Numbered from the stretch's first letter, positions 1-48,211 are shown. The stretch: 48,211 nt of DNA from Alphaproteobacteria bacterium (GCA_038133505.1 JAYPTI010000006.1:1-48211); one strand, 5' to 3'. The notes: generated by a model from the sequence alone, not told the origin. Translations and numbers: made by a program.

Positions 1-221
1 CCATAGACCTTGCCGCGATCGAGTCCAAGCTTGCGCCCCTGACCCAGGCGGGCGAAGCCTACCGCTATATCGCGCTCGAAATCCTGGCGGTCGCCGCCCA
101 GAAAGCGGGCGATATCGAGAAGGCCAAGACGCAGTACAAGTCGATCGTCGACGATCCCGCTGCGCCGACCAGCGTCCGCAGCCGCGCTTCTCAGATGATC
201 GGTATCCTGGGTGGAAACTGA
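1..221 (+). CDS. 3' end of TPR/YfgM-like membrane-anchored protein (partial, not in ORF track)
   Basis: Frame from nt 3 reads IDLAAIESKLAPLTQAGEAYRYIALEILAVAAQKAGDIEKAKTQYKSIVDDPAAPTSVRSRASQMIGILGGN to TGA 219-221. Helical TPR-like pattern, in the usual yfgM-bamB-der position. Confidence 0.7.
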   Translation, partial: IDLAAIESKLAPLTQAGEAYRYIALEILAVAAQKAGDIEKAKTQYKSIVDDPAAPTSVRSRASQMIGILGGN

Positions 222-233
222 CGGGGACCGGCC

Positions 234-1565
234 GTGACGCCCGCTGCGATCAGGGGACTTGCCGTCATAGCGCTGTTCGGCCCGCTGCTGGCCGGTTGCG
301 GTACCGGCTGGTTCGGCGGCAGCAGCGAAAAGCCGCTGCCGGGCGAGCGGATCTCCATTCTGGCGACAGAGAGTACGCTCAAGGCCGATGCGCGGCTTTC
401 CGATCTCGACGTGACCCTGCCGCGGCCGGACCGCAATGACGACTGGCCCCAGGAAGGGGGCTATCCCAACCACGCGATGCATCATCTGGCCGCCCCCGGT
501 CCGCTGGCGCGACTTTGGAGCGTCGATATCGGCGAGGGCTCGAACGACGAAGGCCAGCTTCTCACGCAGCCGGTCGTCGCCAATGGCCGCATCTATACGA
601 TGGACATCGAAGCCGAGGTCATGGCGCTCGATGCGGAGACAGGAAGCCGCATCTGGCGGAGCGAGCTGTCGAAGGACGACGGCAACGAGGGGATCCTCGG
701 CGGAGGCCTCGCTGTAAACCGGGGACGACTGTTCGCGACCACCGGGTTCGGCGACGTGATCGCGCTCGATGCCGAGACCGGTCGCGAAATCTGGCGCAAG
801 CGGATGACCGGCCCGATACGGGCCGCCCCCACGGTTCGCGCCGGCCGCGTGTTCGTCGTCACGGTAACGAACGAGTTGTTCGCGCTGTCCGAGGACGACG
901 GACGCCAGCTCTGGACCCATTCCGGATTGACGGAGGTCGCGGGCCTCATCGGCGGCGCGGCGCCGGCCGTGGACAACGAGGTCGTCGTCGTGCCCTACAC
1001 ATCGGGCGAAGTGGTGGCGCTGCGTGCCGAGAACGGCCGGGTGATCTGGAGCGAGACGCTGTCCGCCCTGCGCCGGTCCGATGCGGTCACGGCGCTGTCG
1101 CATATCCGAGGCAGGCCGGTCATCGACCGGGGACTGGTCTATGTGGTCGCGAACAGCAAGCGGACCGTCGCGATCGACTTGCGGACCGGCACGCGTCTGT
1201 GGGAGGTCCCCGTCGGCGGCCGTCACGGCGTCTGGGTCGCCGGCGAGTTTGCCTATCTGGTGACGCAGGACGGCGAACTGGTCTGTCTGACGCGCCGCGG
1301 CGGGCGGATCCGCTGGGTCACGCAGCTGCCGCGCTTCGAGGACGAGAAAGATCAGGAAGGGCCGATCCAGTGGGCCGGTCCGGTCCTGGTGAGCGACCGC
1401 CTGCTGGTCACCGGCAGCCAGGAGGAAATCTGGTCCGTATCGCCTTACACGGGCAAGGTCCTGGGACGGGTCTCGACGTCCGATCCGATCCGGATTTCGC
1501 CCACCGTGGCGCGCGAGACCGTCTATCTTCTGACCGAAGACGCCGAACTCATCGCCCTGCGCTGA
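234..1565 (+). CDS. bamB: BamB-like PQQ-repeat beta-propeller lipoprotein
   Basis: Lipobox LLAGC, repeated ALDAETG..IW propeller blades, directly upstream of der. Confidence 0.8.
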   Translation: MTPAAIRGLAVIALFGPLLAGCGTGWFGGSSEKPLPGERISILATESTLKADARLSDLDVTLPRPDRNDDWPQEGGYPNHAMHHLAAPGPLARLWSVDIGEGSNDEGQLLTQPVVANGRIYTMDIEAEVMALDAETGSRIWRSELSKDDGNEGILGGGLAVNRGRLFATTGFGDVIALDAETGREIWRKRMTGPIRAAPTVRAGRVFVVTVTNELFALSEDDGRQLWTHSGLTEVAGLIGGAAPAVDNEVVVVPYTSGEVVALRAENGRVIWSETLSALRRSDAVTALSHIRGRPVIDRGLVYVVANSKRTVAIDLRTGTRLWEVPVGGRHGVWVAGEFAYLVTQDGELVCLTRRGGRIRWVTQLPRFEDEKDQEGPIQWAGPVLVSDRLLVTGSQEEIWSVSPYTGKVLGRVSTSDPIRISPTVARETVYLLTEDAELIALR

Positions 1566-1589
1566 GCGGGGACGCGGAAAAAACCAGCC

Positions 1590-3038
1590 ATGAAACCCGT
1601 CGTCGCAATCCTCGGACGGCCGAATGTCGGCAAGTCGACGTTGTTCAACCGCCTGACCGGGCGCCGCTCGGCTCTCGTCGACCCGACGCCCGGCGTCACG
1701 CGCGACCGGCGCGAGGGCGATGCGTTTCTCGGGCGGCTGCGCTTCACGGTCGTCGATACCGCGGGGCTGGAAGACGCACCGGCAAGCGCTGTCGAGACCG
1801 AAATGCAGGAACAGAGCCGTCGGGCGCTGGCGGAGGCGGACGTCGCGCTGCTTCTGTTCGACGCGCGTGCCGGGATAACGCCGCTGGACCGGCATTTCGC
1901 GGACCTGATGCGCAAGTCGAAAACGCCGGTGGTTCTTGTCGGCAACAAGTGCGAGGCGCGGGCGGCTGATCCCGGCCTTCTCGAGGCGTACGAGCTTGGG
2001 ATGGGACAGCCCATCCCCATCGCGTCCGAACACGGTATCGGCATGTCGGACCTCGAGGACGCCATCGACGAAGCGTTGCGCAGGATCAGCTGGTCGGATC
2101 CGGAGGCCTGGGTGGATGCGACCCGGGACGAACGCAGGCGCCGGCGCCGCGGTCGCGACGCCGACGAGGCGGAAGAGCCGGAAAGCGACGAAGACGAGGA
2201 GGAAGAAGACGAGGGCGGACCGCTGCGTCTCGCGATCGTCGGGCGCCCCAATGTCGGAAAATCCACGCTCGTGAACCGACTTCTCGGCGACCAGCGCGTC
2301 ATTACCGGGCCCGAACCCGGCATTACGCGCGATGCGATTTCGGTGAGCTGGGAATGGGAAGGCCTGCCGATAAAGCTGATCGATACGGCCGGCATGCGGC
2401 GCAAGGCGCGGGTCGACGACAAGGTCGAGAAGCTGTCGGTCGGCGATACGCTCGAAGCCATCCGTTTCGCGCATGTCGTCGTGGTCGTCGTCGATGCGAA
2501 CGAGATGCCCGAGCGTCAGGATCTCGTCATCGCGCGCCATGTCATAGACGAAGGCCGTGCGATTGTGATCGCCGTGAACAAATGGGATGCGGTCGAGGAC
2601 CGCGAGGACGCCCTGCACAAACTGCGCGACCGTATGGAAATTTCCCTGCCGCAGATCCGCGGCGTGCCGGTCGTAACGATGTCAGCGCTGACGGGGCGCG
2701 GTGTCGACCGTCTCATGCCCGCAGTGGCCGAGGTGTACGAAGTCTGGAACCGCCGCATCCCGACAGGGCCGCTCAACCGCTGGCTTCAGGACACCGTCGA
2801 CCGACACCCGCCGCCAATCTTCAGGGGGCGCCGTATTCGTGTCCGCTATATCACACAGTCGAAGGCGCGCCCGCCGACCTTTGCCGTGTTCGCCAGCCAG
2901 CCGCTCGGCATTCCGGAGGCTTACGTGCGCTATCTGGTGAACGGTATTCGGGAGACGTTCGAATTTCCCGGCGTTCCGATCCGGATAAATCTGCGCCGCC
3001 AGAGAAACCCCTTCGCGCCGGGCGAAGGGGGCGACTAG
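1590..3038 (+). CDS. der: ribosome biogenesis GTPase Der (EngA)
   Basis: Two G domains (GRPNVGKS twice, DTAG twice, NKCE/NKWD) and a C-terminal KH-like domain. Confidence 0.97.
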   Translation: MKPVVAILGRPNVGKSTLFNRLTGRRSALVDPTPGVTRDRREGDAFLGRLRFTVVDTAGLEDAPASAVETEMQEQSRRALAEADVALLLFDARAGITPLDRHFADLMRKSKTPVVLVGNKCEARAADPGLLEAYELGMGQPIPIASEHGIGMSDLEDAIDEALRRISWSDPEAWVDATRDERRRRRRGRDADEAEEPESDEDEEEEDEGGPLRLAIVGRPNVGKSTLVNRLLGDQRVITGPEPGITRDAISVSWEWEGLPIKLIDTAGMRRKARVDDKVEKLSVGDTLEAIRFAHVVVVVVDANEMPERQDLVIARHVIDEGRAIVIAVNKWDAVEDREDALHKLRDRMEISLPQIRGVPVVTMSALTGRGVDRLMPAVAEVYEVWNRRIPTGPLNRWLQDTVDRHPPPIFRGRRIRVRYITQSKARPPTFAVFASQPLGIPEAYVRYLVNGIRETFEFPGVPIRINLRRQRNPFAPGEGGD

Positions 3039-3044
3039 AGCCTT

Positions 3045-3716
3045 CTATTTGGCGGGCGGATCTGCGGGCTTTGCGGTTGCCAACGCCCGTATCGCGGCGT
3101 CGACCTGGTCCGCCATTCGCCGGCTAAGCGCCGAGAACCGCGCCGGCAATTCCGACCATGTGTCCTGGAGCCCTTTCGGGGCCGCCTCCGCCGGCAGGCT
3201 CGCCAGCGTCGCGGCGCGGCGCGCGTTGGTTCCTCCGTCCCGGAGTTCCGTTTCGATGCGCGTCTCGGCGAACTCGAACCGCAGGTTGGCGCGGGCGGTG
3301 ATGCCGGAAAACCGGCCCGTATTACCGATGCGGACCTTCGTGAGCGCGACGCGGAACAGCGCCACGTCGGGTGCCGGCTTCTCGGCGAAACGGAGTTTGC
3401 CGGCCAGCGCCTGACGAACCATTCCGTCCAGGGCCCGCCGCATCGCGTCGATGTCTCCGTGATCGATCGTCGACAGGTTCGTCCCCGGCGCAACGATGAT
3501 CTCGACCGGTTCCATGTACACGGTTTCGATCTTCGTGCCCGCGGCATTTTGCGCCACGAAGACCTGATCCGACCCCGTCCCGCTGATCTGCTTCATCGAG
3601 ACAAGGGGACCGAGCCAGCCGGTCGAGGTGGCGACGGGATTACGGTCGTCCGATGAGCATCCCGCGGCGAAGAGCGTCAGCGTCAAGGCGATCAGGGTTG
3701 TGGGGAGGCGAAACAT
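3045..3716 (-). CDS. DUF3313-like lipoprotein
   Basis: Signal peptide with lipobox FAAGC; 223 aa; alpha/beta pattern reminiscent of DUF3313. Family call is tentative. Confidence 0.55.
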   Translation of the reverse strand: MFRLPTTLIALTLTLFAAGCSSDDRNPVATSTGWLGPLVSMKQISGTGSDQVFVAQNAAGTKIETVYMEPVEIIVAPGTNLSTIDHGDIDAMRRALDGMVRQALAGKLRFAEKPAPDVALFRVALTKVRIGNTGRFSGITARANLRFEFAETRIETELRDGGTNARRAATLASLPAEAAPKGLQDTWSELPARFSALSRRMADQVDAAIRALATAKPADPPAK

Positions 3717-3798
3717 GTGCCGAATTTAGGTGCCGCGTGTCATGCGTTCAAGAATCGAGCGGCTGTCATGGGGTGGAACGCGCGCCAGACCGGTAGTG

Positions 3799-4512
3799 TC
3801 AGTAAGCGCGAACGACCTCGCCGTGGCGGGCGCAGTCCGCCGCGCATAGCTCGGCGAACAGATCCGTCACGCTGTCGGGCGTCCGTAGCGTCGCCGGATC
3901 CTCGCCCGGATACGCTTCGGCCCTCATGCCCGTCCTGACCGCGCCGGGATCGATCAAGTTGATCTTCATTGCCGTCTGTTCGGTTTCCGCTGCCCAGCAG
4001 CTTACCATCATCTCCAGCGCGGCTTTGGTGACGGCATAGGCGCCCCAATAGGGCCGCTTTCCGTGCGCAGCACCGGACGAGACGAAGACCGCGCGTCCGG
4101 CGTCGGAAGCGCGGAGAAGCGGGTCCAGTGTCCGAATTAGCCGCCAGTTGGCGTGCAGGTTCACGTCGAAGACGTCGTGCCAGATCTTCGCGTCGATATG
4201 GTTGATCGGCGCCATTTCGCCGAGCAAACCCGCATTCCCGACGAGGATGTCGAGCCGTCCGAACCGCTCGGCGAGCGTCGGGCCCAGAAGGTCGACCTGG
4301 TCCAGATTCGACAGGTCCAGCTCGAGGAGTGTCGCGCCGTCCGGATGGCCGGCCGCCCGGATCTCGTCGTCCACCTCTTCGAGGCCGCCGCGGGTCCGAG
4401 CCACGAGCACGACGTGGGCGCCTTCGGCCGAAAAGCGCTTTGCGACGGCGGCGCCGATGCCGCGGGACGCGCCCGTGATCAGCGCGACCCGGTTGTCGAG
4501 CCGTCCGGTCAC
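3799..4512 (-). CDS. short-chain dehydrogenase/reductase (YciK-like)
   Basis: TGASRGIG, NAG and YAVTK motifs. GTG start overlaps the purF stop (GTGA); the longer ORF-track start is spurious. Confidence 0.9.
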   Translation of the reverse strand: MTGRLDNRVALITGASRGIGAAVAKRFSAEGAHVVLVARTRGGLEEVDDEIRAAGHPDGATLLELDLSNLDQVDLLGPTLAERFGRLDILVGNAGLLGEMAPINHIDAKIWHDVFDVNLHANWRLIRTLDPLLRASDAGRAVFVSSGAAHGKRPYWGAYAVTKAALEMMVSCWAAETEQTAMKINLIDPGAVRTGMRAEAYPGEDPATLRTPDSVTDLFAELCAADCARHGEVVRAY

Positions 4513-5966
4513 GCGAGTTGCGTCAGGAAGGAAAGCTGCGGATTGGGTTCGCCCACGCTGTGATCGGTAAGCCCGATCGGATACTCGCCCGAGAAACAGG
4601 CGTCGCAATATTGCGGGTTCTCGTTGTTCCGGGCAGGGAGCCCCATCGCGCGGTAGAGCGCATCCATCGACAGGAAGGCGAGCGAGTCGACGCCGATAAT
4701 CTTCGCCATCTCCTCGACATTGTGCTGTGCGGCGAGGAGCTGGTCGCGGTCCGGTGTGTCCACGCCGTAGAAACACGAGTGCGTCGTCGGCGGGCTCGCG
4801 ATGCGCATGTGCACTTCCGTCGCCCCGGCGGCGCGCATCATCTCGACGATCTTCACCGACGTGGTGCCGCGGACGATGCTGTCGTCCACCAGCACGATGC
4901 GCTTGCCGTCGATCACGTCCCGGTTCGCGTTGTGCTTCAACTTCACGCCGAGATGGCGAATCCGGTCCGTCGGCTCGATGAAGGTCCGGCCGACATAGTG
5001 ATTGCGGATAATCCCGAGCTCGTACGGAATTTTCGCCCGTTCGGCGTATCCCAGCGCCGCGGGGACGCCCGAGTCCGGCACTGGGATGACGACGTCGGCA
5101 TCGACGTGGGTTTCCGATGCGAGTTCCTGGCCGATCCGCTTGCGAGCATCGTAGACGTTACGTCCCTCGATCGCGCTGTCGGGGCGCGCGAAGTAGATAT
5201 ATTCGAAGATGCAAAGCCGGTGAGGTTTCACCGGGAAAGGATGCATCGACTGGATGCCGTCCTCGTCGATCAGGACCATTTCGCCGGGCTTGATGTCGCG
5301 GACGTACTCGGCGCCGATGATGTCGAGCGCGCAGGTCTCCGAGGCGAGGATGTAGCTTTCTTCGAACCGGCCGAGGACGAGCGGGCGGACGCCGTAGGGA
5401 TCGCGGACGCCGATCAGCGTGTCGTTGTGGAGCGCCACGAGCGAATAGGCGCCTTCCACCTGCTGAAGCGCCGAAACGATGCGGTCGACGACGGTGTCGA
5501 ACTGGCTGACGGCGATCAGGTGGATGATCACCTCCGTATCGGTCGTCGACTGGAACAGGCAGCCCCGCGCCACTAGTTCGCGGCGGAGCGAGATCGCGTT
5601 GGTGAGGTTGCCGTTGTGGCCGATCGCGAAGCCGCCCGAGGCGAAATCGGCGAAAAGCGGCTGGATGTTGCGGACGATGGTGTCGCCCGTGGTCGAATAG
5701 CGGTTATGGCCGATGGCGGAGCGGCCGGGCAGGCGGCCGATGACCGACTCCTCGCTGAAATTGTCGCCGACGTGGCCGGCCGCGCGATGGCTGAAGAACT
5801 GTCCGCCTTCGTAGGTGACGATGCCCGCCGCTTCCTGTCCGCGATGCTGAAGGGCGTGCAGGCCGAGCGCCGTCAGCGCGGCGGCATCCGCATGGCCGAA
5901 GACGCCGAAGATTCCGCACTCTTCGTGCAGCTTGTCGTCGTCGAAGGGATTGGTGGTTATCGGCAC
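4509..5966 (-). CDS. purF: amidophosphoribosyltransferase
   Basis: Propeptide followed by EECGIFG, LQHRGQE, and PRPP motif VLVDDSIVRGTT. Confidence 0.98.
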   Translation of the reverse strand: MPITTNPFDDDKLHEECGIFGVFGHADAAALTALGLHALQHRGQEAAGIVTYEGGQFFSHRAAGHVGDNFSEESVIGRLPGRSAIGHNRYSTTGDTIVRNIQPLFADFASGGFAIGHNGNLTNAISLRRELVARGCLFQSTTDTEVIIHLIAVSQFDTVVDRIVSALQQVEGAYSLVALHNDTLIGVRDPYGVRPLVLGRFEESYILASETCALDIIGAEYVRDIKPGEMVLIDEDGIQSMHPFPVKPHRLCIFEYIYFARPDSAIEGRNVYDARKRIGQELASETHVDADVVIPVPDSGVPAALGYAERAKIPYELGIIRNHYVGRTFIEPTDRIRHLGVKLKHNANRDVIDGKRIVLVDDSIVRGTTSVKIVEMMRAAGATEVHMRIASPPTTHSCFYGVDTPDRDQLLAAQHNVEEMAKIIGVDSLAFLSMDALYRAMGLPARNNENPQYCDACFSGEYPIGLTDHSVGEPNPQLSFLTQLA

Positions 5967-5979
5967 GTGGTCTTGATCC

Positions 5980-6609
5980 TCACTGATGGCTCCGGATCAA
6001 CCGGTCCATCTCCTGCCGTTCGTCCTTGTTATAGCCGGATTTACGATCTGCGCCACCGGCTTCGGGACGGGGAGACAAAAGATTGCGGAACGTCCCGTCC
6101 CTGTTCGACGGGGCGGGCTGGCTGACATTCAATCCCCATTCATTCGGGGCAAGCGAGATCAGGGTCGTCGCGCCGCGCCGGACGAGCGGCAGCGTCTTTG
6201 CGCTTTTGAAGAAGTCCGAATTGTCGTCCATCTCGAAAAACTGTTGCGAGAACATATAGGCGCCGCTGATGACGACGCCCCCGATCGCCAGACCGGCGAC
6301 TAGCCCCAGCGTTCTGTCGAGCATTCCGAACCCGCTGTCCCGGACCCCGCCCGCGAGCGTATGGCTCAGAAACGTGAGGACGATCATGCTGACAACGAAA
6401 ATGCCCGCTCCTGCGGCGATATCGGCGAATAATTCGTTGCCGATCCATTCGCGCGCGAAGGGCCGGGCATAGGAAAATCCGTATATCGTCGCAAACGAGG
6501 CGCCGACCCAGGCGGCGAGGCCGAAAATGACGCGCATCAGCCCCAGGCGGAACGCGATCAGGCCGCTGAGAAGCACCACCACGGCGACGACGATGTCCGC
6601 AATACTCAT
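5980..6609 (-). CDS. cvpA: CvpA family membrane protein
   Basis: MSIADIVV start overlapping the radA stop (ATGA), several TM helices, LDRTLG motif, cvpA-purF synteny. Confidence 0.88.
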   Translation of the reverse strand: MSIADIVVAVVVLLSGLIAFRLGLMRVIFGLAAWVGASFATIYGFSYARPFAREWIGNELFADIAAGAGIFVVSMIVLTFLSHTLAGGVRDSGFGMLDRTLGLVAGLAIGGVVISGAYMFSQQFFEMDDNSDFFKSAKTLPLVRRGATTLISLAPNEWGLNVSQPAPSNRDGTFRNLLSPRPEAGGADRKSGYNKDERQEMDRLIRSHQ

Positions 6610-8018
6610 TGAGCCGCCTCGGATACCGGGCGAACGCCGCCGCCCGACAGATCGAACAGTCCTACCATGTCCTGGAGTTTGCGCATCTCGGAAATGCGCA
6701 ATTTCGACGAATCGGCGGTGTCTTTCTTGTGACGTGACGCGCGGCGCGGCGGCGCCCACGCGCATTCGAAACCGAGCTTTCTGGCTTCTTTCAGCCGCAG
6801 GTCGGCCTGGCTTACGGATCGCACCTCGCCCGAAAGGCCGATCTCCCCGAACACCACCGTGTCGGGAGAGACGGGCTGGTCGAGCGCGGCGGAGACCAGC
6901 GCCGCTGCGACGGCGAGGTCCGCGGCGGGTTCGGTGACCCGAAGGCCGCCTGCGACGTTCAGATAGACGTCGCGCCCGGCAAGGGAAATCCCGCAGCGCG
7001 CTTCGAGGACGGCGAGCACCATGGCAAGCCGACCGGAATCCCAACCGATCACCGCCCGGCGGGGCGTGCCGAGAGCCGACGGCGCAACGAGGGCCTGAAT
7101 CTCGACGAGAACGGGTCGGGTCCCCTCTATGCCGGCGAATACGGCTGCGCCCGACACGTCGTCCCGCCGTTCGGCGAGGAACAGCGCCGACGGGTTCTCG
7201 ACCTGCATCAGGCCGCCTTCGGTCATCTCGAAGACGCCGATCTCGTCGGTCGGGCCGAACCGGTTCTTGATCGCGCGCAGGAGGCGGAACTGATGCCCGC
7301 GCTCGCCCTCGAAATACAGCACCGTGTCGACCATGTGTTCGAGCACGCGCGGCCCCGCGATCGTGCCCTCCTTGGTGACGTGGCCGACGAGAATGAGGCT
7401 GAAGCCGCGCCGCTTGGCGAGACGGATCAACGTGTCCGCGCTGGCGCGCACCTGCGAGACCGTTCCGGGCGCGGATTCCAGATTATCGAGGAACATGGTC
7501 TGGATGGAATCGATGATCACCAGCCGCGGCGGCGCGGCGACGTCGAGGGTCGCCACGATATCGCGGACGCTGGTTGCAGCGGCCAGCCTTACCTGCGCCT
7601 CGGCCAGACCGAGCCGCGCGGCGCGCATCCGGACCTGATCGACGGCTTCCTCGCCCGAGATGTAGGCGCATTCGGCGCCGCCGGAGACGGCGCCCGCGAC
7701 CTGCAGCAGGATGGTCGACTTGCCGATGCCCGGATCGCCGCCGACGAGGATCGCGGACCCGGGGACCATCCCGCCGCCCGTCACGCGGTCGAACTCCTCG
7801 ATGCCGGTCGTCAGGCGCGGCGCGTTCTTGGATTCGCCGTCGAGCGGGACGAAGTCGATGTTGCGCCCCTTTGCGGTGCCGAGACCCTTCGGCGTGGAAT
7901 CGGCCGGGGCCTCTTCGGCGATGGCGTTCCATTCGCCGCAGGAATCGCACTGGCCCTGCCATTTGCGGTAGCTCGCGCCGCAGCTCTGACAGATGAAGCT
8001 GGCCGATGCCTTCGCCAT
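6606..8018 (-). CDS. radA: DNA repair protein RadA/Sms
   Basis: Zn finger CQSC..CDSC, Walker A GDPGIGKS, KNRFG motif, Lon-like C-terminus. Confidence 0.98.
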   Translation of the reverse strand: MAKASASFICQSCGASYRKWQGQCDSCGEWNAIAEEAPADSTPKGLGTAKGRNIDFVPLDGESKNAPRLTTGIEEFDRVTGGGMVPGSAILVGGDPGIGKSTILLQVAGAVSGGAECAYISGEEAVDQVRMRAARLGLAEAQVRLAAATSVRDIVATLDVAAPPRLVIIDSIQTMFLDNLESAPGTVSQVRASADTLIRLAKRRGFSLILVGHVTKEGTIAGPRVLEHMVDTVLYFEGERGHQFRLLRAIKNRFGPTDEIGVFEMTEGGLMQVENPSALFLAERRDDVSGAAVFAGIEGTRPVLVEIQALVAPSALGTPRRAVIGWDSGRLAMVLAVLEARCGISLAGRDVYLNVAGGLRVTEPAADLAVAAALVSAALDQPVSPDTVVFGEIGLSGEVRSVSQADLRLKEARKLGFECAWAPPRRASRHKKDTADSSKLRISEMRKLQDMVGLFDLSGGGVRPVSEAAQ

Positions 8019-8831
8019 TCAGGCCACCGCCCCGGTCGTGCCAGGCGCGATATGCACCGGCTCGTCCTGGACCGTCATCGGGCCCTCGATGCGGCCGTGA
8101 ATGAACTGGTCGACGATTTCGTTGCCGCTGTCCTCGACCTCGCCCACGGGACCGACCCAGACGGTCTTGCCTTCGTAGATCATCGCGATGCGGTCGCCGA
8201 TCCGCCGCGCACTTTCCATGTCGTGCGTGATGGTCAGCGCCGTCGCGCCGAGCTGCTTCACGCAGTCGACGATAAGGCGGTCGATGACGTCGCCCATGAT
8301 GGGATCGATGCCGGTCGTCGGTTCGTCGAAGAACAGGATTTCCGGTTCCGTGGCGATGGCGCGGGCAAGGCCGACGCGTTTCTGGGCGCCGGCCGAAATT
8401 TCGGCGGGAAACCGGTCGGCGCTGTCCGCCTCCATGCCGACCTGGGCGAGACGGTCTATCGCGATCTCGCGGGCTTCGCCGCGTGCGACGCCCTGCGCGG
8501 ACATCAGGCCGAAGGCGACGTTTTCCCAGAGCGGCAGCGAGTCGAACAGCGCCGCGCCCTGGAACAGCATGCCGATCTTGCGGTTGATGCGATCGCGTTC
8601 GCTCGCGGTCGCGCCCACCGCTTCCTGGCCGTCGATGCGGATCGATCCGCCGTCCGCCTGAAGGATGCCGACGATGCATTTGATGAGCACGGACTTGCCG
8701 GTGCCCGACCCGCCGATGACCACGAGACTTTCGCCTTCCGGCACATCGAGGTCGAGACCGCGCAGGACGTGCTTCGGCCCGAAGGACTTCTCGAGCCCGC
8801 GGATGGCGATCTTTGCCGGGCGGCCGGTCAT
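8019..8831 (-). CDS. mlaF: ABC transporter ATP-binding protein, MlaF family
   Basis: GGSGTGKS, FQGAALFDSL, FFDEPTTGIDP. ATG overlaps the mlaE stop. Confidence 0.88.
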   Translation of the reverse strand: MTGRPAKIAIRGLEKSFGPKHVLRGLDLDVPEGESLVVIGGSGTGKSVLIKCIVGILQADGGSIRIDGQEAVGATASERDRINRKIGMLFQGAALFDSLPLWENVAFGLMSAQGVARGEAREIAIDRLAQVGMEADSADRFPAEISAGAQKRVGLARAIATEPEILFFDEPTTGIDPIMGDVIDRLIVDCVKQLGATALTITHDMESARRIGDRIAMIYEGKTVWVGPVGEVEDSGNEIVDQFIHGRIEGPMTVQDEPVHIAPGTTGAVA

Positions 8832-9601
8832 TGGGCGAAAAACGCCTCGGTGATCAGGTAGTTGCTGCCGAGGATGAGGATCGAGGCCGACACGACCGCG
8901 TTTGTCGTCGCCGCACCGACGCCCTGCGCGCCGCCGCGGGAGTTGTAGCCGTGGTAGCACCCCATGAGCGCGATCAGGAACCCGAAGACGCCGGCCTTCA
9001 CGAGACCCGATACGACGTCCATCGTCTCGAGGAACTGCCAGGTGTTCTTGATGTAGACCGCGGGATTGAAGCCCAGCTTGTGGACCGAAATCAGATATCC
9101 GCCGAAAACGCCGATGATATCGGCGACGAAGACGCAGCAGGGCAGCATGATCAGCCCGGCCAGCAGTCGGGGCGCCACGAGATACTTGTAGGGATTGGTC
9201 GAGAGCGTCGACAGGGCGTCGATCTGTTCGGTCACCCGCATGGTGCCGATCTCGGCCGCCATCGCGGCGCCGATGCGCCCCGCCACCATGAGCCCGGCGA
9301 GAACCGGCGCGAGTTCCCGAGTCACTGACAGGACGACGACGGTGGCCACGGCGCTCTCGGCATTGAAGCGGGCGAAGCCGGTATAGCTCTGCAGCGCCAG
9401 CACCATGCCGGTAAAGACCGCGGTCAGCCCGACGACGGGCAGCGAGTAGTACCCGATTTCGATTACCTGCCGGAGCAGCAGCCGCGGATAGAACGGCGGC
9501 CGGACGATGTGGCTGACGCTGATGCCCGTGAAGACCGCGAGCTTGCCGGTCGTCGTGAGAAAATTGAGGAAAACGTGGCCGATCCCGGCGACGAAGTTCA
9601 T
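8828..9601 (-). CDS. mlaE: MlaE family ABC transporter permease
   Basis: RELAPVLAGLMVAGRIGAAMAAEIGTMRVTEQIDAL signature. Confidence 0.93.
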   Translation of the reverse strand: MNFVAGIGHVFLNFLTTTGKLAVFTGISVSHIVRPPFYPRLLLRQVIEIGYYSLPVVGLTAVFTGMVLALQSYTGFARFNAESAVATVVVLSVTRELAPVLAGLMVAGRIGAAMAAEIGTMRVTEQIDALSTLSTNPYKYLVAPRLLAGLIMLPCCVFVADIIGVFGGYLISVHKLGFNPAVYIKNTWQFLETMDVVSGLVKAGVFGFLIALMGCYHGYNSRGGAQGVGAATTNAVVSASILILGSNYLITEAFFAQ

Positions 9602-10713
9602 GCGTCGGCTCCCGAATAAAGCCGCGCATAGCGGCTGCCCAACGACGTCAGGATCTCGTAGCCGATCGTTCCGGCCTCTTCGGCGAGGTCGTCAACCGTC
9701 TGGCGGTCGTCGATAAGCACGATATCGTCGCCCGGGCCCGTCTTGCCGTCCGGCACGTCCGAAATGTCGAATACGATGAGGTCCATAGATACCCGACCCG
9801 CTACCGGCACCCGGACGTCTCCGATAAAGCCGTGACCGCGATTGCCGAGGGACCTGAGATATCCGTCAGCGTATCCCGCTGCGACGGTGGCGAGGCGGGT
9901 CCCCGGAGCCACCTTGCGCGTCGCACCGTAGCCAACGGTCGATTCGGTGTCAACGACGCGCACTTGCAGGATTTTGGCTTTCAAAACAAAGGGTTGTTTC
10001 ATTTTCTCGGGTGCTCCCGTAGTGCGGGAAACGCCGTAGAGCGCCGCGCCCGGACGCGCGAGATCGTAGTGGAAACCGGGGCCCAGAAAGATGCCGCCAG
10101 AATTGGCGAGCGAGGCCTTCGCGGCGGGTAATCGGGCGCGGATCTCGTCGAACGACTGTCGTTGCCGGTCATTCATCGGATTGCCGGCCTCCTCGGCGCA
10201 GGCGAGGTGGCTCATCACGTATTCCAGCCCGATACCGTCGAGCGCGGAGGGGGTCTGTGCGAGGGTTTCCGCCTCCCGCCGGGTAAGTCCCAGCCGCGAC
10301 ATGCCCGTATCCAGCGCAAGGATCGCGGATCGGCCGCCGTTGGTGCGCGCATGGTTGCTCCAGCGCTCGATGTCGCCCGGCGAGTTCAGGACCGGTATCA
10401 GACCGTGGCGATCGAAGAGGTCCGCCGTGCCGTCGCCCATCAGCCCGTCCAGAACGTATATCGTCCCGTCGGCGGGGAGAGTTTCGCGAAGCTGAATTCC
10501 CTCGTCGATCGTCGCAACGAAGTAACGCCGGCACCCGGCGCCGAACAGCGCCGCGGAGACTTTCGCCGCGCCCAGCCCGTAGCCGTCGGCCTTCACCACC
10601 GCGCCGCACTCGCCGGAGGCGAGGCGGTCTCTCAGGTTCCGCCAATTGTCGGCAATCGCGTCCAGGTCGACGGACAGGACGGCGCCCGCGGTGTGCAGCT
10701 GTCCGCCCGTCAG
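9598..10713 (-). CDS. alr: alanine racemase (probable CTG start)
   Basis: AVVKADGYGLG PLP-lysine motif, DTGMSRLG, GRVSMD, GTIGYE. The conserved N-terminal VDLDAIADNW segment lies upstream of the first GTG (10599), so the start must be further upstream; a CTG at 10713 overlaps the dnaB stop. Confidence 0.92.
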   Translation of the reverse strand: MTGGQLHTAGAVLSVDLDAIADNWRNLRDRLASGECGAVVKADGYGLGAAKVSAALFGAGCRRYFVATIDEGIQLRETLPADGTIYVLDGLMGDGTADLFDRHGLIPVLNSPGDIERWSNHARTNGGRSAILALDTGMSRLGLTRREAETLAQTPSALDGIGLEYVMSHLACAEEAGNPMNDRQRQSFDEIRARLPAAKASLANSGGIFLGPGFHYDLARPGAALYGVSRTTGAPEKMKQPFVLKAKILQVRVVDTESTVGYGATRKVAPGTRLATVAAGYADGYLRSLGNRGHGFIGDVRVPVAGRVSMDLIVFDISDVPDGKTGPGDDIVLIDDRQTVDDLAEEAGTIGYEILTSLGSRYARLYSGADA

Positions 10714-12269
10714 AACGGCACGTCTCCGCCGGACGGGGGAGGCGGTCCGGACGGCCTGCCGCCGTATCCGCCGCTACCGTAATCGTCCTCGTCCTCGAGG
10801 TTGTCGAACTTGGTGGCTTCCGGATAGAAGCGCAGGTCGACCTTGCCGGTCGGGCCGTGGCGCTGCTTGGCGATGATGACCTCTGCGCGGTTGCGAACCT
10901 GGCCCATGGCTTCTTCCCAGATCATGGTGCGCTCGTTCAGCTTTTCCATGGATTCGTCGGACCGCCGGGACGGCTGCTCGCGCTGCAGATAGTACTCGTC
11001 GCGATAGATGAACATCACGACGTCCGCGTCCTGTTCGATAGAGCCGGATTCGCGAAGGTCAGCGAGCTGGGGCCGCTTGTCCTCGCGCTGCTCGACGGCG
11101 CGGCTGAGCTGCGACAGCGCGATGACCGGAACGTTGAGCTCCTTCGCGAGCGTCTTGAGCCCGCGGGTGATCTCGGAGAGTTCCTGGACGCGGTTCATTT
11201 CCCGTCCGCCGTGGCTGCCCTGCACAAGCTGCAGATAGTCGACGACGATGAGGCCTAGCCCGTGCTGGCGCTTAAGCCTCCGCGCCCTCGTTCTCAGCGC
11301 GGAGACGGTCAGCGCCGGCGTATCGTCGATGTAGAGCGGCGATTTCTGGAGCCGCTGGCTCGTCTGGACCAGCCGGTCGAACTCGGCCTGGTTCAGCTCG
11401 CCCTGCCGGATCTTGTTCGACGGGATCTGGGCGCCTTCGGCGAGGATACGTGTCGCAAGCTGCTCGGCCGACATTTCGAGAGAGAAGAAGCCGACGACCG
11501 GATCGTCGATCGGGACGATATTGCCGTCCTCGTCTTCCACCGTGTCGGTAGAGCTGGCGACGTTGAACGCGATGTTGGTGGCGAGCGCGGTCTTGCCCAT
11601 GGCCGGGCGCCCCGCGAGGATGATCAGGTCCGATTTGTGCAGCCCGCCCAGCAGCAGGTCCAGATGGCGGAACTGGGTCGGCACGCCGCCGAGGGCGCCG
11701 TCGCGGTTGAAGGCGATGGCGGCCATGTCGACGGCGCCCTTGATCGATTCCGCAAAGCTGCGGAACCCGCCCTCGTAGTCGCCCGACGTCGCGAGGTCGT
11801 ACAGATACTGCTCGGCTTCCTCGATCTGCCGGTTCGCGCTTTCGTCGGGATCGTGAGAATAGGCCTGGTTGACGACGTCCGTGCCGAGCTCGATAAGCTG
11901 GCGGCGCAGGAACAGGTCGTAGATCAGCCGCCCGTAATCCTCGGTGTTGATGATCGCAAACGTCGCGCCGGCAAGTTCGGCGAGATAGCGATGCCCGCCG
12001 ATTTCCTCGAATTCCTCGGTATCGAAAACGTGCTTCAGGGTGGTCGGGTTGGCCTGCTGGCCGCGTTCGATCAGCTTGCCGCAGGCCTCGAAGATGCGGG
12101 CGTGCAGGGGATCGAAGAAATGTTCGGGCCGCAGGAATTCGGAAACGCGCTCGTAGCCTCGGTTGTTCTCGAGGATCGCGCCGAGAAGCCCCATCTCGGC
12201 CTCGACGTTGTTCGGCGGCTGCCGGTATCCGGGCCGATCTTCTTCCTGTTCTCTGAGCGTCGTTGCCAC
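10710..12269 (-). CDS. dnaB: replicative DNA helicase
   Basis: AGRPAMGKT, FFSLEMS, VVDYLQL, LSQLSR, DLRESGSIEQDAD, KQRHGPTG. No intein visible. Confidence 0.98.
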   Translation of the reverse strand: MATTLREQEEDRPGYRQPPNNVEAEMGLLGAILENNRGYERVSEFLRPEHFFDPLHARIFEACGKLIERGQQANPTTLKHVFDTEEFEEIGGHRYLAELAGATFAIINTEDYGRLIYDLFLRRQLIELGTDVVNQAYSHDPDESANRQIEEAEQYLYDLATSGDYEGGFRSFAESIKGAVDMAAIAFNRDGALGGVPTQFRHLDLLLGGLHKSDLIILAGRPAMGKTALATNIAFNVASSTDTVEDEDGNIVPIDDPVVGFFSLEMSAEQLATRILAEGAQIPSNKIRQGELNQAEFDRLVQTSQRLQKSPLYIDDTPALTVSALRTRARRLKRQHGLGLIVVDYLQLVQGSHGGREMNRVQELSEITRGLKTLAKELNVPVIALSQLSRAVEQREDKRPQLADLRESGSIEQDADVVMFIYRDEYYLQREQPSRRSDESMEKLNERTMIWEEAMGQVRNRAEVIIAKQRHGPTGKVDLRFYPEATKFDNLEDEDDYGSGGYGGRPSGPPPPSGGDVPF

Positions 12270-12418
12270 GTCCGCGTCTCCCTCCGCACTGCGAAGCGGA
12301 CACTATCGCGAATCGCCGCGCGGTCGGGCGGGCGCGGCGGCCGCAGTCGAAAATATCCGGTGGACTATTTTCGCACGGAACGCGCGCGATGTGGAACGCG
12401 TGGAAAAAAGCGGATTCG

Positions 12419-12427
12419 TGGGGACAA
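12419..12427 (-). promoter_or_regulatory. degenerate DnaA-box-like site (TTGTCCCCA) upstream of dnaB
   Basis: 7/9 match to TTATCCACA; the identical 9-mer sits beside a perfect box at 14254; three GANTC sites nearby. Confidence 0.4.
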
Positions 12428-12491
12428 CCCGCAAAATCCGGGCGATTTCGAACTTGAGCCGAATCGGTAGAGCGTTTCGGAACCGCCCGCT

Positions 12492-13736
12492 TCAGGCCGC
12501 ACGTTCGCGCTTCCCGTCTTTTTCCTTTTCCGCCTGCGCGCGTTCCCACTCGAACATATAGTCGCGTGTCAGCGGCACGGTTTCCAGCGACTTCGAAAGC
12601 TGGATCTGGAAGACCATCAGGTTCTCGTAGCGGAAGCCCATCTCGCAGATGACGAGATAGAGGTCCCACATCCGGCAGAAGCGTTCGTCGTAGATTCTGG
12701 CGACTTCGTCTCGACGCGCGTTGAACGCCTCGCGCCAGTGCCGCAACGTCTCGGCGTAGTGGATGCGGAGAATCTCGATGTCCGTACAGACGAGGCCCGA
12801 GTTCTCGATAATCGGAAGAATCTCCGACATCGCCGGAACGTCGGCACCCGGGAAGATGTACTTGCGAATGAACGGATTGATGGGCGCGGGCGAATCCAGG
12901 CGTCCGATCGAATGGATGACCGCAACCCCGTCGTCCGTCAGGAGGCTTTCCAGCTTGGAGAAGAACTCCTTGTAGTTCCGCTTGCCGACATGCTCGAACA
13001 TGCCGACCGAAACGATGCGGTCGAACCGGTCGGGCAACTCGCGATAATCGCGGAGGTGGAAACGGACGCGCGAATCGATCCCCGCATTTTTCGCCCGTTC
13101 GTTCGACACGCGGTGCTGTTCCGTCGACAGCGTCACGCCGGTGACGTCGGCGTTGGCGACGTCCGCGATGTACATGCCGAGGCCGCCCCAGCCGGAACCG
13201 ATGTCGAGGACGTTCAGGCCGTCGCGATCGAGCAGCAGCTTCGACGCGAGGTGGCGTTTCTTGCTTACCTGTGCGGTTTCGATGTCGTCTTCCGGCGACC
13301 TGAAATACGCGCAGGAATACTGACGGTCGCGGTCGAGGAACAAATCGTAGAGCTCGTCCGACAGATCGTAATGATGCGCGACGTTCTTCTGGGCGATGCC
13401 CACCGGATTGAACTGTTTCAGACGGCGGCTTCCGACGCCGATCACCCGCAGCGCCTCGGCCAACGGAAAATTCTCGACGCGGGCATAGTTCTGCGCGGCG
13501 AGCTCGATCAGGTCGTACAGCGACCCGTCCTCGACGACGAGATCGCCCTCCATGAACGCTTCCGGCACGGTCAGTGCCGGATTGAGTGCGAGCGAATAGT
13601 TCAGGCTGTTCCGCTTGATGCGGATCGTGCAGCGCGGCTCCGAGCCGTCTCCGAATACCGAAGCGTTGCCTTTGGCATCAACGAAGCGAAGCGCCCCGAA
13701 CTTGATCGAATGCTTAAGCAGTGCCGAAAACAGCAT
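12492..13736 (-). CDS. cfa: cyclopropane-fatty-acyl-phospholipid synthase family SAM methyltransferase
   Basis: NVAHHYDLS, QYSCAYF, LDIGSGWGG, SVGMFEHVG, YIFPG. ATG at 13736 chosen as the start. Confidence 0.9.
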   Translation of the reverse strand: MLFSALLKHSIKFGALRFVDAKGNASVFGDGSEPRCTIRIKRNSLNYSLALNPALTVPEAFMEGDLVVEDGSLYDLIELAAQNYARVENFPLAEALRVIGVGSRRLKQFNPVGIAQKNVAHHYDLSDELYDLFLDRDRQYSCAYFRSPEDDIETAQVSKKRHLASKLLLDRDGLNVLDIGSGWGGLGMYIADVANADVTGVTLSTEQHRVSNERAKNAGIDSRVRFHLRDYRELPDRFDRIVSVGMFEHVGKRNYKEFFSKLESLLTDDGVAVIHSIGRLDSPAPINPFIRKYIFPGADVPAMSEILPIIENSGLVCTDIEILRIHYAETLRHWREAFNARRDEVARIYDERFCRMWDLYLVICEMGFRYENLMVFQIQLSKSLETVPLTRDYMFEWERAQAEKEKDGKRERAA

Positions 13737-14253
13737 GGTCCCATCCCTGACCGCCGTTCCGCGGAAGCTCCTTACACCCCCGGAGCTTCCACGCTCGTTA
13801 TTGGAGAAAGAATAGAACAACCTGCGCCGCGAAGACAATTGCGCGATGTCCGGCGAAGAACGTCGGCCCGATCAAGCAACGCGGGCGTTAACCATAATCT
13901 TTAAGAAAGCGGATATTTCTCTTGAGTGGCGGCGGGTACATGTCGCGTTGCCGAATACAGAATGCGGCAGTTCTGCAAGCACGTACGTATCGGGATGTTG
14001 GGAATGCAAACAGGGGCCGGCGAAGATGCCTAACAAAGAGAGAGCGGTGACTGTCGTTCGCCCCCGATAATGCCCGACGCTACTCCCGTTTCATTGTGCC
14101 AATACACCGAACGCCGCCCGCCGGATGGCGATGAAACAAATAGACATACACATGCACTCTATCTCGGCAAAATTGCAGGACTATTCTGTTAAGATATTGA
14201 TATATAGAAATAATTGGGAAAATCGTTTTGGCGGGGCGATGGGTGGGCCTTTT

Positions 14254-14274
14254 TTGTCCCCAGACTTATCCACA
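14254..14274 (+). promoter_or_regulatory. tandem DnaA boxes (TTGTCCCCA-gac-TTATCCACA)
   Basis: Perfect consensus TTATCCACA at 14266-14274, preceded by a 7/9 box, in an AT-rich intergenic region. Confidence 0.55.
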
Positions 14275-14315
14275 AGCTGAAAACGGTTAATTATCAACGG
14301 TCTACCGGCTGCGGT

Positions 14316-15744
14316 TCAGCTTCTCTCGTAGATGTCCTCGAACCGCTCGATATCGTCTTCGCCGAGATAACTGCCGGACTGAACTTCGATAAGATTCAGC
14401 GGCACCTTGCCCGGGTTGGCAAGCCTGTGGATGCAGAGCGGCGGCAGATAGACGGATTCGTTTTCGTGCAGGATCAGCGTCTCGTCGTCCTTCGTGACTT
14501 CCGCCACGCCGTTCACGACCACCCAATGTTCTGCCCGGTGGTGATGCCGCTGCAGCGAGAGCGCGGCGCCTGCGTTCACGGTAATCCGCTTGACCTGGAA
14601 ACGGTCGCCGTCGTGAACGGTCTGGTAGAAACCCCACGGCCGGTAGACGCGCGGATGGTCGGTCGGCTCGTGACGCCGGTCCGACCGCAGGCGATCGATG
14701 ACCGTTTTCACGTCCTGCGACCGCTCGCGCGGCAGGACGAGCACGGCATCCATGGTCGCGACGACGACAAGGTTCTCGACGCCCAGCGTCGCGACGAGCG
14801 GCCCGTCTGCGGAAGATATCAGCGAGTTCTTCGTCTCGATGGCGATCGCGTCGCCCTGGATCACGTTGCCGCTCGAATCCTTCTCGCCGATTTCCCACAG
14901 CGAGTCCCAGGAGCCGACGTCGTTCCAGCCGATATCGGCAGGCACCACCGCGGCCTTCTCCGTTCGCTCCATGACCGCGTAGTCGATCGATTTCGACGGC
15001 GAGGCGGCGAAGGCGCCGCCGTCCAGCCGCAGGAAATCCAGGTCGTTTTCAGCCTTTTCGACGGCCGCCTGCGCCGCGGCGACGATCTCGGGCTCGAACG
15101 TCTCGCATTCGGCGAGGAAAGCGGCGGCGGAAAAAAGGAACATGCCGCTGTTCCACAGATAGTTACCCTTCCGCGAGGTATTTGCGCGCCGTCTCCAGAT
15201 CGGGCTTCTCGACGAAGCTGCCGACCTTGGAAATCCCTTCCCGGGTTCCGAGCTTGCCGCCGCGGGCGATATAGCCGTATCCCGTCTCGGGCCGGTCGGG
15301 TTTGATTCCGAACGTGACGAGCGCGCCGTCCGCCGCCGCTTCGGCCGCGGTTTTTACGACGCTTATGAAGTTTGCCGTATCGTTGATCGTGTGATCGGAC
15401 GGCAGGACGAGCATCAGCGCATTCCTGTCCTGTGCGGACAGGATGGCCGCCGCCGCGGCCACGGCCGGCGCCGTGTTTCGCGCAACGGGCTCGAGCGCGA
15501 TATGGCTCGGCGCGATGCCGACTTCGCGGAGCTGCTCGGCGACGATGAAACGATGATCCTCGTTGCAGATCATCAGCGGCGGGGCGAAGGTCGAAGGGTC
15601 CGATACGCGCTGCGCCGTATCCTGCAAAAGGCTGTTGTCGGAGACGAGCCGCAGGAATTGTTTGGGATAGGAGAGCCGCGAACGGGGCCAAAGGCGCGTT
15701 CCGGACCCGCCGGACAGTATTACGGGATGGATTTTGGCTGGCAT
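14316..15744 (-). pseudogene. manC: mannose-1-phosphate guanylyltransferase/mannose-6-phosphate isomerase, split by a 1-nt frameshift near 15166-15168
   Basis: ILSGGSGTRLWP..PKQF in the 5' part; GWNDVGSW and cupin RPWG..LSLQRHHHRAEHW in the 3' part. Removing one G from GAA GGG TAA C restores ...YLAEGNYLWNSGMFLF (475 aa). Could be a sequencing error. Confidence 0.85.
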
Positions 15745-15823
15745 GATTTTATCCCGACCGTTCTGGCAGACTAGCTGCCGCATTCGGCGCGGAAAGCCAA
15801 TCGGATGTCGACACGGTCCAGGT

Positions 15824-16717
15824 TCAGAGAAACCCTTTCAGGGCGATCACCGCCATCGCGCCGCCGATGGCGGCGAACAGGAAGGCGATTGCTCTTTCGA
15901 TAGTCCGCTGGTCGATCCGGCCTTGAAGCAACGGCCCGATCTGCCCGCCGATGATCACGCCCGGGATCGTGTAGCAGACCAGATTCCACGGCACCGCGCC
16001 GAAGCCCCCCGCCTTGATCAGCAGGCCGACTTGCATGAAAGACGCTGTCAGGACGGTCAGGATGACGATGAAGACCGATGTCGCCGCGGCAACGGCGATC
16101 GGGACACGGTGTCGTTTCACGAGCAGCGGCAGCACGACTTCGCCGATGCCGACACCCAGGAAGCCGGTCAGAAATGCGCCGATGCCCGTCACCGAAGCGC
16201 CGAAAGCGCGGGGGCGGGGGCGCGCGAACCGGTAGGCGTTTCCCGATCGGTCGGTGACGGTTCGAATCTCCGTCTGATCGTCCTCCCGCAAGGACGCGGG
16301 CTGCGGACCGGAAGGGGCCGACGGGTGTGTCCTGCGCAGGACGATCGCGCAAGGCGCCAGCATTAAAACGGCATAGGCGCCCTTGAGCAGCGTTTCGTGC
16401 GACTGCAATCCGCCGAAAAGGGTCGCGCCGGCGGCCGCGACCGGGACGGCAATGCAGGCATAGGGGACGGCGCTTCGAAAATCGATCAGGCGCTTCCGGT
16501 AGTAGCCGGCGAACCCCGACATGAAGCCGAAGACCTGCGTCAGGACCGCCGTTCCGATCGCGGCCGACGTCGATAGCGGATACTCGGGGCCGAGCAGGGG
16601 AAATCCGAGAACGAAGATGGGGATGAACATCGCGGCGCCGCCGATGCCGCTGAGCATCGCCGCCGTGGCGACGAAGATCCCGACGGGAAACATGAACCAG
16701 TACTGCAACCAATCCAA
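15824..16717 (-). CDS. sulfite exporter TauE/SafE family membrane protein
   Basis: Two repeats of the GIGG/GVGIG TM motif. TTG start giving MDWLQYWFMF is an estimate. Confidence 0.8.
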   Translation of the reverse strand: MDWLQYWFMFPVGIFVATAAMLSGIGGAAMFIPIFVLGFPLLGPEYPLSTSAAIGTAVLTQVFGFMSGFAGYYRKRLIDFRSAVPYACIAVPVAAAGATLFGGLQSHETLLKGAYAVLMLAPCAIVLRRTHPSAPSGPQPASLREDDQTEIRTVTDRSGNAYRFARPRPRAFGASVTGIGAFLTGFLGVGIGEVVLPLLVKRHRVPIAVAAATSVFIVILTVLTASFMQVGLLIKAGGFGAVPWNLVCYTIPGVIIGGQIGPLLQGRIDQRTIERAIAFLFAAIGGAMAVIALKGFL

Positions 16718-17163
16718 TTCGAGGGCCTGTTCTGTCAGAGGGGGGGGCGTCCCGAGGCGGCGGTGCTGCCGCAGCATAGCCAACCGTCCGGCGATTGCAA
16801 CGTCGGGCCTGGAACGCGACGACCAGCCGTTACAGGACGAATAAACCCGCAGACCCGGTCCGCCGCGGCGCGCGGCTGGCATTCTAGATGGCGACATGAT
16901 ACCAACACGCGTCTTTTGGGAGCCTAGAGCGCCATTTTATCGTGCCGGTTGACCGTTTCGCGGTACACGGGACCGATGTCAAAGACGACGCCGCGATAGC
17001 CGACCGCGATGATGCCGGACGATCAGGCCGCCCGACTATCCGACGTGTGCGACCGTCATTCGTTTTCGTGCAGCGAGCATCGCTGCGCGGCGTGAGGCGA
17101 AGCGACCGAGAACTCTGATAGAGGTTATTGCGCCGGCCGGCGGCGCGGAAAGGCCGCGAGGAC

Positions 17164-18162
17164 ATGTCCATCGCACTTAAAGACCGGTTTTCAGGCTGTC
17201 TCGTCGGACAATGCGTCGGCGATGCGCTTGGGTTTGTGGTCGAGGGCTACACCGCCCAGATTTGCGCGCGCTACGTCGAGACCGAATTAATGACAGGCAA
17301 GGCAGGCGAGCGCGGCAGGCCGCCCTACGAGTTCGGACAATATACGGACGACACGCAGCTTACGCGGGAGCTTCTGGAGAGCCTTGTCAGCCGGGGCGGC
17401 TTCGATGGGGAGGATTACGCGCGGCGGATCGCCGACCTGTTCCGAGAGGACCGCATCGTCGGACGCGGCAGAACGACGGAGGACGCCGCCCGCAAGCTGA
17501 TCGCGGGCGAGAGCTGGGAAACCGCCGGTGTTCCGGCGCCGGCCGCGGGAAACGGCAGTGCGATGCGGGCGGCTCCCGTCGGACTGGTCTTCCGGGACGA
17601 TCCTGACCGATTGATCGAAGTTGCCCACGACCAGGGCCGAATCACCCATGCCGATCCGCGCTGTTCCGCCGGTGCGGTCGCGATCGCGGGGGCGGTGTCC
17701 ATGGCGGTTTCGGGGCTGCGTCCCGAGGCATCGGCCATGGCGCCCATACTGGCCGACTGGGCGGCGACATACGACGCCGATTTCGCGCAGGCGATCCGCG
17801 ATCTCGTCGATTATGCGGATCTGCCGCCGGACGACGCGTTCCCGATCGTTTCCCGCACCGGATGGGAGCCCGAAACGCGTCTCGCCTTCGACGGAATCGC
17901 GCCATTCGTCTTTCCCAGCGTGCTGTGGAGCCTCTATTCGGTGTTTCGCACGCCGGACGACTATTGGCAGACAATATGCACCGCGATCGCGGCCGGCGGC
18001 GACGTCGATACGACGGCGGCGATGGCCGGCGCCATCTCGGGCGCGTATCTCGGAATTAATGCCGTGCCGGCCGATCTGGCGTCGCGACTCAATGACAATG
18101 GCACTTGGACCGTGTTTGAACTTGTTGCATTAGCCGAAAATGCAGCGGAAAACTTGAATTGA
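17164..18162 (+). CDS. ADP-ribosylglycohydrolase family protein
   Basis: GDALG, YTDDT, GNGSAMR, ITH and GGDVDT metal-binding motifs; GAGG Shine-Dalgarno before the ATG. Confidence 0.92.
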   Translation: MSIALKDRFSGCLVGQCVGDALGFVVEGYTAQICARYVETELMTGKAGERGRPPYEFGQYTDDTQLTRELLESLVSRGGFDGEDYARRIADLFREDRIVGRGRTTEDAARKLIAGESWETAGVPAPAAGNGSAMRAAPVGLVFRDDPDRLIEVAHDQGRITHADPRCSAGAVAIAGAVSMAVSGLRPEASAMAPILADWAATYDADFAQAIRDLVDYADLPPDDAFPIVSRTGWEPETRLAFDGIAPFVFPSVLWSLYSVFRTPDDYWQTICTAIAAGGDVDTTAAMAGAISGAYLGINAVPADLASRLNDNGTWTVFELVALAENAAENLN

Positions 18163-18312
18163 ATCAATGGATTTGAAACTCTTTATGTGTTAGCCATGCA
18201 TTCCGAAATAAAAATTCGGAACCATCGGCTACATACGCGTTCGTTATATGCGCGCCGTTTTCGTCCGGGAAACTATTGGCGTACGTGTCGAAAACCCTAA
18301 GGAGGGGGAAGA

Positions 18313-18579
18313 ATGAAGTACCTTAAATACGTGACTGTGATTGCGGCTCCGCTGCTGTTTGCGGCCGGTTGTGAGACCACGGCTCAGCAGCAGGAAATCA
18401 GCAAACTCGAATCGCAGGTCATGGCCAACAAGAAGACGGCCGATGACGCTGCGGCCGCCGCACGTGCAGCTGCTGTCGCCGCCCAGGATGCGGCTGCTGC
18501 GGCTCGCGCCGCCGCTGCGGATGCAATGGCTGCGAGCGACACGGCCGATCGCATTTTCTCGCGCAATCTGCGGAAGTAA
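18313..18579 (+). CDS. OprI/Lpp-like alanine-zipper lipoprotein with C-terminal Lys
   Basis: Strong SD AAGGAGG, lipobox FAAG-C20, Ala-rich coiled coil, ends ADRIFSRNLRK. Confidence 0.85.
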   Translation: MKYLKYVTVIAAPLLFAAGCETTAQQQEISKLESQVMANKKTADDAAAAARAAAVAAQDAAAAARAAAADAMAASDTADRIFSRNLRK

Positions 18580-18597
18580 TTCCGAACTTTTTCGATC

Positions 18598-18623
18598 CGG
18601 CGGCCGGGGAACCCGGGCCGCCG
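18598..18623 (+). terminator. GC-rich hairpin after the lipoprotein gene
   Basis: CGGCGGCC/GGCCGCCG stem 18 nt after the stop codon; no strong U tract. Confidence 0.45.
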
Positions 18624-18653
18624 TAGTCTATTTCGGGGCCGACATAATGGTTC

Positions 18654-18688
18654 CAAAATAAAAGCGACCGGTGGGCGCTTTTATTTTG
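18654..18688. terminator. probable bidirectional terminator
   Basis: Perfect 13-bp inverted repeat CAAAATAAAAGCG/CGCTTTTATTTTG between convergent genes. Confidence 0.65.
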
Positions 18689-18722
18689 AGCCGTGTCCTT
18701 GAGCGGACCGCGACGGGAGACC

Positions 18723-19745
18723 CTAGTCCGTTTCCCCGGCGGCAGCCTGGGAGGACATCGGAACTTCCTCCGCGTTAACCGGCGGCGCCGGCGTGATCGC
18801 AACCGGATAGCCGCGGCGTTCGGACGCGACCTTGTAGGCCGTTTCCCAGTCGATATCCGCATCCAGATCGCCCGCCGCAAGGATCAGTTTGCGCTCGAAA
18901 GCCGGCGGAACGGCCGAGGTCAGCTTGCCGGTCATCTCCAGCTCGTCGGCCTGGTCCTGATTCGGGACTACTTCGAGCCACAGGCGGCCCGCGAAACGGG
19001 CCACCTTCACGGTTTCGTCGATGACCCGGACGGACGTGCCGATGGGCACTTGCTGGAAGAAATGCGCTATGTCCTCGGGATACATGCGGATACAGCCGTG
19101 GCTCACGCGCCGACCGACGCCGTCGGGCTTGTTCGTGCCGTGCAGCAGATAGGACGGCCAGCCGAGATAGATCGCATGCGCGCCGAGCGGATTTCTCGGG
19201 CCGGCCGGAACCACCGTAGGCAGCTCGGGATTTTCGGCACGGATCGACTTCGGCACGTACCAGGCGGGATTCGCCTTTTTGCGTACGACGCGTGTCGTTC
19301 CCGTCGGTGTATGCCAGCCGTCGTCGCCGATGCCGAGCGGCGCGGTCTCGACGAGCCCGCGCTCGCGGAAATAGTAGAGCCGCTGATCGGCGAGATTGAT
19401 CAGAATGCCGTCCCGCGGGGCGTCGGGCACGATATGCCAGGTCGGGAGGACTATTTCGGTGCCGTCGCCCGGAACCCAGGGGTCGACCCCGGGATTGGCC
19501 GCGACCAGCTCGGTGAACCCGAGCCTGAAACGCCGCGCGAGGTCGGCGAACGTGTCTTCGTGCTTGGCTGTGTAGGTGCGGAAATCTCCGATGATCCCTG
19601 GGTAGCTCGGCGCGCCGCTCCCCGCGGTCGCGTTTCCGGCCGCAAACACCGGGCCCGCGGCGACGGACGCGGCGGTTGCGATGCCCAGCGCGAGGCAGAG
19701 AGAACGGCGGCTTATGGCCCGTTTGATCATCGAATTCCGGTACAT
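18723..19745 (-). CDS. L,D-transpeptidase, ErfK/YbiS/YnhG type with LysM-like domain
   Basis: HGTNKPDGVGRRVSHGCIRM catalytic motif, PAGPRNPLG, ANPGVDPWVP. N-terminal SRRSL resembles a Tat signal. Confidence 0.93.
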   Translation of the reverse strand: MYRNSMIKRAISRRSLCLALGIATAASVAAGPVFAAGNATAGSGAPSYPGIIGDFRTYTAKHEDTFADLARRFRLGFTELVAANPGVDPWVPGDGTEIVLPTWHIVPDAPRDGILINLADQRLYYFRERGLVETAPLGIGDDGWHTPTGTTRVVRKKANPAWYVPKSIRAENPELPTVVPAGPRNPLGAHAIYLGWPSYLLHGTNKPDGVGRRVSHGCIRMYPEDIAHFFQQVPIGTSVRVIDETVKVARFAGRLWLEVVPNQDQADELEMTGKLTSAVPPAFERKLILAAGDLDADIDWETAYKVASERRGYPVAITPAPPVNAEEVPMSSQAAAGETD

Positions 19746-19816
19746 TCTGTGAATATGGACGTCTCGTCCGTAATTGCTAGCCGATAAATATTAACGAATT
19801 CACCGCCCTTTTCGGA

Positions 19817-20272
19817 TCACGCTTCCGATCGCGGCGGCGTTATCCCTTCCAGGAGGTGGCTTCCCCGCCCGTACCGGCAGGTAACCTCGCCCGTGGCGAG
19901 GAGGTTTCCGGCCTCGTCCGTGACGTCGCAGCTGGCGACGAAGATCGTCTTTCCCCCGCCGCGTTTGCGCGCATCCGCCATGAGACGCCCCGATGCGACG
20001 TTTCCCATCAGATTGACGTTCAGCGATACCGTCATCGCCTGGCGGATGTTCCCGGGGACCGTGCAGAAAATGCCCGAGTGCGCGCCTGCCGTATCGATCA
20101 GCGCGGCGATGACGCCGCCGTGGACGACGTCGATGGCATTCAGGTGGACATCGCCGACGTCCATCTCGATCACCGCGCGGTCGAGTTCCCAGACGGTAAG
20201 CGTGGCGCCCATTTCCGCCATGAAGCCGCGGAATCTCTTGACCCCCTCGGCTTTCCTTTCGGTATCCGTCAT
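19817..20272 (-). CDS. PaaI family thioesterase
   Basis: HLNAIDVVHGGVIAALID hotdog-fold motif. Confidence 0.88.
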   Translation of the reverse strand: MTDTERKAEGVKRFRGFMAEMGATLTVWELDRAVIEMDVGDVHLNAIDVVHGGVIAALIDTAGAHSGIFCTVPGNIRQAMTVSLNVNLMGNVASGRLMADARKRGGGKTIFVASCDVTDEAGNLLATGEVTCRYGRGSHLLEGITPPRSEA

Positions 20273-20405
20273 CCGGAACGTTCCGTGCCTACGTGATACG
20301 GCGGCGAGTATCAAACAGCCGTTGAATCAAGTGTTTAGCAGCAAAAAATTCGACAGTCGCGGAGAAATCGCTATAGTGGCCGCGCAATCCTGAGGAATAT
20401 CCCGA

Positions 20406-21017
20406 ATGAAGCGAGTTATTGTCGGCATCACCGGTGCCACCGGTACGATCTACGGCGTGCGTCTGATGGAACTGATGCGCACCGACCCGGAAATCGAGAT
20501 TCATCTCGTGATGAGCCGGTCGGCGAAGCTGACGTTGAAGATGGAGCACGATCTCGAGCTCGATTACATCAACGGGCTCGCGCACGAGGTTCACGAGCCG
20601 GGGAACATCGGCGCCTCGATTTCGTCCGGATCGTTCCATTCAGAGGGCATGATCGTGGCGCCGTGCTCTATCAAGACGATGTCCAACATCGCGATGGGCA
20701 ATACCGGCGATCTGATCAGCCGGGCCGCGGACGTCATTCTGAAGGAGCAGCGGAAGCTCGTCGTCGCGATCCGCGAGACGCCGCTGCATATCGGCCATCT
20801 CGAAAACCTGACGAAGCTTGCCCGCATCGGCGCAGTCATTTTTCCGCCGGTGCCGGCTTTCTACAATCGCCCGAGCTCGCTGCAGGATATCGTCGACCAG
20901 TCCTGCATGCGGATGCTCGACCAGCTTCACATCAATATCGAATCCGCGCCGCGCTGGGGCGAAGAGGGCGGCGTTCCCGCCGTCGGCCAGAAGATCGAGG
21001 GCGGCAGGACCAATTGA
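20406..21017 (+). CDS. ubiX: flavin prenyltransferase UbiX
   Basis: VGITGATG, SISSGS, APCSIKT, RAADVILKE, RETPL, PPVPAFY. Confidence 0.96.
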   Translation: MKRVIVGITGATGTIYGVRLMELMRTDPEIEIHLVMSRSAKLTLKMEHDLELDYINGLAHEVHEPGNIGASISSGSFHSEGMIVAPCSIKTMSNIAMGNTGDLISRAADVILKEQRKLVVAIRETPLHIGHLENLTKLARIGAVIFPPVPAFYNRPSSLQDIVDQSCMRMLDQLHINIESAPRWGEEGGVPAVGQKIEGGRTN

Positions 21018-21033
21018 GGCCCGGCGTTTCCCG

Positions 21034-21825
21034 CTAAGTCAGTTCGATAGAGACGCCGCCAAGGCCCTCGAAGGCGATTTCCGCGCGGCAGGGGAAGCTG
21101 TCCAGCCACATGACCGGCGTGACCGAGCCGGTCAGGACGAATTCTCCGGGTTTAAGCCGCTCTCCCTGATCTGCGAGGATATTTGCGAGCCAGGCGATGG
21201 CCTCGAGCGGATGTCCCATCACGGCGGCGCCGGTGCCGGTCGCCTTTTCGTCGCCGTCGATGCGGACCGATCCCGCGATCGCGGCGAGATCGAGCGATTC
21301 CCAGTTTTCCAGCTCGTCGCCGAGGATGCAGGCCTTGTGGAAGAAATCGTCGGCGATCAGCGTCGGCGTTCCGCGTTCCGCGAAGTCGCCGTAGCGGTTC
21401 TCGACCAGCTCGATGGCCGGCATGATCGCGGAAACCAGCCCGGCGGACGTGTCCCGGGTATATCCGCCGCCGTCCGACTCGGCTCCGATCCGGACCGCTA
21501 TTTCGCATTCGATGCCCGGGTTGCAGAAGCCCGCCGATGCGAACCTCGCGCTGTTCGCTATCAGCGTACCAGACATGATCCGCCCGTAGGCGGGTTCAGT
21601 CACGCCGAGGTAGTCCTGCATGGTCGCGGTGGTCGCCCCGATCTTCCAGCCCGCCAGCTCGCCCTGACCGTTTTCCCGGAGATAGTCGTGCAGGGCAGCC
21701 TGGACGAGATATCCGTCCTCGGTCGTCTCGGGCAGGTCCTCTTCCGGGATCGGCGGCACCGGGTGGGACTCGATGCGAACCTCTCCCAACAGTCTGGCGG
21801 TGCGAAGAACGGCTTTCGGGTCCAT
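21034..21825 (-). CDS. 2-keto-4-pentenoate hydratase-like protein (FAH superfamily)
   Basis: GWKIGAT, IECEIA, AIELVE, GHPLEAIAWLAN, VLTGS. Confidence 0.85.
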   Translation of the reverse strand: MDPKAVLRTARLLGEVRIESHPVPPIPEEDLPETTEDGYLVQAALHDYLRENGQGELAGWKIGATTATMQDYLGVTEPAYGRIMSGTLIANSARFASAGFCNPGIECEIAVRIGAESDGGGYTRDTSAGLVSAIMPAIELVENRYGDFAERGTPTLIADDFFHKACILGDELENWESLDLAAIAGSVRIDGDEKATGTGAAVMGHPLEAIAWLANILADQGERLKPGEFVLTGSVTPVMWLDSFPCRAEIAFEGLGGVSIELT

Positions 21826-21844
21826 GTTTCGGCCTGTCCGAGGG

Positions 21845-22564
21845 TCAGCTGACGGGTTTCTCGTCTTCGAAATTCTTTGCCTGTTTCTTCTCGTTGTGCT
21901 CTACCGCTGCCTTGCAGCGTACCCAGAGTTCGGGGCCGTAGTATGCCGTGAAGTCGTCGTGGATCCGGTCGAACGGCAGGTCCGACCAGATGCCGTGGCT
22001 GGCGACATACTGCATGTGCTTGCGGCCCTGCTTGTCGAATTCCTGAAGGAGCGCATCCTCCACGCCGTCGAACTCGGTCGGCGTCACGTCGAACTTGTCG
22101 CACAGCTCGATATTGAAGGCTGGCGCGGCCTTTACCCACTTGCCGTCGATCAGCATGACGGAGAAGCCGTGATGCATGAACAGCTCCTTGCCGCCCATCG
22201 CATCGCGGAGCCGGGGGCTGCACAGATGGTTCGTGACGTCCGAAAGACCGACCCCCGACGGGATCCCCGCGAAGCGGGCGACGGCGGTCAGAAGCGATGC
22301 CTTGGGGATGCAATAGGCGGCGCCGACCTTCAGAACGTTGCTTGCCTTGTAGGCGTCCGCGCGGTCGGTGATCCGGTAGGGATCGTAACGGATCTCGTCG
22401 CGAACCGCGTAGAACGCCTTTACCGCCTTTTCCTTGTCGGTGGTCGCCCCCGCGATCGCCTTTTCGGCGAACGCTGCGACCGAAGGATCGTCGTAATCGA
22501 AATAGTAGGTCGGCTTCAGATATTCGTCCGACGGTTCGGGATATCCGGTTTCCAGATGTTCCAT
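21845..22564 (-). CDS. transglutaminase-like domain protein
   Basis: AVRDEIRYDP, YCIPKA (Cys), HG..IDGKWV (His). Confidence 0.8.
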   Translation of the reverse strand: MEHLETGYPEPSDEYLKPTYYFDYDDPSVAAFAEKAIAGATTDKEKAVKAFYAVRDEIRYDPYRITDRADAYKASNVLKVGAAYCIPKASLLTAVARFAGIPSGVGLSDVTNHLCSPRLRDAMGGKELFMHHGFSVMLIDGKWVKAAPAFNIELCDKFDVTPTEFDGVEDALLQEFDKQGRKHMQYVASHGIWSDLPFDRIHDDFTAYYGPELWVRCKAAVEHNEKKQAKNFEDEKPVS

Positions 22565-22635
22565 GATCTATCCGCTGTGAGACTTGCCCGGACCTTAGGG
22601 GCGTTGACCCCGAGCGGCAAGGGTCGACGGCGCCG

Positions 22636-23553
22636 TCAGGGAAGGGGTGTCGGATCCTCCACGATCGCATTCGAAAGCGTGCCGATGCCGTCGATCTCGA
22701 CCTCGCAGACATCGCCCGCCCGCATGTGAAGCTGGCCTTCGACGATGACGGGACCGCGCGGCTTCTCCGGCTTCTCTCCCGGCTGCAGGGGCAATGCGCC
22801 CGGCGAACCGGTGACGATCACGTCGCCCGGCTGAAGCGTATAGCCTTGCGAGAGATATTCGATGATCGCCGGCACGTCGAACAGCATGCCCGAGATCTTC
22901 GCGCGCTGGCGCTCGATGTCGTTGAGACGAGTCACCAGCGTATGGTCCGCCGGGTCGCCGAAGGCATCCGCCGTCACCATCCAGGGTCCGAAACTGCCGG
23001 AGCGCTCGAAATTCTTGCCGAGGCCGAACTGGCGGTTGTGGCTCTGGTATTCGCGGACCGAGCCTTCGTTGTAGCAGGAATAGCCGGCGACATGATCGAA
23101 CGCGTTTTCGCGTTTTATGTGACGGCCCGGCCTGCCGATGATGACGGCGAGCTCGCCTTCGTAGTCGTAGGCTTCCGCGACGTTCAGCTTCGGCGCCCAC
23201 AATTCTTCGCGATGCCCGACCTGGCAGATCGGCATGCGCTGGAAAATCTGCGGGTGTTCGCGCGACGTGGTCAGCCCCGTCTCCTCGATATGGAGCGTGT
23301 AGTTGAGCGCCAGCGCCCAAGTCGCGTGGGGCACGGGAATCACGGGGTCGTAGACGATATCGTCCAGACCGAAGGAGCCCGACTTGCCGTCCGTCGCCGC
23401 ACGGACCTTCGCAAGCGTCGGGTCCATTTCGAGAATCCCGCGCAATGTCGTTGGCAGCTCCGGCGCCGCTTCGGCAAGCGGCACGATCGCGTCGTCGTCG
23501 GTCACGACGCCGACGCCGGCTTCGCCGTTCCGGCGATAGGACAGAATTCTCAT
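22636..23553 (-). CDS. fumarylacetoacetate hydrolase family protein
   Basis: DYEGELAVIIG, YNEGSVRE, GKNF, GPW, LQPGDVIVTGSP; GGAGG SD before ATG 23553. Confidence 0.9.
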   Translation of the reverse strand: MRILSYRRNGEAGVGVVTDDDAIVPLAEAAPELPTTLRGILEMDPTLAKVRAATDGKSGSFGLDDIVYDPVIPVPHATWALALNYTLHIEETGLTTSREHPQIFQRMPICQVGHREELWAPKLNVAEAYDYEGELAVIIGRPGRHIKRENAFDHVAGYSCYNEGSVREYQSHNRQFGLGKNFERSGSFGPWMVTADAFGDPADHTLVTRLNDIERQRAKISGMLFDVPAIIEYLSQGYTLQPGDVIVTGSPGALPLQPGEKPEKPRGPVIVEGQLHMRAGDVCEVEIDGIGTLSNAIVEDPTPLP

Positions 23554-23695
23554 CGTCTCCCTCCCGTGTTCTTGTTTGACGACGAGCTTAGCGCCGCCGC
23601 ACGCGGCGCAAAAGCGCGGCTTGTCGGGCGGGCCCGCGCATGACAAAGATGCCGCAACGAAAAACGGACTTGAGCCAAAGGGAAGGGAACGGCCG

Positions 23696-24574
23696 ATGGC
23701 GGTCGGAGCGGGCGCGCCGGATCAGCATAATCCGGTGGCGGGCATTCTGTGGATGGCGGGCGCGGCACTGTGTTTCGCCGCGTCGTTCAACCTCGTCAAG
23801 GCGATGCAGGACGAAGGGCTGACGGTATTCCAGGCCGTCATGTACCGCCAGATACTCGGGTTGATCATTTTCTCGCCGGTGATCGTCCGGAACGGACGCG
23901 AACTGTTTCAGACGGAGGTTCGCAGCCGTCATTTCCTGCGCGCCGTCGGCAGCTTCGGCGGGATGTGCTGCGGCTACTATTCCTTCAGCCTGATCAACGT
24001 CGCGGAGTCGGCGGCGCTTCAGTTCACGTTGCCGATCTTCACGATGTTCTGCGCGGTCTGGCTGCTCGGCGAAAAGCTGAGGTCGCACCGCGTCATCGCG
24101 ACCGTGATCGGTTTCGGCGGCGTTCTCGTCATCGTTCGTCCCGGCTTTTCCGAGCTCAATTCGGGCATCTTCTTTGCGCTGGCGGCGGCGGGGTTCTATG
24201 CATCTTCGGATACGCTGTCCCGCTGGCTTGCACGCTATGACAAGCTCCCGTCGATCATGGTTTGGAATTTCGTGTTCGTGCTGCCGCTTGCGACGGTGCC
24301 GTCGCTGATATGGTGGGTGACGCCTACGCTGGCGTCGCTGCCCTACGTCCTCGGGTTCTCGTTCGCCGGCGTCGCCGCGCAGTTCTGCCTTACGCGGTCG
24401 TTCGGGCTTGCCGAGGCGAGCCTCGTCTCGCCGGTACTTTTCCTGCGCCTGCCCCTCGTGTCGCTGATTGCCTGGCTCGCGTTCGGGCAGGTCACCGAGC
24501 TCTGGACCTGGGTCGGCGCCGCCGTCATCTTTGTCGCGACGACGTGGATGGCGCGGGTCGAAACGCGGCGTTAA
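23696..24574 (+). CDS. DMT/EamA family transporter
   Basis: About 10 TM segments, LLGEKL..IGFGGVLVIVRPG motif. Confidence 0.9.
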   Translation: MAVGAGAPDQHNPVAGILWMAGAALCFAASFNLVKAMQDEGLTVFQAVMYRQILGLIIFSPVIVRNGRELFQTEVRSRHFLRAVGSFGGMCCGYYSFSLINVAESAALQFTLPIFTMFCAVWLLGEKLRSHRVIATVIGFGGVLVIVRPGFSELNSGIFFALAAAGFYASSDTLSRWLARYDKLPSIMVWNFVFVLPLATVPSLIWWVTPTLASLPYVLGFSFAGVAAQFCLTRSFGLAEASLVSPVLFLRLPLVSLIAWLAFGQVTELWTWVGAAVIFVATTWMARVETRR

Positions 24575-24609
24575 GCTTGGGAAAAGGGGACAGGGACCCG
24601 GGGATCGAA

Positions 24610-25815
24610 ATGGCAGACGGAACGTCGAAGACGGTGCCGGAAGAGACGGCCCAGGAAGTACTGGTCGAAAAGGCCAGGGGCATGATCGACCGGTTCAGGT
24701 CGCGCGCTCACGAAGCGGAACGGAACCGGCATCTTCATCGCGAGACCTTCGAGGAGATGCGCGACGCGGGCTTCTACCGCGTGCAGATGCCGGCGCGCTA
24801 CAGCGGTTTCGAGATGAGCCACCGGGGTATGCTCGACATCTGCGCCGAACTGGGGCGCGGCTGCGGCTCTGCCGCATGGATATTCTCCAATCTGGCAGCG
24901 CAGAACGGCATCGTCTCGATGGCCTGCCGGGAACTTCAGGACGAAGTGTGGGGCGACGATCACGATGTCTGCACCGCATCGTCCTTCCCGGCGAAAGGCG
25001 GCAAGGTTCGCCGCGTCGACGGCGGCATCGTCGCGAACGGCGTCTGGAGTTTCGCCTCCGGCGTCGATTTCGCCGACTGGAACAACCTGCAGGTGTTCGT
25101 TCCGCCCGCGAGCGGCGAGGGGCCGCCGGAGCACCGCATGGCGCTAGTTCCCAAGTCCGACTACACCGTCATCGACGACTGGTATTCGCCCGGCCTCGCG
25201 GCGACCGGCTCGCGCTCCATCTCCCTAGAGGAGGTCTTCATCCCAGAGCACCGGACGTTGAGCACCGCCGCCGCCCGGCGCGGCGAAACGATCGAGGCGT
25301 CGGAAAATTTCGGGCCCATCTTCCGCGTGCCGCCGATGTGCGGCGCGAACAAGATATTCTCCGGCCCCGTCATCGGGATGGCGCGCGGCGCGCTCGATGC
25401 CATGGAGCGCGATCTGTCCGCCCGGAACAATATCGGCGGCGCGCCGATGGCGAAGATGGCATCGGCGCAGCTCCGCGTCGCCGAGGCCGGCGCGTTGATC
25501 GAGGCGGCCTGGGCGCTGATGCAGCGGGACTGCGACACGGCGCTCGAGATCGGCCGGATCGGCCGGCTCACGACGCCCAACGACAGGGCGTTCTGGCGGC
25601 GGAACAATGCCTATGCCGGGGTTATGTGCATCCGGGCGGTGGATATTCTTCATCCGCTGATCGGCGCGCGCGGGCTGTTGCCCGAGAGCGATTTCCTGCG
25701 CAGCTATCGCGACATTCACGCCGCGACCATGCAGATCAACATGGCGTGGGATCGGCAGGCGATCACGGCGGGCGAAATCCAGCTGGGTCTCGAGCCGAGC
25801 GATCCCAGGGCCTGA
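24610..25815 (+). CDS. flavin-dependent monooxygenase, oxygenase component (acyl-CoA dehydrogenase fold, HsaA/HpaH-C2-like)
   Basis: GCGSAAW, GVWSFASGVDFADW, DDWYSPGLAATGS, YRDIHA. Confidence 0.85.
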   Translation: MADGTSKTVPEETAQEVLVEKARGMIDRFRSRAHEAERNRHLHRETFEEMRDAGFYRVQMPARYSGFEMSHRGMLDICAELGRGCGSAAWIFSNLAAQNGIVSMACRELQDEVWGDDHDVCTASSFPAKGGKVRRVDGGIVANGVWSFASGVDFADWNNLQVFVPPASGEGPPEHRMALVPKSDYTVIDDWYSPGLAATGSRSISLEEVFIPEHRTLSTAAARRGETIEASENFGPIFRVPPMCGANKIFSGPVIGMARGALDAMERDLSARNNIGGAPMAKMASAQLRVAEAGALIEAAWALMQRDCDTALEIGRIGRLTTPNDRAFWRRNNAYAGVMCIRAVDILHPLIGARGLLPESDFLRSYRDIHAATMQINMAWDRQAITAGEIQLGLEPSDPRA

Positions 25816-25855
25816 GGGCGGCGGCCCATCCTCCAAACGAACGTCGGGAAGCAGA

Positions 25856-27301
25856 ATGGCGCATGACGACATCCGCGATTTTCTCGCGGTTCTGCAGCAG
25901 CGGGGATTGCTCCGGCGCGTAACGGTACCGGTTACCTCGGCCGAAGATATCGGCTGTCTCGTGAAATGGGGCTTTCAGGCGCTCGCGGAGAAGGACCGGT
26001 TCGGTTTTCTCTTCGACAATGTCGACGGCGGCACGATTCCCGTGGCCACCGGCGCGTTGGGCGCATCGATCGAGGCCTATGCGGTCGGCCTCGGGGTCGA
26101 GCCGGCCGAGATCAACGCCAAATGGGAACACGCGCTTTGCAATCCCGTCGCGCCGGTTCTGGTCGATGCCGCGCCCTGCCACGAAGTCGTGCTCGAAGGC
26201 GGCGACGTCGACCTCGGGGCGCTGCCGATCCCCGTCTGGACGCCCGGCAAGGATGCCGGCCGCTACGTCACCGCGATCGTCGTGACGCGCGATGCCGACA
26301 GCGGAACGCAGAACTACGGCGTCTACAGGACGCAGATCCTCGGCCCCGATCGCATGGTCAGCAATCTGAGTCCCGGACGGCAGGGCACGCGGTGCGTCCA
26401 GTCGTGGCATGCCCGCGGCGAGCCCGCCCCGTTCGCCTTGGTCATCGGTGCCGAACCCGCCATGTATTATGCGTCGGTCACCACATTGCCGTTCTCGGTG
26501 GACGAAGCGACCCTGGCCGGCGGTCTGAAGCAGGAAGCGCTGGAAGTCGTGCGCGGACGTACCGTCGAGCTCGATATCCCGGCGCACACAGAGATCGTCA
26601 TCGAAGGCTTCGTCCATCCCGGGGAGGTCGCGGAAGAAGGGCCGTTCGGCGAATTCGCTGGCTATATGGGCCCGACCGGCGACCGCCCGGTCGTTCGGGT
26701 GACCGCCATCACGCACCGTACAGATCCCATCTTCTACGGCCTCGCCAGCCAGATGCCGCCGAGCGAGAGCACGACGATGCAGAGCCTGACCAACGCAGGC
26801 CAGCTCTGGAAGGTCCTGCGCCACGATCTCGGCGAAGCGGCCGTGACCGACGTCGTGATCGACAAGACCTTCGGCGGCCTTTTGGCCCATGCCGTCGTCG
26901 CGGTCCGGCCTGGGCAGCCCGGCGTCGGCAAGCGGATCGGACGTCTCGTTGCCGACATTTCGCCGTGCAAGCGCGTCACCGTCGTCGACGACGACATCGA
27001 CATCCGGGACCGGGAGCATCTCGATTGGGTGCTGAACTCGCACTACGATCCGGCACGCGATACCGTGATCATCGACGACGTTTTCGTCCCGATGCACATG
27101 GATCCCTCCGTCCGTATCCGGGGCGGCAGCACCGATCCGGGGAGCAAGGTCGTCGTCGACGCCACCCGGTCGCACGATCCGGGCGATTTCTCGATTCCCG
27201 ACCGAGAGCGGATGGAAAAGGCGCTCGAAATATGGCTCCGCGGGGATCTGCCCGAACTGGAAGTGCCCCGGCGCCTCGATTTTCGACTCGATCGAGCCTG
27301 A
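25856..27301 (+). CDS. UbiD family prFMN-dependent decarboxylase (canonical active site)
   Basis: NYGVYR, EIVIEG, EEGPFGEFAGY, PPSE, KRVTVVDDDIDIRD, MDPS, KVVVDAT. Confidence 0.93.
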   Translation: MAHDDIRDFLAVLQQRGLLRRVTVPVTSAEDIGCLVKWGFQALAEKDRFGFLFDNVDGGTIPVATGALGASIEAYAVGLGVEPAEINAKWEHALCNPVAPVLVDAAPCHEVVLEGGDVDLGALPIPVWTPGKDAGRYVTAIVVTRDADSGTQNYGVYRTQILGPDRMVSNLSPGRQGTRCVQSWHARGEPAPFALVIGAEPAMYYASVTTLPFSVDEATLAGGLKQEALEVVRGRTVELDIPAHTEIVIEGFVHPGEVAEEGPFGEFAGYMGPTGDRPVVRVTAITHRTDPIFYGLASQMPPSESTTMQSLTNAGQLWKVLRHDLGEAAVTDVVIDKTFGGLLAHAVVAVRPGQPGVGKRIGRLVADISPCKRVTVVDDDIDIRDREHLDWVLNSHYDPARDTVIIDDVFVPMHMDPSVRIRGGSTDPGSKVVVDATRSHDPGDFSIPDRERMEKALEIWLRGDLPELEVPRRLDFRLDRA

Positions 27302-27424
27302 CGCTCAATCCTGGAAATACACGCGTAGATTGTCGCCACCAGCCCGGAAAACGGCGGAAACCGGATAGTTTCCGGTGTCGCGAATTTTTACAGTTTATTC
27401 GCAAATCTATTTGAAAATGCGTGA

Positions 27425-27432
27425 TTAACCAT
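27425..27432 (+). promoter_or_regulatory. CtrA half-site-like TTAACCAT
   Basis: Exact 8-mer in an AT-rich promoter region, 20 nt before the next ORF. Confidence 0.4.
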
Positions 27433-27452
27433 GAATATCGTGAGCGCGACTA

Positions 27453-28574
27453 TTGAGGTCGACCAGATCGAGCTTCGATTTTCGGGAGGATAATGACTCC
27501 CTGTATCGGATACCGATGAAAATCGTGCCGATCCAAACGCCCGAACTGAACCGAGGGCGCATGATAAAGAACTCGGCGCTCGACCCCGCTCTCGAGCTGT
27601 TCCGGAGCAACGAAACCGGCTTCGGTCAGATCATGATCGACGAACTGGACGCCGAGCGCGGCCACCACATGTTCGGCTGGCCGTTGCATCGGCTTCACCC
27701 CGACCTCGAAATACTGCGCAAGCTCGCGCGCCTTACGGCCTACGACGTCTACACGCTCAGAATCCAGTTCCGCGATCTCGGGATCGAGCCTTCCTACGTC
27801 GACTATCTGCGTCTGTCGCCGGAAAAGAAGAAATCCCTCCACATGTATATGCGGGTTTTCACGCTCCCCCTGATCGACCTGGTGTACGGCGAAGGCGATA
27901 CCCAGGCCCAGAAGACCGACAACGTGATCGATCTCTTCCGGCATCCGGATACCCGGGTTGCGCGCGAGAACCTGTTCAAGCTCGCCCGCGGGCTGGGCGT
28001 GGACATCGGGGAAATCCCGCGTTTCCTCGAAGACTTTTCGGATATCTACCTGTCGCTGTCCTACTACCAGGAATACCTGGACGACCTGACGCCCAAGGTG
28101 ATCGACATGGTCGGCGAGCTCGGCGACATGTCGCAGAACTGGCAGCTGCGCCAGGACCCCTACACGATCGAGACGATCACGCGCGTCCAGTCGGAGATCA
28201 ACGACCTGCTGACGTCGGTCACGAGCCGGTTCGAGGCGTTCCGCCAGCATTCTGACGACATTTGGAACGACATCGATGCCAACAAGTTCAAGAGCACGAA
28301 GCGGATGGTGATCACCGCCCAGGAAACGGTCGGCGGCGTTCTGTGCGGGCTCGGCATCAAGCTGAACGCCTGGAAGGAGCGGTTCCCGACGAGCGACGCG
28401 GGCGGGCCGGTTGCGCGCTCCGAGATGATGTTCTCGGAAATCGTCCCCGGACTCGACAAGCTCGTCGCGCTGGAACGGTCCGGGCGCGAAGCGGCCGGAC
28501 AGGCGGTCAAGCGCGCTGAAGAGTCCTTTCTATCGAAAGCCCGATCCGCACAAGCCAGTCGTCGTGCCCGGTAG
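27453..28574 (+). CDS. hypothetical helical protein
   Basis: 373-aa ORF with genuine GC3-rich codon usage and protein-like composition. Start uncertain (TTG 27453 or ATG 27496). Confidence 0.8.
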   Translation: MRSTRSSFDFREDNDSLYRIPMKIVPIQTPELNRGRMIKNSALDPALELFRSNETGFGQIMIDELDAERGHHMFGWPLHRLHPDLEILRKLARLTAYDVYTLRIQFRDLGIEPSYVDYLRLSPEKKKSLHMYMRVFTLPLIDLVYGEGDTQAQKTDNVIDLFRHPDTRVARENLFKLARGLGVDIGEIPRFLEDFSDIYLSLSYYQEYLDDLTPKVIDMVGELGDMSQNWQLRQDPYTIETITRVQSEINDLLTSVTSRFEAFRQHSDDIWNDIDANKFKSTKRMVITAQETVGGVLCGLGIKLNAWKERFPTSDAGGPVARSEMMFSEIVPGLDKLVALERSGREAAGQAVKRAEESFLSKARSAQASRRAR

Positions 28575-29865
28575 CCGCCATCACCATTAGCCCGACGGGG
28601 CCGCTGCCCGGGGCGTGGCACGGGATGGAGAGCGCGCAGCTGTCCAGGAAGTTGCCGACCGTCGTGTTCCGGAGCATCAGGATGTTCGCCGCCGCATAGG
28701 CGTCGTCGTCGTTGTCCAGCAGATCGACCGGCGGCGCGACCGTCGCGCAGGTCGGCATCAGAAGCGCATCGAACGGAAGAGCCATCTCGGCGGCCCGTGC
28801 CTGGATGTCGCGCCGCAGATGCTGGCAATCGATCAGGTCCGCAGCCAGAAGCCGTTCGCCGCGGCGGATCCGGACCCAGACCCGCGGGTCGTACAGATCC
28901 TTCTTCTCGTCCATCATCTTGCGATGGTGGGCATATGCCTCGGCCGCGAGAATGCCGCCATACGGCATGGCGCCGGGAATTTCCTCGTACATCTGCGAGG
29001 GGACCTCGACGATTTGCGCGCCGGCCGCCGACAGCCGGTCGAGCGTCGCCTCGAAGGTGGCCGCGACATGGTCGTCGAGGTCTTCGAGCACGTAGTGCTG
29101 CGGTACGCCGAAACGGAGGTTCTCGATCGGTAGCGCTTTCGGAATGACCGGTGCGCGGTCGTCCATCACGGCATCCGTGACGATGCAGCAGGCGACGGTG
29201 GGAGCGAGCGGCCCGACGCTGTCGAGTGTCGACGACAGCGGATAGACGCCGTCGAGCGGGATGCGCCCCGTCGTGGTCTTGAAGCCGGTGATGCCGTTCA
29301 GCGCGGCCGGAATGCGAACCGACCCGCCCGTATCCGTGCCGATGCCGACAGCGCACATGCCGTCGGAAACCGAGACGCCCGCACCCGAGGACGACCCGCC
29401 CGGGATGCGCCCGGTTTCGCGGTCCCACGGGTTGCGCGGCGTGTCGAAATGGCAGTTCAACCCAAGGCCGGAATAGGCGAACTCGGTCAGGTTCGTGCGG
29501 CCGACGAGGACCGCGCCCGCTGCCCGCAGACGCGCGGTGACGATCGAATCTTTCGTCGCCGGCGGGGCATCGTCGTGCGCGCGCGAGCCCGCCCGGGTCT
29601 GCTGGCCCTGCTCGTCGAACAGGTCTTTCAGCGATACGGGAATGCCGGCGAGCGGAGAGGGAACGACCCCCTGCGCGCGCAGACTGTCCGACGCGTCTGC
29701 CGCGGCCAGGGCGGCTTCCTCATGTACGGCAAGGAAGACGCGGCCGCCTTCGCCGCCAGGGTCCTTGATGCGGGCGAGCGCCTGTTCGGTGAGCTCGCGG
29801 CTCGTCGTCTTGCCGCTCCAGAGCGCGGCCTGGATTTCGAGAACAGGCTTCAGCTTGAAGTCCAT
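28507..29865 (-). CDS. amidase signature family enzyme
   Basis: SLKD, GGSSSG, GTDTGGSVRIPA (Ser-cisSer-Lys triad). Confidence 0.93.
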   Translation of the reverse strand: MDFKLKPVLEIQAALWSGKTTSRELTEQALARIKDPGGEGGRVFLAVHEEAALAAADASDSLRAQGVVPSPLAGIPVSLKDLFDEQGQQTRAGSRAHDDAPPATKDSIVTARLRAAGAVLVGRTNLTEFAYSGLGLNCHFDTPRNPWDRETGRIPGGSSSGAGVSVSDGMCAVGIGTDTGGSVRIPAALNGITGFKTTTGRIPLDGVYPLSSTLDSVGPLAPTVACCIVTDAVMDDRAPVIPKALPIENLRFGVPQHYVLEDLDDHVAATFEATLDRLSAAGAQIVEVPSQMYEEIPGAMPYGGILAAEAYAHHRKMMDEKKDLYDPRVWVRIRRGERLLAADLIDCQHLRRDIQARAAEMALPFDALLMPTCATVAPPVDLLDNDDDAYAAANILMLRNTTVGNFLDSCALSIPCHAPGSGPVGLMVMAATGHDDWLVRIGLSIERTLQRA

Positions 29866-29940
29866 CGGGTTTTCCAATCGCAAAGGACCGCCGCCCGGAC
29901 CGGTGCCGGGCGGGGCGGCCGTCGGGCGCAGCTTTGGCGC

Positions 29941-30324
29941 CTACTTGGTCTCGTCGTAGTAGTGGCTCTCGAGCAGCAGGCAGCCGGTCTCGGACTTGAA
30001 CGGGCCGTGCGGCGTTCCCGGCGGGCGGCAGGCATAGGTGTCCGGGCCGAAGCTGCGCCCGCCGTTGCCGTTCTCGTCGTTGCCGACGATCAGGTCGCCG
30101 CGAAGCTGATAGACTTCTTCCCAGTAATCGTGCGTGAAGGGCGCGGTCGTGTAGACGCCCGGCTCGAACTTCAGGAGACGCGTCCGGCAGCCCGATTTGT
30201 TGGTCTCGTCGAGCCCGCCGACGAGGATCTTCTGCTTGATGCCTTCCGGATACCCTTCCGGCACTTCCCATTCGCCGCCCATGTCGACGGCGAAGAATTC
30301 CTTGTGTTGCTTGTTGATCGGCAT
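29941..30324 (-). CDS. ChrR-like cupin domain protein
   Basis: HDYWEEVY..G and RPPGTPHGPF cupin motifs. Confidence 0.85.
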   Translation of the reverse strand: MPINKQHKEFFAVDMGGEWEVPEGYPEGIKQKILVGGLDETNKSGCRTRLLKFEPGVYTTAPFTHDYWEEVYQLRGDLIVGNDENGNGGRSFGPDTYACRPPGTPHGPFKSETGCLLLESHYYDETK

Positions 30325-30361
30325 GTTTGTCCCTTTCCTGTCTTGCGTATTCCGGGTTCCG

Positions 30362-31048
30362 TCAGGTCACGACGGGGAGCGGTGCGACGCCGTAGGCGTG
30401 CGTGATCTTCCGGCCGAGCACCGGATCCTCGATCTCGACCTCGAACCGGTCGGCGGGGCGGATGCCCCCGATGGCGGCCAGCGTGCCGCAATACATCGCC
30501 ATGCTGGCCGGCAGTTCCGTCTTGCCGTCGAGATAGAGCCCGATCAGTTCCTCCGGCGGGCGCATCGCCGTCACGCCGCCCTCCTGGTAGAGCTTGCGCT
30601 CGCCGTCCTCGGTCATCCAGGCCCGGAGCAGCAACTCGTCGAAATGATCCGCGACCTCGGCGTATCGCCAGACCGATGCGGAGACCGGCTTGGCGCACAT
30701 CTGCTTCGAGACCGGCACCGAATAGGTCTCGACCTCGCGGTCGGTATGGTCGGAGCCGATACCGATCAGCATGCCGTCGCCGGTGCCAATGAGGACGAAC
30801 TCGACCTCGCCGGACGAGGCGGTTCCGAGAAACTGGAGGTCCTCCGACGTCGTGAAGTTCTCCGCTCCGACGCGATAGAAGCACGGGACCGAGCTCGGCC
30901 TCGGCACGCCGACCTCTTCGAGTTCCTTGATATGCTTTTCGAGCGCTTCCACGTTGCGCCCCGTCCAGCCGGCGATGACGAGATCGTCGATCCGGACGTC
31001 CTGCCGGGTGCCCTCGGGCTCGATGGTGAATGTCAGCGTTGTCGGCAC
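30362..31048 (-). CDS. DUF2848 family protein
   Basis: IAGWTGRN..HIKELEEVGV..PSSVPCFY, SGEVE, GSDHTDR, SKQMCAKP. GTG start; the 697-aa ORF-track extension is antisense to an MFS gene. Confidence 0.85.
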   Translation of the reverse strand: MPTTLTFTIEPEGTRQDVRIDDLVIAGWTGRNVEALEKHIKELEEVGVPRPSSVPCFYRVGAENFTTSEDLQFLGTASSGEVEFVLIGTGDGMLIGIGSDHTDREVETYSVPVSKQMCAKPVSASVWRYAEVADHFDELLLRAWMTEDGERKLYQEGGVTAMRPPEELIGLYLDGKTELPASMAMYCGTLAAIGGIRPADRFEVEIEDPVLGRKITHAYGVAPLPVVT

Positions 31049-31189
31049 GCCCTGTCCCCTGTTTTTGAAGGCCGTCAACCTAGCGCCGCCCCCGATGCGA
31101 GGCAATAACCAGGCGCGGGCGGGACTGCCCATTCGGCGCATATCTGATAATGTCTCCCGGCTGCCGCAAGAGCAGTGATGGGGAAGAAG

Positions 31190-32461
31190 ATGGCAGCGAC
31201 AGGAACCGACACCGGCGAGGCGGCCGGCCCGCCGACGGGGGCGAAAGTCATTCTCGTGGTCTTTCTGCCGTTCGGCTGCGGCTACTACCTGTCCTACCTG
31301 TTCCGCACCGTAAACGCCGTGCTCTCCGAAAACCTGACGCGTGAGCTGGGGATCGGGCCGGCCGATCTCGGGCTGCTGACCAGCATCTACCTGATCGCAT
31401 TCGCCTCGTCGCAGGTGCCGCTCGGCGTCGCGCTCGACCGGTACGGGCCGCGCAAGCTGAATGCGTTCCTGCTGCTGTTCGCGGCAGCCGGCGCGGCGCT
31501 GTTCGCCTTCGCGGAGAGTTACTGGCTGCTGCTGGCGGGGCGGGCGTTGATCGGCTTCGGAGTCTCGGCGGCGCTGATGGGCGCCTTCAAGGCGAACGCG
31601 ATCTGGTTCCCCGCCGACCGTATTCCCCTGATGAACAACCTGATCGGTGCGTTCGGCGCGGTCGGCGCGATCTCGGCGACACGACCGGTCGAGATGCTGC
31701 TGCATGTCGCGACATGGCGCGACGTCTTTGCGGGCCTCGCGGTCCTGACCGTCGTCGTCTCGCTGCTGATCCTGATCGCCGTGCCCGAGAAGAAGGAGGC
31801 CGTGCAGAAAGACGAAAGCTTCGGCAGACAGCTCGTCGGATACGGCGAGGTGATCCGAGACGCTTTCTTCTGGCGCGTCAGCCTGATTTACGCGTTCTCC
31901 TATACCGCGTTCGTCTCGTACCAGACGCTGTGGGCGGACCCATGGCTCCGCGATGTCGCCGGGCTCGAGCAGACGGAGCGTGCGAACTATCTGTTCGCGA
32001 TCCAGGTGGGTTTTCTGATCGGGTTGCTCTCGACCGGCATGATCGCCGACTGGCTGCGCCGGACGCGGGTGCAGGCGGTTCACGTCTTCGGCGCGGGCAT
32101 GCTGCTGCTCATGGGGCTCCAGATTCTGCTCGCGCTCGGCGTCACGACGGCGCTGACGGCGATCTGGGGGCTGTTCGGAATCGTGTCGTCCGCGACCTAT
32201 CTCGCCTACGCGGCGCAGACCTCGCATTTCCCCGCCGCATTGACGGGCCGCGCGATAACGGCGATGAACTTCTTCCTGTTCGTGCTCGCATTCATCTGCC
32301 AGTGGGGGATCGGCGGCGTGATCGAAGCGTTTCCGCGCACCGCGTCCGGCGGCTATCCGGTCGAGGCGCATGCCACCGCGTTGTGGATGATGATCGGCCT
32401 GCAGGCCGCCTGTTACCTGTATTTCGCAAGCCCGGTCCTGCGGAGGCGCCGGCATGGCTGA
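31190..32461 (+). CDS. MFS transporter
   Basis: About 12 TM segments, GVALDRYGPRK motif A. Confidence 0.9.
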   Translation: MAATGTDTGEAAGPPTGAKVILVVFLPFGCGYYLSYLFRTVNAVLSENLTRELGIGPADLGLLTSIYLIAFASSQVPLGVALDRYGPRKLNAFLLLFAAAGAALFAFAESYWLLLAGRALIGFGVSAALMGAFKANAIWFPADRIPLMNNLIGAFGAVGAISATRPVEMLLHVATWRDVFAGLAVLTVVVSLLILIAVPEKKEAVQKDESFGRQLVGYGEVIRDAFFWRVSLIYAFSYTAFVSYQTLWADPWLRDVAGLEQTERANYLFAIQVGFLIGLLSTGMIADWLRRTRVQAVHVFGAGMLLLMGLQILLALGVTTALTAIWGLFGIVSSATYLAYAAQTSHFPAALTGRAITAMNFFLFVLAFICQWGIGGVIEAFPRTASGGYPVEAHATALWMMIGLQAACYLYFASPVLRRRRHG

Positions 32462-33728
32462 TGCCGCGACGACGCCGGAACCGCCTGCGGCGAAGACGAT
32501 CCCCGTCCTGCTGCTGACGGTCCTGCTGCCGTTCGGGCTCGGCTATTACATGTCGTACCTATTCCGGACAGTGAATGCTATCATCTCGCCGCAACTGGTC
32601 ACCGATGTCGGTCTCACCGCGGCTGATCTCGGCATGATGACCAGCGCATACTTCGTCACCTTTGCGGCCGTCCAGCTGCCGCTCGGCATCATCCTCGACC
32701 GGTACGGCCCGCGGAAGGTCCAGGCGGCCCTGATGATCGTGGCGGCGATCGGCGCCGCAATGTTCGCCTTCGGGACCGACGCATGGACCCTGGTCGCCGG
32801 GCGCGCCGTCGTCGGTCTAGGCGTCTCGGCCTGCCTGATGGCGGCTCTCAAGGCCAACGTCATGTGGTTCCCGCGCGAGCGGATCCCGTTTCTCAACGGC
32901 CTGATCTTCGCGTTCGGCACGTTCGGCGCACTGTCGACGACGGTGCCGCTGGAGCTGCTCGTGAAGTCCGTCGACTGGCGCACCGTCTTCTGGTGGCTTG
33001 CCGCGATATCCGTCGTGGTCGGCGTTCTGATCTATTTCGTCGTGCCGGAGCGCTCGCAGGAGCAGAAGCAGGCCGTCGCCGGGCAGTCCGCCTTCGCGAG
33101 CCAGGTCGAGGATTTAAAACAGGTCTACGGCAGCACGTTTTTCTGGCGCCTCGCGGCAATGGTGATCGTCCATAACGGCGTCTTCCTGTCCTACCAGTCC
33201 CTGTGGGCCGCGCCGTGGCTAAGGGACGTCGCCGGGCTCGACCGGTCGGGCGTCGCCGATGCGATGTTCATGTTCAACATCGGCATGTTCCTCGGCGTGC
33301 TGTCTCTCGGCTTTCTCGCCGAACGCATCCAGCGGCTCGGCATTCCGCCCATCGTCCCGGCGGGCGCCGGGATCGCGATGTCGATCCTCGTCCAGTGTCT
33401 GTTCGTCGCGCAGTGGACCGACTTCCCCGGATTGCTTTGCCTGCTCTTCGGCTATTTCGGTTCGTCCTCGGTCCTCGCCTACGCCGTCCTCGCGCAGAAT
33501 TTTCCCGCGTCGCTCGCCGGACGGGTGAATACCGCCCAGAACATGCTGACCTTCATTGCCGCCTTTACGACCCAGTGGGCGGTCGGCGTGATCATCGGCG
33601 CCTATCCGTCGCCGGGCGGCGGCCTCTACAGCGCCGAAGGGCACCAGGTTGCCCACGCCGTGTTCGTTGCGATCGAGATATGCGGTTTCGCGTGGTTCAT
33701 CTGGCCGCGCCGGAAGAAAGCGGCATGA
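32454..33728 (+). CDS. MFS transporter (tandem paralog)
   Basis: GIILDRYGPRK motif A; clearly similar to the preceding MFS. Confidence 0.9.
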   Translation: MADAATTPEPPAAKTIPVLLLTVLLPFGLGYYMSYLFRTVNAIISPQLVTDVGLTAADLGMMTSAYFVTFAAVQLPLGIILDRYGPRKVQAALMIVAAIGAAMFAFGTDAWTLVAGRAVVGLGVSACLMAALKANVMWFPRERIPFLNGLIFAFGTFGALSTTVPLELLVKSVDWRTVFWWLAAISVVVGVLIYFVVPERSQEQKQAVAGQSAFASQVEDLKQVYGSTFFWRLAAMVIVHNGVFLSYQSLWAAPWLRDVAGLDRSGVADAMFMFNIGMFLGVLSLGFLAERIQRLGIPPIVPAGAGIAMSILVQCLFVAQWTDFPGLLCLLFGYFGSSSVLAYAVLAQNFPASLAGRVNTAQNMLTFIAAFTTQWAVGVIIGAYPSPGGGLYSAEGHQVAHAVFVAIEICGFAWFIWPRRKKAA

Positions 33729-34159
33729 GCCCGCGCGAATATCCCGACCGGCCGATCTGCGGCGTCGGCGTGGTGTGCTTCAAGGATGACCTCGTGTTGC
33801 TGATCAAGCGGGGCAAGCCGCCGATCACCTGGGAATGGTCGATCCCCGGCGGCGGCCAGGAGATCGGCGAGACGACGCGCGAGGCGGCGCTCCGCGAACT
33901 GAAGGAGGAGACCGGCGTGGAGGCGCGGCTGCTGGGTCTCATCGATGTGATCGATACCGTCCGCGAAGACTCCGACGGCAAGGTGCAGTTCCACTACACG
34001 CTGATCGATTTCGCTGCCGAATGGACAGCTGGCGAGCCCGTCGCGGGCGACGACGCCGCCGACGCCAAATGGGTGCCGATTTCGGAAATAGAGGACCGCG
34101 GCCTCTGGACCGAGACGGTCCGCGTGATCCGCGAGGCCGAGAACCTGCGGGAGCGTTGA
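33725..34159 (+). CDS. NUDIX hydrolase
   Basis: Full Nudix box GGQEIGETTREAALRELKEETGV; ATGA overlap with the MFS stop. Confidence 0.93.
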   Translation: MSPREYPDRPICGVGVVCFKDDLVLLIKRGKPPITWEWSIPGGGQEIGETTREAALRELKEETGVEARLLGLIDVIDTVREDSDGKVQFHYTLIDFAAEWTAGEPVAGDDAADAKWVPISEIEDRGLWTETVRVIREAENLRER

Positions 34160-35533
34160 ATGGCGAAGGACCTGCGGAGCTTCTTCGACAAGAACGACGG
34201 GCTCATCCTGCGGGTTCCGAAAACGGTTCGGCGGGAAGACCTGAGCGTCCTGATCACCCAGGCGAACCGGCCGGTCCTGTTCGAAAAGATCGACGGTTAT
34301 GACGGCTGGTCCGTCGCCGACCTGCTGTTTCGCGACCGCATCGCACAGGCGGCGGTGCTGGAAACCGATCCCGGGAGAGTGACCGAAGTTCTGGCCGAGC
34401 GCCTCGCGCTTCCCCCGCGCGCGCCGTCGCGCGTCGGGACCGCGCCGTGGAAAGAGAATATCCACAAGGCGGGGGCCTTCGACCTGCGCCGAATACCAGG
34501 GTTCCGTCACGGGACCCGCGATCCGTGCGAGGTGCTGATCGTCATGAACGTGTGTCGCGCGCCCGACGGGGGGGCGGCCAACCTGTCCTTCACGCGCCTG
34601 TCGCCGTTCGAGGAACGCCGCGCGACGATGCTGATCGGCTCGTCGCCGCACCAGCGCGCGATCCTCGAGGCATGGAAGGCGCGCGGCGAGCCGATGCCGA
34701 TGGCCTGCGTCGTCGGCACGCATCCCGCCTACGAGATCATGGCGAGCTACAGCGTGCCGGACCACCTGGACCGGTTCGGCGAGCTCGACATCGTCGGCAA
34801 TTTGATCGGCGAGACGGTCGAGACGGTGGCGTGCGAGACCGTTCCGCTGGAAGTGCCGGCGCATGCCGAGCTCGTGATCGAGGGCTACGTCCACGGCGAC
34901 GAGTTGCGCGAGGACGGACCCGGCCCGTCGCAGGCGCTTTACTACCTTCCGGGCGCGACGCAGCAGCCCGTGTTCGAGGCGACGATGCTCGCCCACCGAA
35001 CCGGCCCCATCCTGCGGCAGCACAACACGTTGCTCTATTCGGATCATCAGCCGCTGATCTCGCTGCCGCACGAGGCGCTTCTGCTGGAGCGCCTTCGCGC
35101 CGAGACGGCGGACGTGCGCGACGTCTATTACGTGCCGTGGGGCGGGACGCTGGCCTGCGTCGTACAGGTCTCGCCGCGGGCCGACGGGGAAGTACGGAAC
35201 CTGCTGATGCTCGTACTCGGCCAGCGCTGGCCGAGCTGCAAGCTCGCGATCGCGGTCGACGAAGACGTCGATATCGGCACGGCGGAGGATCTGGTGTGGT
35301 CGCTCGCGACACGGGTCGACCCGACGCGCGACCTGTTCGTCGTCCCCGACGCCAAGACCCATCCCATCGACCCGACCGCGCGCCAGACCGGCGATCATCC
35401 GCGCGACGTCGTCACCGGCAAATGGGGGATCGATGCGACGAAGCCGTCGCTCCAGCACCCCGAGGCGCGCGCGCGTTTCGAGCGCACGGTTCCGCCCGGT
35501 TTCGGCGAGGTGTCGCTGGCGGATTACCTGTGA
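34160..35533 (+). CDS. UbiD family protein, divergent active site
   Basis: DLRSF, VLFEKI, NLSFTR, AELVIEG, KLAIAVDEDVDI, ATRVDP, IDP, KWGIDATKP. DGPGPS replaces EGPFGE. Confidence 0.88.
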   Translation: MAKDLRSFFDKNDGLILRVPKTVRREDLSVLITQANRPVLFEKIDGYDGWSVADLLFRDRIAQAAVLETDPGRVTEVLAERLALPPRAPSRVGTAPWKENIHKAGAFDLRRIPGFRHGTRDPCEVLIVMNVCRAPDGGAANLSFTRLSPFEERRATMLIGSSPHQRAILEAWKARGEPMPMACVVGTHPAYEIMASYSVPDHLDRFGELDIVGNLIGETVETVACETVPLEVPAHAELVIEGYVHGDELREDGPGPSQALYYLPGATQQPVFEATMLAHRTGPILRQHNTLLYSDHQPLISLPHEALLLERLRAETADVRDVYYVPWGGTLACVVQVSPRADGEVRNLLMLVLGQRWPSCKLAIAVDEDVDIGTAEDLVWSLATRVDPTRDLFVVPDAKTHPIDPTARQTGDHPRDVVTGKWGIDATKPSLQHPEARARFERTVPPGFGEVSLADYL

Positions 35534-36516
35534 GCGCGACGATGCGCGCGATCGTCGTCCGGCAGGCGGGCGGCCCTGAGGTTCTGCAGATCGAGGAAGA
35601 CTGGCCGCGGCCCGAGCCGCATACGGGACGTGTCCTGATCCGGGTCATGGCGTTCGGCCTCAACCGCGGCGAACTCTATACGCGGCTGGGCCACTCGCCG
35701 ACCGTCTCGTTTCCCCGAGTCCTCGGCATCGAGTGCGCCGGTATGGTCGAGGACGGAGGAGGGACTGCCTTCCGGAAAGGCCAGACGGTCGTCGCCACGA
35801 CGGGCGGCATGGGACGCGCCTACGACGGCAGCTACGCCGAGTTCGTCTCGGTTCCGGCCGGAAGCGTGCACGCGGTCGAGACGTCGCTCGACTGGGTGCA
35901 ACTCGCTGCCGTGCCCGAGCTGTTCCACACCGCATGGGGCGCGCTCGAACTCGCGCTCGGCATCGAGGCCGGCCAGACCCTGCTGATTCGGGGCGGCTCG
36001 TCCGCCGTCGGGCTCGTTGCAGCCGATCTCGCGCGCGTCAAACGTCTGACCGTTCTTTCGAGCACGCGCGATCCCGCGAAGGCGGACAGGCTGCGGGACT
36101 TCGGCGCGGATCGCGTCGTCGTCGGCGGCGACGAGATCGCGCCCGCGGTGCGGGCCGTCGTGCCGGACGGCGTCGACGCGATGTTCGATCTCGTCGGGAC
36201 CAGCGTCATCGACGACAGCTTCGCCTGCATCCGGACCGGCGGTACGCTCTGCATGGCGGGGCTGCTGGGCGGCGAGTGGGTGATCGACGGCTTCGCGCCC
36301 GGCGCGACGATCCCGTCGACCACGAAGTTCACTTATTTCTCCAGCTCTTCCACGCCGATGCGGACCGATGCACTGCAGGCCTATCTCGACGGACTCGAGG
36401 CCGGGTGCTACCGGCTGCCGCTCGAACGCGTGTTCGGGTTCGACGAGATCGGCGATGCCCACGCGCTGATGGAGTCCAATACCGCGGCCGGCAAGATCGT
36501 GGTCCGGGTGACGTGA
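35530..36516 (+). CDS. MDR-family NAD(P)H:quinone oxidoreductase-like protein
   Basis: GGPEVL, FGLNRGE, PRVLGIECAG, GSYAEF, GKIVV; no catalytic-Zn GHE motif. Start GTG 35530 or ATG 35542. Confidence 0.88.
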   Translation: MSATMRAIVVRQAGGPEVLQIEEDWPRPEPHTGRVLIRVMAFGLNRGELYTRLGHSPTVSFPRVLGIECAGMVEDGGGTAFRKGQTVVATTGGMGRAYDGSYAEFVSVPAGSVHAVETSLDWVQLAAVPELFHTAWGALELALGIEAGQTLLIRGGSSAVGLVAADLARVKRLTVLSSTRDPAKADRLRDFGADRVVVGGDEIAPAVRAVVPDGVDAMFDLVGTSVIDDSFACIRTGGTLCMAGLLGGEWVIDGFAPGATIPSTTKFTYFSSSSTPMRTDALQAYLDGLEAGCYRLPLERVFGFDEIGDAHALMESNTAAGKIVVRVT

Positions 36517-37724
36517 GGCATCCGGTCTTTCTCGTCGCGTCGTTCTGTACGGCGCTGGTCCTGTCGCTGCTGGGGTTCATGGCGCCGGCGGCCGTCCTCG
36601 ACGACATCATCCGCGACTGGTCGCTGACGAACACTCAGGCGGGATGGTTGGGCGGCGCGCTGTTTGCCGGCTACATCGCTACCGTGCCGATCCTGACCGC
36701 CTACACGGACCGGATCGATCCGAAGCGGATCTATCTCGTCTGCGCGGCGATCGGCACGCTCGGCAATTTCGGCTTCGGGTTCGTCGCCGACGGGCTGTGG
36801 TCGGGCTTCGCGTTCCGGGTGTTGACCGGCGTCGGGCTGGCGGGGACCTATATGCCCGGCCTGAAGGCGCTAACCGATCAGCTTGCGGCTGGAACCGTTC
36901 AGCAGCGCGGCGCGACCTACTATACGTCGGTCTTTGCGCTCGGCTCGGGGCTGTCGATCCTCGTGGGCGGAATCGCGGGCGATATGGCCGACTGGCACTG
37001 GGCGTTCGCGGTCGCCGGCGTCGGCTCGTTCGGCGCGCTCGCGATCGTTGCGCTGGTCCTGCCCGCCAATCCGCCGGCGCCCCGGGGCGAGAAAGCTGCG
37101 TCGGCACTCAATTTCCGGCCCGTTCTCCGGGACAGGAACGTGATGGGCTACGTCTGTTCGTTCCTCGGAATCGCGTGGGAGGTCTTCGCCAGCCGTATCT
37201 GGCTGGTCAGCCTGTTCGTTTTTCTTCAGGCGGCCCTGCCGGAAGCCGAGCGCGGCTGGAGCCCGGCCGTGTGGGCGACCGTCGTCGCGTTCGTCGGCGT
37301 GCCTGCCGCGATGGGCCTCGGCGAGCTTGCCGTCCGATACGATCGGCGACGGCTCCTGATCGCCGTGTCTGCGGCGTCGGCCCTTCTTGCGATGGCAGCC
37401 GGCCTGACGCTGGGCGTTTCCTACGAGCTGACGCTCGTCCTCTGCCTTCTTTTCGGTATGACGTCCTACGGCCGGAACGCGGCCACGACCGCCGGGACGA
37501 TCGCCGTTGCGAATCCCGCGCGGCGCGGCGCGACGCTGGCGGTGCAGGCGTTCATCGGGTTTTCCGGCGGGATTTTGGGGCCGCTTGCCTTCGGCGTGGC
37601 GCTGGACGGGGCAGGGGGCGCGACGGAGGCGGGAGCCTGGGGAGCGGCGCTGTGCGTGATGGCGGCCGGCCCCGTTCTGTCCCTGATCTCCCTGCTTCTC
37701 CTGCCGCAGTCGCGGAGAAACTGA
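36513..37724 (+). CDS. MFS transporter
   Basis: About 12 TM segments, TDRIDPKR, GLAGTYMPGLK; GTGA overlap with the upstream stop. Confidence 0.88.
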   Translation: MRHPVFLVASFCTALVLSLLGFMAPAAVLDDIIRDWSLTNTQAGWLGGALFAGYIATVPILTAYTDRIDPKRIYLVCAAIGTLGNFGFGFVADGLWSGFAFRVLTGVGLAGTYMPGLKALTDQLAAGTVQQRGATYYTSVFALGSGLSILVGGIAGDMADWHWAFAVAGVGSFGALAIVALVLPANPPAPRGEKAASALNFRPVLRDRNVMGYVCSFLGIAWEVFASRIWLVSLFVFLQAALPEAERGWSPAVWATVVAFVGVPAAMGLGELAVRYDRRRLLIAVSAASALLAMAAGLTLGVSYELTLVLCLLFGMTSYGRNAATTAGTIAVANPARRGATLAVQAFIGFSGGILGPLAFGVALDGAGGATEAGAWGAALCVMAAGPVLSLISLLLLPQSRRN

Positions 37725-37727
37725 AAG

Positions 37728-37736
37728 TTATCCACA
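37728..37736 (+). promoter_or_regulatory. perfect DnaA box
   Basis: TTATCCACA, intergenic. Confidence 0.55.
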
Positions 37737-37790
37737 GGCGGCGCGATCGGCTCGAATTTTTTTCAAAGTTTTTTCGAATTTGGCCTGCAT

Positions 37791-37805
37791 TTAACGCTTC
37801 ATTAA
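37791..37805. promoter_or_regulatory. full CtrA binding site TTAA-N7-TTAA
   Basis: TTAAcgcttcaTTAA, 57 nt upstream of ATG 37863. Confidence 0.65.
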
Positions 37806-37862
37806 GCAGCCCGGCGATCCAATGGCACATGACGAATAAACGTGCCACAAGGGAGAACCGGC

Positions 37863-38561
37863 ATGAGCGATCTTGGAAATCTGCAGAAACGCGTGGGCAG
37901 CGCGGTCGACCGGCTCATCGAGAGCCAGGAAGCGCGCCAGCGTAATAACCTGTCGTTAGGCCGGATCCTTAACGATCTGGAAATCAAGTTCGAAGCCCGC
38001 AAGATCGAACTCGATCACTGCCACGCGCGCATCGCGCAGCTCGAGGAGTCGAACCGTTCGCTGACCGATCTGGTCGGCCGAATGGTCGAAATCGTCGAGA
38101 AGACGGCGGACGAATTTTCCGAGGATCCCGTTTTCCGCACCACGGCCGTCGCCGGAGAGATCATCGATCGTTTCGTGCCGAAGATCGTCGCCGACAACTC
38201 GCCCGTTGCCGAGGAGACGCCGAAGGAGATCCCCGCAATGGGGGAGCATGAAGCCTTCTCCGGCGCGCACGGCACCTTTCAGAACGTCGGGGAAGACCTC
38301 CTGATCGCAGAGCTGATCGACGAAAAGACGACGGGATCGAACGATTACCCGCAGCTGGTATTCGATGCCGCCGCGCTCGCGCGCGAGGGCGATGCGCCGG
38401 CCCCTGCCGAGCCGAAAGCGCAGGAGCCGGAAGATCTCGGCATCAAGGAAATCATGGCCCGTCTGGAAATCGCGGCCGAGCGTGCGCAGCTCGGTTCTGC
38501 CGCGACGGGGGAGGACGACGAAACGGTCGAGAAAGATCGGGCAGTCGGGGGACGCGCCTGA
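37863..38561 (+). CDS. hypothetical coiled-coil/acidic protein
   Basis: GGGAG SD; 232 aa; N-terminal heptad repeats followed by an acidic Pro/Ala-rich region. Confidence 0.78.
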   Translation: MSDLGNLQKRVGSAVDRLIESQEARQRNNLSLGRILNDLEIKFEARKIELDHCHARIAQLEESNRSLTDLVGRMVEIVEKTADEFSEDPVFRTTAVAGEIIDRFVPKIVADNSPVAEETPKEIPAMGEHEAFSGAHGTFQNVGEDLLIAELIDEKTTGSNDYPQLVFDAAALAREGDAPAPAEPKAQEPEDLGIKEIMARLEIAAERAQLGSAATGEDDETVEKDRAVGGRA

Positions 38562-38601
38562 TCGGCTTAGTAGCGTCCGCGTAGCACCCCTGTAGCGTAT
38601 C

Positions 38602-38626
38602 GGGGCGAAACTCCCGGGTTCGCCCC
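38602..38626. terminator. hairpin between convergent genes
   Basis: GGGGCGAA/TTCGCCCC 8-bp stem. Confidence 0.45.
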
Positions 38627-38634
38627 AAGTTTAT

Positions 38635-39747
38635 TCAAAAGATATCCGACCGTTCGTACTGCACCGGCCAGGCAAAGTTTTCCGCGCGCAGTTTCGATGC
38701 CGCGTGCACCGGCCAGTAGGGATCGGCCAGCAGGGTCCGGCCGAGCACGACGAGATCGGCCCGCCCGTTCGCGACCACTTCCTCGCAAAAATCCGGGCTG
38801 TGCAGGAGCCCGACGGCGGATGTCGCTATTTCCGCGTCGCGGCGGATGCGCTCGGCAAACGGGACCTGGTATCCCGGATGGATCGGGATCTGCTGGCGCG
38901 GGTCGTTGCCGCCCGAAGAGCAGTCGATCAGGTCTACCTTGCCCGACGCCTTCAGCATCCGGGCGACCGCCACGGTGTCGTCGACGGTCAGTCCGCCCTC
39001 GACCCAGTCCGTGCACGACAGCCGCACGAAGAGCGGCAGGTCGTCTGGCCATTCGCTGCGGATCGCGTCGATCGTCTCCATCAGCATTCGGGCCCGGTTC
39101 TCCAGCGTGCCGCCGTAGGCGTCGGTGCGGACGTTGCTCAGCGGCGACAGGTAGCTGTGCGCGAGATATCCGTGCGCGGCGTGGAGCTCGATCAGCCTGA
39201 AACCGGCCTCGCGGCCGCGCCGTGCCGCGTCCGCGAACTGCTGCAGGACGCGGGCGATGGCATCGCCGTTCATCTCCTCGGGCGTCTGGAAGTCGGCATA
39301 GGGCAGGGCGGACGGTCCGATCACCTGCCAGCCGTCCGGCTCGTCGGCCATGATCGGGCCGGCGCCGTCCCACGGCCGCCGCGTCGACGACTTTCGCCCG
39401 GCGTGCCCGATCTGAAGCGCCGGCACGGCGCCCCTGTCCGCGACGAAGGTGACGATCCGCTTGAACGCGTCGCGCTGGTCGTCGTTCCAGATGCCGAGGC
39501 AGTTCGGCGTGATCCGTCCTTCGGGCGCGACATGGGTCGCCTCGGTGAAGACGATGCCCGCGCCGCCGACGGCGCGGCTTGCGAGATGCACGTAATGCCA
39601 TTCCTCCGGCATCCCGTCGGTTGCCGAGTACTGGCACATCGGCGACAGCATTATCCGGTTGGACGCTTTGACGGACCGGAACTCGATCGGCCGGAAGAGG
39701 TGCGGGTTGCGGTCGCGCTGGAGGATGCGTCGTTTGTTCTCGCTCAT
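38635..39747 (-). CDS. NADH:flavin oxidoreductase, old yellow enzyme (YqjM/NamA type)
   Basis: SPMCQYS, ELHAAHGYL, SPLSNVRTDAYGG, PGYQVPFAE. Confidence 0.93.
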   Translation of the reverse strand: MSENKRRILQRDRNPHLFRPIEFRSVKASNRIMLSPMCQYSATDGMPEEWHYVHLASRAVGGAGIVFTEATHVAPEGRITPNCLGIWNDDQRDAFKRIVTFVADRGAVPALQIGHAGRKSSTRRPWDGAGPIMADEPDGWQVIGPSALPYADFQTPEEMNGDAIARVLQQFADAARRGREAGFRLIELHAAHGYLAHSYLSPLSNVRTDAYGGTLENRARMLMETIDAIRSEWPDDLPLFVRLSCTDWVEGGLTVDDTVAVARMLKASGKVDLIDCSSGGNDPRQQIPIHPGYQVPFAERIRRDAEIATSAVGLLHSPDFCEEVVANGRADLVVLGRTLLADPYWPVHAASKLRAENFAWPVQYERSDIF

Positions 39748-39752
39748 TGCGC

Positions 39753-40085
39753 TCAGAATACCTTTTCGGAAACGAAGGCCTGGTGGGTCACGTCGCCGTC
39801 GAACCGCGGAAAATTGCCGAAGTCGTCGCGCGCCTCGGCCCGGGCAGGCGATGCGAGCGCTGCGTTCAGCGACGGCAGGTCGTTGAAGCGCATCTCGGCG
39901 ATCAGGAGGTTTCCTCCCGGATTGACGGGAAACGGATCGGCGAAGTCGGCGCCGCGATAGAGGACGAGCGAGCGGATACCGGGAAAACGCTGGAGGATCG
40001 GCGCGTGGCTCGACCGGTAATGGGCGAGAAACGCCTCCGGGTCGGGCGCGGCGCCGTGATAGCGGACGATATAGGAGGCGGTCAT
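39753..40085 (-). CDS. EthD family protein
   Basis: [25 protein letters not shown]; dimeric alpha/beta barrel pattern. Confidence 0.8.
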
Positions 40086-40996
40086 GCGGCGGTTCCTTTT
40101 TCTGCAGTGATGTTTTCCAGCTCTTCGAGCGTGCGCGGCCAGTCCGACTTCAGCAGTCTGGAGAGAGAGCGGTCGGCCAGCAGTTTGCCGCCCGTCTGGC
40201 AGGCGGCGCAGTAGTTCGTCTCGTTGTCGGCATAGCGGATGCGCTGGATCGGTGCGCCGCAGTCGGGGCAGGGCTCCTTGTGGCGTCCGTGTACGGCCAT
40301 GCCCTTGCGGAAGGCCGTGACCTTTTCAGGGAAGCCGCCGCCGGCGTCAACGCGCAGACGTTCGGTCCAGTCGGCGAGGGTTTCCCGGGTCGCAAGGAAC
40401 AAGCGCCCGGTCTCTTCGTCCGTCATCTTTTGCGTCTGCACGATGGGCGACATCCGGGCCCGGTGCAGTATTTCGTCCGAATAGGCGTTGCCGATGCCGG
40501 AGAAGATGCGCGGGTCGGTCAGCGCCCGCTTGATGGTGTGGTTACGCGCCGCGAGTGCTTCGCGGAACGTCTCCGCGCTGCAGGCCATTATGTCGATGCC
40601 GCCCGGATCGAGCGCCGCAAGTCCGCTCTCGCCGGATACGACATGAAGCGCTGCGCGTTTCTTGCTGCCCGCTTCCGTCAGCGTCAGAGAGCCGTCTGCG
40701 AAGTCGAACGCCGCGAGATCCGTCTTGGCCCCGATCTTCGCGCGGGGCTCCTTCCAGTGAAGCCGGCCCGCGATCATCAGATGGATGACGAGCCAGACGT
40801 CGTTGTCGAAACCGATCGCGATCCGCTTTCCGATCCGGCGGAGGCTGGAGACGCGATGTCCGATCGCCTCCGACGGGCGCGGGCTGACCGTGCGCATCAG
40901 GAACGGGCTTAGGATGCGGGCGTTCTCCAGCGTCGCGTCGGCGATCCTGGCGTCGAGCGCTTCGATGTAGACGGTGACGTCGGGCAATTCGGGCAT
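40082..40996 (-). CDS. Fpg/Nei family DNA glycosylase
   Basis: MPELPDV N-terminus, RIGKR, HLMIAG, H2TH motif [11 protein letters not shown], Zn finger CPDC..CAAC. Confidence 0.92.
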
Positions 40997-41122
40997 GGCG
41001 CCAAGCGTGTTTGATTGTCCGCGCGCTGGCAAGGCTTTCCTGTGTCGGAGAGCGTTCCAATTCGCGCGTCCACCCTCTACGCTGCCCGGGAAAAAGCGAA
41101 CGAACCGGGGAGACTTCCGACC

Positions 41123-41833
41123 ATGATTTTCGAACGTCGCGCCTACACCGCGGAACCCGGCAAGGTGCCGGATTTCTATGCCGCCAACGTCGAGCGGGGA
41201 TTCGATCTGGTCGACCCGATGATGCAGCGCCTCGTCGGCTATTTCACGACGCGGACCGGGCCGGTCGACCAGGTCGTGCATTTCTACCGCTACGACGATC
41301 TCGATGACTGGAATAGCAAGCTGCGCGGCATGTACGGCGTGCCCGAACTGACGCCGTACTTCACCAAGGCGCGAAAGATTCTCTACAAACAGGAGAACGC
41401 GTTCTTCGATCTCTTGCCCGTCGAGGCGCTCAACCCGATGTGGGCGGGCGAAAACGACTGGCTCCCGCGGGATGGCGGCAAGCTTGCGCCGCTCGACGAC
41501 GACATCGTGATCGAGGAGCGGTCGTTCCAGCTGCGTCCCGGCGGCATTCCGGCTTTCGTCGAGGCCTGCAATGTGCACGGCGCGGCAGCCCTCGCACCGC
41601 TTGCCGACCGCTTGATCGGCAGTTTCGTCGCCGCCACCGGCCCGCAGCACCTGATCCGCTTCTGGTGGTGGTTCGGCTCGGAAGAAGAGCGCGTCGCCAG
41701 CCTGTCTCCGGTGTTCGGATCGCGGAGCTGGTCGGCCTTCATCGATGCCATCGCGCCGCTGGTTCAGGAGCAGACGTCGCTCCTGCTGCAGCCGAGCCCG
41801 GTACCGGAGATGTCGCCGCTGTTCGGTTCGTAG
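41123..41833 (+). CDS. tandem NIPSNAP domain protein
   Basis: Two repeats (IFERRAY..PGK and VIEERSF..PGG), each with an LVG/LIG.F...TGP segment. Confidence 0.82.
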
Positions 41834-41840
41834 GTCGGCG

Positions 41841-42467
41841 TCAGCCGTCGGATTTACGGCGCCGGATAGTTCCCAGCCCGATCAGGCCGAGACCGAATAT
41901 CAGGGCCGTCGCCGGCGCGGGAACGGCCGCGGAGGCTGCGACGACGATATTGTCGATCGAACGGTTCTCGTCTGCCGACGATGTGCCGTCGGACTGAAAC
42001 AGCAACGAGACGAGGGAGGTAAATCCCGCCGCGTTGAAGGTCTGGAAACCGGATATCCCGTCGACCAGGAAGGTCGTCGTGATCTGGGTGGTGTCGGCGC
42101 GCGTTCCGGTAATCCGGAAATTGTTGGTGCCGGGGAATGACGCTAGGCTGAAGGGCTCGCCGACGTCGAACTAGAACAGGTCGAATTCGCCGCCGCCGAT
42201 CCTTGTCATCAGGATGCCGTGGTCGTCGAAACCGACGCTTGGAAATACGCTGGTATCTCCGGTCGTCGCTCCTGCGAGGAAGGTGGTCGGACGCACGGAA
42301 CCGAACGACGTGGCGCTGAATTCGTATCCGCTTTCCACGTAAGGCTGAGCATCGCTCGCCAGGGCTTCGAAATTGATCGTGACGGCGGACGCCGCCGAAG
42401 ACATGCCGATCAAGAAAGCCGGCGTACCGGCGGCGCGCAGCAAAGTGCCGAATAGCCCGAATTTCAT
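41841..42467 (-). pseudogene. PEP-CTERM-like (VPAPA) exported protein interrupted by an in-frame TAG at 42171-42173
   Basis: Signal peptide ..SSAASA/VTINFE. The same frame continues past the TAG for 109 codons to [27 protein letters not shown]-stop. Confidence 0.82.
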
Positions 42468-42622
42468 TTTTTGCTTTTCACAGGTGAGTGTGGACGGACC
42501 GGAATTTATGCTGAAAAAAGATCGGACATCAACTCGATAGAGGCCGTTTCGCCGGCGCTCGGTTCCGAGGCCAACAAAGTCGGACCGCTTGGATTTGTTG
42601 ACACGAGGCCGCGGCGCCCGCA

Positions 42623-42646
42623 TAATTGTATGTGTACAAACAATTA
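42623..42646. promoter_or_regulatory. palindromic operator upstream of the Rieske oxygenase
   Basis: TAATTGTATGT-GT-ACAAACAATTA, arms match at 10/11 positions. Confidence 0.6.
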
Positions 42647-42672
42647 AGCGTCCATAGCCTGGGAGACGCGTC

Positions 42673-43710
42673 ATGAGTTTCGTTCGAAATGCCTGGTACG
42701 TCGCCTGCTGGGCGCATGACCTGACGGACCGGCCGGTACCGCAGACCGTGCTCGGCGAGAACATCGTTCTGTGGCGCGGCGCGGACGGAAAGGCGCGCGC
42801 GGCGGAGGATCTCTGCCCGCATCGGTTCCTGCCGCTGTCGCTGGGCCGGGTGAAGGGCGACGACCTGCAGTGCGGCTATCACGGGCTGGTCTTCGACGGC
42901 GAGGGCGGATGCGTCGGCGCGCCGACGCAGACGATGCCGCCGGCCGAGTGCCGCATCCGCAGCTACCCGGTGCACGAGAACATGGGGATGATCTGGATCT
43001 GGACCGGCGATCCGGCGCTCGCCGATCCCGCCGATGTCTATGACCTGCCCGAATATCACATGCCCGGCTGGGGCGTCGCATTCGGCGACGCGCTCGACGT
43101 CGAGGCGAACTACCTGCTGCTGTGCGACAATCTCTGCGACCCGACGCATGTGAACTACGTGCACCCGTCGACGCTCGGCAACCCGGACGAGATCAACGCG
43201 CCCGTGTCATTCGAGGACACGTCCTGGGGTGTCCTGACCGAGCGACTGACCCCCGACTCGAAGCCGACCGGTTTCGTTAGCGCGTTCGGCAGACATGAGG
43301 GCCGCGTCGACATGTGGCAGCGCTACCTGATGTACACGCCGTCGGTCTCAATCATCGACTTCGGTGCGGTCGCCGCCGGGACCGGCACGCACGAGGAAGG
43401 CGGCGAGGGGCGTATCCAGGTGTTCTCGTGCCACTTCATGACGCCCATCACCCAGACGCGCACCATCGACCGCTGGCTGCACGTCCGCAACTTCCAGCCG
43501 GACGACCCGTTCGCCGGCGAGAGGATCAGCGAACAGTTCCGCATCGCCTTCGCCGAGGACAAGGAAATCCTCCAGGCGGTTCAGGCCGAGGAGGACCGCC
43601 ACGCCGGCCGCCGCAAGGTCGGCCTCGACCTCGACGCGTCGGCCGGGCTTTTCCGGCACAAGGTGAACCGGCTCCTTCGCACCGAGGCGCAGGCGCAGGC
43701 GGCGGAGTAG
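42673..43710 (+). CDS. Rieske non-heme iron oxygenase alpha subunit (VanA-like demethylase family)
   Basis: RNAWYV, CPH..CGYH Rieske ligands, NLCDPTHVNYVH, FAED. Confidence 0.93.
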   Translation: MSFVRNAWYVACWAHDLTDRPVPQTVLGENIVLWRGADGKARAAEDLCPHRFLPLSLGRVKGDDLQCGYHGLVFDGEGGCVGAPTQTMPPAECRIRSYPVHENMGMIWIWTGDPALADPADVYDLPEYHMPGWGVAFGDALDVEANYLLLCDNLCDPTHVNYVHPSTLGNPDEINAPVSFEDTSWGVLTERLTPDSKPTGFVSAFGRHEGRVDMWQRYLMYTPSVSIIDFGAVAAGTGTHEEGGEGRIQVFSCHFMTPITQTRTIDRWLHVRNFQPDDPFAGERISEQFRIAFAEDKEILQAVQAEEDRHAGRRKVGLDLDASAGLFRHKVNRLLRTEAQAQAAE

Positions 43711-43731
43711 GCGCTAACCTACCGCGCAGGT

Positions 43732-43806
43732 TGTCATCCTTGGGCTTGAGCCGAGGATCCATTTTAGTCGCGTATATGGACCCTCGGCTCAAGGCCGAGG
43801 GTGACA
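43732..43806. repeat. alphaproteobacterial REP/RIME-like palindromic element
   Basis: TGTCATCCTTGGGCTTGAGCCGAGGATCCAT ... ATGGACCCTCGGCTCAAGGCCGAGGGTGACA: two inverted, internally palindromic units. Confidence 0.75.
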
Positions 43807-43837
43807 TTGAAGCTATAGTCCCGGCAGGCCTGTCTGC

Positions 43838-43877
43838 TTGACTCGCGCATATATATAGATAATCTAGTTATCTATAT
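43838..43877 (+). promoter_or_regulatory. sigma70-like promoter overlapped by a perfect palindromic operator
   Basis: TTGACT (43838) N16 TAATCT (43860); ATATAGATAA-tctag-TTATCTATAT at 43853-43877. Confidence 0.7.
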
Positions 43878-43899
43878 TGCGGCAAACGAGAGGCTCGCC

Positions 43900-45315
43900 A
43901 TGGATGCCGACGGAACGTTCCCATCGCCTTCAACCGGCCATAACCGGCCGCTCGACCGCGATCTTCGCGGCTATCTCGAAACCAATTCCGATATCCTGAC
44001 GGTGATCCAAAAGCCGGTGTCGATCGACGACATCGGGGCGCTGTCGGCGCAGTCGGAAGGTCCGATCCTGTTCGAGAACATCGTCGAGCATCCCGGTTTC
44101 CGGATCTGCGACATCCTCGTGAAGCACCGCTGGTCGCAGTGCCGCGCGCTCGGCGTGCCGCAGGAGGAATACCTGCCGACGCTTGCGCATCGGCTGCGCA
44201 AGCCGCCGCGCGGCCTGGTCGACGTGGCGACCGGACCCGTGAAGGAAGTGAAGTTCATCGGCGACGACGTCGACTGGACCAAGCTACCGGCCCCGATCCA
44301 TTCGGCGGAGGAGGGCAATCCCTACATCTCGGCGATGAACATCGTGAAGGATCCGGAAACCGGCTTCTACAATTCGTCGCACGCCGGCACGACGCCGACC
44401 GGCCCGCGCGAGGGCGTCGTCAGTTTCGCGACGCCGCACACTCACATCATCATGAACAAGTACCGCGAGCGCGGCATCATGGAGATGCCGATCGCCATCG
44501 TGTTCGGCGTCCACCCCGCCTACGAGATCATGGCCAACTTCTCCGGCATGCACATGGACATGTGGGGCGAGATGGAGATGGTCGGCACGATCATGGACCA
44601 GGACATCGAGATGGTGCCCTGCGAGACCGTCGACCTGACGGTGCCCGCTCACGCCGAGATCGTCGTCGAAGGCCTGATCGACCTGTCGCGGACGCACCAT
44701 GTCGGCGGCGTCAACGCGCCGACGGGCTACTTCCTGCCGAAGGAGCAGGACATCCCGTCGATCAAGGTCACCGCGATCACGATGCGCAAGGACAAGCCGA
44801 TCTACCGGAACCACCAGACGGTGCCCGACACGGATCACCAGCCGCTGCCGCGCTTGTGCCACGAGGCGATCCTCTACAACCGGATCAGCGAGATCGGCCT
44901 GAAGGTGCACGACGTCCGCTTCCCGCCGTGGGGCGCGGCGGTGAGCTGCATCATCCAGGTCGAATACCCGCGGCCGGGCTTCGTCAACGATGCGCTGATG
45001 CAGACGATGGGCTCGCCCTGGCTCAACACCAAGATGGTCGTGGCGGTCAGCCCCGATACCGACATCGACGATCCCGGCGCCGTCTATCGCGCGATGGCGA
45101 CGCGCGTCGATCCGGCGCGCGACATCTTCGTCGTCCCGGGCACGCGCGGCTCGCTCTACGAGCCGTCCGGCGAGCCGATCCCCGGCAACGCGCCGTGGCG
45201 CACTGTCGGCAAGATCGGCATCGACGCCACCGCCAAGCCGCATCGCGGCGAAACCGATTTTCAGGAGGCCTTCCCCCTCAACTGGGGCAAGGCGAAGCTG
45301 GAGGATTATCTCTGA
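43900..45315 (+). CDS. UbiD family protein, highly divergent active site
   Basis: DLRGYL, PILFENI, LPAPIHS.EEG.PYI, KDPETG.YN, AEIVVEG, ATRVDP, KIGIDAT. Lacks the Arg and the EGPFGE motif. Confidence 0.88.
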   Translation: MDADGTFPSPSTGHNRPLDRDLRGYLETNSDILTVIQKPVSIDDIGALSAQSEGPILFENIVEHPGFRICDILVKHRWSQCRALGVPQEEYLPTLAHRLRKPPRGLVDVATGPVKEVKFIGDDVDWTKLPAPIHSAEEGNPYISAMNIVKDPETGFYNSSHAGTTPTGPREGVVSFATPHTHIIMNKYRERGIMEMPIAIVFGVHPAYEIMANFSGMHMDMWGEMEMVGTIMDQDIEMVPCETVDLTVPAHAEIVVEGLIDLSRTHHVGGVNAPTGYFLPKEQDIPSIKVTAITMRKDKPIYRNHQTVPDTDHQPLPRLCHEAILYNRISEIGLKVHDVRFPPWGAAVSCIIQVEYPRPGFVNDALMQTMGSPWLNTKMVVAVSPDTDIDDPGAVYRAMATRVDPARDIFVVPGTRGSLYEPSGEPIPGNAPWRTVGKIGIDATAKPHRGETDFQEAFPLNWGKAKLEDYL

Positions 45316-45914
45316 TGGCCGAGGAAAAGCCGTTCATTCCCTATGCCGACCGCGATGCGCTGCCCGACGGGCTGAAGGCGCCGCTCGAAGCCTACGAGCA
45401 GCGCATGGGTTTCATGCCGAACGCGCTCAAGCTCTACATGCACCGGCCGGAGCTGCTGGCGTGCCTCGTCCAGCTCAACAACACGGCGATGCGCGACCCG
45501 TCGAGCCATCTCGACGCCGGGCTCAAGCGGCGGATCTCGGCGATCTGCAGCTACCTGAATAAGAGCGCCTATTGCGTCGCGCACAACACCAACACGCTGA
45601 TGACCGACGCGGGCGGAGACGGGGAGGGCTGGGACTTTTCCGACGAGGACGTCATGAAACTGCTCGATCCGGCCTACAGCGCGGATGCCCCGGCGGAGAA
45701 GGCGGCGATCGACTATGCGCGTGCCGCGACTGTCGATCATTCGAACGTGCCGCGGTCGGTGCTCGACCGGCTCTCGGAGACGATGACGCCGCCGCAGGTG
45801 GTCGAACTCGCCTGTGTCGTCGGGTTCTGGAAGATGTACAACTCGATCCACGAGGCGCTGCACGTACCCATCGAGGAGGCGCTGCAGGGCAACGTGGCCT
45901 TTCTCGACGCATGA
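45315..45914 (+). CDS. AhpD/carboxymuconolactone decarboxylase family protein
   Basis: MGFMPN, HRPELL, CSYLNKSAYCVAH, QVVEL..VVGF; TGATG coupling to the UbiD stop. Confidence 0.82.
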   Translation: MAEEKPFIPYADRDALPDGLKAPLEAYEQRMGFMPNALKLYMHRPELLACLVQLNNTAMRDPSSHLDAGLKRRISAICSYLNKSAYCVAHNTNTLMTDAGGDGEGWDFSDEDVMKLLDPAYSADAPAEKAAIDYARAATVDHSNVPRSVLDRLSETMTPPQVVELACVVGFWKMYNSIHEALHVPIEEALQGNVAFLDA

Positions 45915-46450
45915 GCGGCGGCAGACCGCCCCCCACCGTCTCGCGCCCGGCGCTTCTGGACGACGGAAAGACGGACCGCGCCTTTCGCCGCATGGTCTAC
46001 GACCTGATGACGGTCGGCGCCCGCATGCAGGAGGTGCGCGACCGGCTCGCTGCGGAGATGGGGGTGAGCGGGCCGCAATACGCCATCCTGATGGCGATCG
46101 CGCACCTGCAGGACGAGGACGGCGGCGCGGGCGTTCGCGCCGTTGCGCGGCGGCTGCATGTCAGCGGGCCCTTCGTCACGGCCCAGGTCAACCGCCTGGT
46201 CGACGCTGGGCTGGTCGAAAAGGCCCCGAACCCTGACGACGGCCGCGGTGTCCTGCTTGCGATAGGTGCGGCCGGCCGTGCCGTCATCGACCGAACGGCG
46301 CCGTCGATCCGGGCGGCGAACGACACGTTCTTCGGGAATCTCGATGCCCGCGATTTCGACAACCTGTGCCGTCTTGCCGCCGATCTCGTCGAGAGTTCGG
46401 AAGAGGCGCTCGAAACGTTCGACGACGGAGAGGCGCAAGCGGCGCAATAA
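45911..46450 (+). CDS. MarR family transcriptional regulator
   Basis: GVSGPQYAIL, helix-turn-helix, LVDAGLV..PDDGRGVLL wing. Confidence 0.9.
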   Translation: MSGGRPPPTVSRPALLDDGKTDRAFRRMVYDLMTVGARMQEVRDRLAAEMGVSGPQYAILMAIAHLQDEDGGAGVRAVARRLHVSGPFVTAQVNRLVDAGLVEKAPNPDDGRGVLLAIGAAGRAVIDRTAPSIRAANDTFFGNLDARDFDNLCRLAADLVESSEEALETFDDGEAQAAQ

Positions 46451-46480
46451 GCCTCCGCCGGTAGACTCGCGCGCCGTTCG

Positions 46481-47728
46481 GTGCCATCTACGGAAGACAT
46501 TCCTGCCGGATCGCCCTCTTTGACCGTCTCCGCCGAACCGCAATCCAAATCAGAGTCGCATTGGCCGCTGGTCATCTGCCTTGGCGTCATCGCCGGGCTG
46601 GCGCCTCTGTCGATCGACATGTACCTGCCGAGCTTTCCGTCGATCCGCGCGGAGTTCGGCGCGTCGGCGGCCCAGATCCAGCTCACCCTGTCGGGCTACA
46701 TGCTCGGTTTCACGCTCGGCCAGCTTTTCTACGGGCCGATTTCCGACCGGTTCGGAAGGCGGCCGGTCCTGCTGACGGGGATCGTCCTCTACGTCGTCAT
46801 GTCGGCGATGTGCGCGCTCTCGAGCGACGCCGAGATGCTGACCGTCTTCCGGTTCTTCCAGGCGATCGGCGGCGGAGCCGGCACCGTGCTTTCGCGCGCC
46901 ATCATTCGCGACCGCTACGCCGGACCCGTCATGGCGAAGGTGATGTCGCTGATGCTGACCATCATCCTGTTCGCGCCGATGATCGCGCCCGTGGTCGGCG
47001 GCTATCTGCTGGTCCTGCTGGGCTGGCGGTCGATCTTCTGGACGCTGACCGGCTGCGGCATCGTCGCGATTTGCGTGATCGTCTTCGCACTGAAGGAAAC
47101 GCTGCCGCCGGACCGGCGGAGCACCGGCGGCGTGAAGCCGCTTCTGCGCGGCTACTTGACCGTCATTCGTCACCCGGGCGCATTGGGATACATCCTGTCC
47201 GGGGGCATCACGTTCGGCGCGCTGTTCGCTTACCTGTCCGGCGCGCCCTTCGTGTTCATCGAGTTCTACGGCGTCGCGCCCGAGCACATGGGCTACATCT
47301 TCACGCTCAACGTGGTCGGCGTGATGATCGGCGGCTGGCTGAACAGCCGGCTCGTGGTGACCATGGGCGTCCGCGAGATGATGACCATCGGCACATGGCT
47401 GCTGTTCGCGGGCGCGTGCATCCTGTTCGGCGTGATCGCGCTCGATATCGGGGGAATGTGGGGCGCGATCGCCAGTATCGTCGTCTTTACCCTGCCGTTG
47501 AACACCATCAATGCGAACGCCGCGGCCGGAACGCTCGAATATTTCCCCGATCTCGCGGGCACGGCCTCCGCGGTGGTCGGCGCGTTCCGCTACGGCTGCG
47601 GCGCGGTTGCCGGCCTCGTCGTCGGCCTTCTGCACGACGGTACCGCCATGCCGATGGCGTGGGTCATTCTCGGCTGCTCCACGATCAGCGTGATCTTTCT
47701 GATGACGATGGTGCGCGGGCGCGCTTGA
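46481..47728 (+). CDS. Bcr/CflA family MFS efflux transporter
   Basis: PLSIDMYLPSFP, GQLFYGPISDRFGRRP, RAIIRD, AGTASA. Start uncertain. Confidence 0.92.
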   Translation: MPSTEDIPAGSPSLTVSAEPQSKSESHWPLVICLGVIAGLAPLSIDMYLPSFPSIRAEFGASAAQIQLTLSGYMLGFTLGQLFYGPISDRFGRRPVLLTGIVLYVVMSAMCALSSDAEMLTVFRFFQAIGGGAGTVLSRAIIRDRYAGPVMAKVMSLMLTIILFAPMIAPVVGGYLLVLLGWRSIFWTLTGCGIVAICVIVFALKETLPPDRRSTGGVKPLLRGYLTVIRHPGALGYILSGGITFGALFAYLSGAPFVFIEFYGVAPEHMGYIFTLNVVGVMIGGWLNSRLVVTMGVREMMTIGTWLLFAGACILFGVIALDIGGMWGAIASIVVFTLPLNTINANAAAGTLEYFPDLAGTASAVVGAFRYGCGAVAGLVVGLLHDGTAMPMAWVILGCSTISVIFLMTMVRGRA

Positions 47729-47737
47729 CCGGCGACG

Positions 47738-48211
47738 TTACTCGGCGGCGATCCTTGGCCAGACCTGTGGGCATTGGTCCGCGATCTCGGTGAGCGGCGC
47801 GCCGTCCTCAAGCGTGCGGTCGAAGATCAAGGGCGCTTCCGAGCGGTTCTTCCAGCGGATGTCGTCGCCCGCGAACCGCAGCGACAGCGCGCGGCGCGGC
47901 AGATCGGTCCGGCTGTTGCCGGACGACGCATGGAGCGTCAGCCCGTGAAAGACGACAACGTCGCCCGGATCGGTCTCGAACAGAACCGTCGGGTACTCGT
48001 CCGGGTTTCCGTCGATGTCCGGCACCGTGTCGATCAGCTCGTCGCGGTCGAAACCGGCGACCGGCGTGTTTTCGCCGATGCGCACCGGGCGGAACAGCTT
48101 GCCCCACTTGTGCGAGCCCTTGGCGAGCCTCAAGGCGCCCGTATCCGCCCGTGCGGGGTCCAGCGCGAACCAGAAACTCGCCAGATCGTACCCCTCGATC
48201 GAGAAATACGG
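47738..48211 (-). CDS. phytanoyl-CoA dioxygenase (PhyH) family, C-terminal part (partial)
   Basis: Frame is open to the window edge: FWFALD..DTGALRLAKGSH..PGDVVVFHGLTLHASSGN..RRALSLRF. Confidence 0.85.
   Translation of the reverse strand, partial: PYFSIEGYDLASFWFALDPARADTGALRLAKGSHKWGKLFRPVRIGENTPVAGFDRDELIDTVPDIDGNPDEYPTVLFETDPGDVVVFHGLTLHASSGNSRTDLPRRALSLRFAGDDIRWKNRSEAPLIFDRTLEDGAPLTEIADQCPQVWPRIAAE

Follow-up and report, generated by a model that had tools for sequence, protein, structure and literature searches.

A conserved, HmfF-related clade of UbiD proteins without the catalytic glutamate E282, represented twice in an alphaproteobacterial gene island

What becomes of a UbiD-family protein when its catalytic glutamate is lost while its relatives in the same genome keep theirs? 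The question is raised by a 48,211-nt stretch of DNA from an Alphaproteobacteria bacterium (JAYPTI010000006.1, hereafter the window). It encodes UbiD-like A (P0001, 457 aa, 34160..35533, + strand; ORF, Pfam and alignment) and UbiD-like B (P0002, 471 aa, 43900..45315, + strand; the same evidence plus an AF2 model), together with a canonical paralogue, P0003 (25856..27301, + strand; NYGVYR and EEGPFGEF), used as the comparison copy. The coordinates and motifs that an earlier note had given for these three genes agreed with the ORF translations: A contains ...GAANLSFTRLS... and ...REDGPGPSQALYY..., and B contains ...FYNSSHAGTT... and ...HHVGGVNAPTGYF....

All three proteins passed the Pfam models UbiD (PF01977) and UbiD_C (PF20696), with 133.4 and 94.5 bits for A and 130.0 and 78.5 bits for B (cut-offs 23.3 and 24.2). 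The NCBIfam model TIGR00148, 'UbiD family decarboxylase', has a cut-off of 244.85 bits, which was passed by P0003 (260.6) and lay above the scores of A (196.8) and B (161.3); in NCBIfam no equivalog model for the A/B clade was found. The paralogues A and B, with 35% identity, share one island, in which 8.4 kb separates them. Among solved structures both were closest to HmfF (6h6v), matched over the full length at ~28% identity (E 1e-44 for A and 6e-41 for B). Residues 14-457 of A align to HmfF 16-447, the fold of A being assigned by sequence comparison only. The AF2 model of B (pLDDT 84.9) matched 6h6v in Foldseek with TM 0.78/0.82, indicating a full-length UbiD fold, and its low-confidence parts were the active-site loops 216-220, about 270-280 and 313-316. 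In this genome 28 UbiD paralogues span the acid-loop column, and A and B alone among them carry no acidic residue at the E282 position; the pattern is not due to chance.

In order to locate the active-site residues, P0002 was hand-aligned to the solved Fdc 7nf0 and the result was combined with a 230-sequence alignment; Fdc1 N168, H191, E233 and K391 were taken as the reference for the metal and phosphate ligands of the prFMN site. N168 corresponds to N141 in A and N158 in B, H191 to H164 and H180, and K391 to K361 and K378, as had been proposed. The glutamate of IEG/VEG, previously read as the fourth ligand, was rejected as the E233 equivalent, since the alignment places E208 (FGELD) of A and E224 (WGEME) of B at that position, E233 lying 44 residues before E277. 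The catalytic positions gave a different picture. R173 is matched by R146 in A and G163 in B, E277 by D252 and V268, and E282 by S257 and A273. The loss of the catalytic glutamate noted earlier was confirmed for both proteins, B having lost R173 and E277 as well, and the network of competent UbiD decarboxylases is found neither in A (D252-R146-S257) nor in B (V268-G163-A273). Ser257 of A sits within an invariant GPGPSQALYY loop. In A. niger Fdc1, according to PMC5818171, activity requires an acid at both 277 and 282, with only Glu-to-Asp exchanges retaining it, and maturation of the cofactor is severely impaired in the R173A variant. Judged by these mutants, decarboxylase activity would not be expected of A and still less of B, nor would maturation of prFMN by B without help.

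The pattern extends far beyond the window. A, B and a third group, C, fall in one clade without E282 (SH-like support 0.999-1.00), in which A and B together occupy a subclade of 19 leaves (support 0.999), A being sister to ((P0244, P0250) + B). Residues were counted in 82 A, 121 B and 36 C sequences and in 26 sequences of group O, a sister group with canonical motifs (RNxxxxR and EGPFGEF) that includes a paralogue from the same genome (G000:C35:18981-20570). An acid at the E282 position was found in 0/82 A, 0/121 B and 0/36 C sequences. The column holds Ser in all 82 of A, Ser (57), Ala (36), Gly (27) or Thr (1) in B, Gly in 36/36 of C and Glu in 26/26 of group O; the acid loop of B, being variable, is probably non-functional. 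The cofactor ligands behave differently: N168 is kept in 82/82, 120/121 and 36/36 sequences of A, B and C, and E233 in 82/82, 121/121 and 36/36. The K391 column is Lys in 70 and Arg in 12 of the 82 A sequences and Lys throughout B (121/121) and C (36/36), and H191 is kept in 73/82 of A and 120/121 of B, with Thr in its place in 34/36 of C. His161, Cys320 and His321 are invariant or nearly so in the B family, the nearly invariant Cys320 adjoining the invariant His321.

According to the tree and the alignment, E282 was lost once in the A/B/C clade, becoming Ser, Gly or Ala; Arg173 and an Asp or Glu at 277 were retained in A and C, and both were later lost in B. By the same comparison, the Asn, Glu and Lys ligands of phosphate and metal were retained in A, B and C, and the His ligand in A and B. 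With the ligands conserved, prFMN binding by A and B is plausible. Values of dN/dS were 0.045-0.20 (B), 0.18-0.28 (A) and, in the AhpD-like gene next to B, 0.09-0.16; they indicate that A and B are genes under purifying selection and not decaying copies. In 60 B sequences drawn from Alpha-, Beta- and Gammaproteobacteria, mean column identity was 75%. Our literature searches found no paper on an E282-less UbiD clade. The suggestion of a distinct, conserved subfamily is thus supported by a single E282-less clade for which NCBIfam holds no equivalog: A, B and C make up a widespread, conserved and unstudied branch of the HmfF-related UbiD proteins.

Several motifs shared by A and B had been taken as a new signature of this subfamily. 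P0003 lacks them, as stated, yet they are no novelty: they occur in group O (HPvYEIm, DHQpLitLPMEA, PpW) and in the HmfF of P. thermopropionicum, which has a C-terminal LADYL as well as HPA and EH...REA. HPAYEIM, DHQPL, the EA pair and LxDYL are therefore also found in canonical relatives, and the clade-specific part, as judged from the alignment, is the second His (xHEA). This residue, H304 in A and H321 in B, falls in the column of HmfF R304, which holds Met in group O and Arg in HmfF; His occupies it in 81/82 A, 121/121 B, 36/36 C and 0/26 group O sequences. The segment DHQPLP aligns to Fdc 323-327, and its His lies in the HmfF H296/297 column, being present in 82/82 A, 121/121 B, 36/36 C and 26/26 group O sequences. 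PMC7976604 describes HmfF H296/297 as an active-site His that recognises the substrate and is key for furan specificity. Among 151 aligned sequences, 8 without the acid also lacked the clade His and 4 with the acid had it. The gain of the His and the loss of E282 represent one phylogenetic event and not repeated co-variation. The idea of a relocated acid/base or second metal site made up of 'DH..HE' is only partly supported: the second His alone tracks E282 loss, and the Asp, the first His and the Glu are also canonical.

The surroundings of both genes point to catabolism. The A operon (+ strand) is headed by two MFS transporters (31175-32461 and 32454-33728) and continues with a NUDIX hydrolase directly upstream of A (33725..34159), a quinone-oxidoreductase-type (QOR, PIG3-like) medium-chain dehydrogenase directly downstream (35542..36516) and a third MFS transporter at its end (36513..37724). 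On the - strand lie a PRK07056-type amidase-signature amidase (28507..29883), a Cupin_7 protein (29941..30324), a DUF2848 protein (30374..30994), an Old Yellow Enzyme (OYE)-family flavin oxidoreductase (38635..39747) and an EthD-family protein (39759..40106). B is preceded by a VanA-like Rieske oxygenase (42673..43710) and followed by an AhpD-like or 'peroxidase-related' protein of 197 aa (45315..45908), a MarR-family regulator (45911..46450) and an MFS transporter (46481..47728), all on the + strand. The UbiX flavin prenyltransferase (20406..21017, + strand) is separated from A by 13 kb and from B by 23 kb, and in the closest relatives the sole UbiX match is likewise 13-18 kb from the island.

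Every recurrent neighbour family of the clade has a member in the window, within the segment from 28.5 to 47.7 kb. Across 71 B loci of a genome scan, all from MAGs, the neighbours were MarR (58), HpaB (24), EthD, DUF2848 and Cupin_7 (17 each), OYE (14), VanA-like (13) and UbiX (7). Of 43 C loci, 13 had EthD no more than 1.5 kb downstream; Cupin_7 was seen in 13, DUF2848 in 10, OYE in 8, and UbiX and an AhpD-like gene in 5 each. The clade thus sits in a recurrent set of AhpD-like, MarR, EthD, OYE, DUF2848 and Cupin_7 genes, sometimes joined by UbiX, HpaB and amidase. UbiX was present in 36/37 B-holding genomes; since it is common (9/14 of the control genomes passed the cut-off), its presence is uninformative alone.

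The most constant neighbour is the AhpD-like gene, directly downstream of B on the same strand in 61/67 loci with enough flank (59, and in addition L002 and L003, both stored in reverse). Neither this pairing nor the shared degradation genes had been pointed out in the earlier note. In the window its start overlaps the stop of B by 1 nt (TGATG). Y86, C87 and H90 are invariant in the encoded protein (Tyr-Cys-x-x-His); the first Cys of CxxC is present in most relatives and is Ser in the marine subclade of the window. Matches to known families were weak: TIGR01926 gave 52.6 bits (E 4.6e-14; cut-off 81.8), a relative scored 21.3 bits with PF02627 (cut-off 23), and the solved relatives, matched weakly but over the full length, were peroxidase-related 2pfx (E 4e-7) and the debrominase Bmp8 (6ohj, E 1.4e-4). 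We know of no characterised AhpD-like family member that works with a UbiD protein, and in the searched literature UbiD and AhpD appeared together in no paper.

Taken jointly, these data are best read as HmfF-related paralogues that lost E282 once and serve as prFMN enzymes in a degradation pathway, with proton transfer relocated; our confidence in this reading is evenly balanced. A and B would still bind prFMN made by UbiX and would be working enzymes of a MarR-controlled breakdown of (hetero)aromatic or phenolic carboxylates. The AhpD-like Cys/His protein, EthD, the OYE reductase, DUF2848 and Cupin_7 would belong to the same pathway, to which HpaB hydroxylases, amidase and uptake transporters may be added in some lineages. 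The mechanism is the weakest step. The covalent flavin-substrate adduct would still be formed in the pocket inherited from HmfF, where a heteroatom or hydroxyl on the ring may be recognised by the conserved 'DH' His. Proton transfer, usually the task of E282, would be done elsewhere, the clade-specific His of xHEA being a candidate; in A and C the retained Asp of the remodelled loop is a further one, and B may draw on His161 and Cys320, on the AhpD-like partner whose gene is translationally coupled to it, or on both. Alternatively, the product might leave as a non-aromatic tautomer and then be reduced by OYE and EthD. The clade is in any case a good experimental lead.

The incomplete network of A and its absence in B, together with the Fdc1 mutagenesis (PMC5818171), would also fit proteins that are no longer catalysts. 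A and/or B would then bind prFMN or apo partners and serve the numerous canonical UbiDs of these bacteria, be it by storing the cofactor, as a chaperone or an aid to maturation, or in a scaffolding or regulatory role. Demand for cofactor handling should be high, with 30 PF01977 matches in this genome and 21-36 in 17/20 relatives, and dedicated prFMN chaperones or maturases exist, namely LpdD (PMC10865409) and PhdC (PMC13040415). B is paired with another UbiD in 6 soil loci, where a copy with EEGPVSEF lies 7.5 kb upstream of B, and in L039, where a UbiD copy with Asn at E282 adjoins B. However, B is mostly the sole UbiD gene of its locus and its fixed partner is AhpD-like, not UbiD; few clients are on offer in the B-holding genomes G334, G339, G347 and G349, with 6-8 UbiD-like candidates in a first-pass search. 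Substrate-pocket positions, namely the HmfF H296 equivalent, a Gln and the clade His, show no variation across A, B and C, a constraint that would not be expected of a pure cofactor carrier. Since the conserved catabolic neighbours also argue for a pathway step, we consider a non-catalytic role unlikely. Similarly improbable, in our estimate, is that B and the AhpD-like protein (perhaps also C with its own copy) form a non-decarboxylative two-protein system for redox, dehalogenating or isomerising chemistry; it is just as doubtful that the UbiD scaffold holds reduced prFMN or FMN there, with thiol chemistry in place of Glu-Arg-Glu. The linkage and 1-nt overlap of the two genes, the invariant Tyr-Cys-x-x-His of the partner, its relatedness to thiol-dependent Bmp8 and to 2pfx, the Cys320-His321 pair of B, the Trp-halogenase-like gene that follows the B/AhpD-like pair in L039 and the frequent OYE and QOR reductases nearby are all consistent with such a system. 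Moreover, B lacks the Arg173 needed in Fdc1 for oxidative maturation (PMC5818171), so its cofactor might stay reduced. Nevertheless, the partner matches characterised AhpD-like proteins weakly, its first CxxC Cys is Ser in the subclade of the window, A has no AhpD-like neighbour, and the halogenase-like gene accompanies the pair in one locus only.

The earlier suggestion that A and B assemble into a single hetero-oligomeric (de)carboxylase, like the alpha and beta subunits of phenylphosphate carboxylase, draws on two neighbouring paralogues that are catalytically incomplete in different ways. It did not hold up. The two genes are in different operons, and just 4/37 B-holding genomes have an A orthologue, which makes the arrangement unlikely; near B it was found in only 1/71 other loci. 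In three relatives (L007, L010 and L062) NUDIX and QOR lie side by side with no A between them, so A can be missing from its own operon. The scores of A and B with the PpcA/PpcB models TIGR02723 and TIGR02724 (69.7-88.5 bits) are far under the cut-offs (564.6 and 468.95). We therefore regard this arrangement as highly improbable.

A and B differ from each of the described systems in its own way. With HmfF, the 2,5-furandicarboxylate decarboxylase of P. thermopropionicum (6h6v/6h6x) and C. basilensis, they share L-x-DYL, HPA and the His of the DH motif. HmfF, in contrast, has the full N..R / EGPFGE network, whose second Glu is replaced by Ser in A and whose Arg, Glu and Glu are all missing from B, and it carries Arg (REA) where the A/B/C clade has His (HEA). 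This Arg presumably binds the distal carboxylate of FDCA. No hmfG/UbiX adjoins A or B in the window, and no hmfABCDE furoyl-CoA genes were found among their annotated neighbours. Many homologues are named '2,5-furandicarboxylate decarboxylase 1' by the JGI pipeline; on sequences of the A/B type the HmfF name is probably a mis-annotation. UbiD, Fdc1, AroY and HudA have the same Pfam domains, fold and Mn/K-phosphate ligands as A and B, whereas their defining Glu-Arg-Glu/Asp network is broken in the latter. PpcA and PpcB resemble A and B as divergent UbiD-like paralogues encoded near each other, but the A and B genes are neither adjacent nor co-occurring, and no gamma or delta subunit genes were seen for them. 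In VdcCD, LpdBCD (with its chaperone LpdD) and PhdA-PhdC the UbiD-family protein has, like B, a small non-UbiX partner to which it is coupled genetically. The maturase PhdC is an HpaC-like flavin reductase (PMC13040415), unlike the partner of B, which is an AhpD-like (CMD-fold) Cys/His protein. Compared with AhpD-like and Bmp8 proteins, this partner scores below the family cut-off and has no first Cys in the subclade of the window, yet it shares with them the conserved Cys-x-x-His.

Proteins A (P0001, 34160-35533, plus strand, 457 aa) and B (P0002, 43900-45315, plus strand, 471 aa) are 35% identical and, together with the canonical UbiD copy used for comparison (P0003, 25856-27301), matched the UbiD and UbiD_C models of Pfam. 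Against the general UbiD model of NCBI (cut-off 244.85 bits), P0003 passed with 260.6 bits, and A and B stayed below the cut-off with 196.8 and 161.3 bits. The nearest solved structure to both was HmfF from Pelotomaculum thermopropionicum (6h6v), which could be aligned from end to end (E values of 1.2e-44 for A and 5.9e-41 for B). The AlphaFold2 model of B, obtained with a 60-sequence alignment as input, displayed a pLDDT of 84.9 and a pTM of 0.85, and matched HmfF with TM scores of 0.78/0.82. The window has a GC content of about 65% and belongs to an assembly of 3.18 Mb (240 contigs, 86% complete); its nearest public records are MAGs of marine or estuarine Alphaproteobacteria.

The relevant positions of Aspergillus niger Fdc1 were located by aligning B to the solved Fdc 7nf0, where the chain index equals the A. 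niger number plus 17 by hand count. They were then transferred into a 230-sequence alignment from which fragments shorter than 430 aa had been removed (13 of the 120 P0001 matches and none of the 120 P0002 matches). Fdc1 N168, H191, E233 and K391 correspond to N141, H164, E208 and K361 in A and to N158, H180, E224 and K378 in B. R173, E277 and E282 are matched by R146, D252 and S257 in A, and by G163, V268 and A273 in B. It follows that the motifs read by eye in the earlier note were right and that the catalytic Glu has really been lost. The assignment of E233 to the Glu of IEG/VEG had to be corrected, as the actual equivalent is the Glu of FGELD in A and of WGEME in B, placed 44 residues ahead of the acid loop and conserved as well. 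The genome contains 30 UbiD-family ORFs, 28 of which span the acid-loop column, and only A and B have no acid at the E282 position.

This number of PF01977 matches in a 3.18 Mb genome represents a very large UbiD expansion; 17 of 20 relatives from the same family or order hold 21-36 matches and the other three hold 9. An odd paralogue was observed outside the window (G000:C72:975-2585, minus strand). Its N168 position holds Asp, and its acid loop has another sequence instead of the GPFG core (YETAESEEAG) and an insertion behind it, both acidic positions being seemingly retained.

At least 81 relatives of A were found, with identities of 45-99%. The B family was much larger, with 3042 matches in a set of 8000 scored candidates; identity was at least 67% for each of the top 120. 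The sister group with canonical motifs (group O; RNxxxxR and EGPFGEF) comprised 26 sequences about 37% identical to both A and B, including a paralogue on contig 35 of the same genome. The E282 column was occupied by Ser in A (82/82), by Ser (57), Ala (36), Gly (27) or Thr (1) in B (n = 121) and by Glu in group O (26/26). At R173, Arg was present in 82/82 A-type and 26/26 group O sequences, and B-type proteins had Gly (112), Ala (6) or Arg (2; n = 121). The E277 column showed Asp (61) or Glu (21) in A (n = 82), Val, Phe, Tyr or Ile in B, and Glu in group O (26/26). N168 was retained in 82/82, 120/121 and 26/26 sequences of A, B and O, respectively, and E233 in 82/82, 121/121 and 26/26. K391 was Lys in all B (121/121) and O (26/26) sequences and either Lys (70) or Arg (12) in A (n = 82). 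The acid loop GPGPSQALYY was more than 90% conserved in A, and the counterpart loop of B was variable. Many of the A- and B-type homologues were automatically named "2,5-furandicarboxylate decarboxylase 1" by JGI and some are called "4-hydroxy-3-polyprenylbenzoate decarboxylase"; such labels are probably wrong, since the catalytic residues are missing. One B-type gene (L070; G356:C1:95495-96850) displayed two in-frame TGA codons, the ORF found being only 282 aa; pseudogenisation, a sequencing error or recoding may account for this.

FastTree (LG+gamma) was used to build a tree of 151 sequences, comprising references and 126 representatives of the clusters obtained in an exhaustive search, with the canonical copy as the root. 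One clade of 19 leaves, with a support of 0.999, contained both A and B. No acid was found at E282 in 18/18 aligned leaves, P0091 being gapped there. Within the clade, A was sister to ((P0244, P0250) + B). The P0250 type represents a large third group (group C), with 43 ORFs in the metagenome scan, 7 of which were partial and were excluded from the column counts (n = 36). Its column states were N, R, D, G, H and H, with the loop DGP[SN]PGPTML. The simplest history would be a single loss of E282, followed, in B alone, by that of R173 and E277. The adjoining branches vary too, with E282 changed to Asn along with K391 to Gln, Glu to Asp, and fully degenerate forms; the Asn/Gln-type relatives (P0252, P0257 and P0263) form a separate branch. 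Comparison with orthologues gave dN/dS values of 0.045-0.20 (B) and 0.18-0.28 (A), showing that these genes are not decaying. The distinct UbiD subfamily proposed in the earlier note could thus be confirmed as a monophyletic, conserved clade under selection, with an intact set of cofactor ligands and a broken catalytic network.

The motifs shared by A and B had been taken for a new signature. This view had to be abandoned, as group O also has HPvYEIm and DHqpLitLPMEA, the counterparts of HPAYEIM, DHQPL and the final EA, and HmfF has HPA, EH...REA and a terminal LADYL. These motifs are inherited HmfF-like features, not substitutes for the lost Glu. DHQPLP was aligned with Fdc positions 323-327 and its His corresponds to HmfF H296/297, so the motif lines the pocket. 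H296/297 is described as key to the specificity for furan substrates and as the counterpart of HudA N318, which binds the substrate (PMC7976604). The location predicted for DHQPL therefore stands, and its role would be substrate recognition.

The sole clade-specific residue of the shared motifs is the second His (H304 in A, H321 in B). This column contains His in A (81/82), B (121/121) and C (36/36), Met in group O (25/26) and Arg in HmfF (R304). The residue is a candidate for the relocated acid/base. Among the 151 aligned sequences, 17 combined a non-acid at E282 with the second His and 8 a non-acid with another residue; 4 had an acid and the His, and 121 an acid and another residue. One sequence, gapped at E282, has the second His. 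The link between this His and the loss of E282 is one single event. B has two further features: His161 (115/121), located two residues ahead of the lost Arg on the same strand, and a nearly invariant Cys320.

The genome scan with B revealed 71 loci in Alpha-, Beta- and Gammaproteobacteria, all of them in MAGs. Two of these (L073 and L074, 29% identity) were set aside and two others were added, which again makes 71 B loci besides the window (L001). Downstream sequence was sufficient in 67 loci, and in 61 of them B was directly followed on the same strand by an AhpD-like "peroxidase-related" gene. The copy in the window begins at 45315 (plus strand) and overlaps the stop codon of B by 1 base, with GGAGGA upstream. 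Its product has an invariant Tyr-Cys-x-x-His, and 2pfx and the debrominase Bmp8 are among the solved proteins weakly related to it. The complex prediction of B with this protein scored 0.00, a value that counts neither for nor against binding. A MarR gene came next in 58/71 loci. Other neighbours were HpaB-type monooxygenases (24), EthD, DUF2848 and Cupin_7 (17 each), Old Yellow Enzyme (OYE, 14), a VanA-like oxygenase (13), amidase (4) and, recurrently, branched-chain-type ABC uptake systems. UbiX was located directly upstream in 7/71 loci, with a DUF2390 gene between. Group C sits among the same genes (n = 43), with EthD at most 1.5 kb downstream in 13 loci, Cupin_7 likewise present in 13, DUF2848 in 10, OYE in 8 and UbiX and AhpD-like genes in 5 each. 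The clade thus has a constant gene environment of catabolic type, under MarR control. The sequencing runs that matched 42673-46450 were DNA runs from estuary and marine metagenomes, no RNA run being listed. A particular arrangement was observed in a gammaproteobacterial MAG (L039:8097-9611, L039:9611-9916 and L039:9959-11362), where the genes ahead of B are a UbiD-like one, with E282 changed to Asn and K391 to Gln (NEGPFGNY), and one for a small Rieske ferredoxin; the locus also has the AhpD-like gene and then a Trp-halogenase-like flavoprotein.

In the window, the recurrent B/C gene set lies between 28.5 and 47.7 kb. The order is amidase, Cupin_7 and DUF2848 (minus strand); MFS, MFS, NUDIX, A, QOR (a quinone-oxidoreductase-type dehydrogenase) and MFS (plus strand); OYE and EthD (minus strand); and VanA-like, B, AhpD-like, MarR and MFS (plus strand). 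Of the 13 marine contigs with an A orthologue, 9 also show the A operon in the order MFS-MFS-NUDIX-A-QOR-MFS. A role of the NUDIX protein as dedicated DMAP supplier for A was discarded, since NUDIX-QOR-MFS persists without A between in three relatives (L007, L010 and L062); the NCBIfam matches, generic MutT-like only, also argue against it. An Fpg/Nei-type DNA glycosylase gene (40082 to about 41000, minus strand; Fapy_DNA_glyco, H2TH and zinc-finger domains), unexpected among catabolic genes, lies head-to-tail with EthD and OYE and overlaps the EthD start by about 25 nt. A 239-aa ORF (37842-38561, plus strand) with coding-like codon bias and no Pfam or NCBIfam family match is conserved at 43-48% identity beside the A operon in L005, L056 and L084. 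Elsewhere, a ManC-type gene (GDP-mannose pyrophosphorylase/mannose-6-phosphate isomerase; 14316-15783, minus strand) is interrupted by a frameshift near 15143-15165 and falls into two ORFs (15163-15783 and 14316-15143). Its N-terminal portion stops after KYLAEG, the rest being in another frame; the gene is either broken or misassembled.

A hetero-oligomer of A and B, as suggested in the earlier note, is unlikely: an A orthologue was present in just 4/37 B-holding genomes, A was near B in 1/71 loci, and the scores with the PpcA/B models were far under the cut-offs. A heteromer with a canonical UbiD was rejected as well, since few B loci (6 from soil and L039) contain a second UbiD. The lumazine/pterin pathway with xanthine-8-carboxylate decarboxylase, which combines an amidase-signature enzyme and a UbiD (PMC12391406), was discarded as no molybdenum dehydrogenase was found among the neighbours. 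The HMF/furoate pathway (PMC8091172) was also rejected, no hmfABCDE context being found among the annotated neighbours in the window.

UbiX was present in 36/37 B-holding genomes, mostly as one match and as two in 4/37; as UbiX is common, this is weak evidence for prFMN. From the retained residues we infer that the A, B and C proteins bind prFMN. The main reading, to which we give an even chance, is that they are working prFMN enzymes acting on a (hetero)aromatic or phenolic acid, with relocated proton transfer or hand-off of a tautomer. The heteroaromatic or phenolic acid would be bound in the HmfF-derived pocket, and proton transfer would have moved to His304/His321, plus Asp252 in A; in B it may proceed via His161/Cys320 or the AhpD-like partner. 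Alternatively, OYE and EthD could receive the product in the form of a non-aromatic tautomer.

According to the mutagenesis of Fdc1 (PMC5818171), which speaks against the main reading, positions 277 and 282 must both be acidic for activity, and the R173A variant shows very little cofactor maturation. For this reason two serious rivals remain, a non-catalytic role for A and B and quite different chemistry with the thiol partner, each of fairly low probability. Of similarly low probability is the reading that the clade is a UbiD scaffold re-purposed beyond acid-assisted decarboxylation, B and its AhpD-like Cys/His partner forming a two-protein flavin system. Such a system would use prFMN or reduced prFMN, with a His/Cys set replacing the Glu-Arg-Glu network, for a reductive, dehalogenating, tautomerising or dearomatising step with a heteroaromatic or phenolic compound as substrate, and the product would then be reduced by OYE and EthD.

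No NCBIfam equivalog was found for the A and B proteins, whose public names are generic or "HmfF" (probably wrong). Within the main texts of largely open-access papers, no UbiD branch without the network and no UbiD-AhpD or UbiD-EthD pairing was found, and the full-text literature on DUF2848 contained nothing on the E282-less clade or the gene pairing. Supplementary UbiD family trees could contain this clade. All carriers found were uncultured MAGs, and the pathway occurs in marine Alphaproteobacteria with 20-36 UbiD paralogues and in soil Proteobacteria. The fixed AhpD-like partner, MarR and the recurrent EthD, DUF2848, Cupin_7 and OYE genes point to a well-bounded uncharacterised pathway, and the ligand of MarR should reveal its substrate. 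The observation itself is solid and unusual for prFMN specialists: a large natural clade, strongly conserved, keeps the cofactor site without the catalytic Glu and, in B, without the whole network. Either prFMN catalysis can proceed by way of another proton relay or of a partner protein, or a new function has been assumed by the scaffold, and both outcomes would be informative. To our knowledge, all mechanistically studied UbiD enzymes have the Glu-Arg-Glu/Asp network, and Fdc1 mutants without it are inactive; the clade is a novel variant within the known UbiD family.
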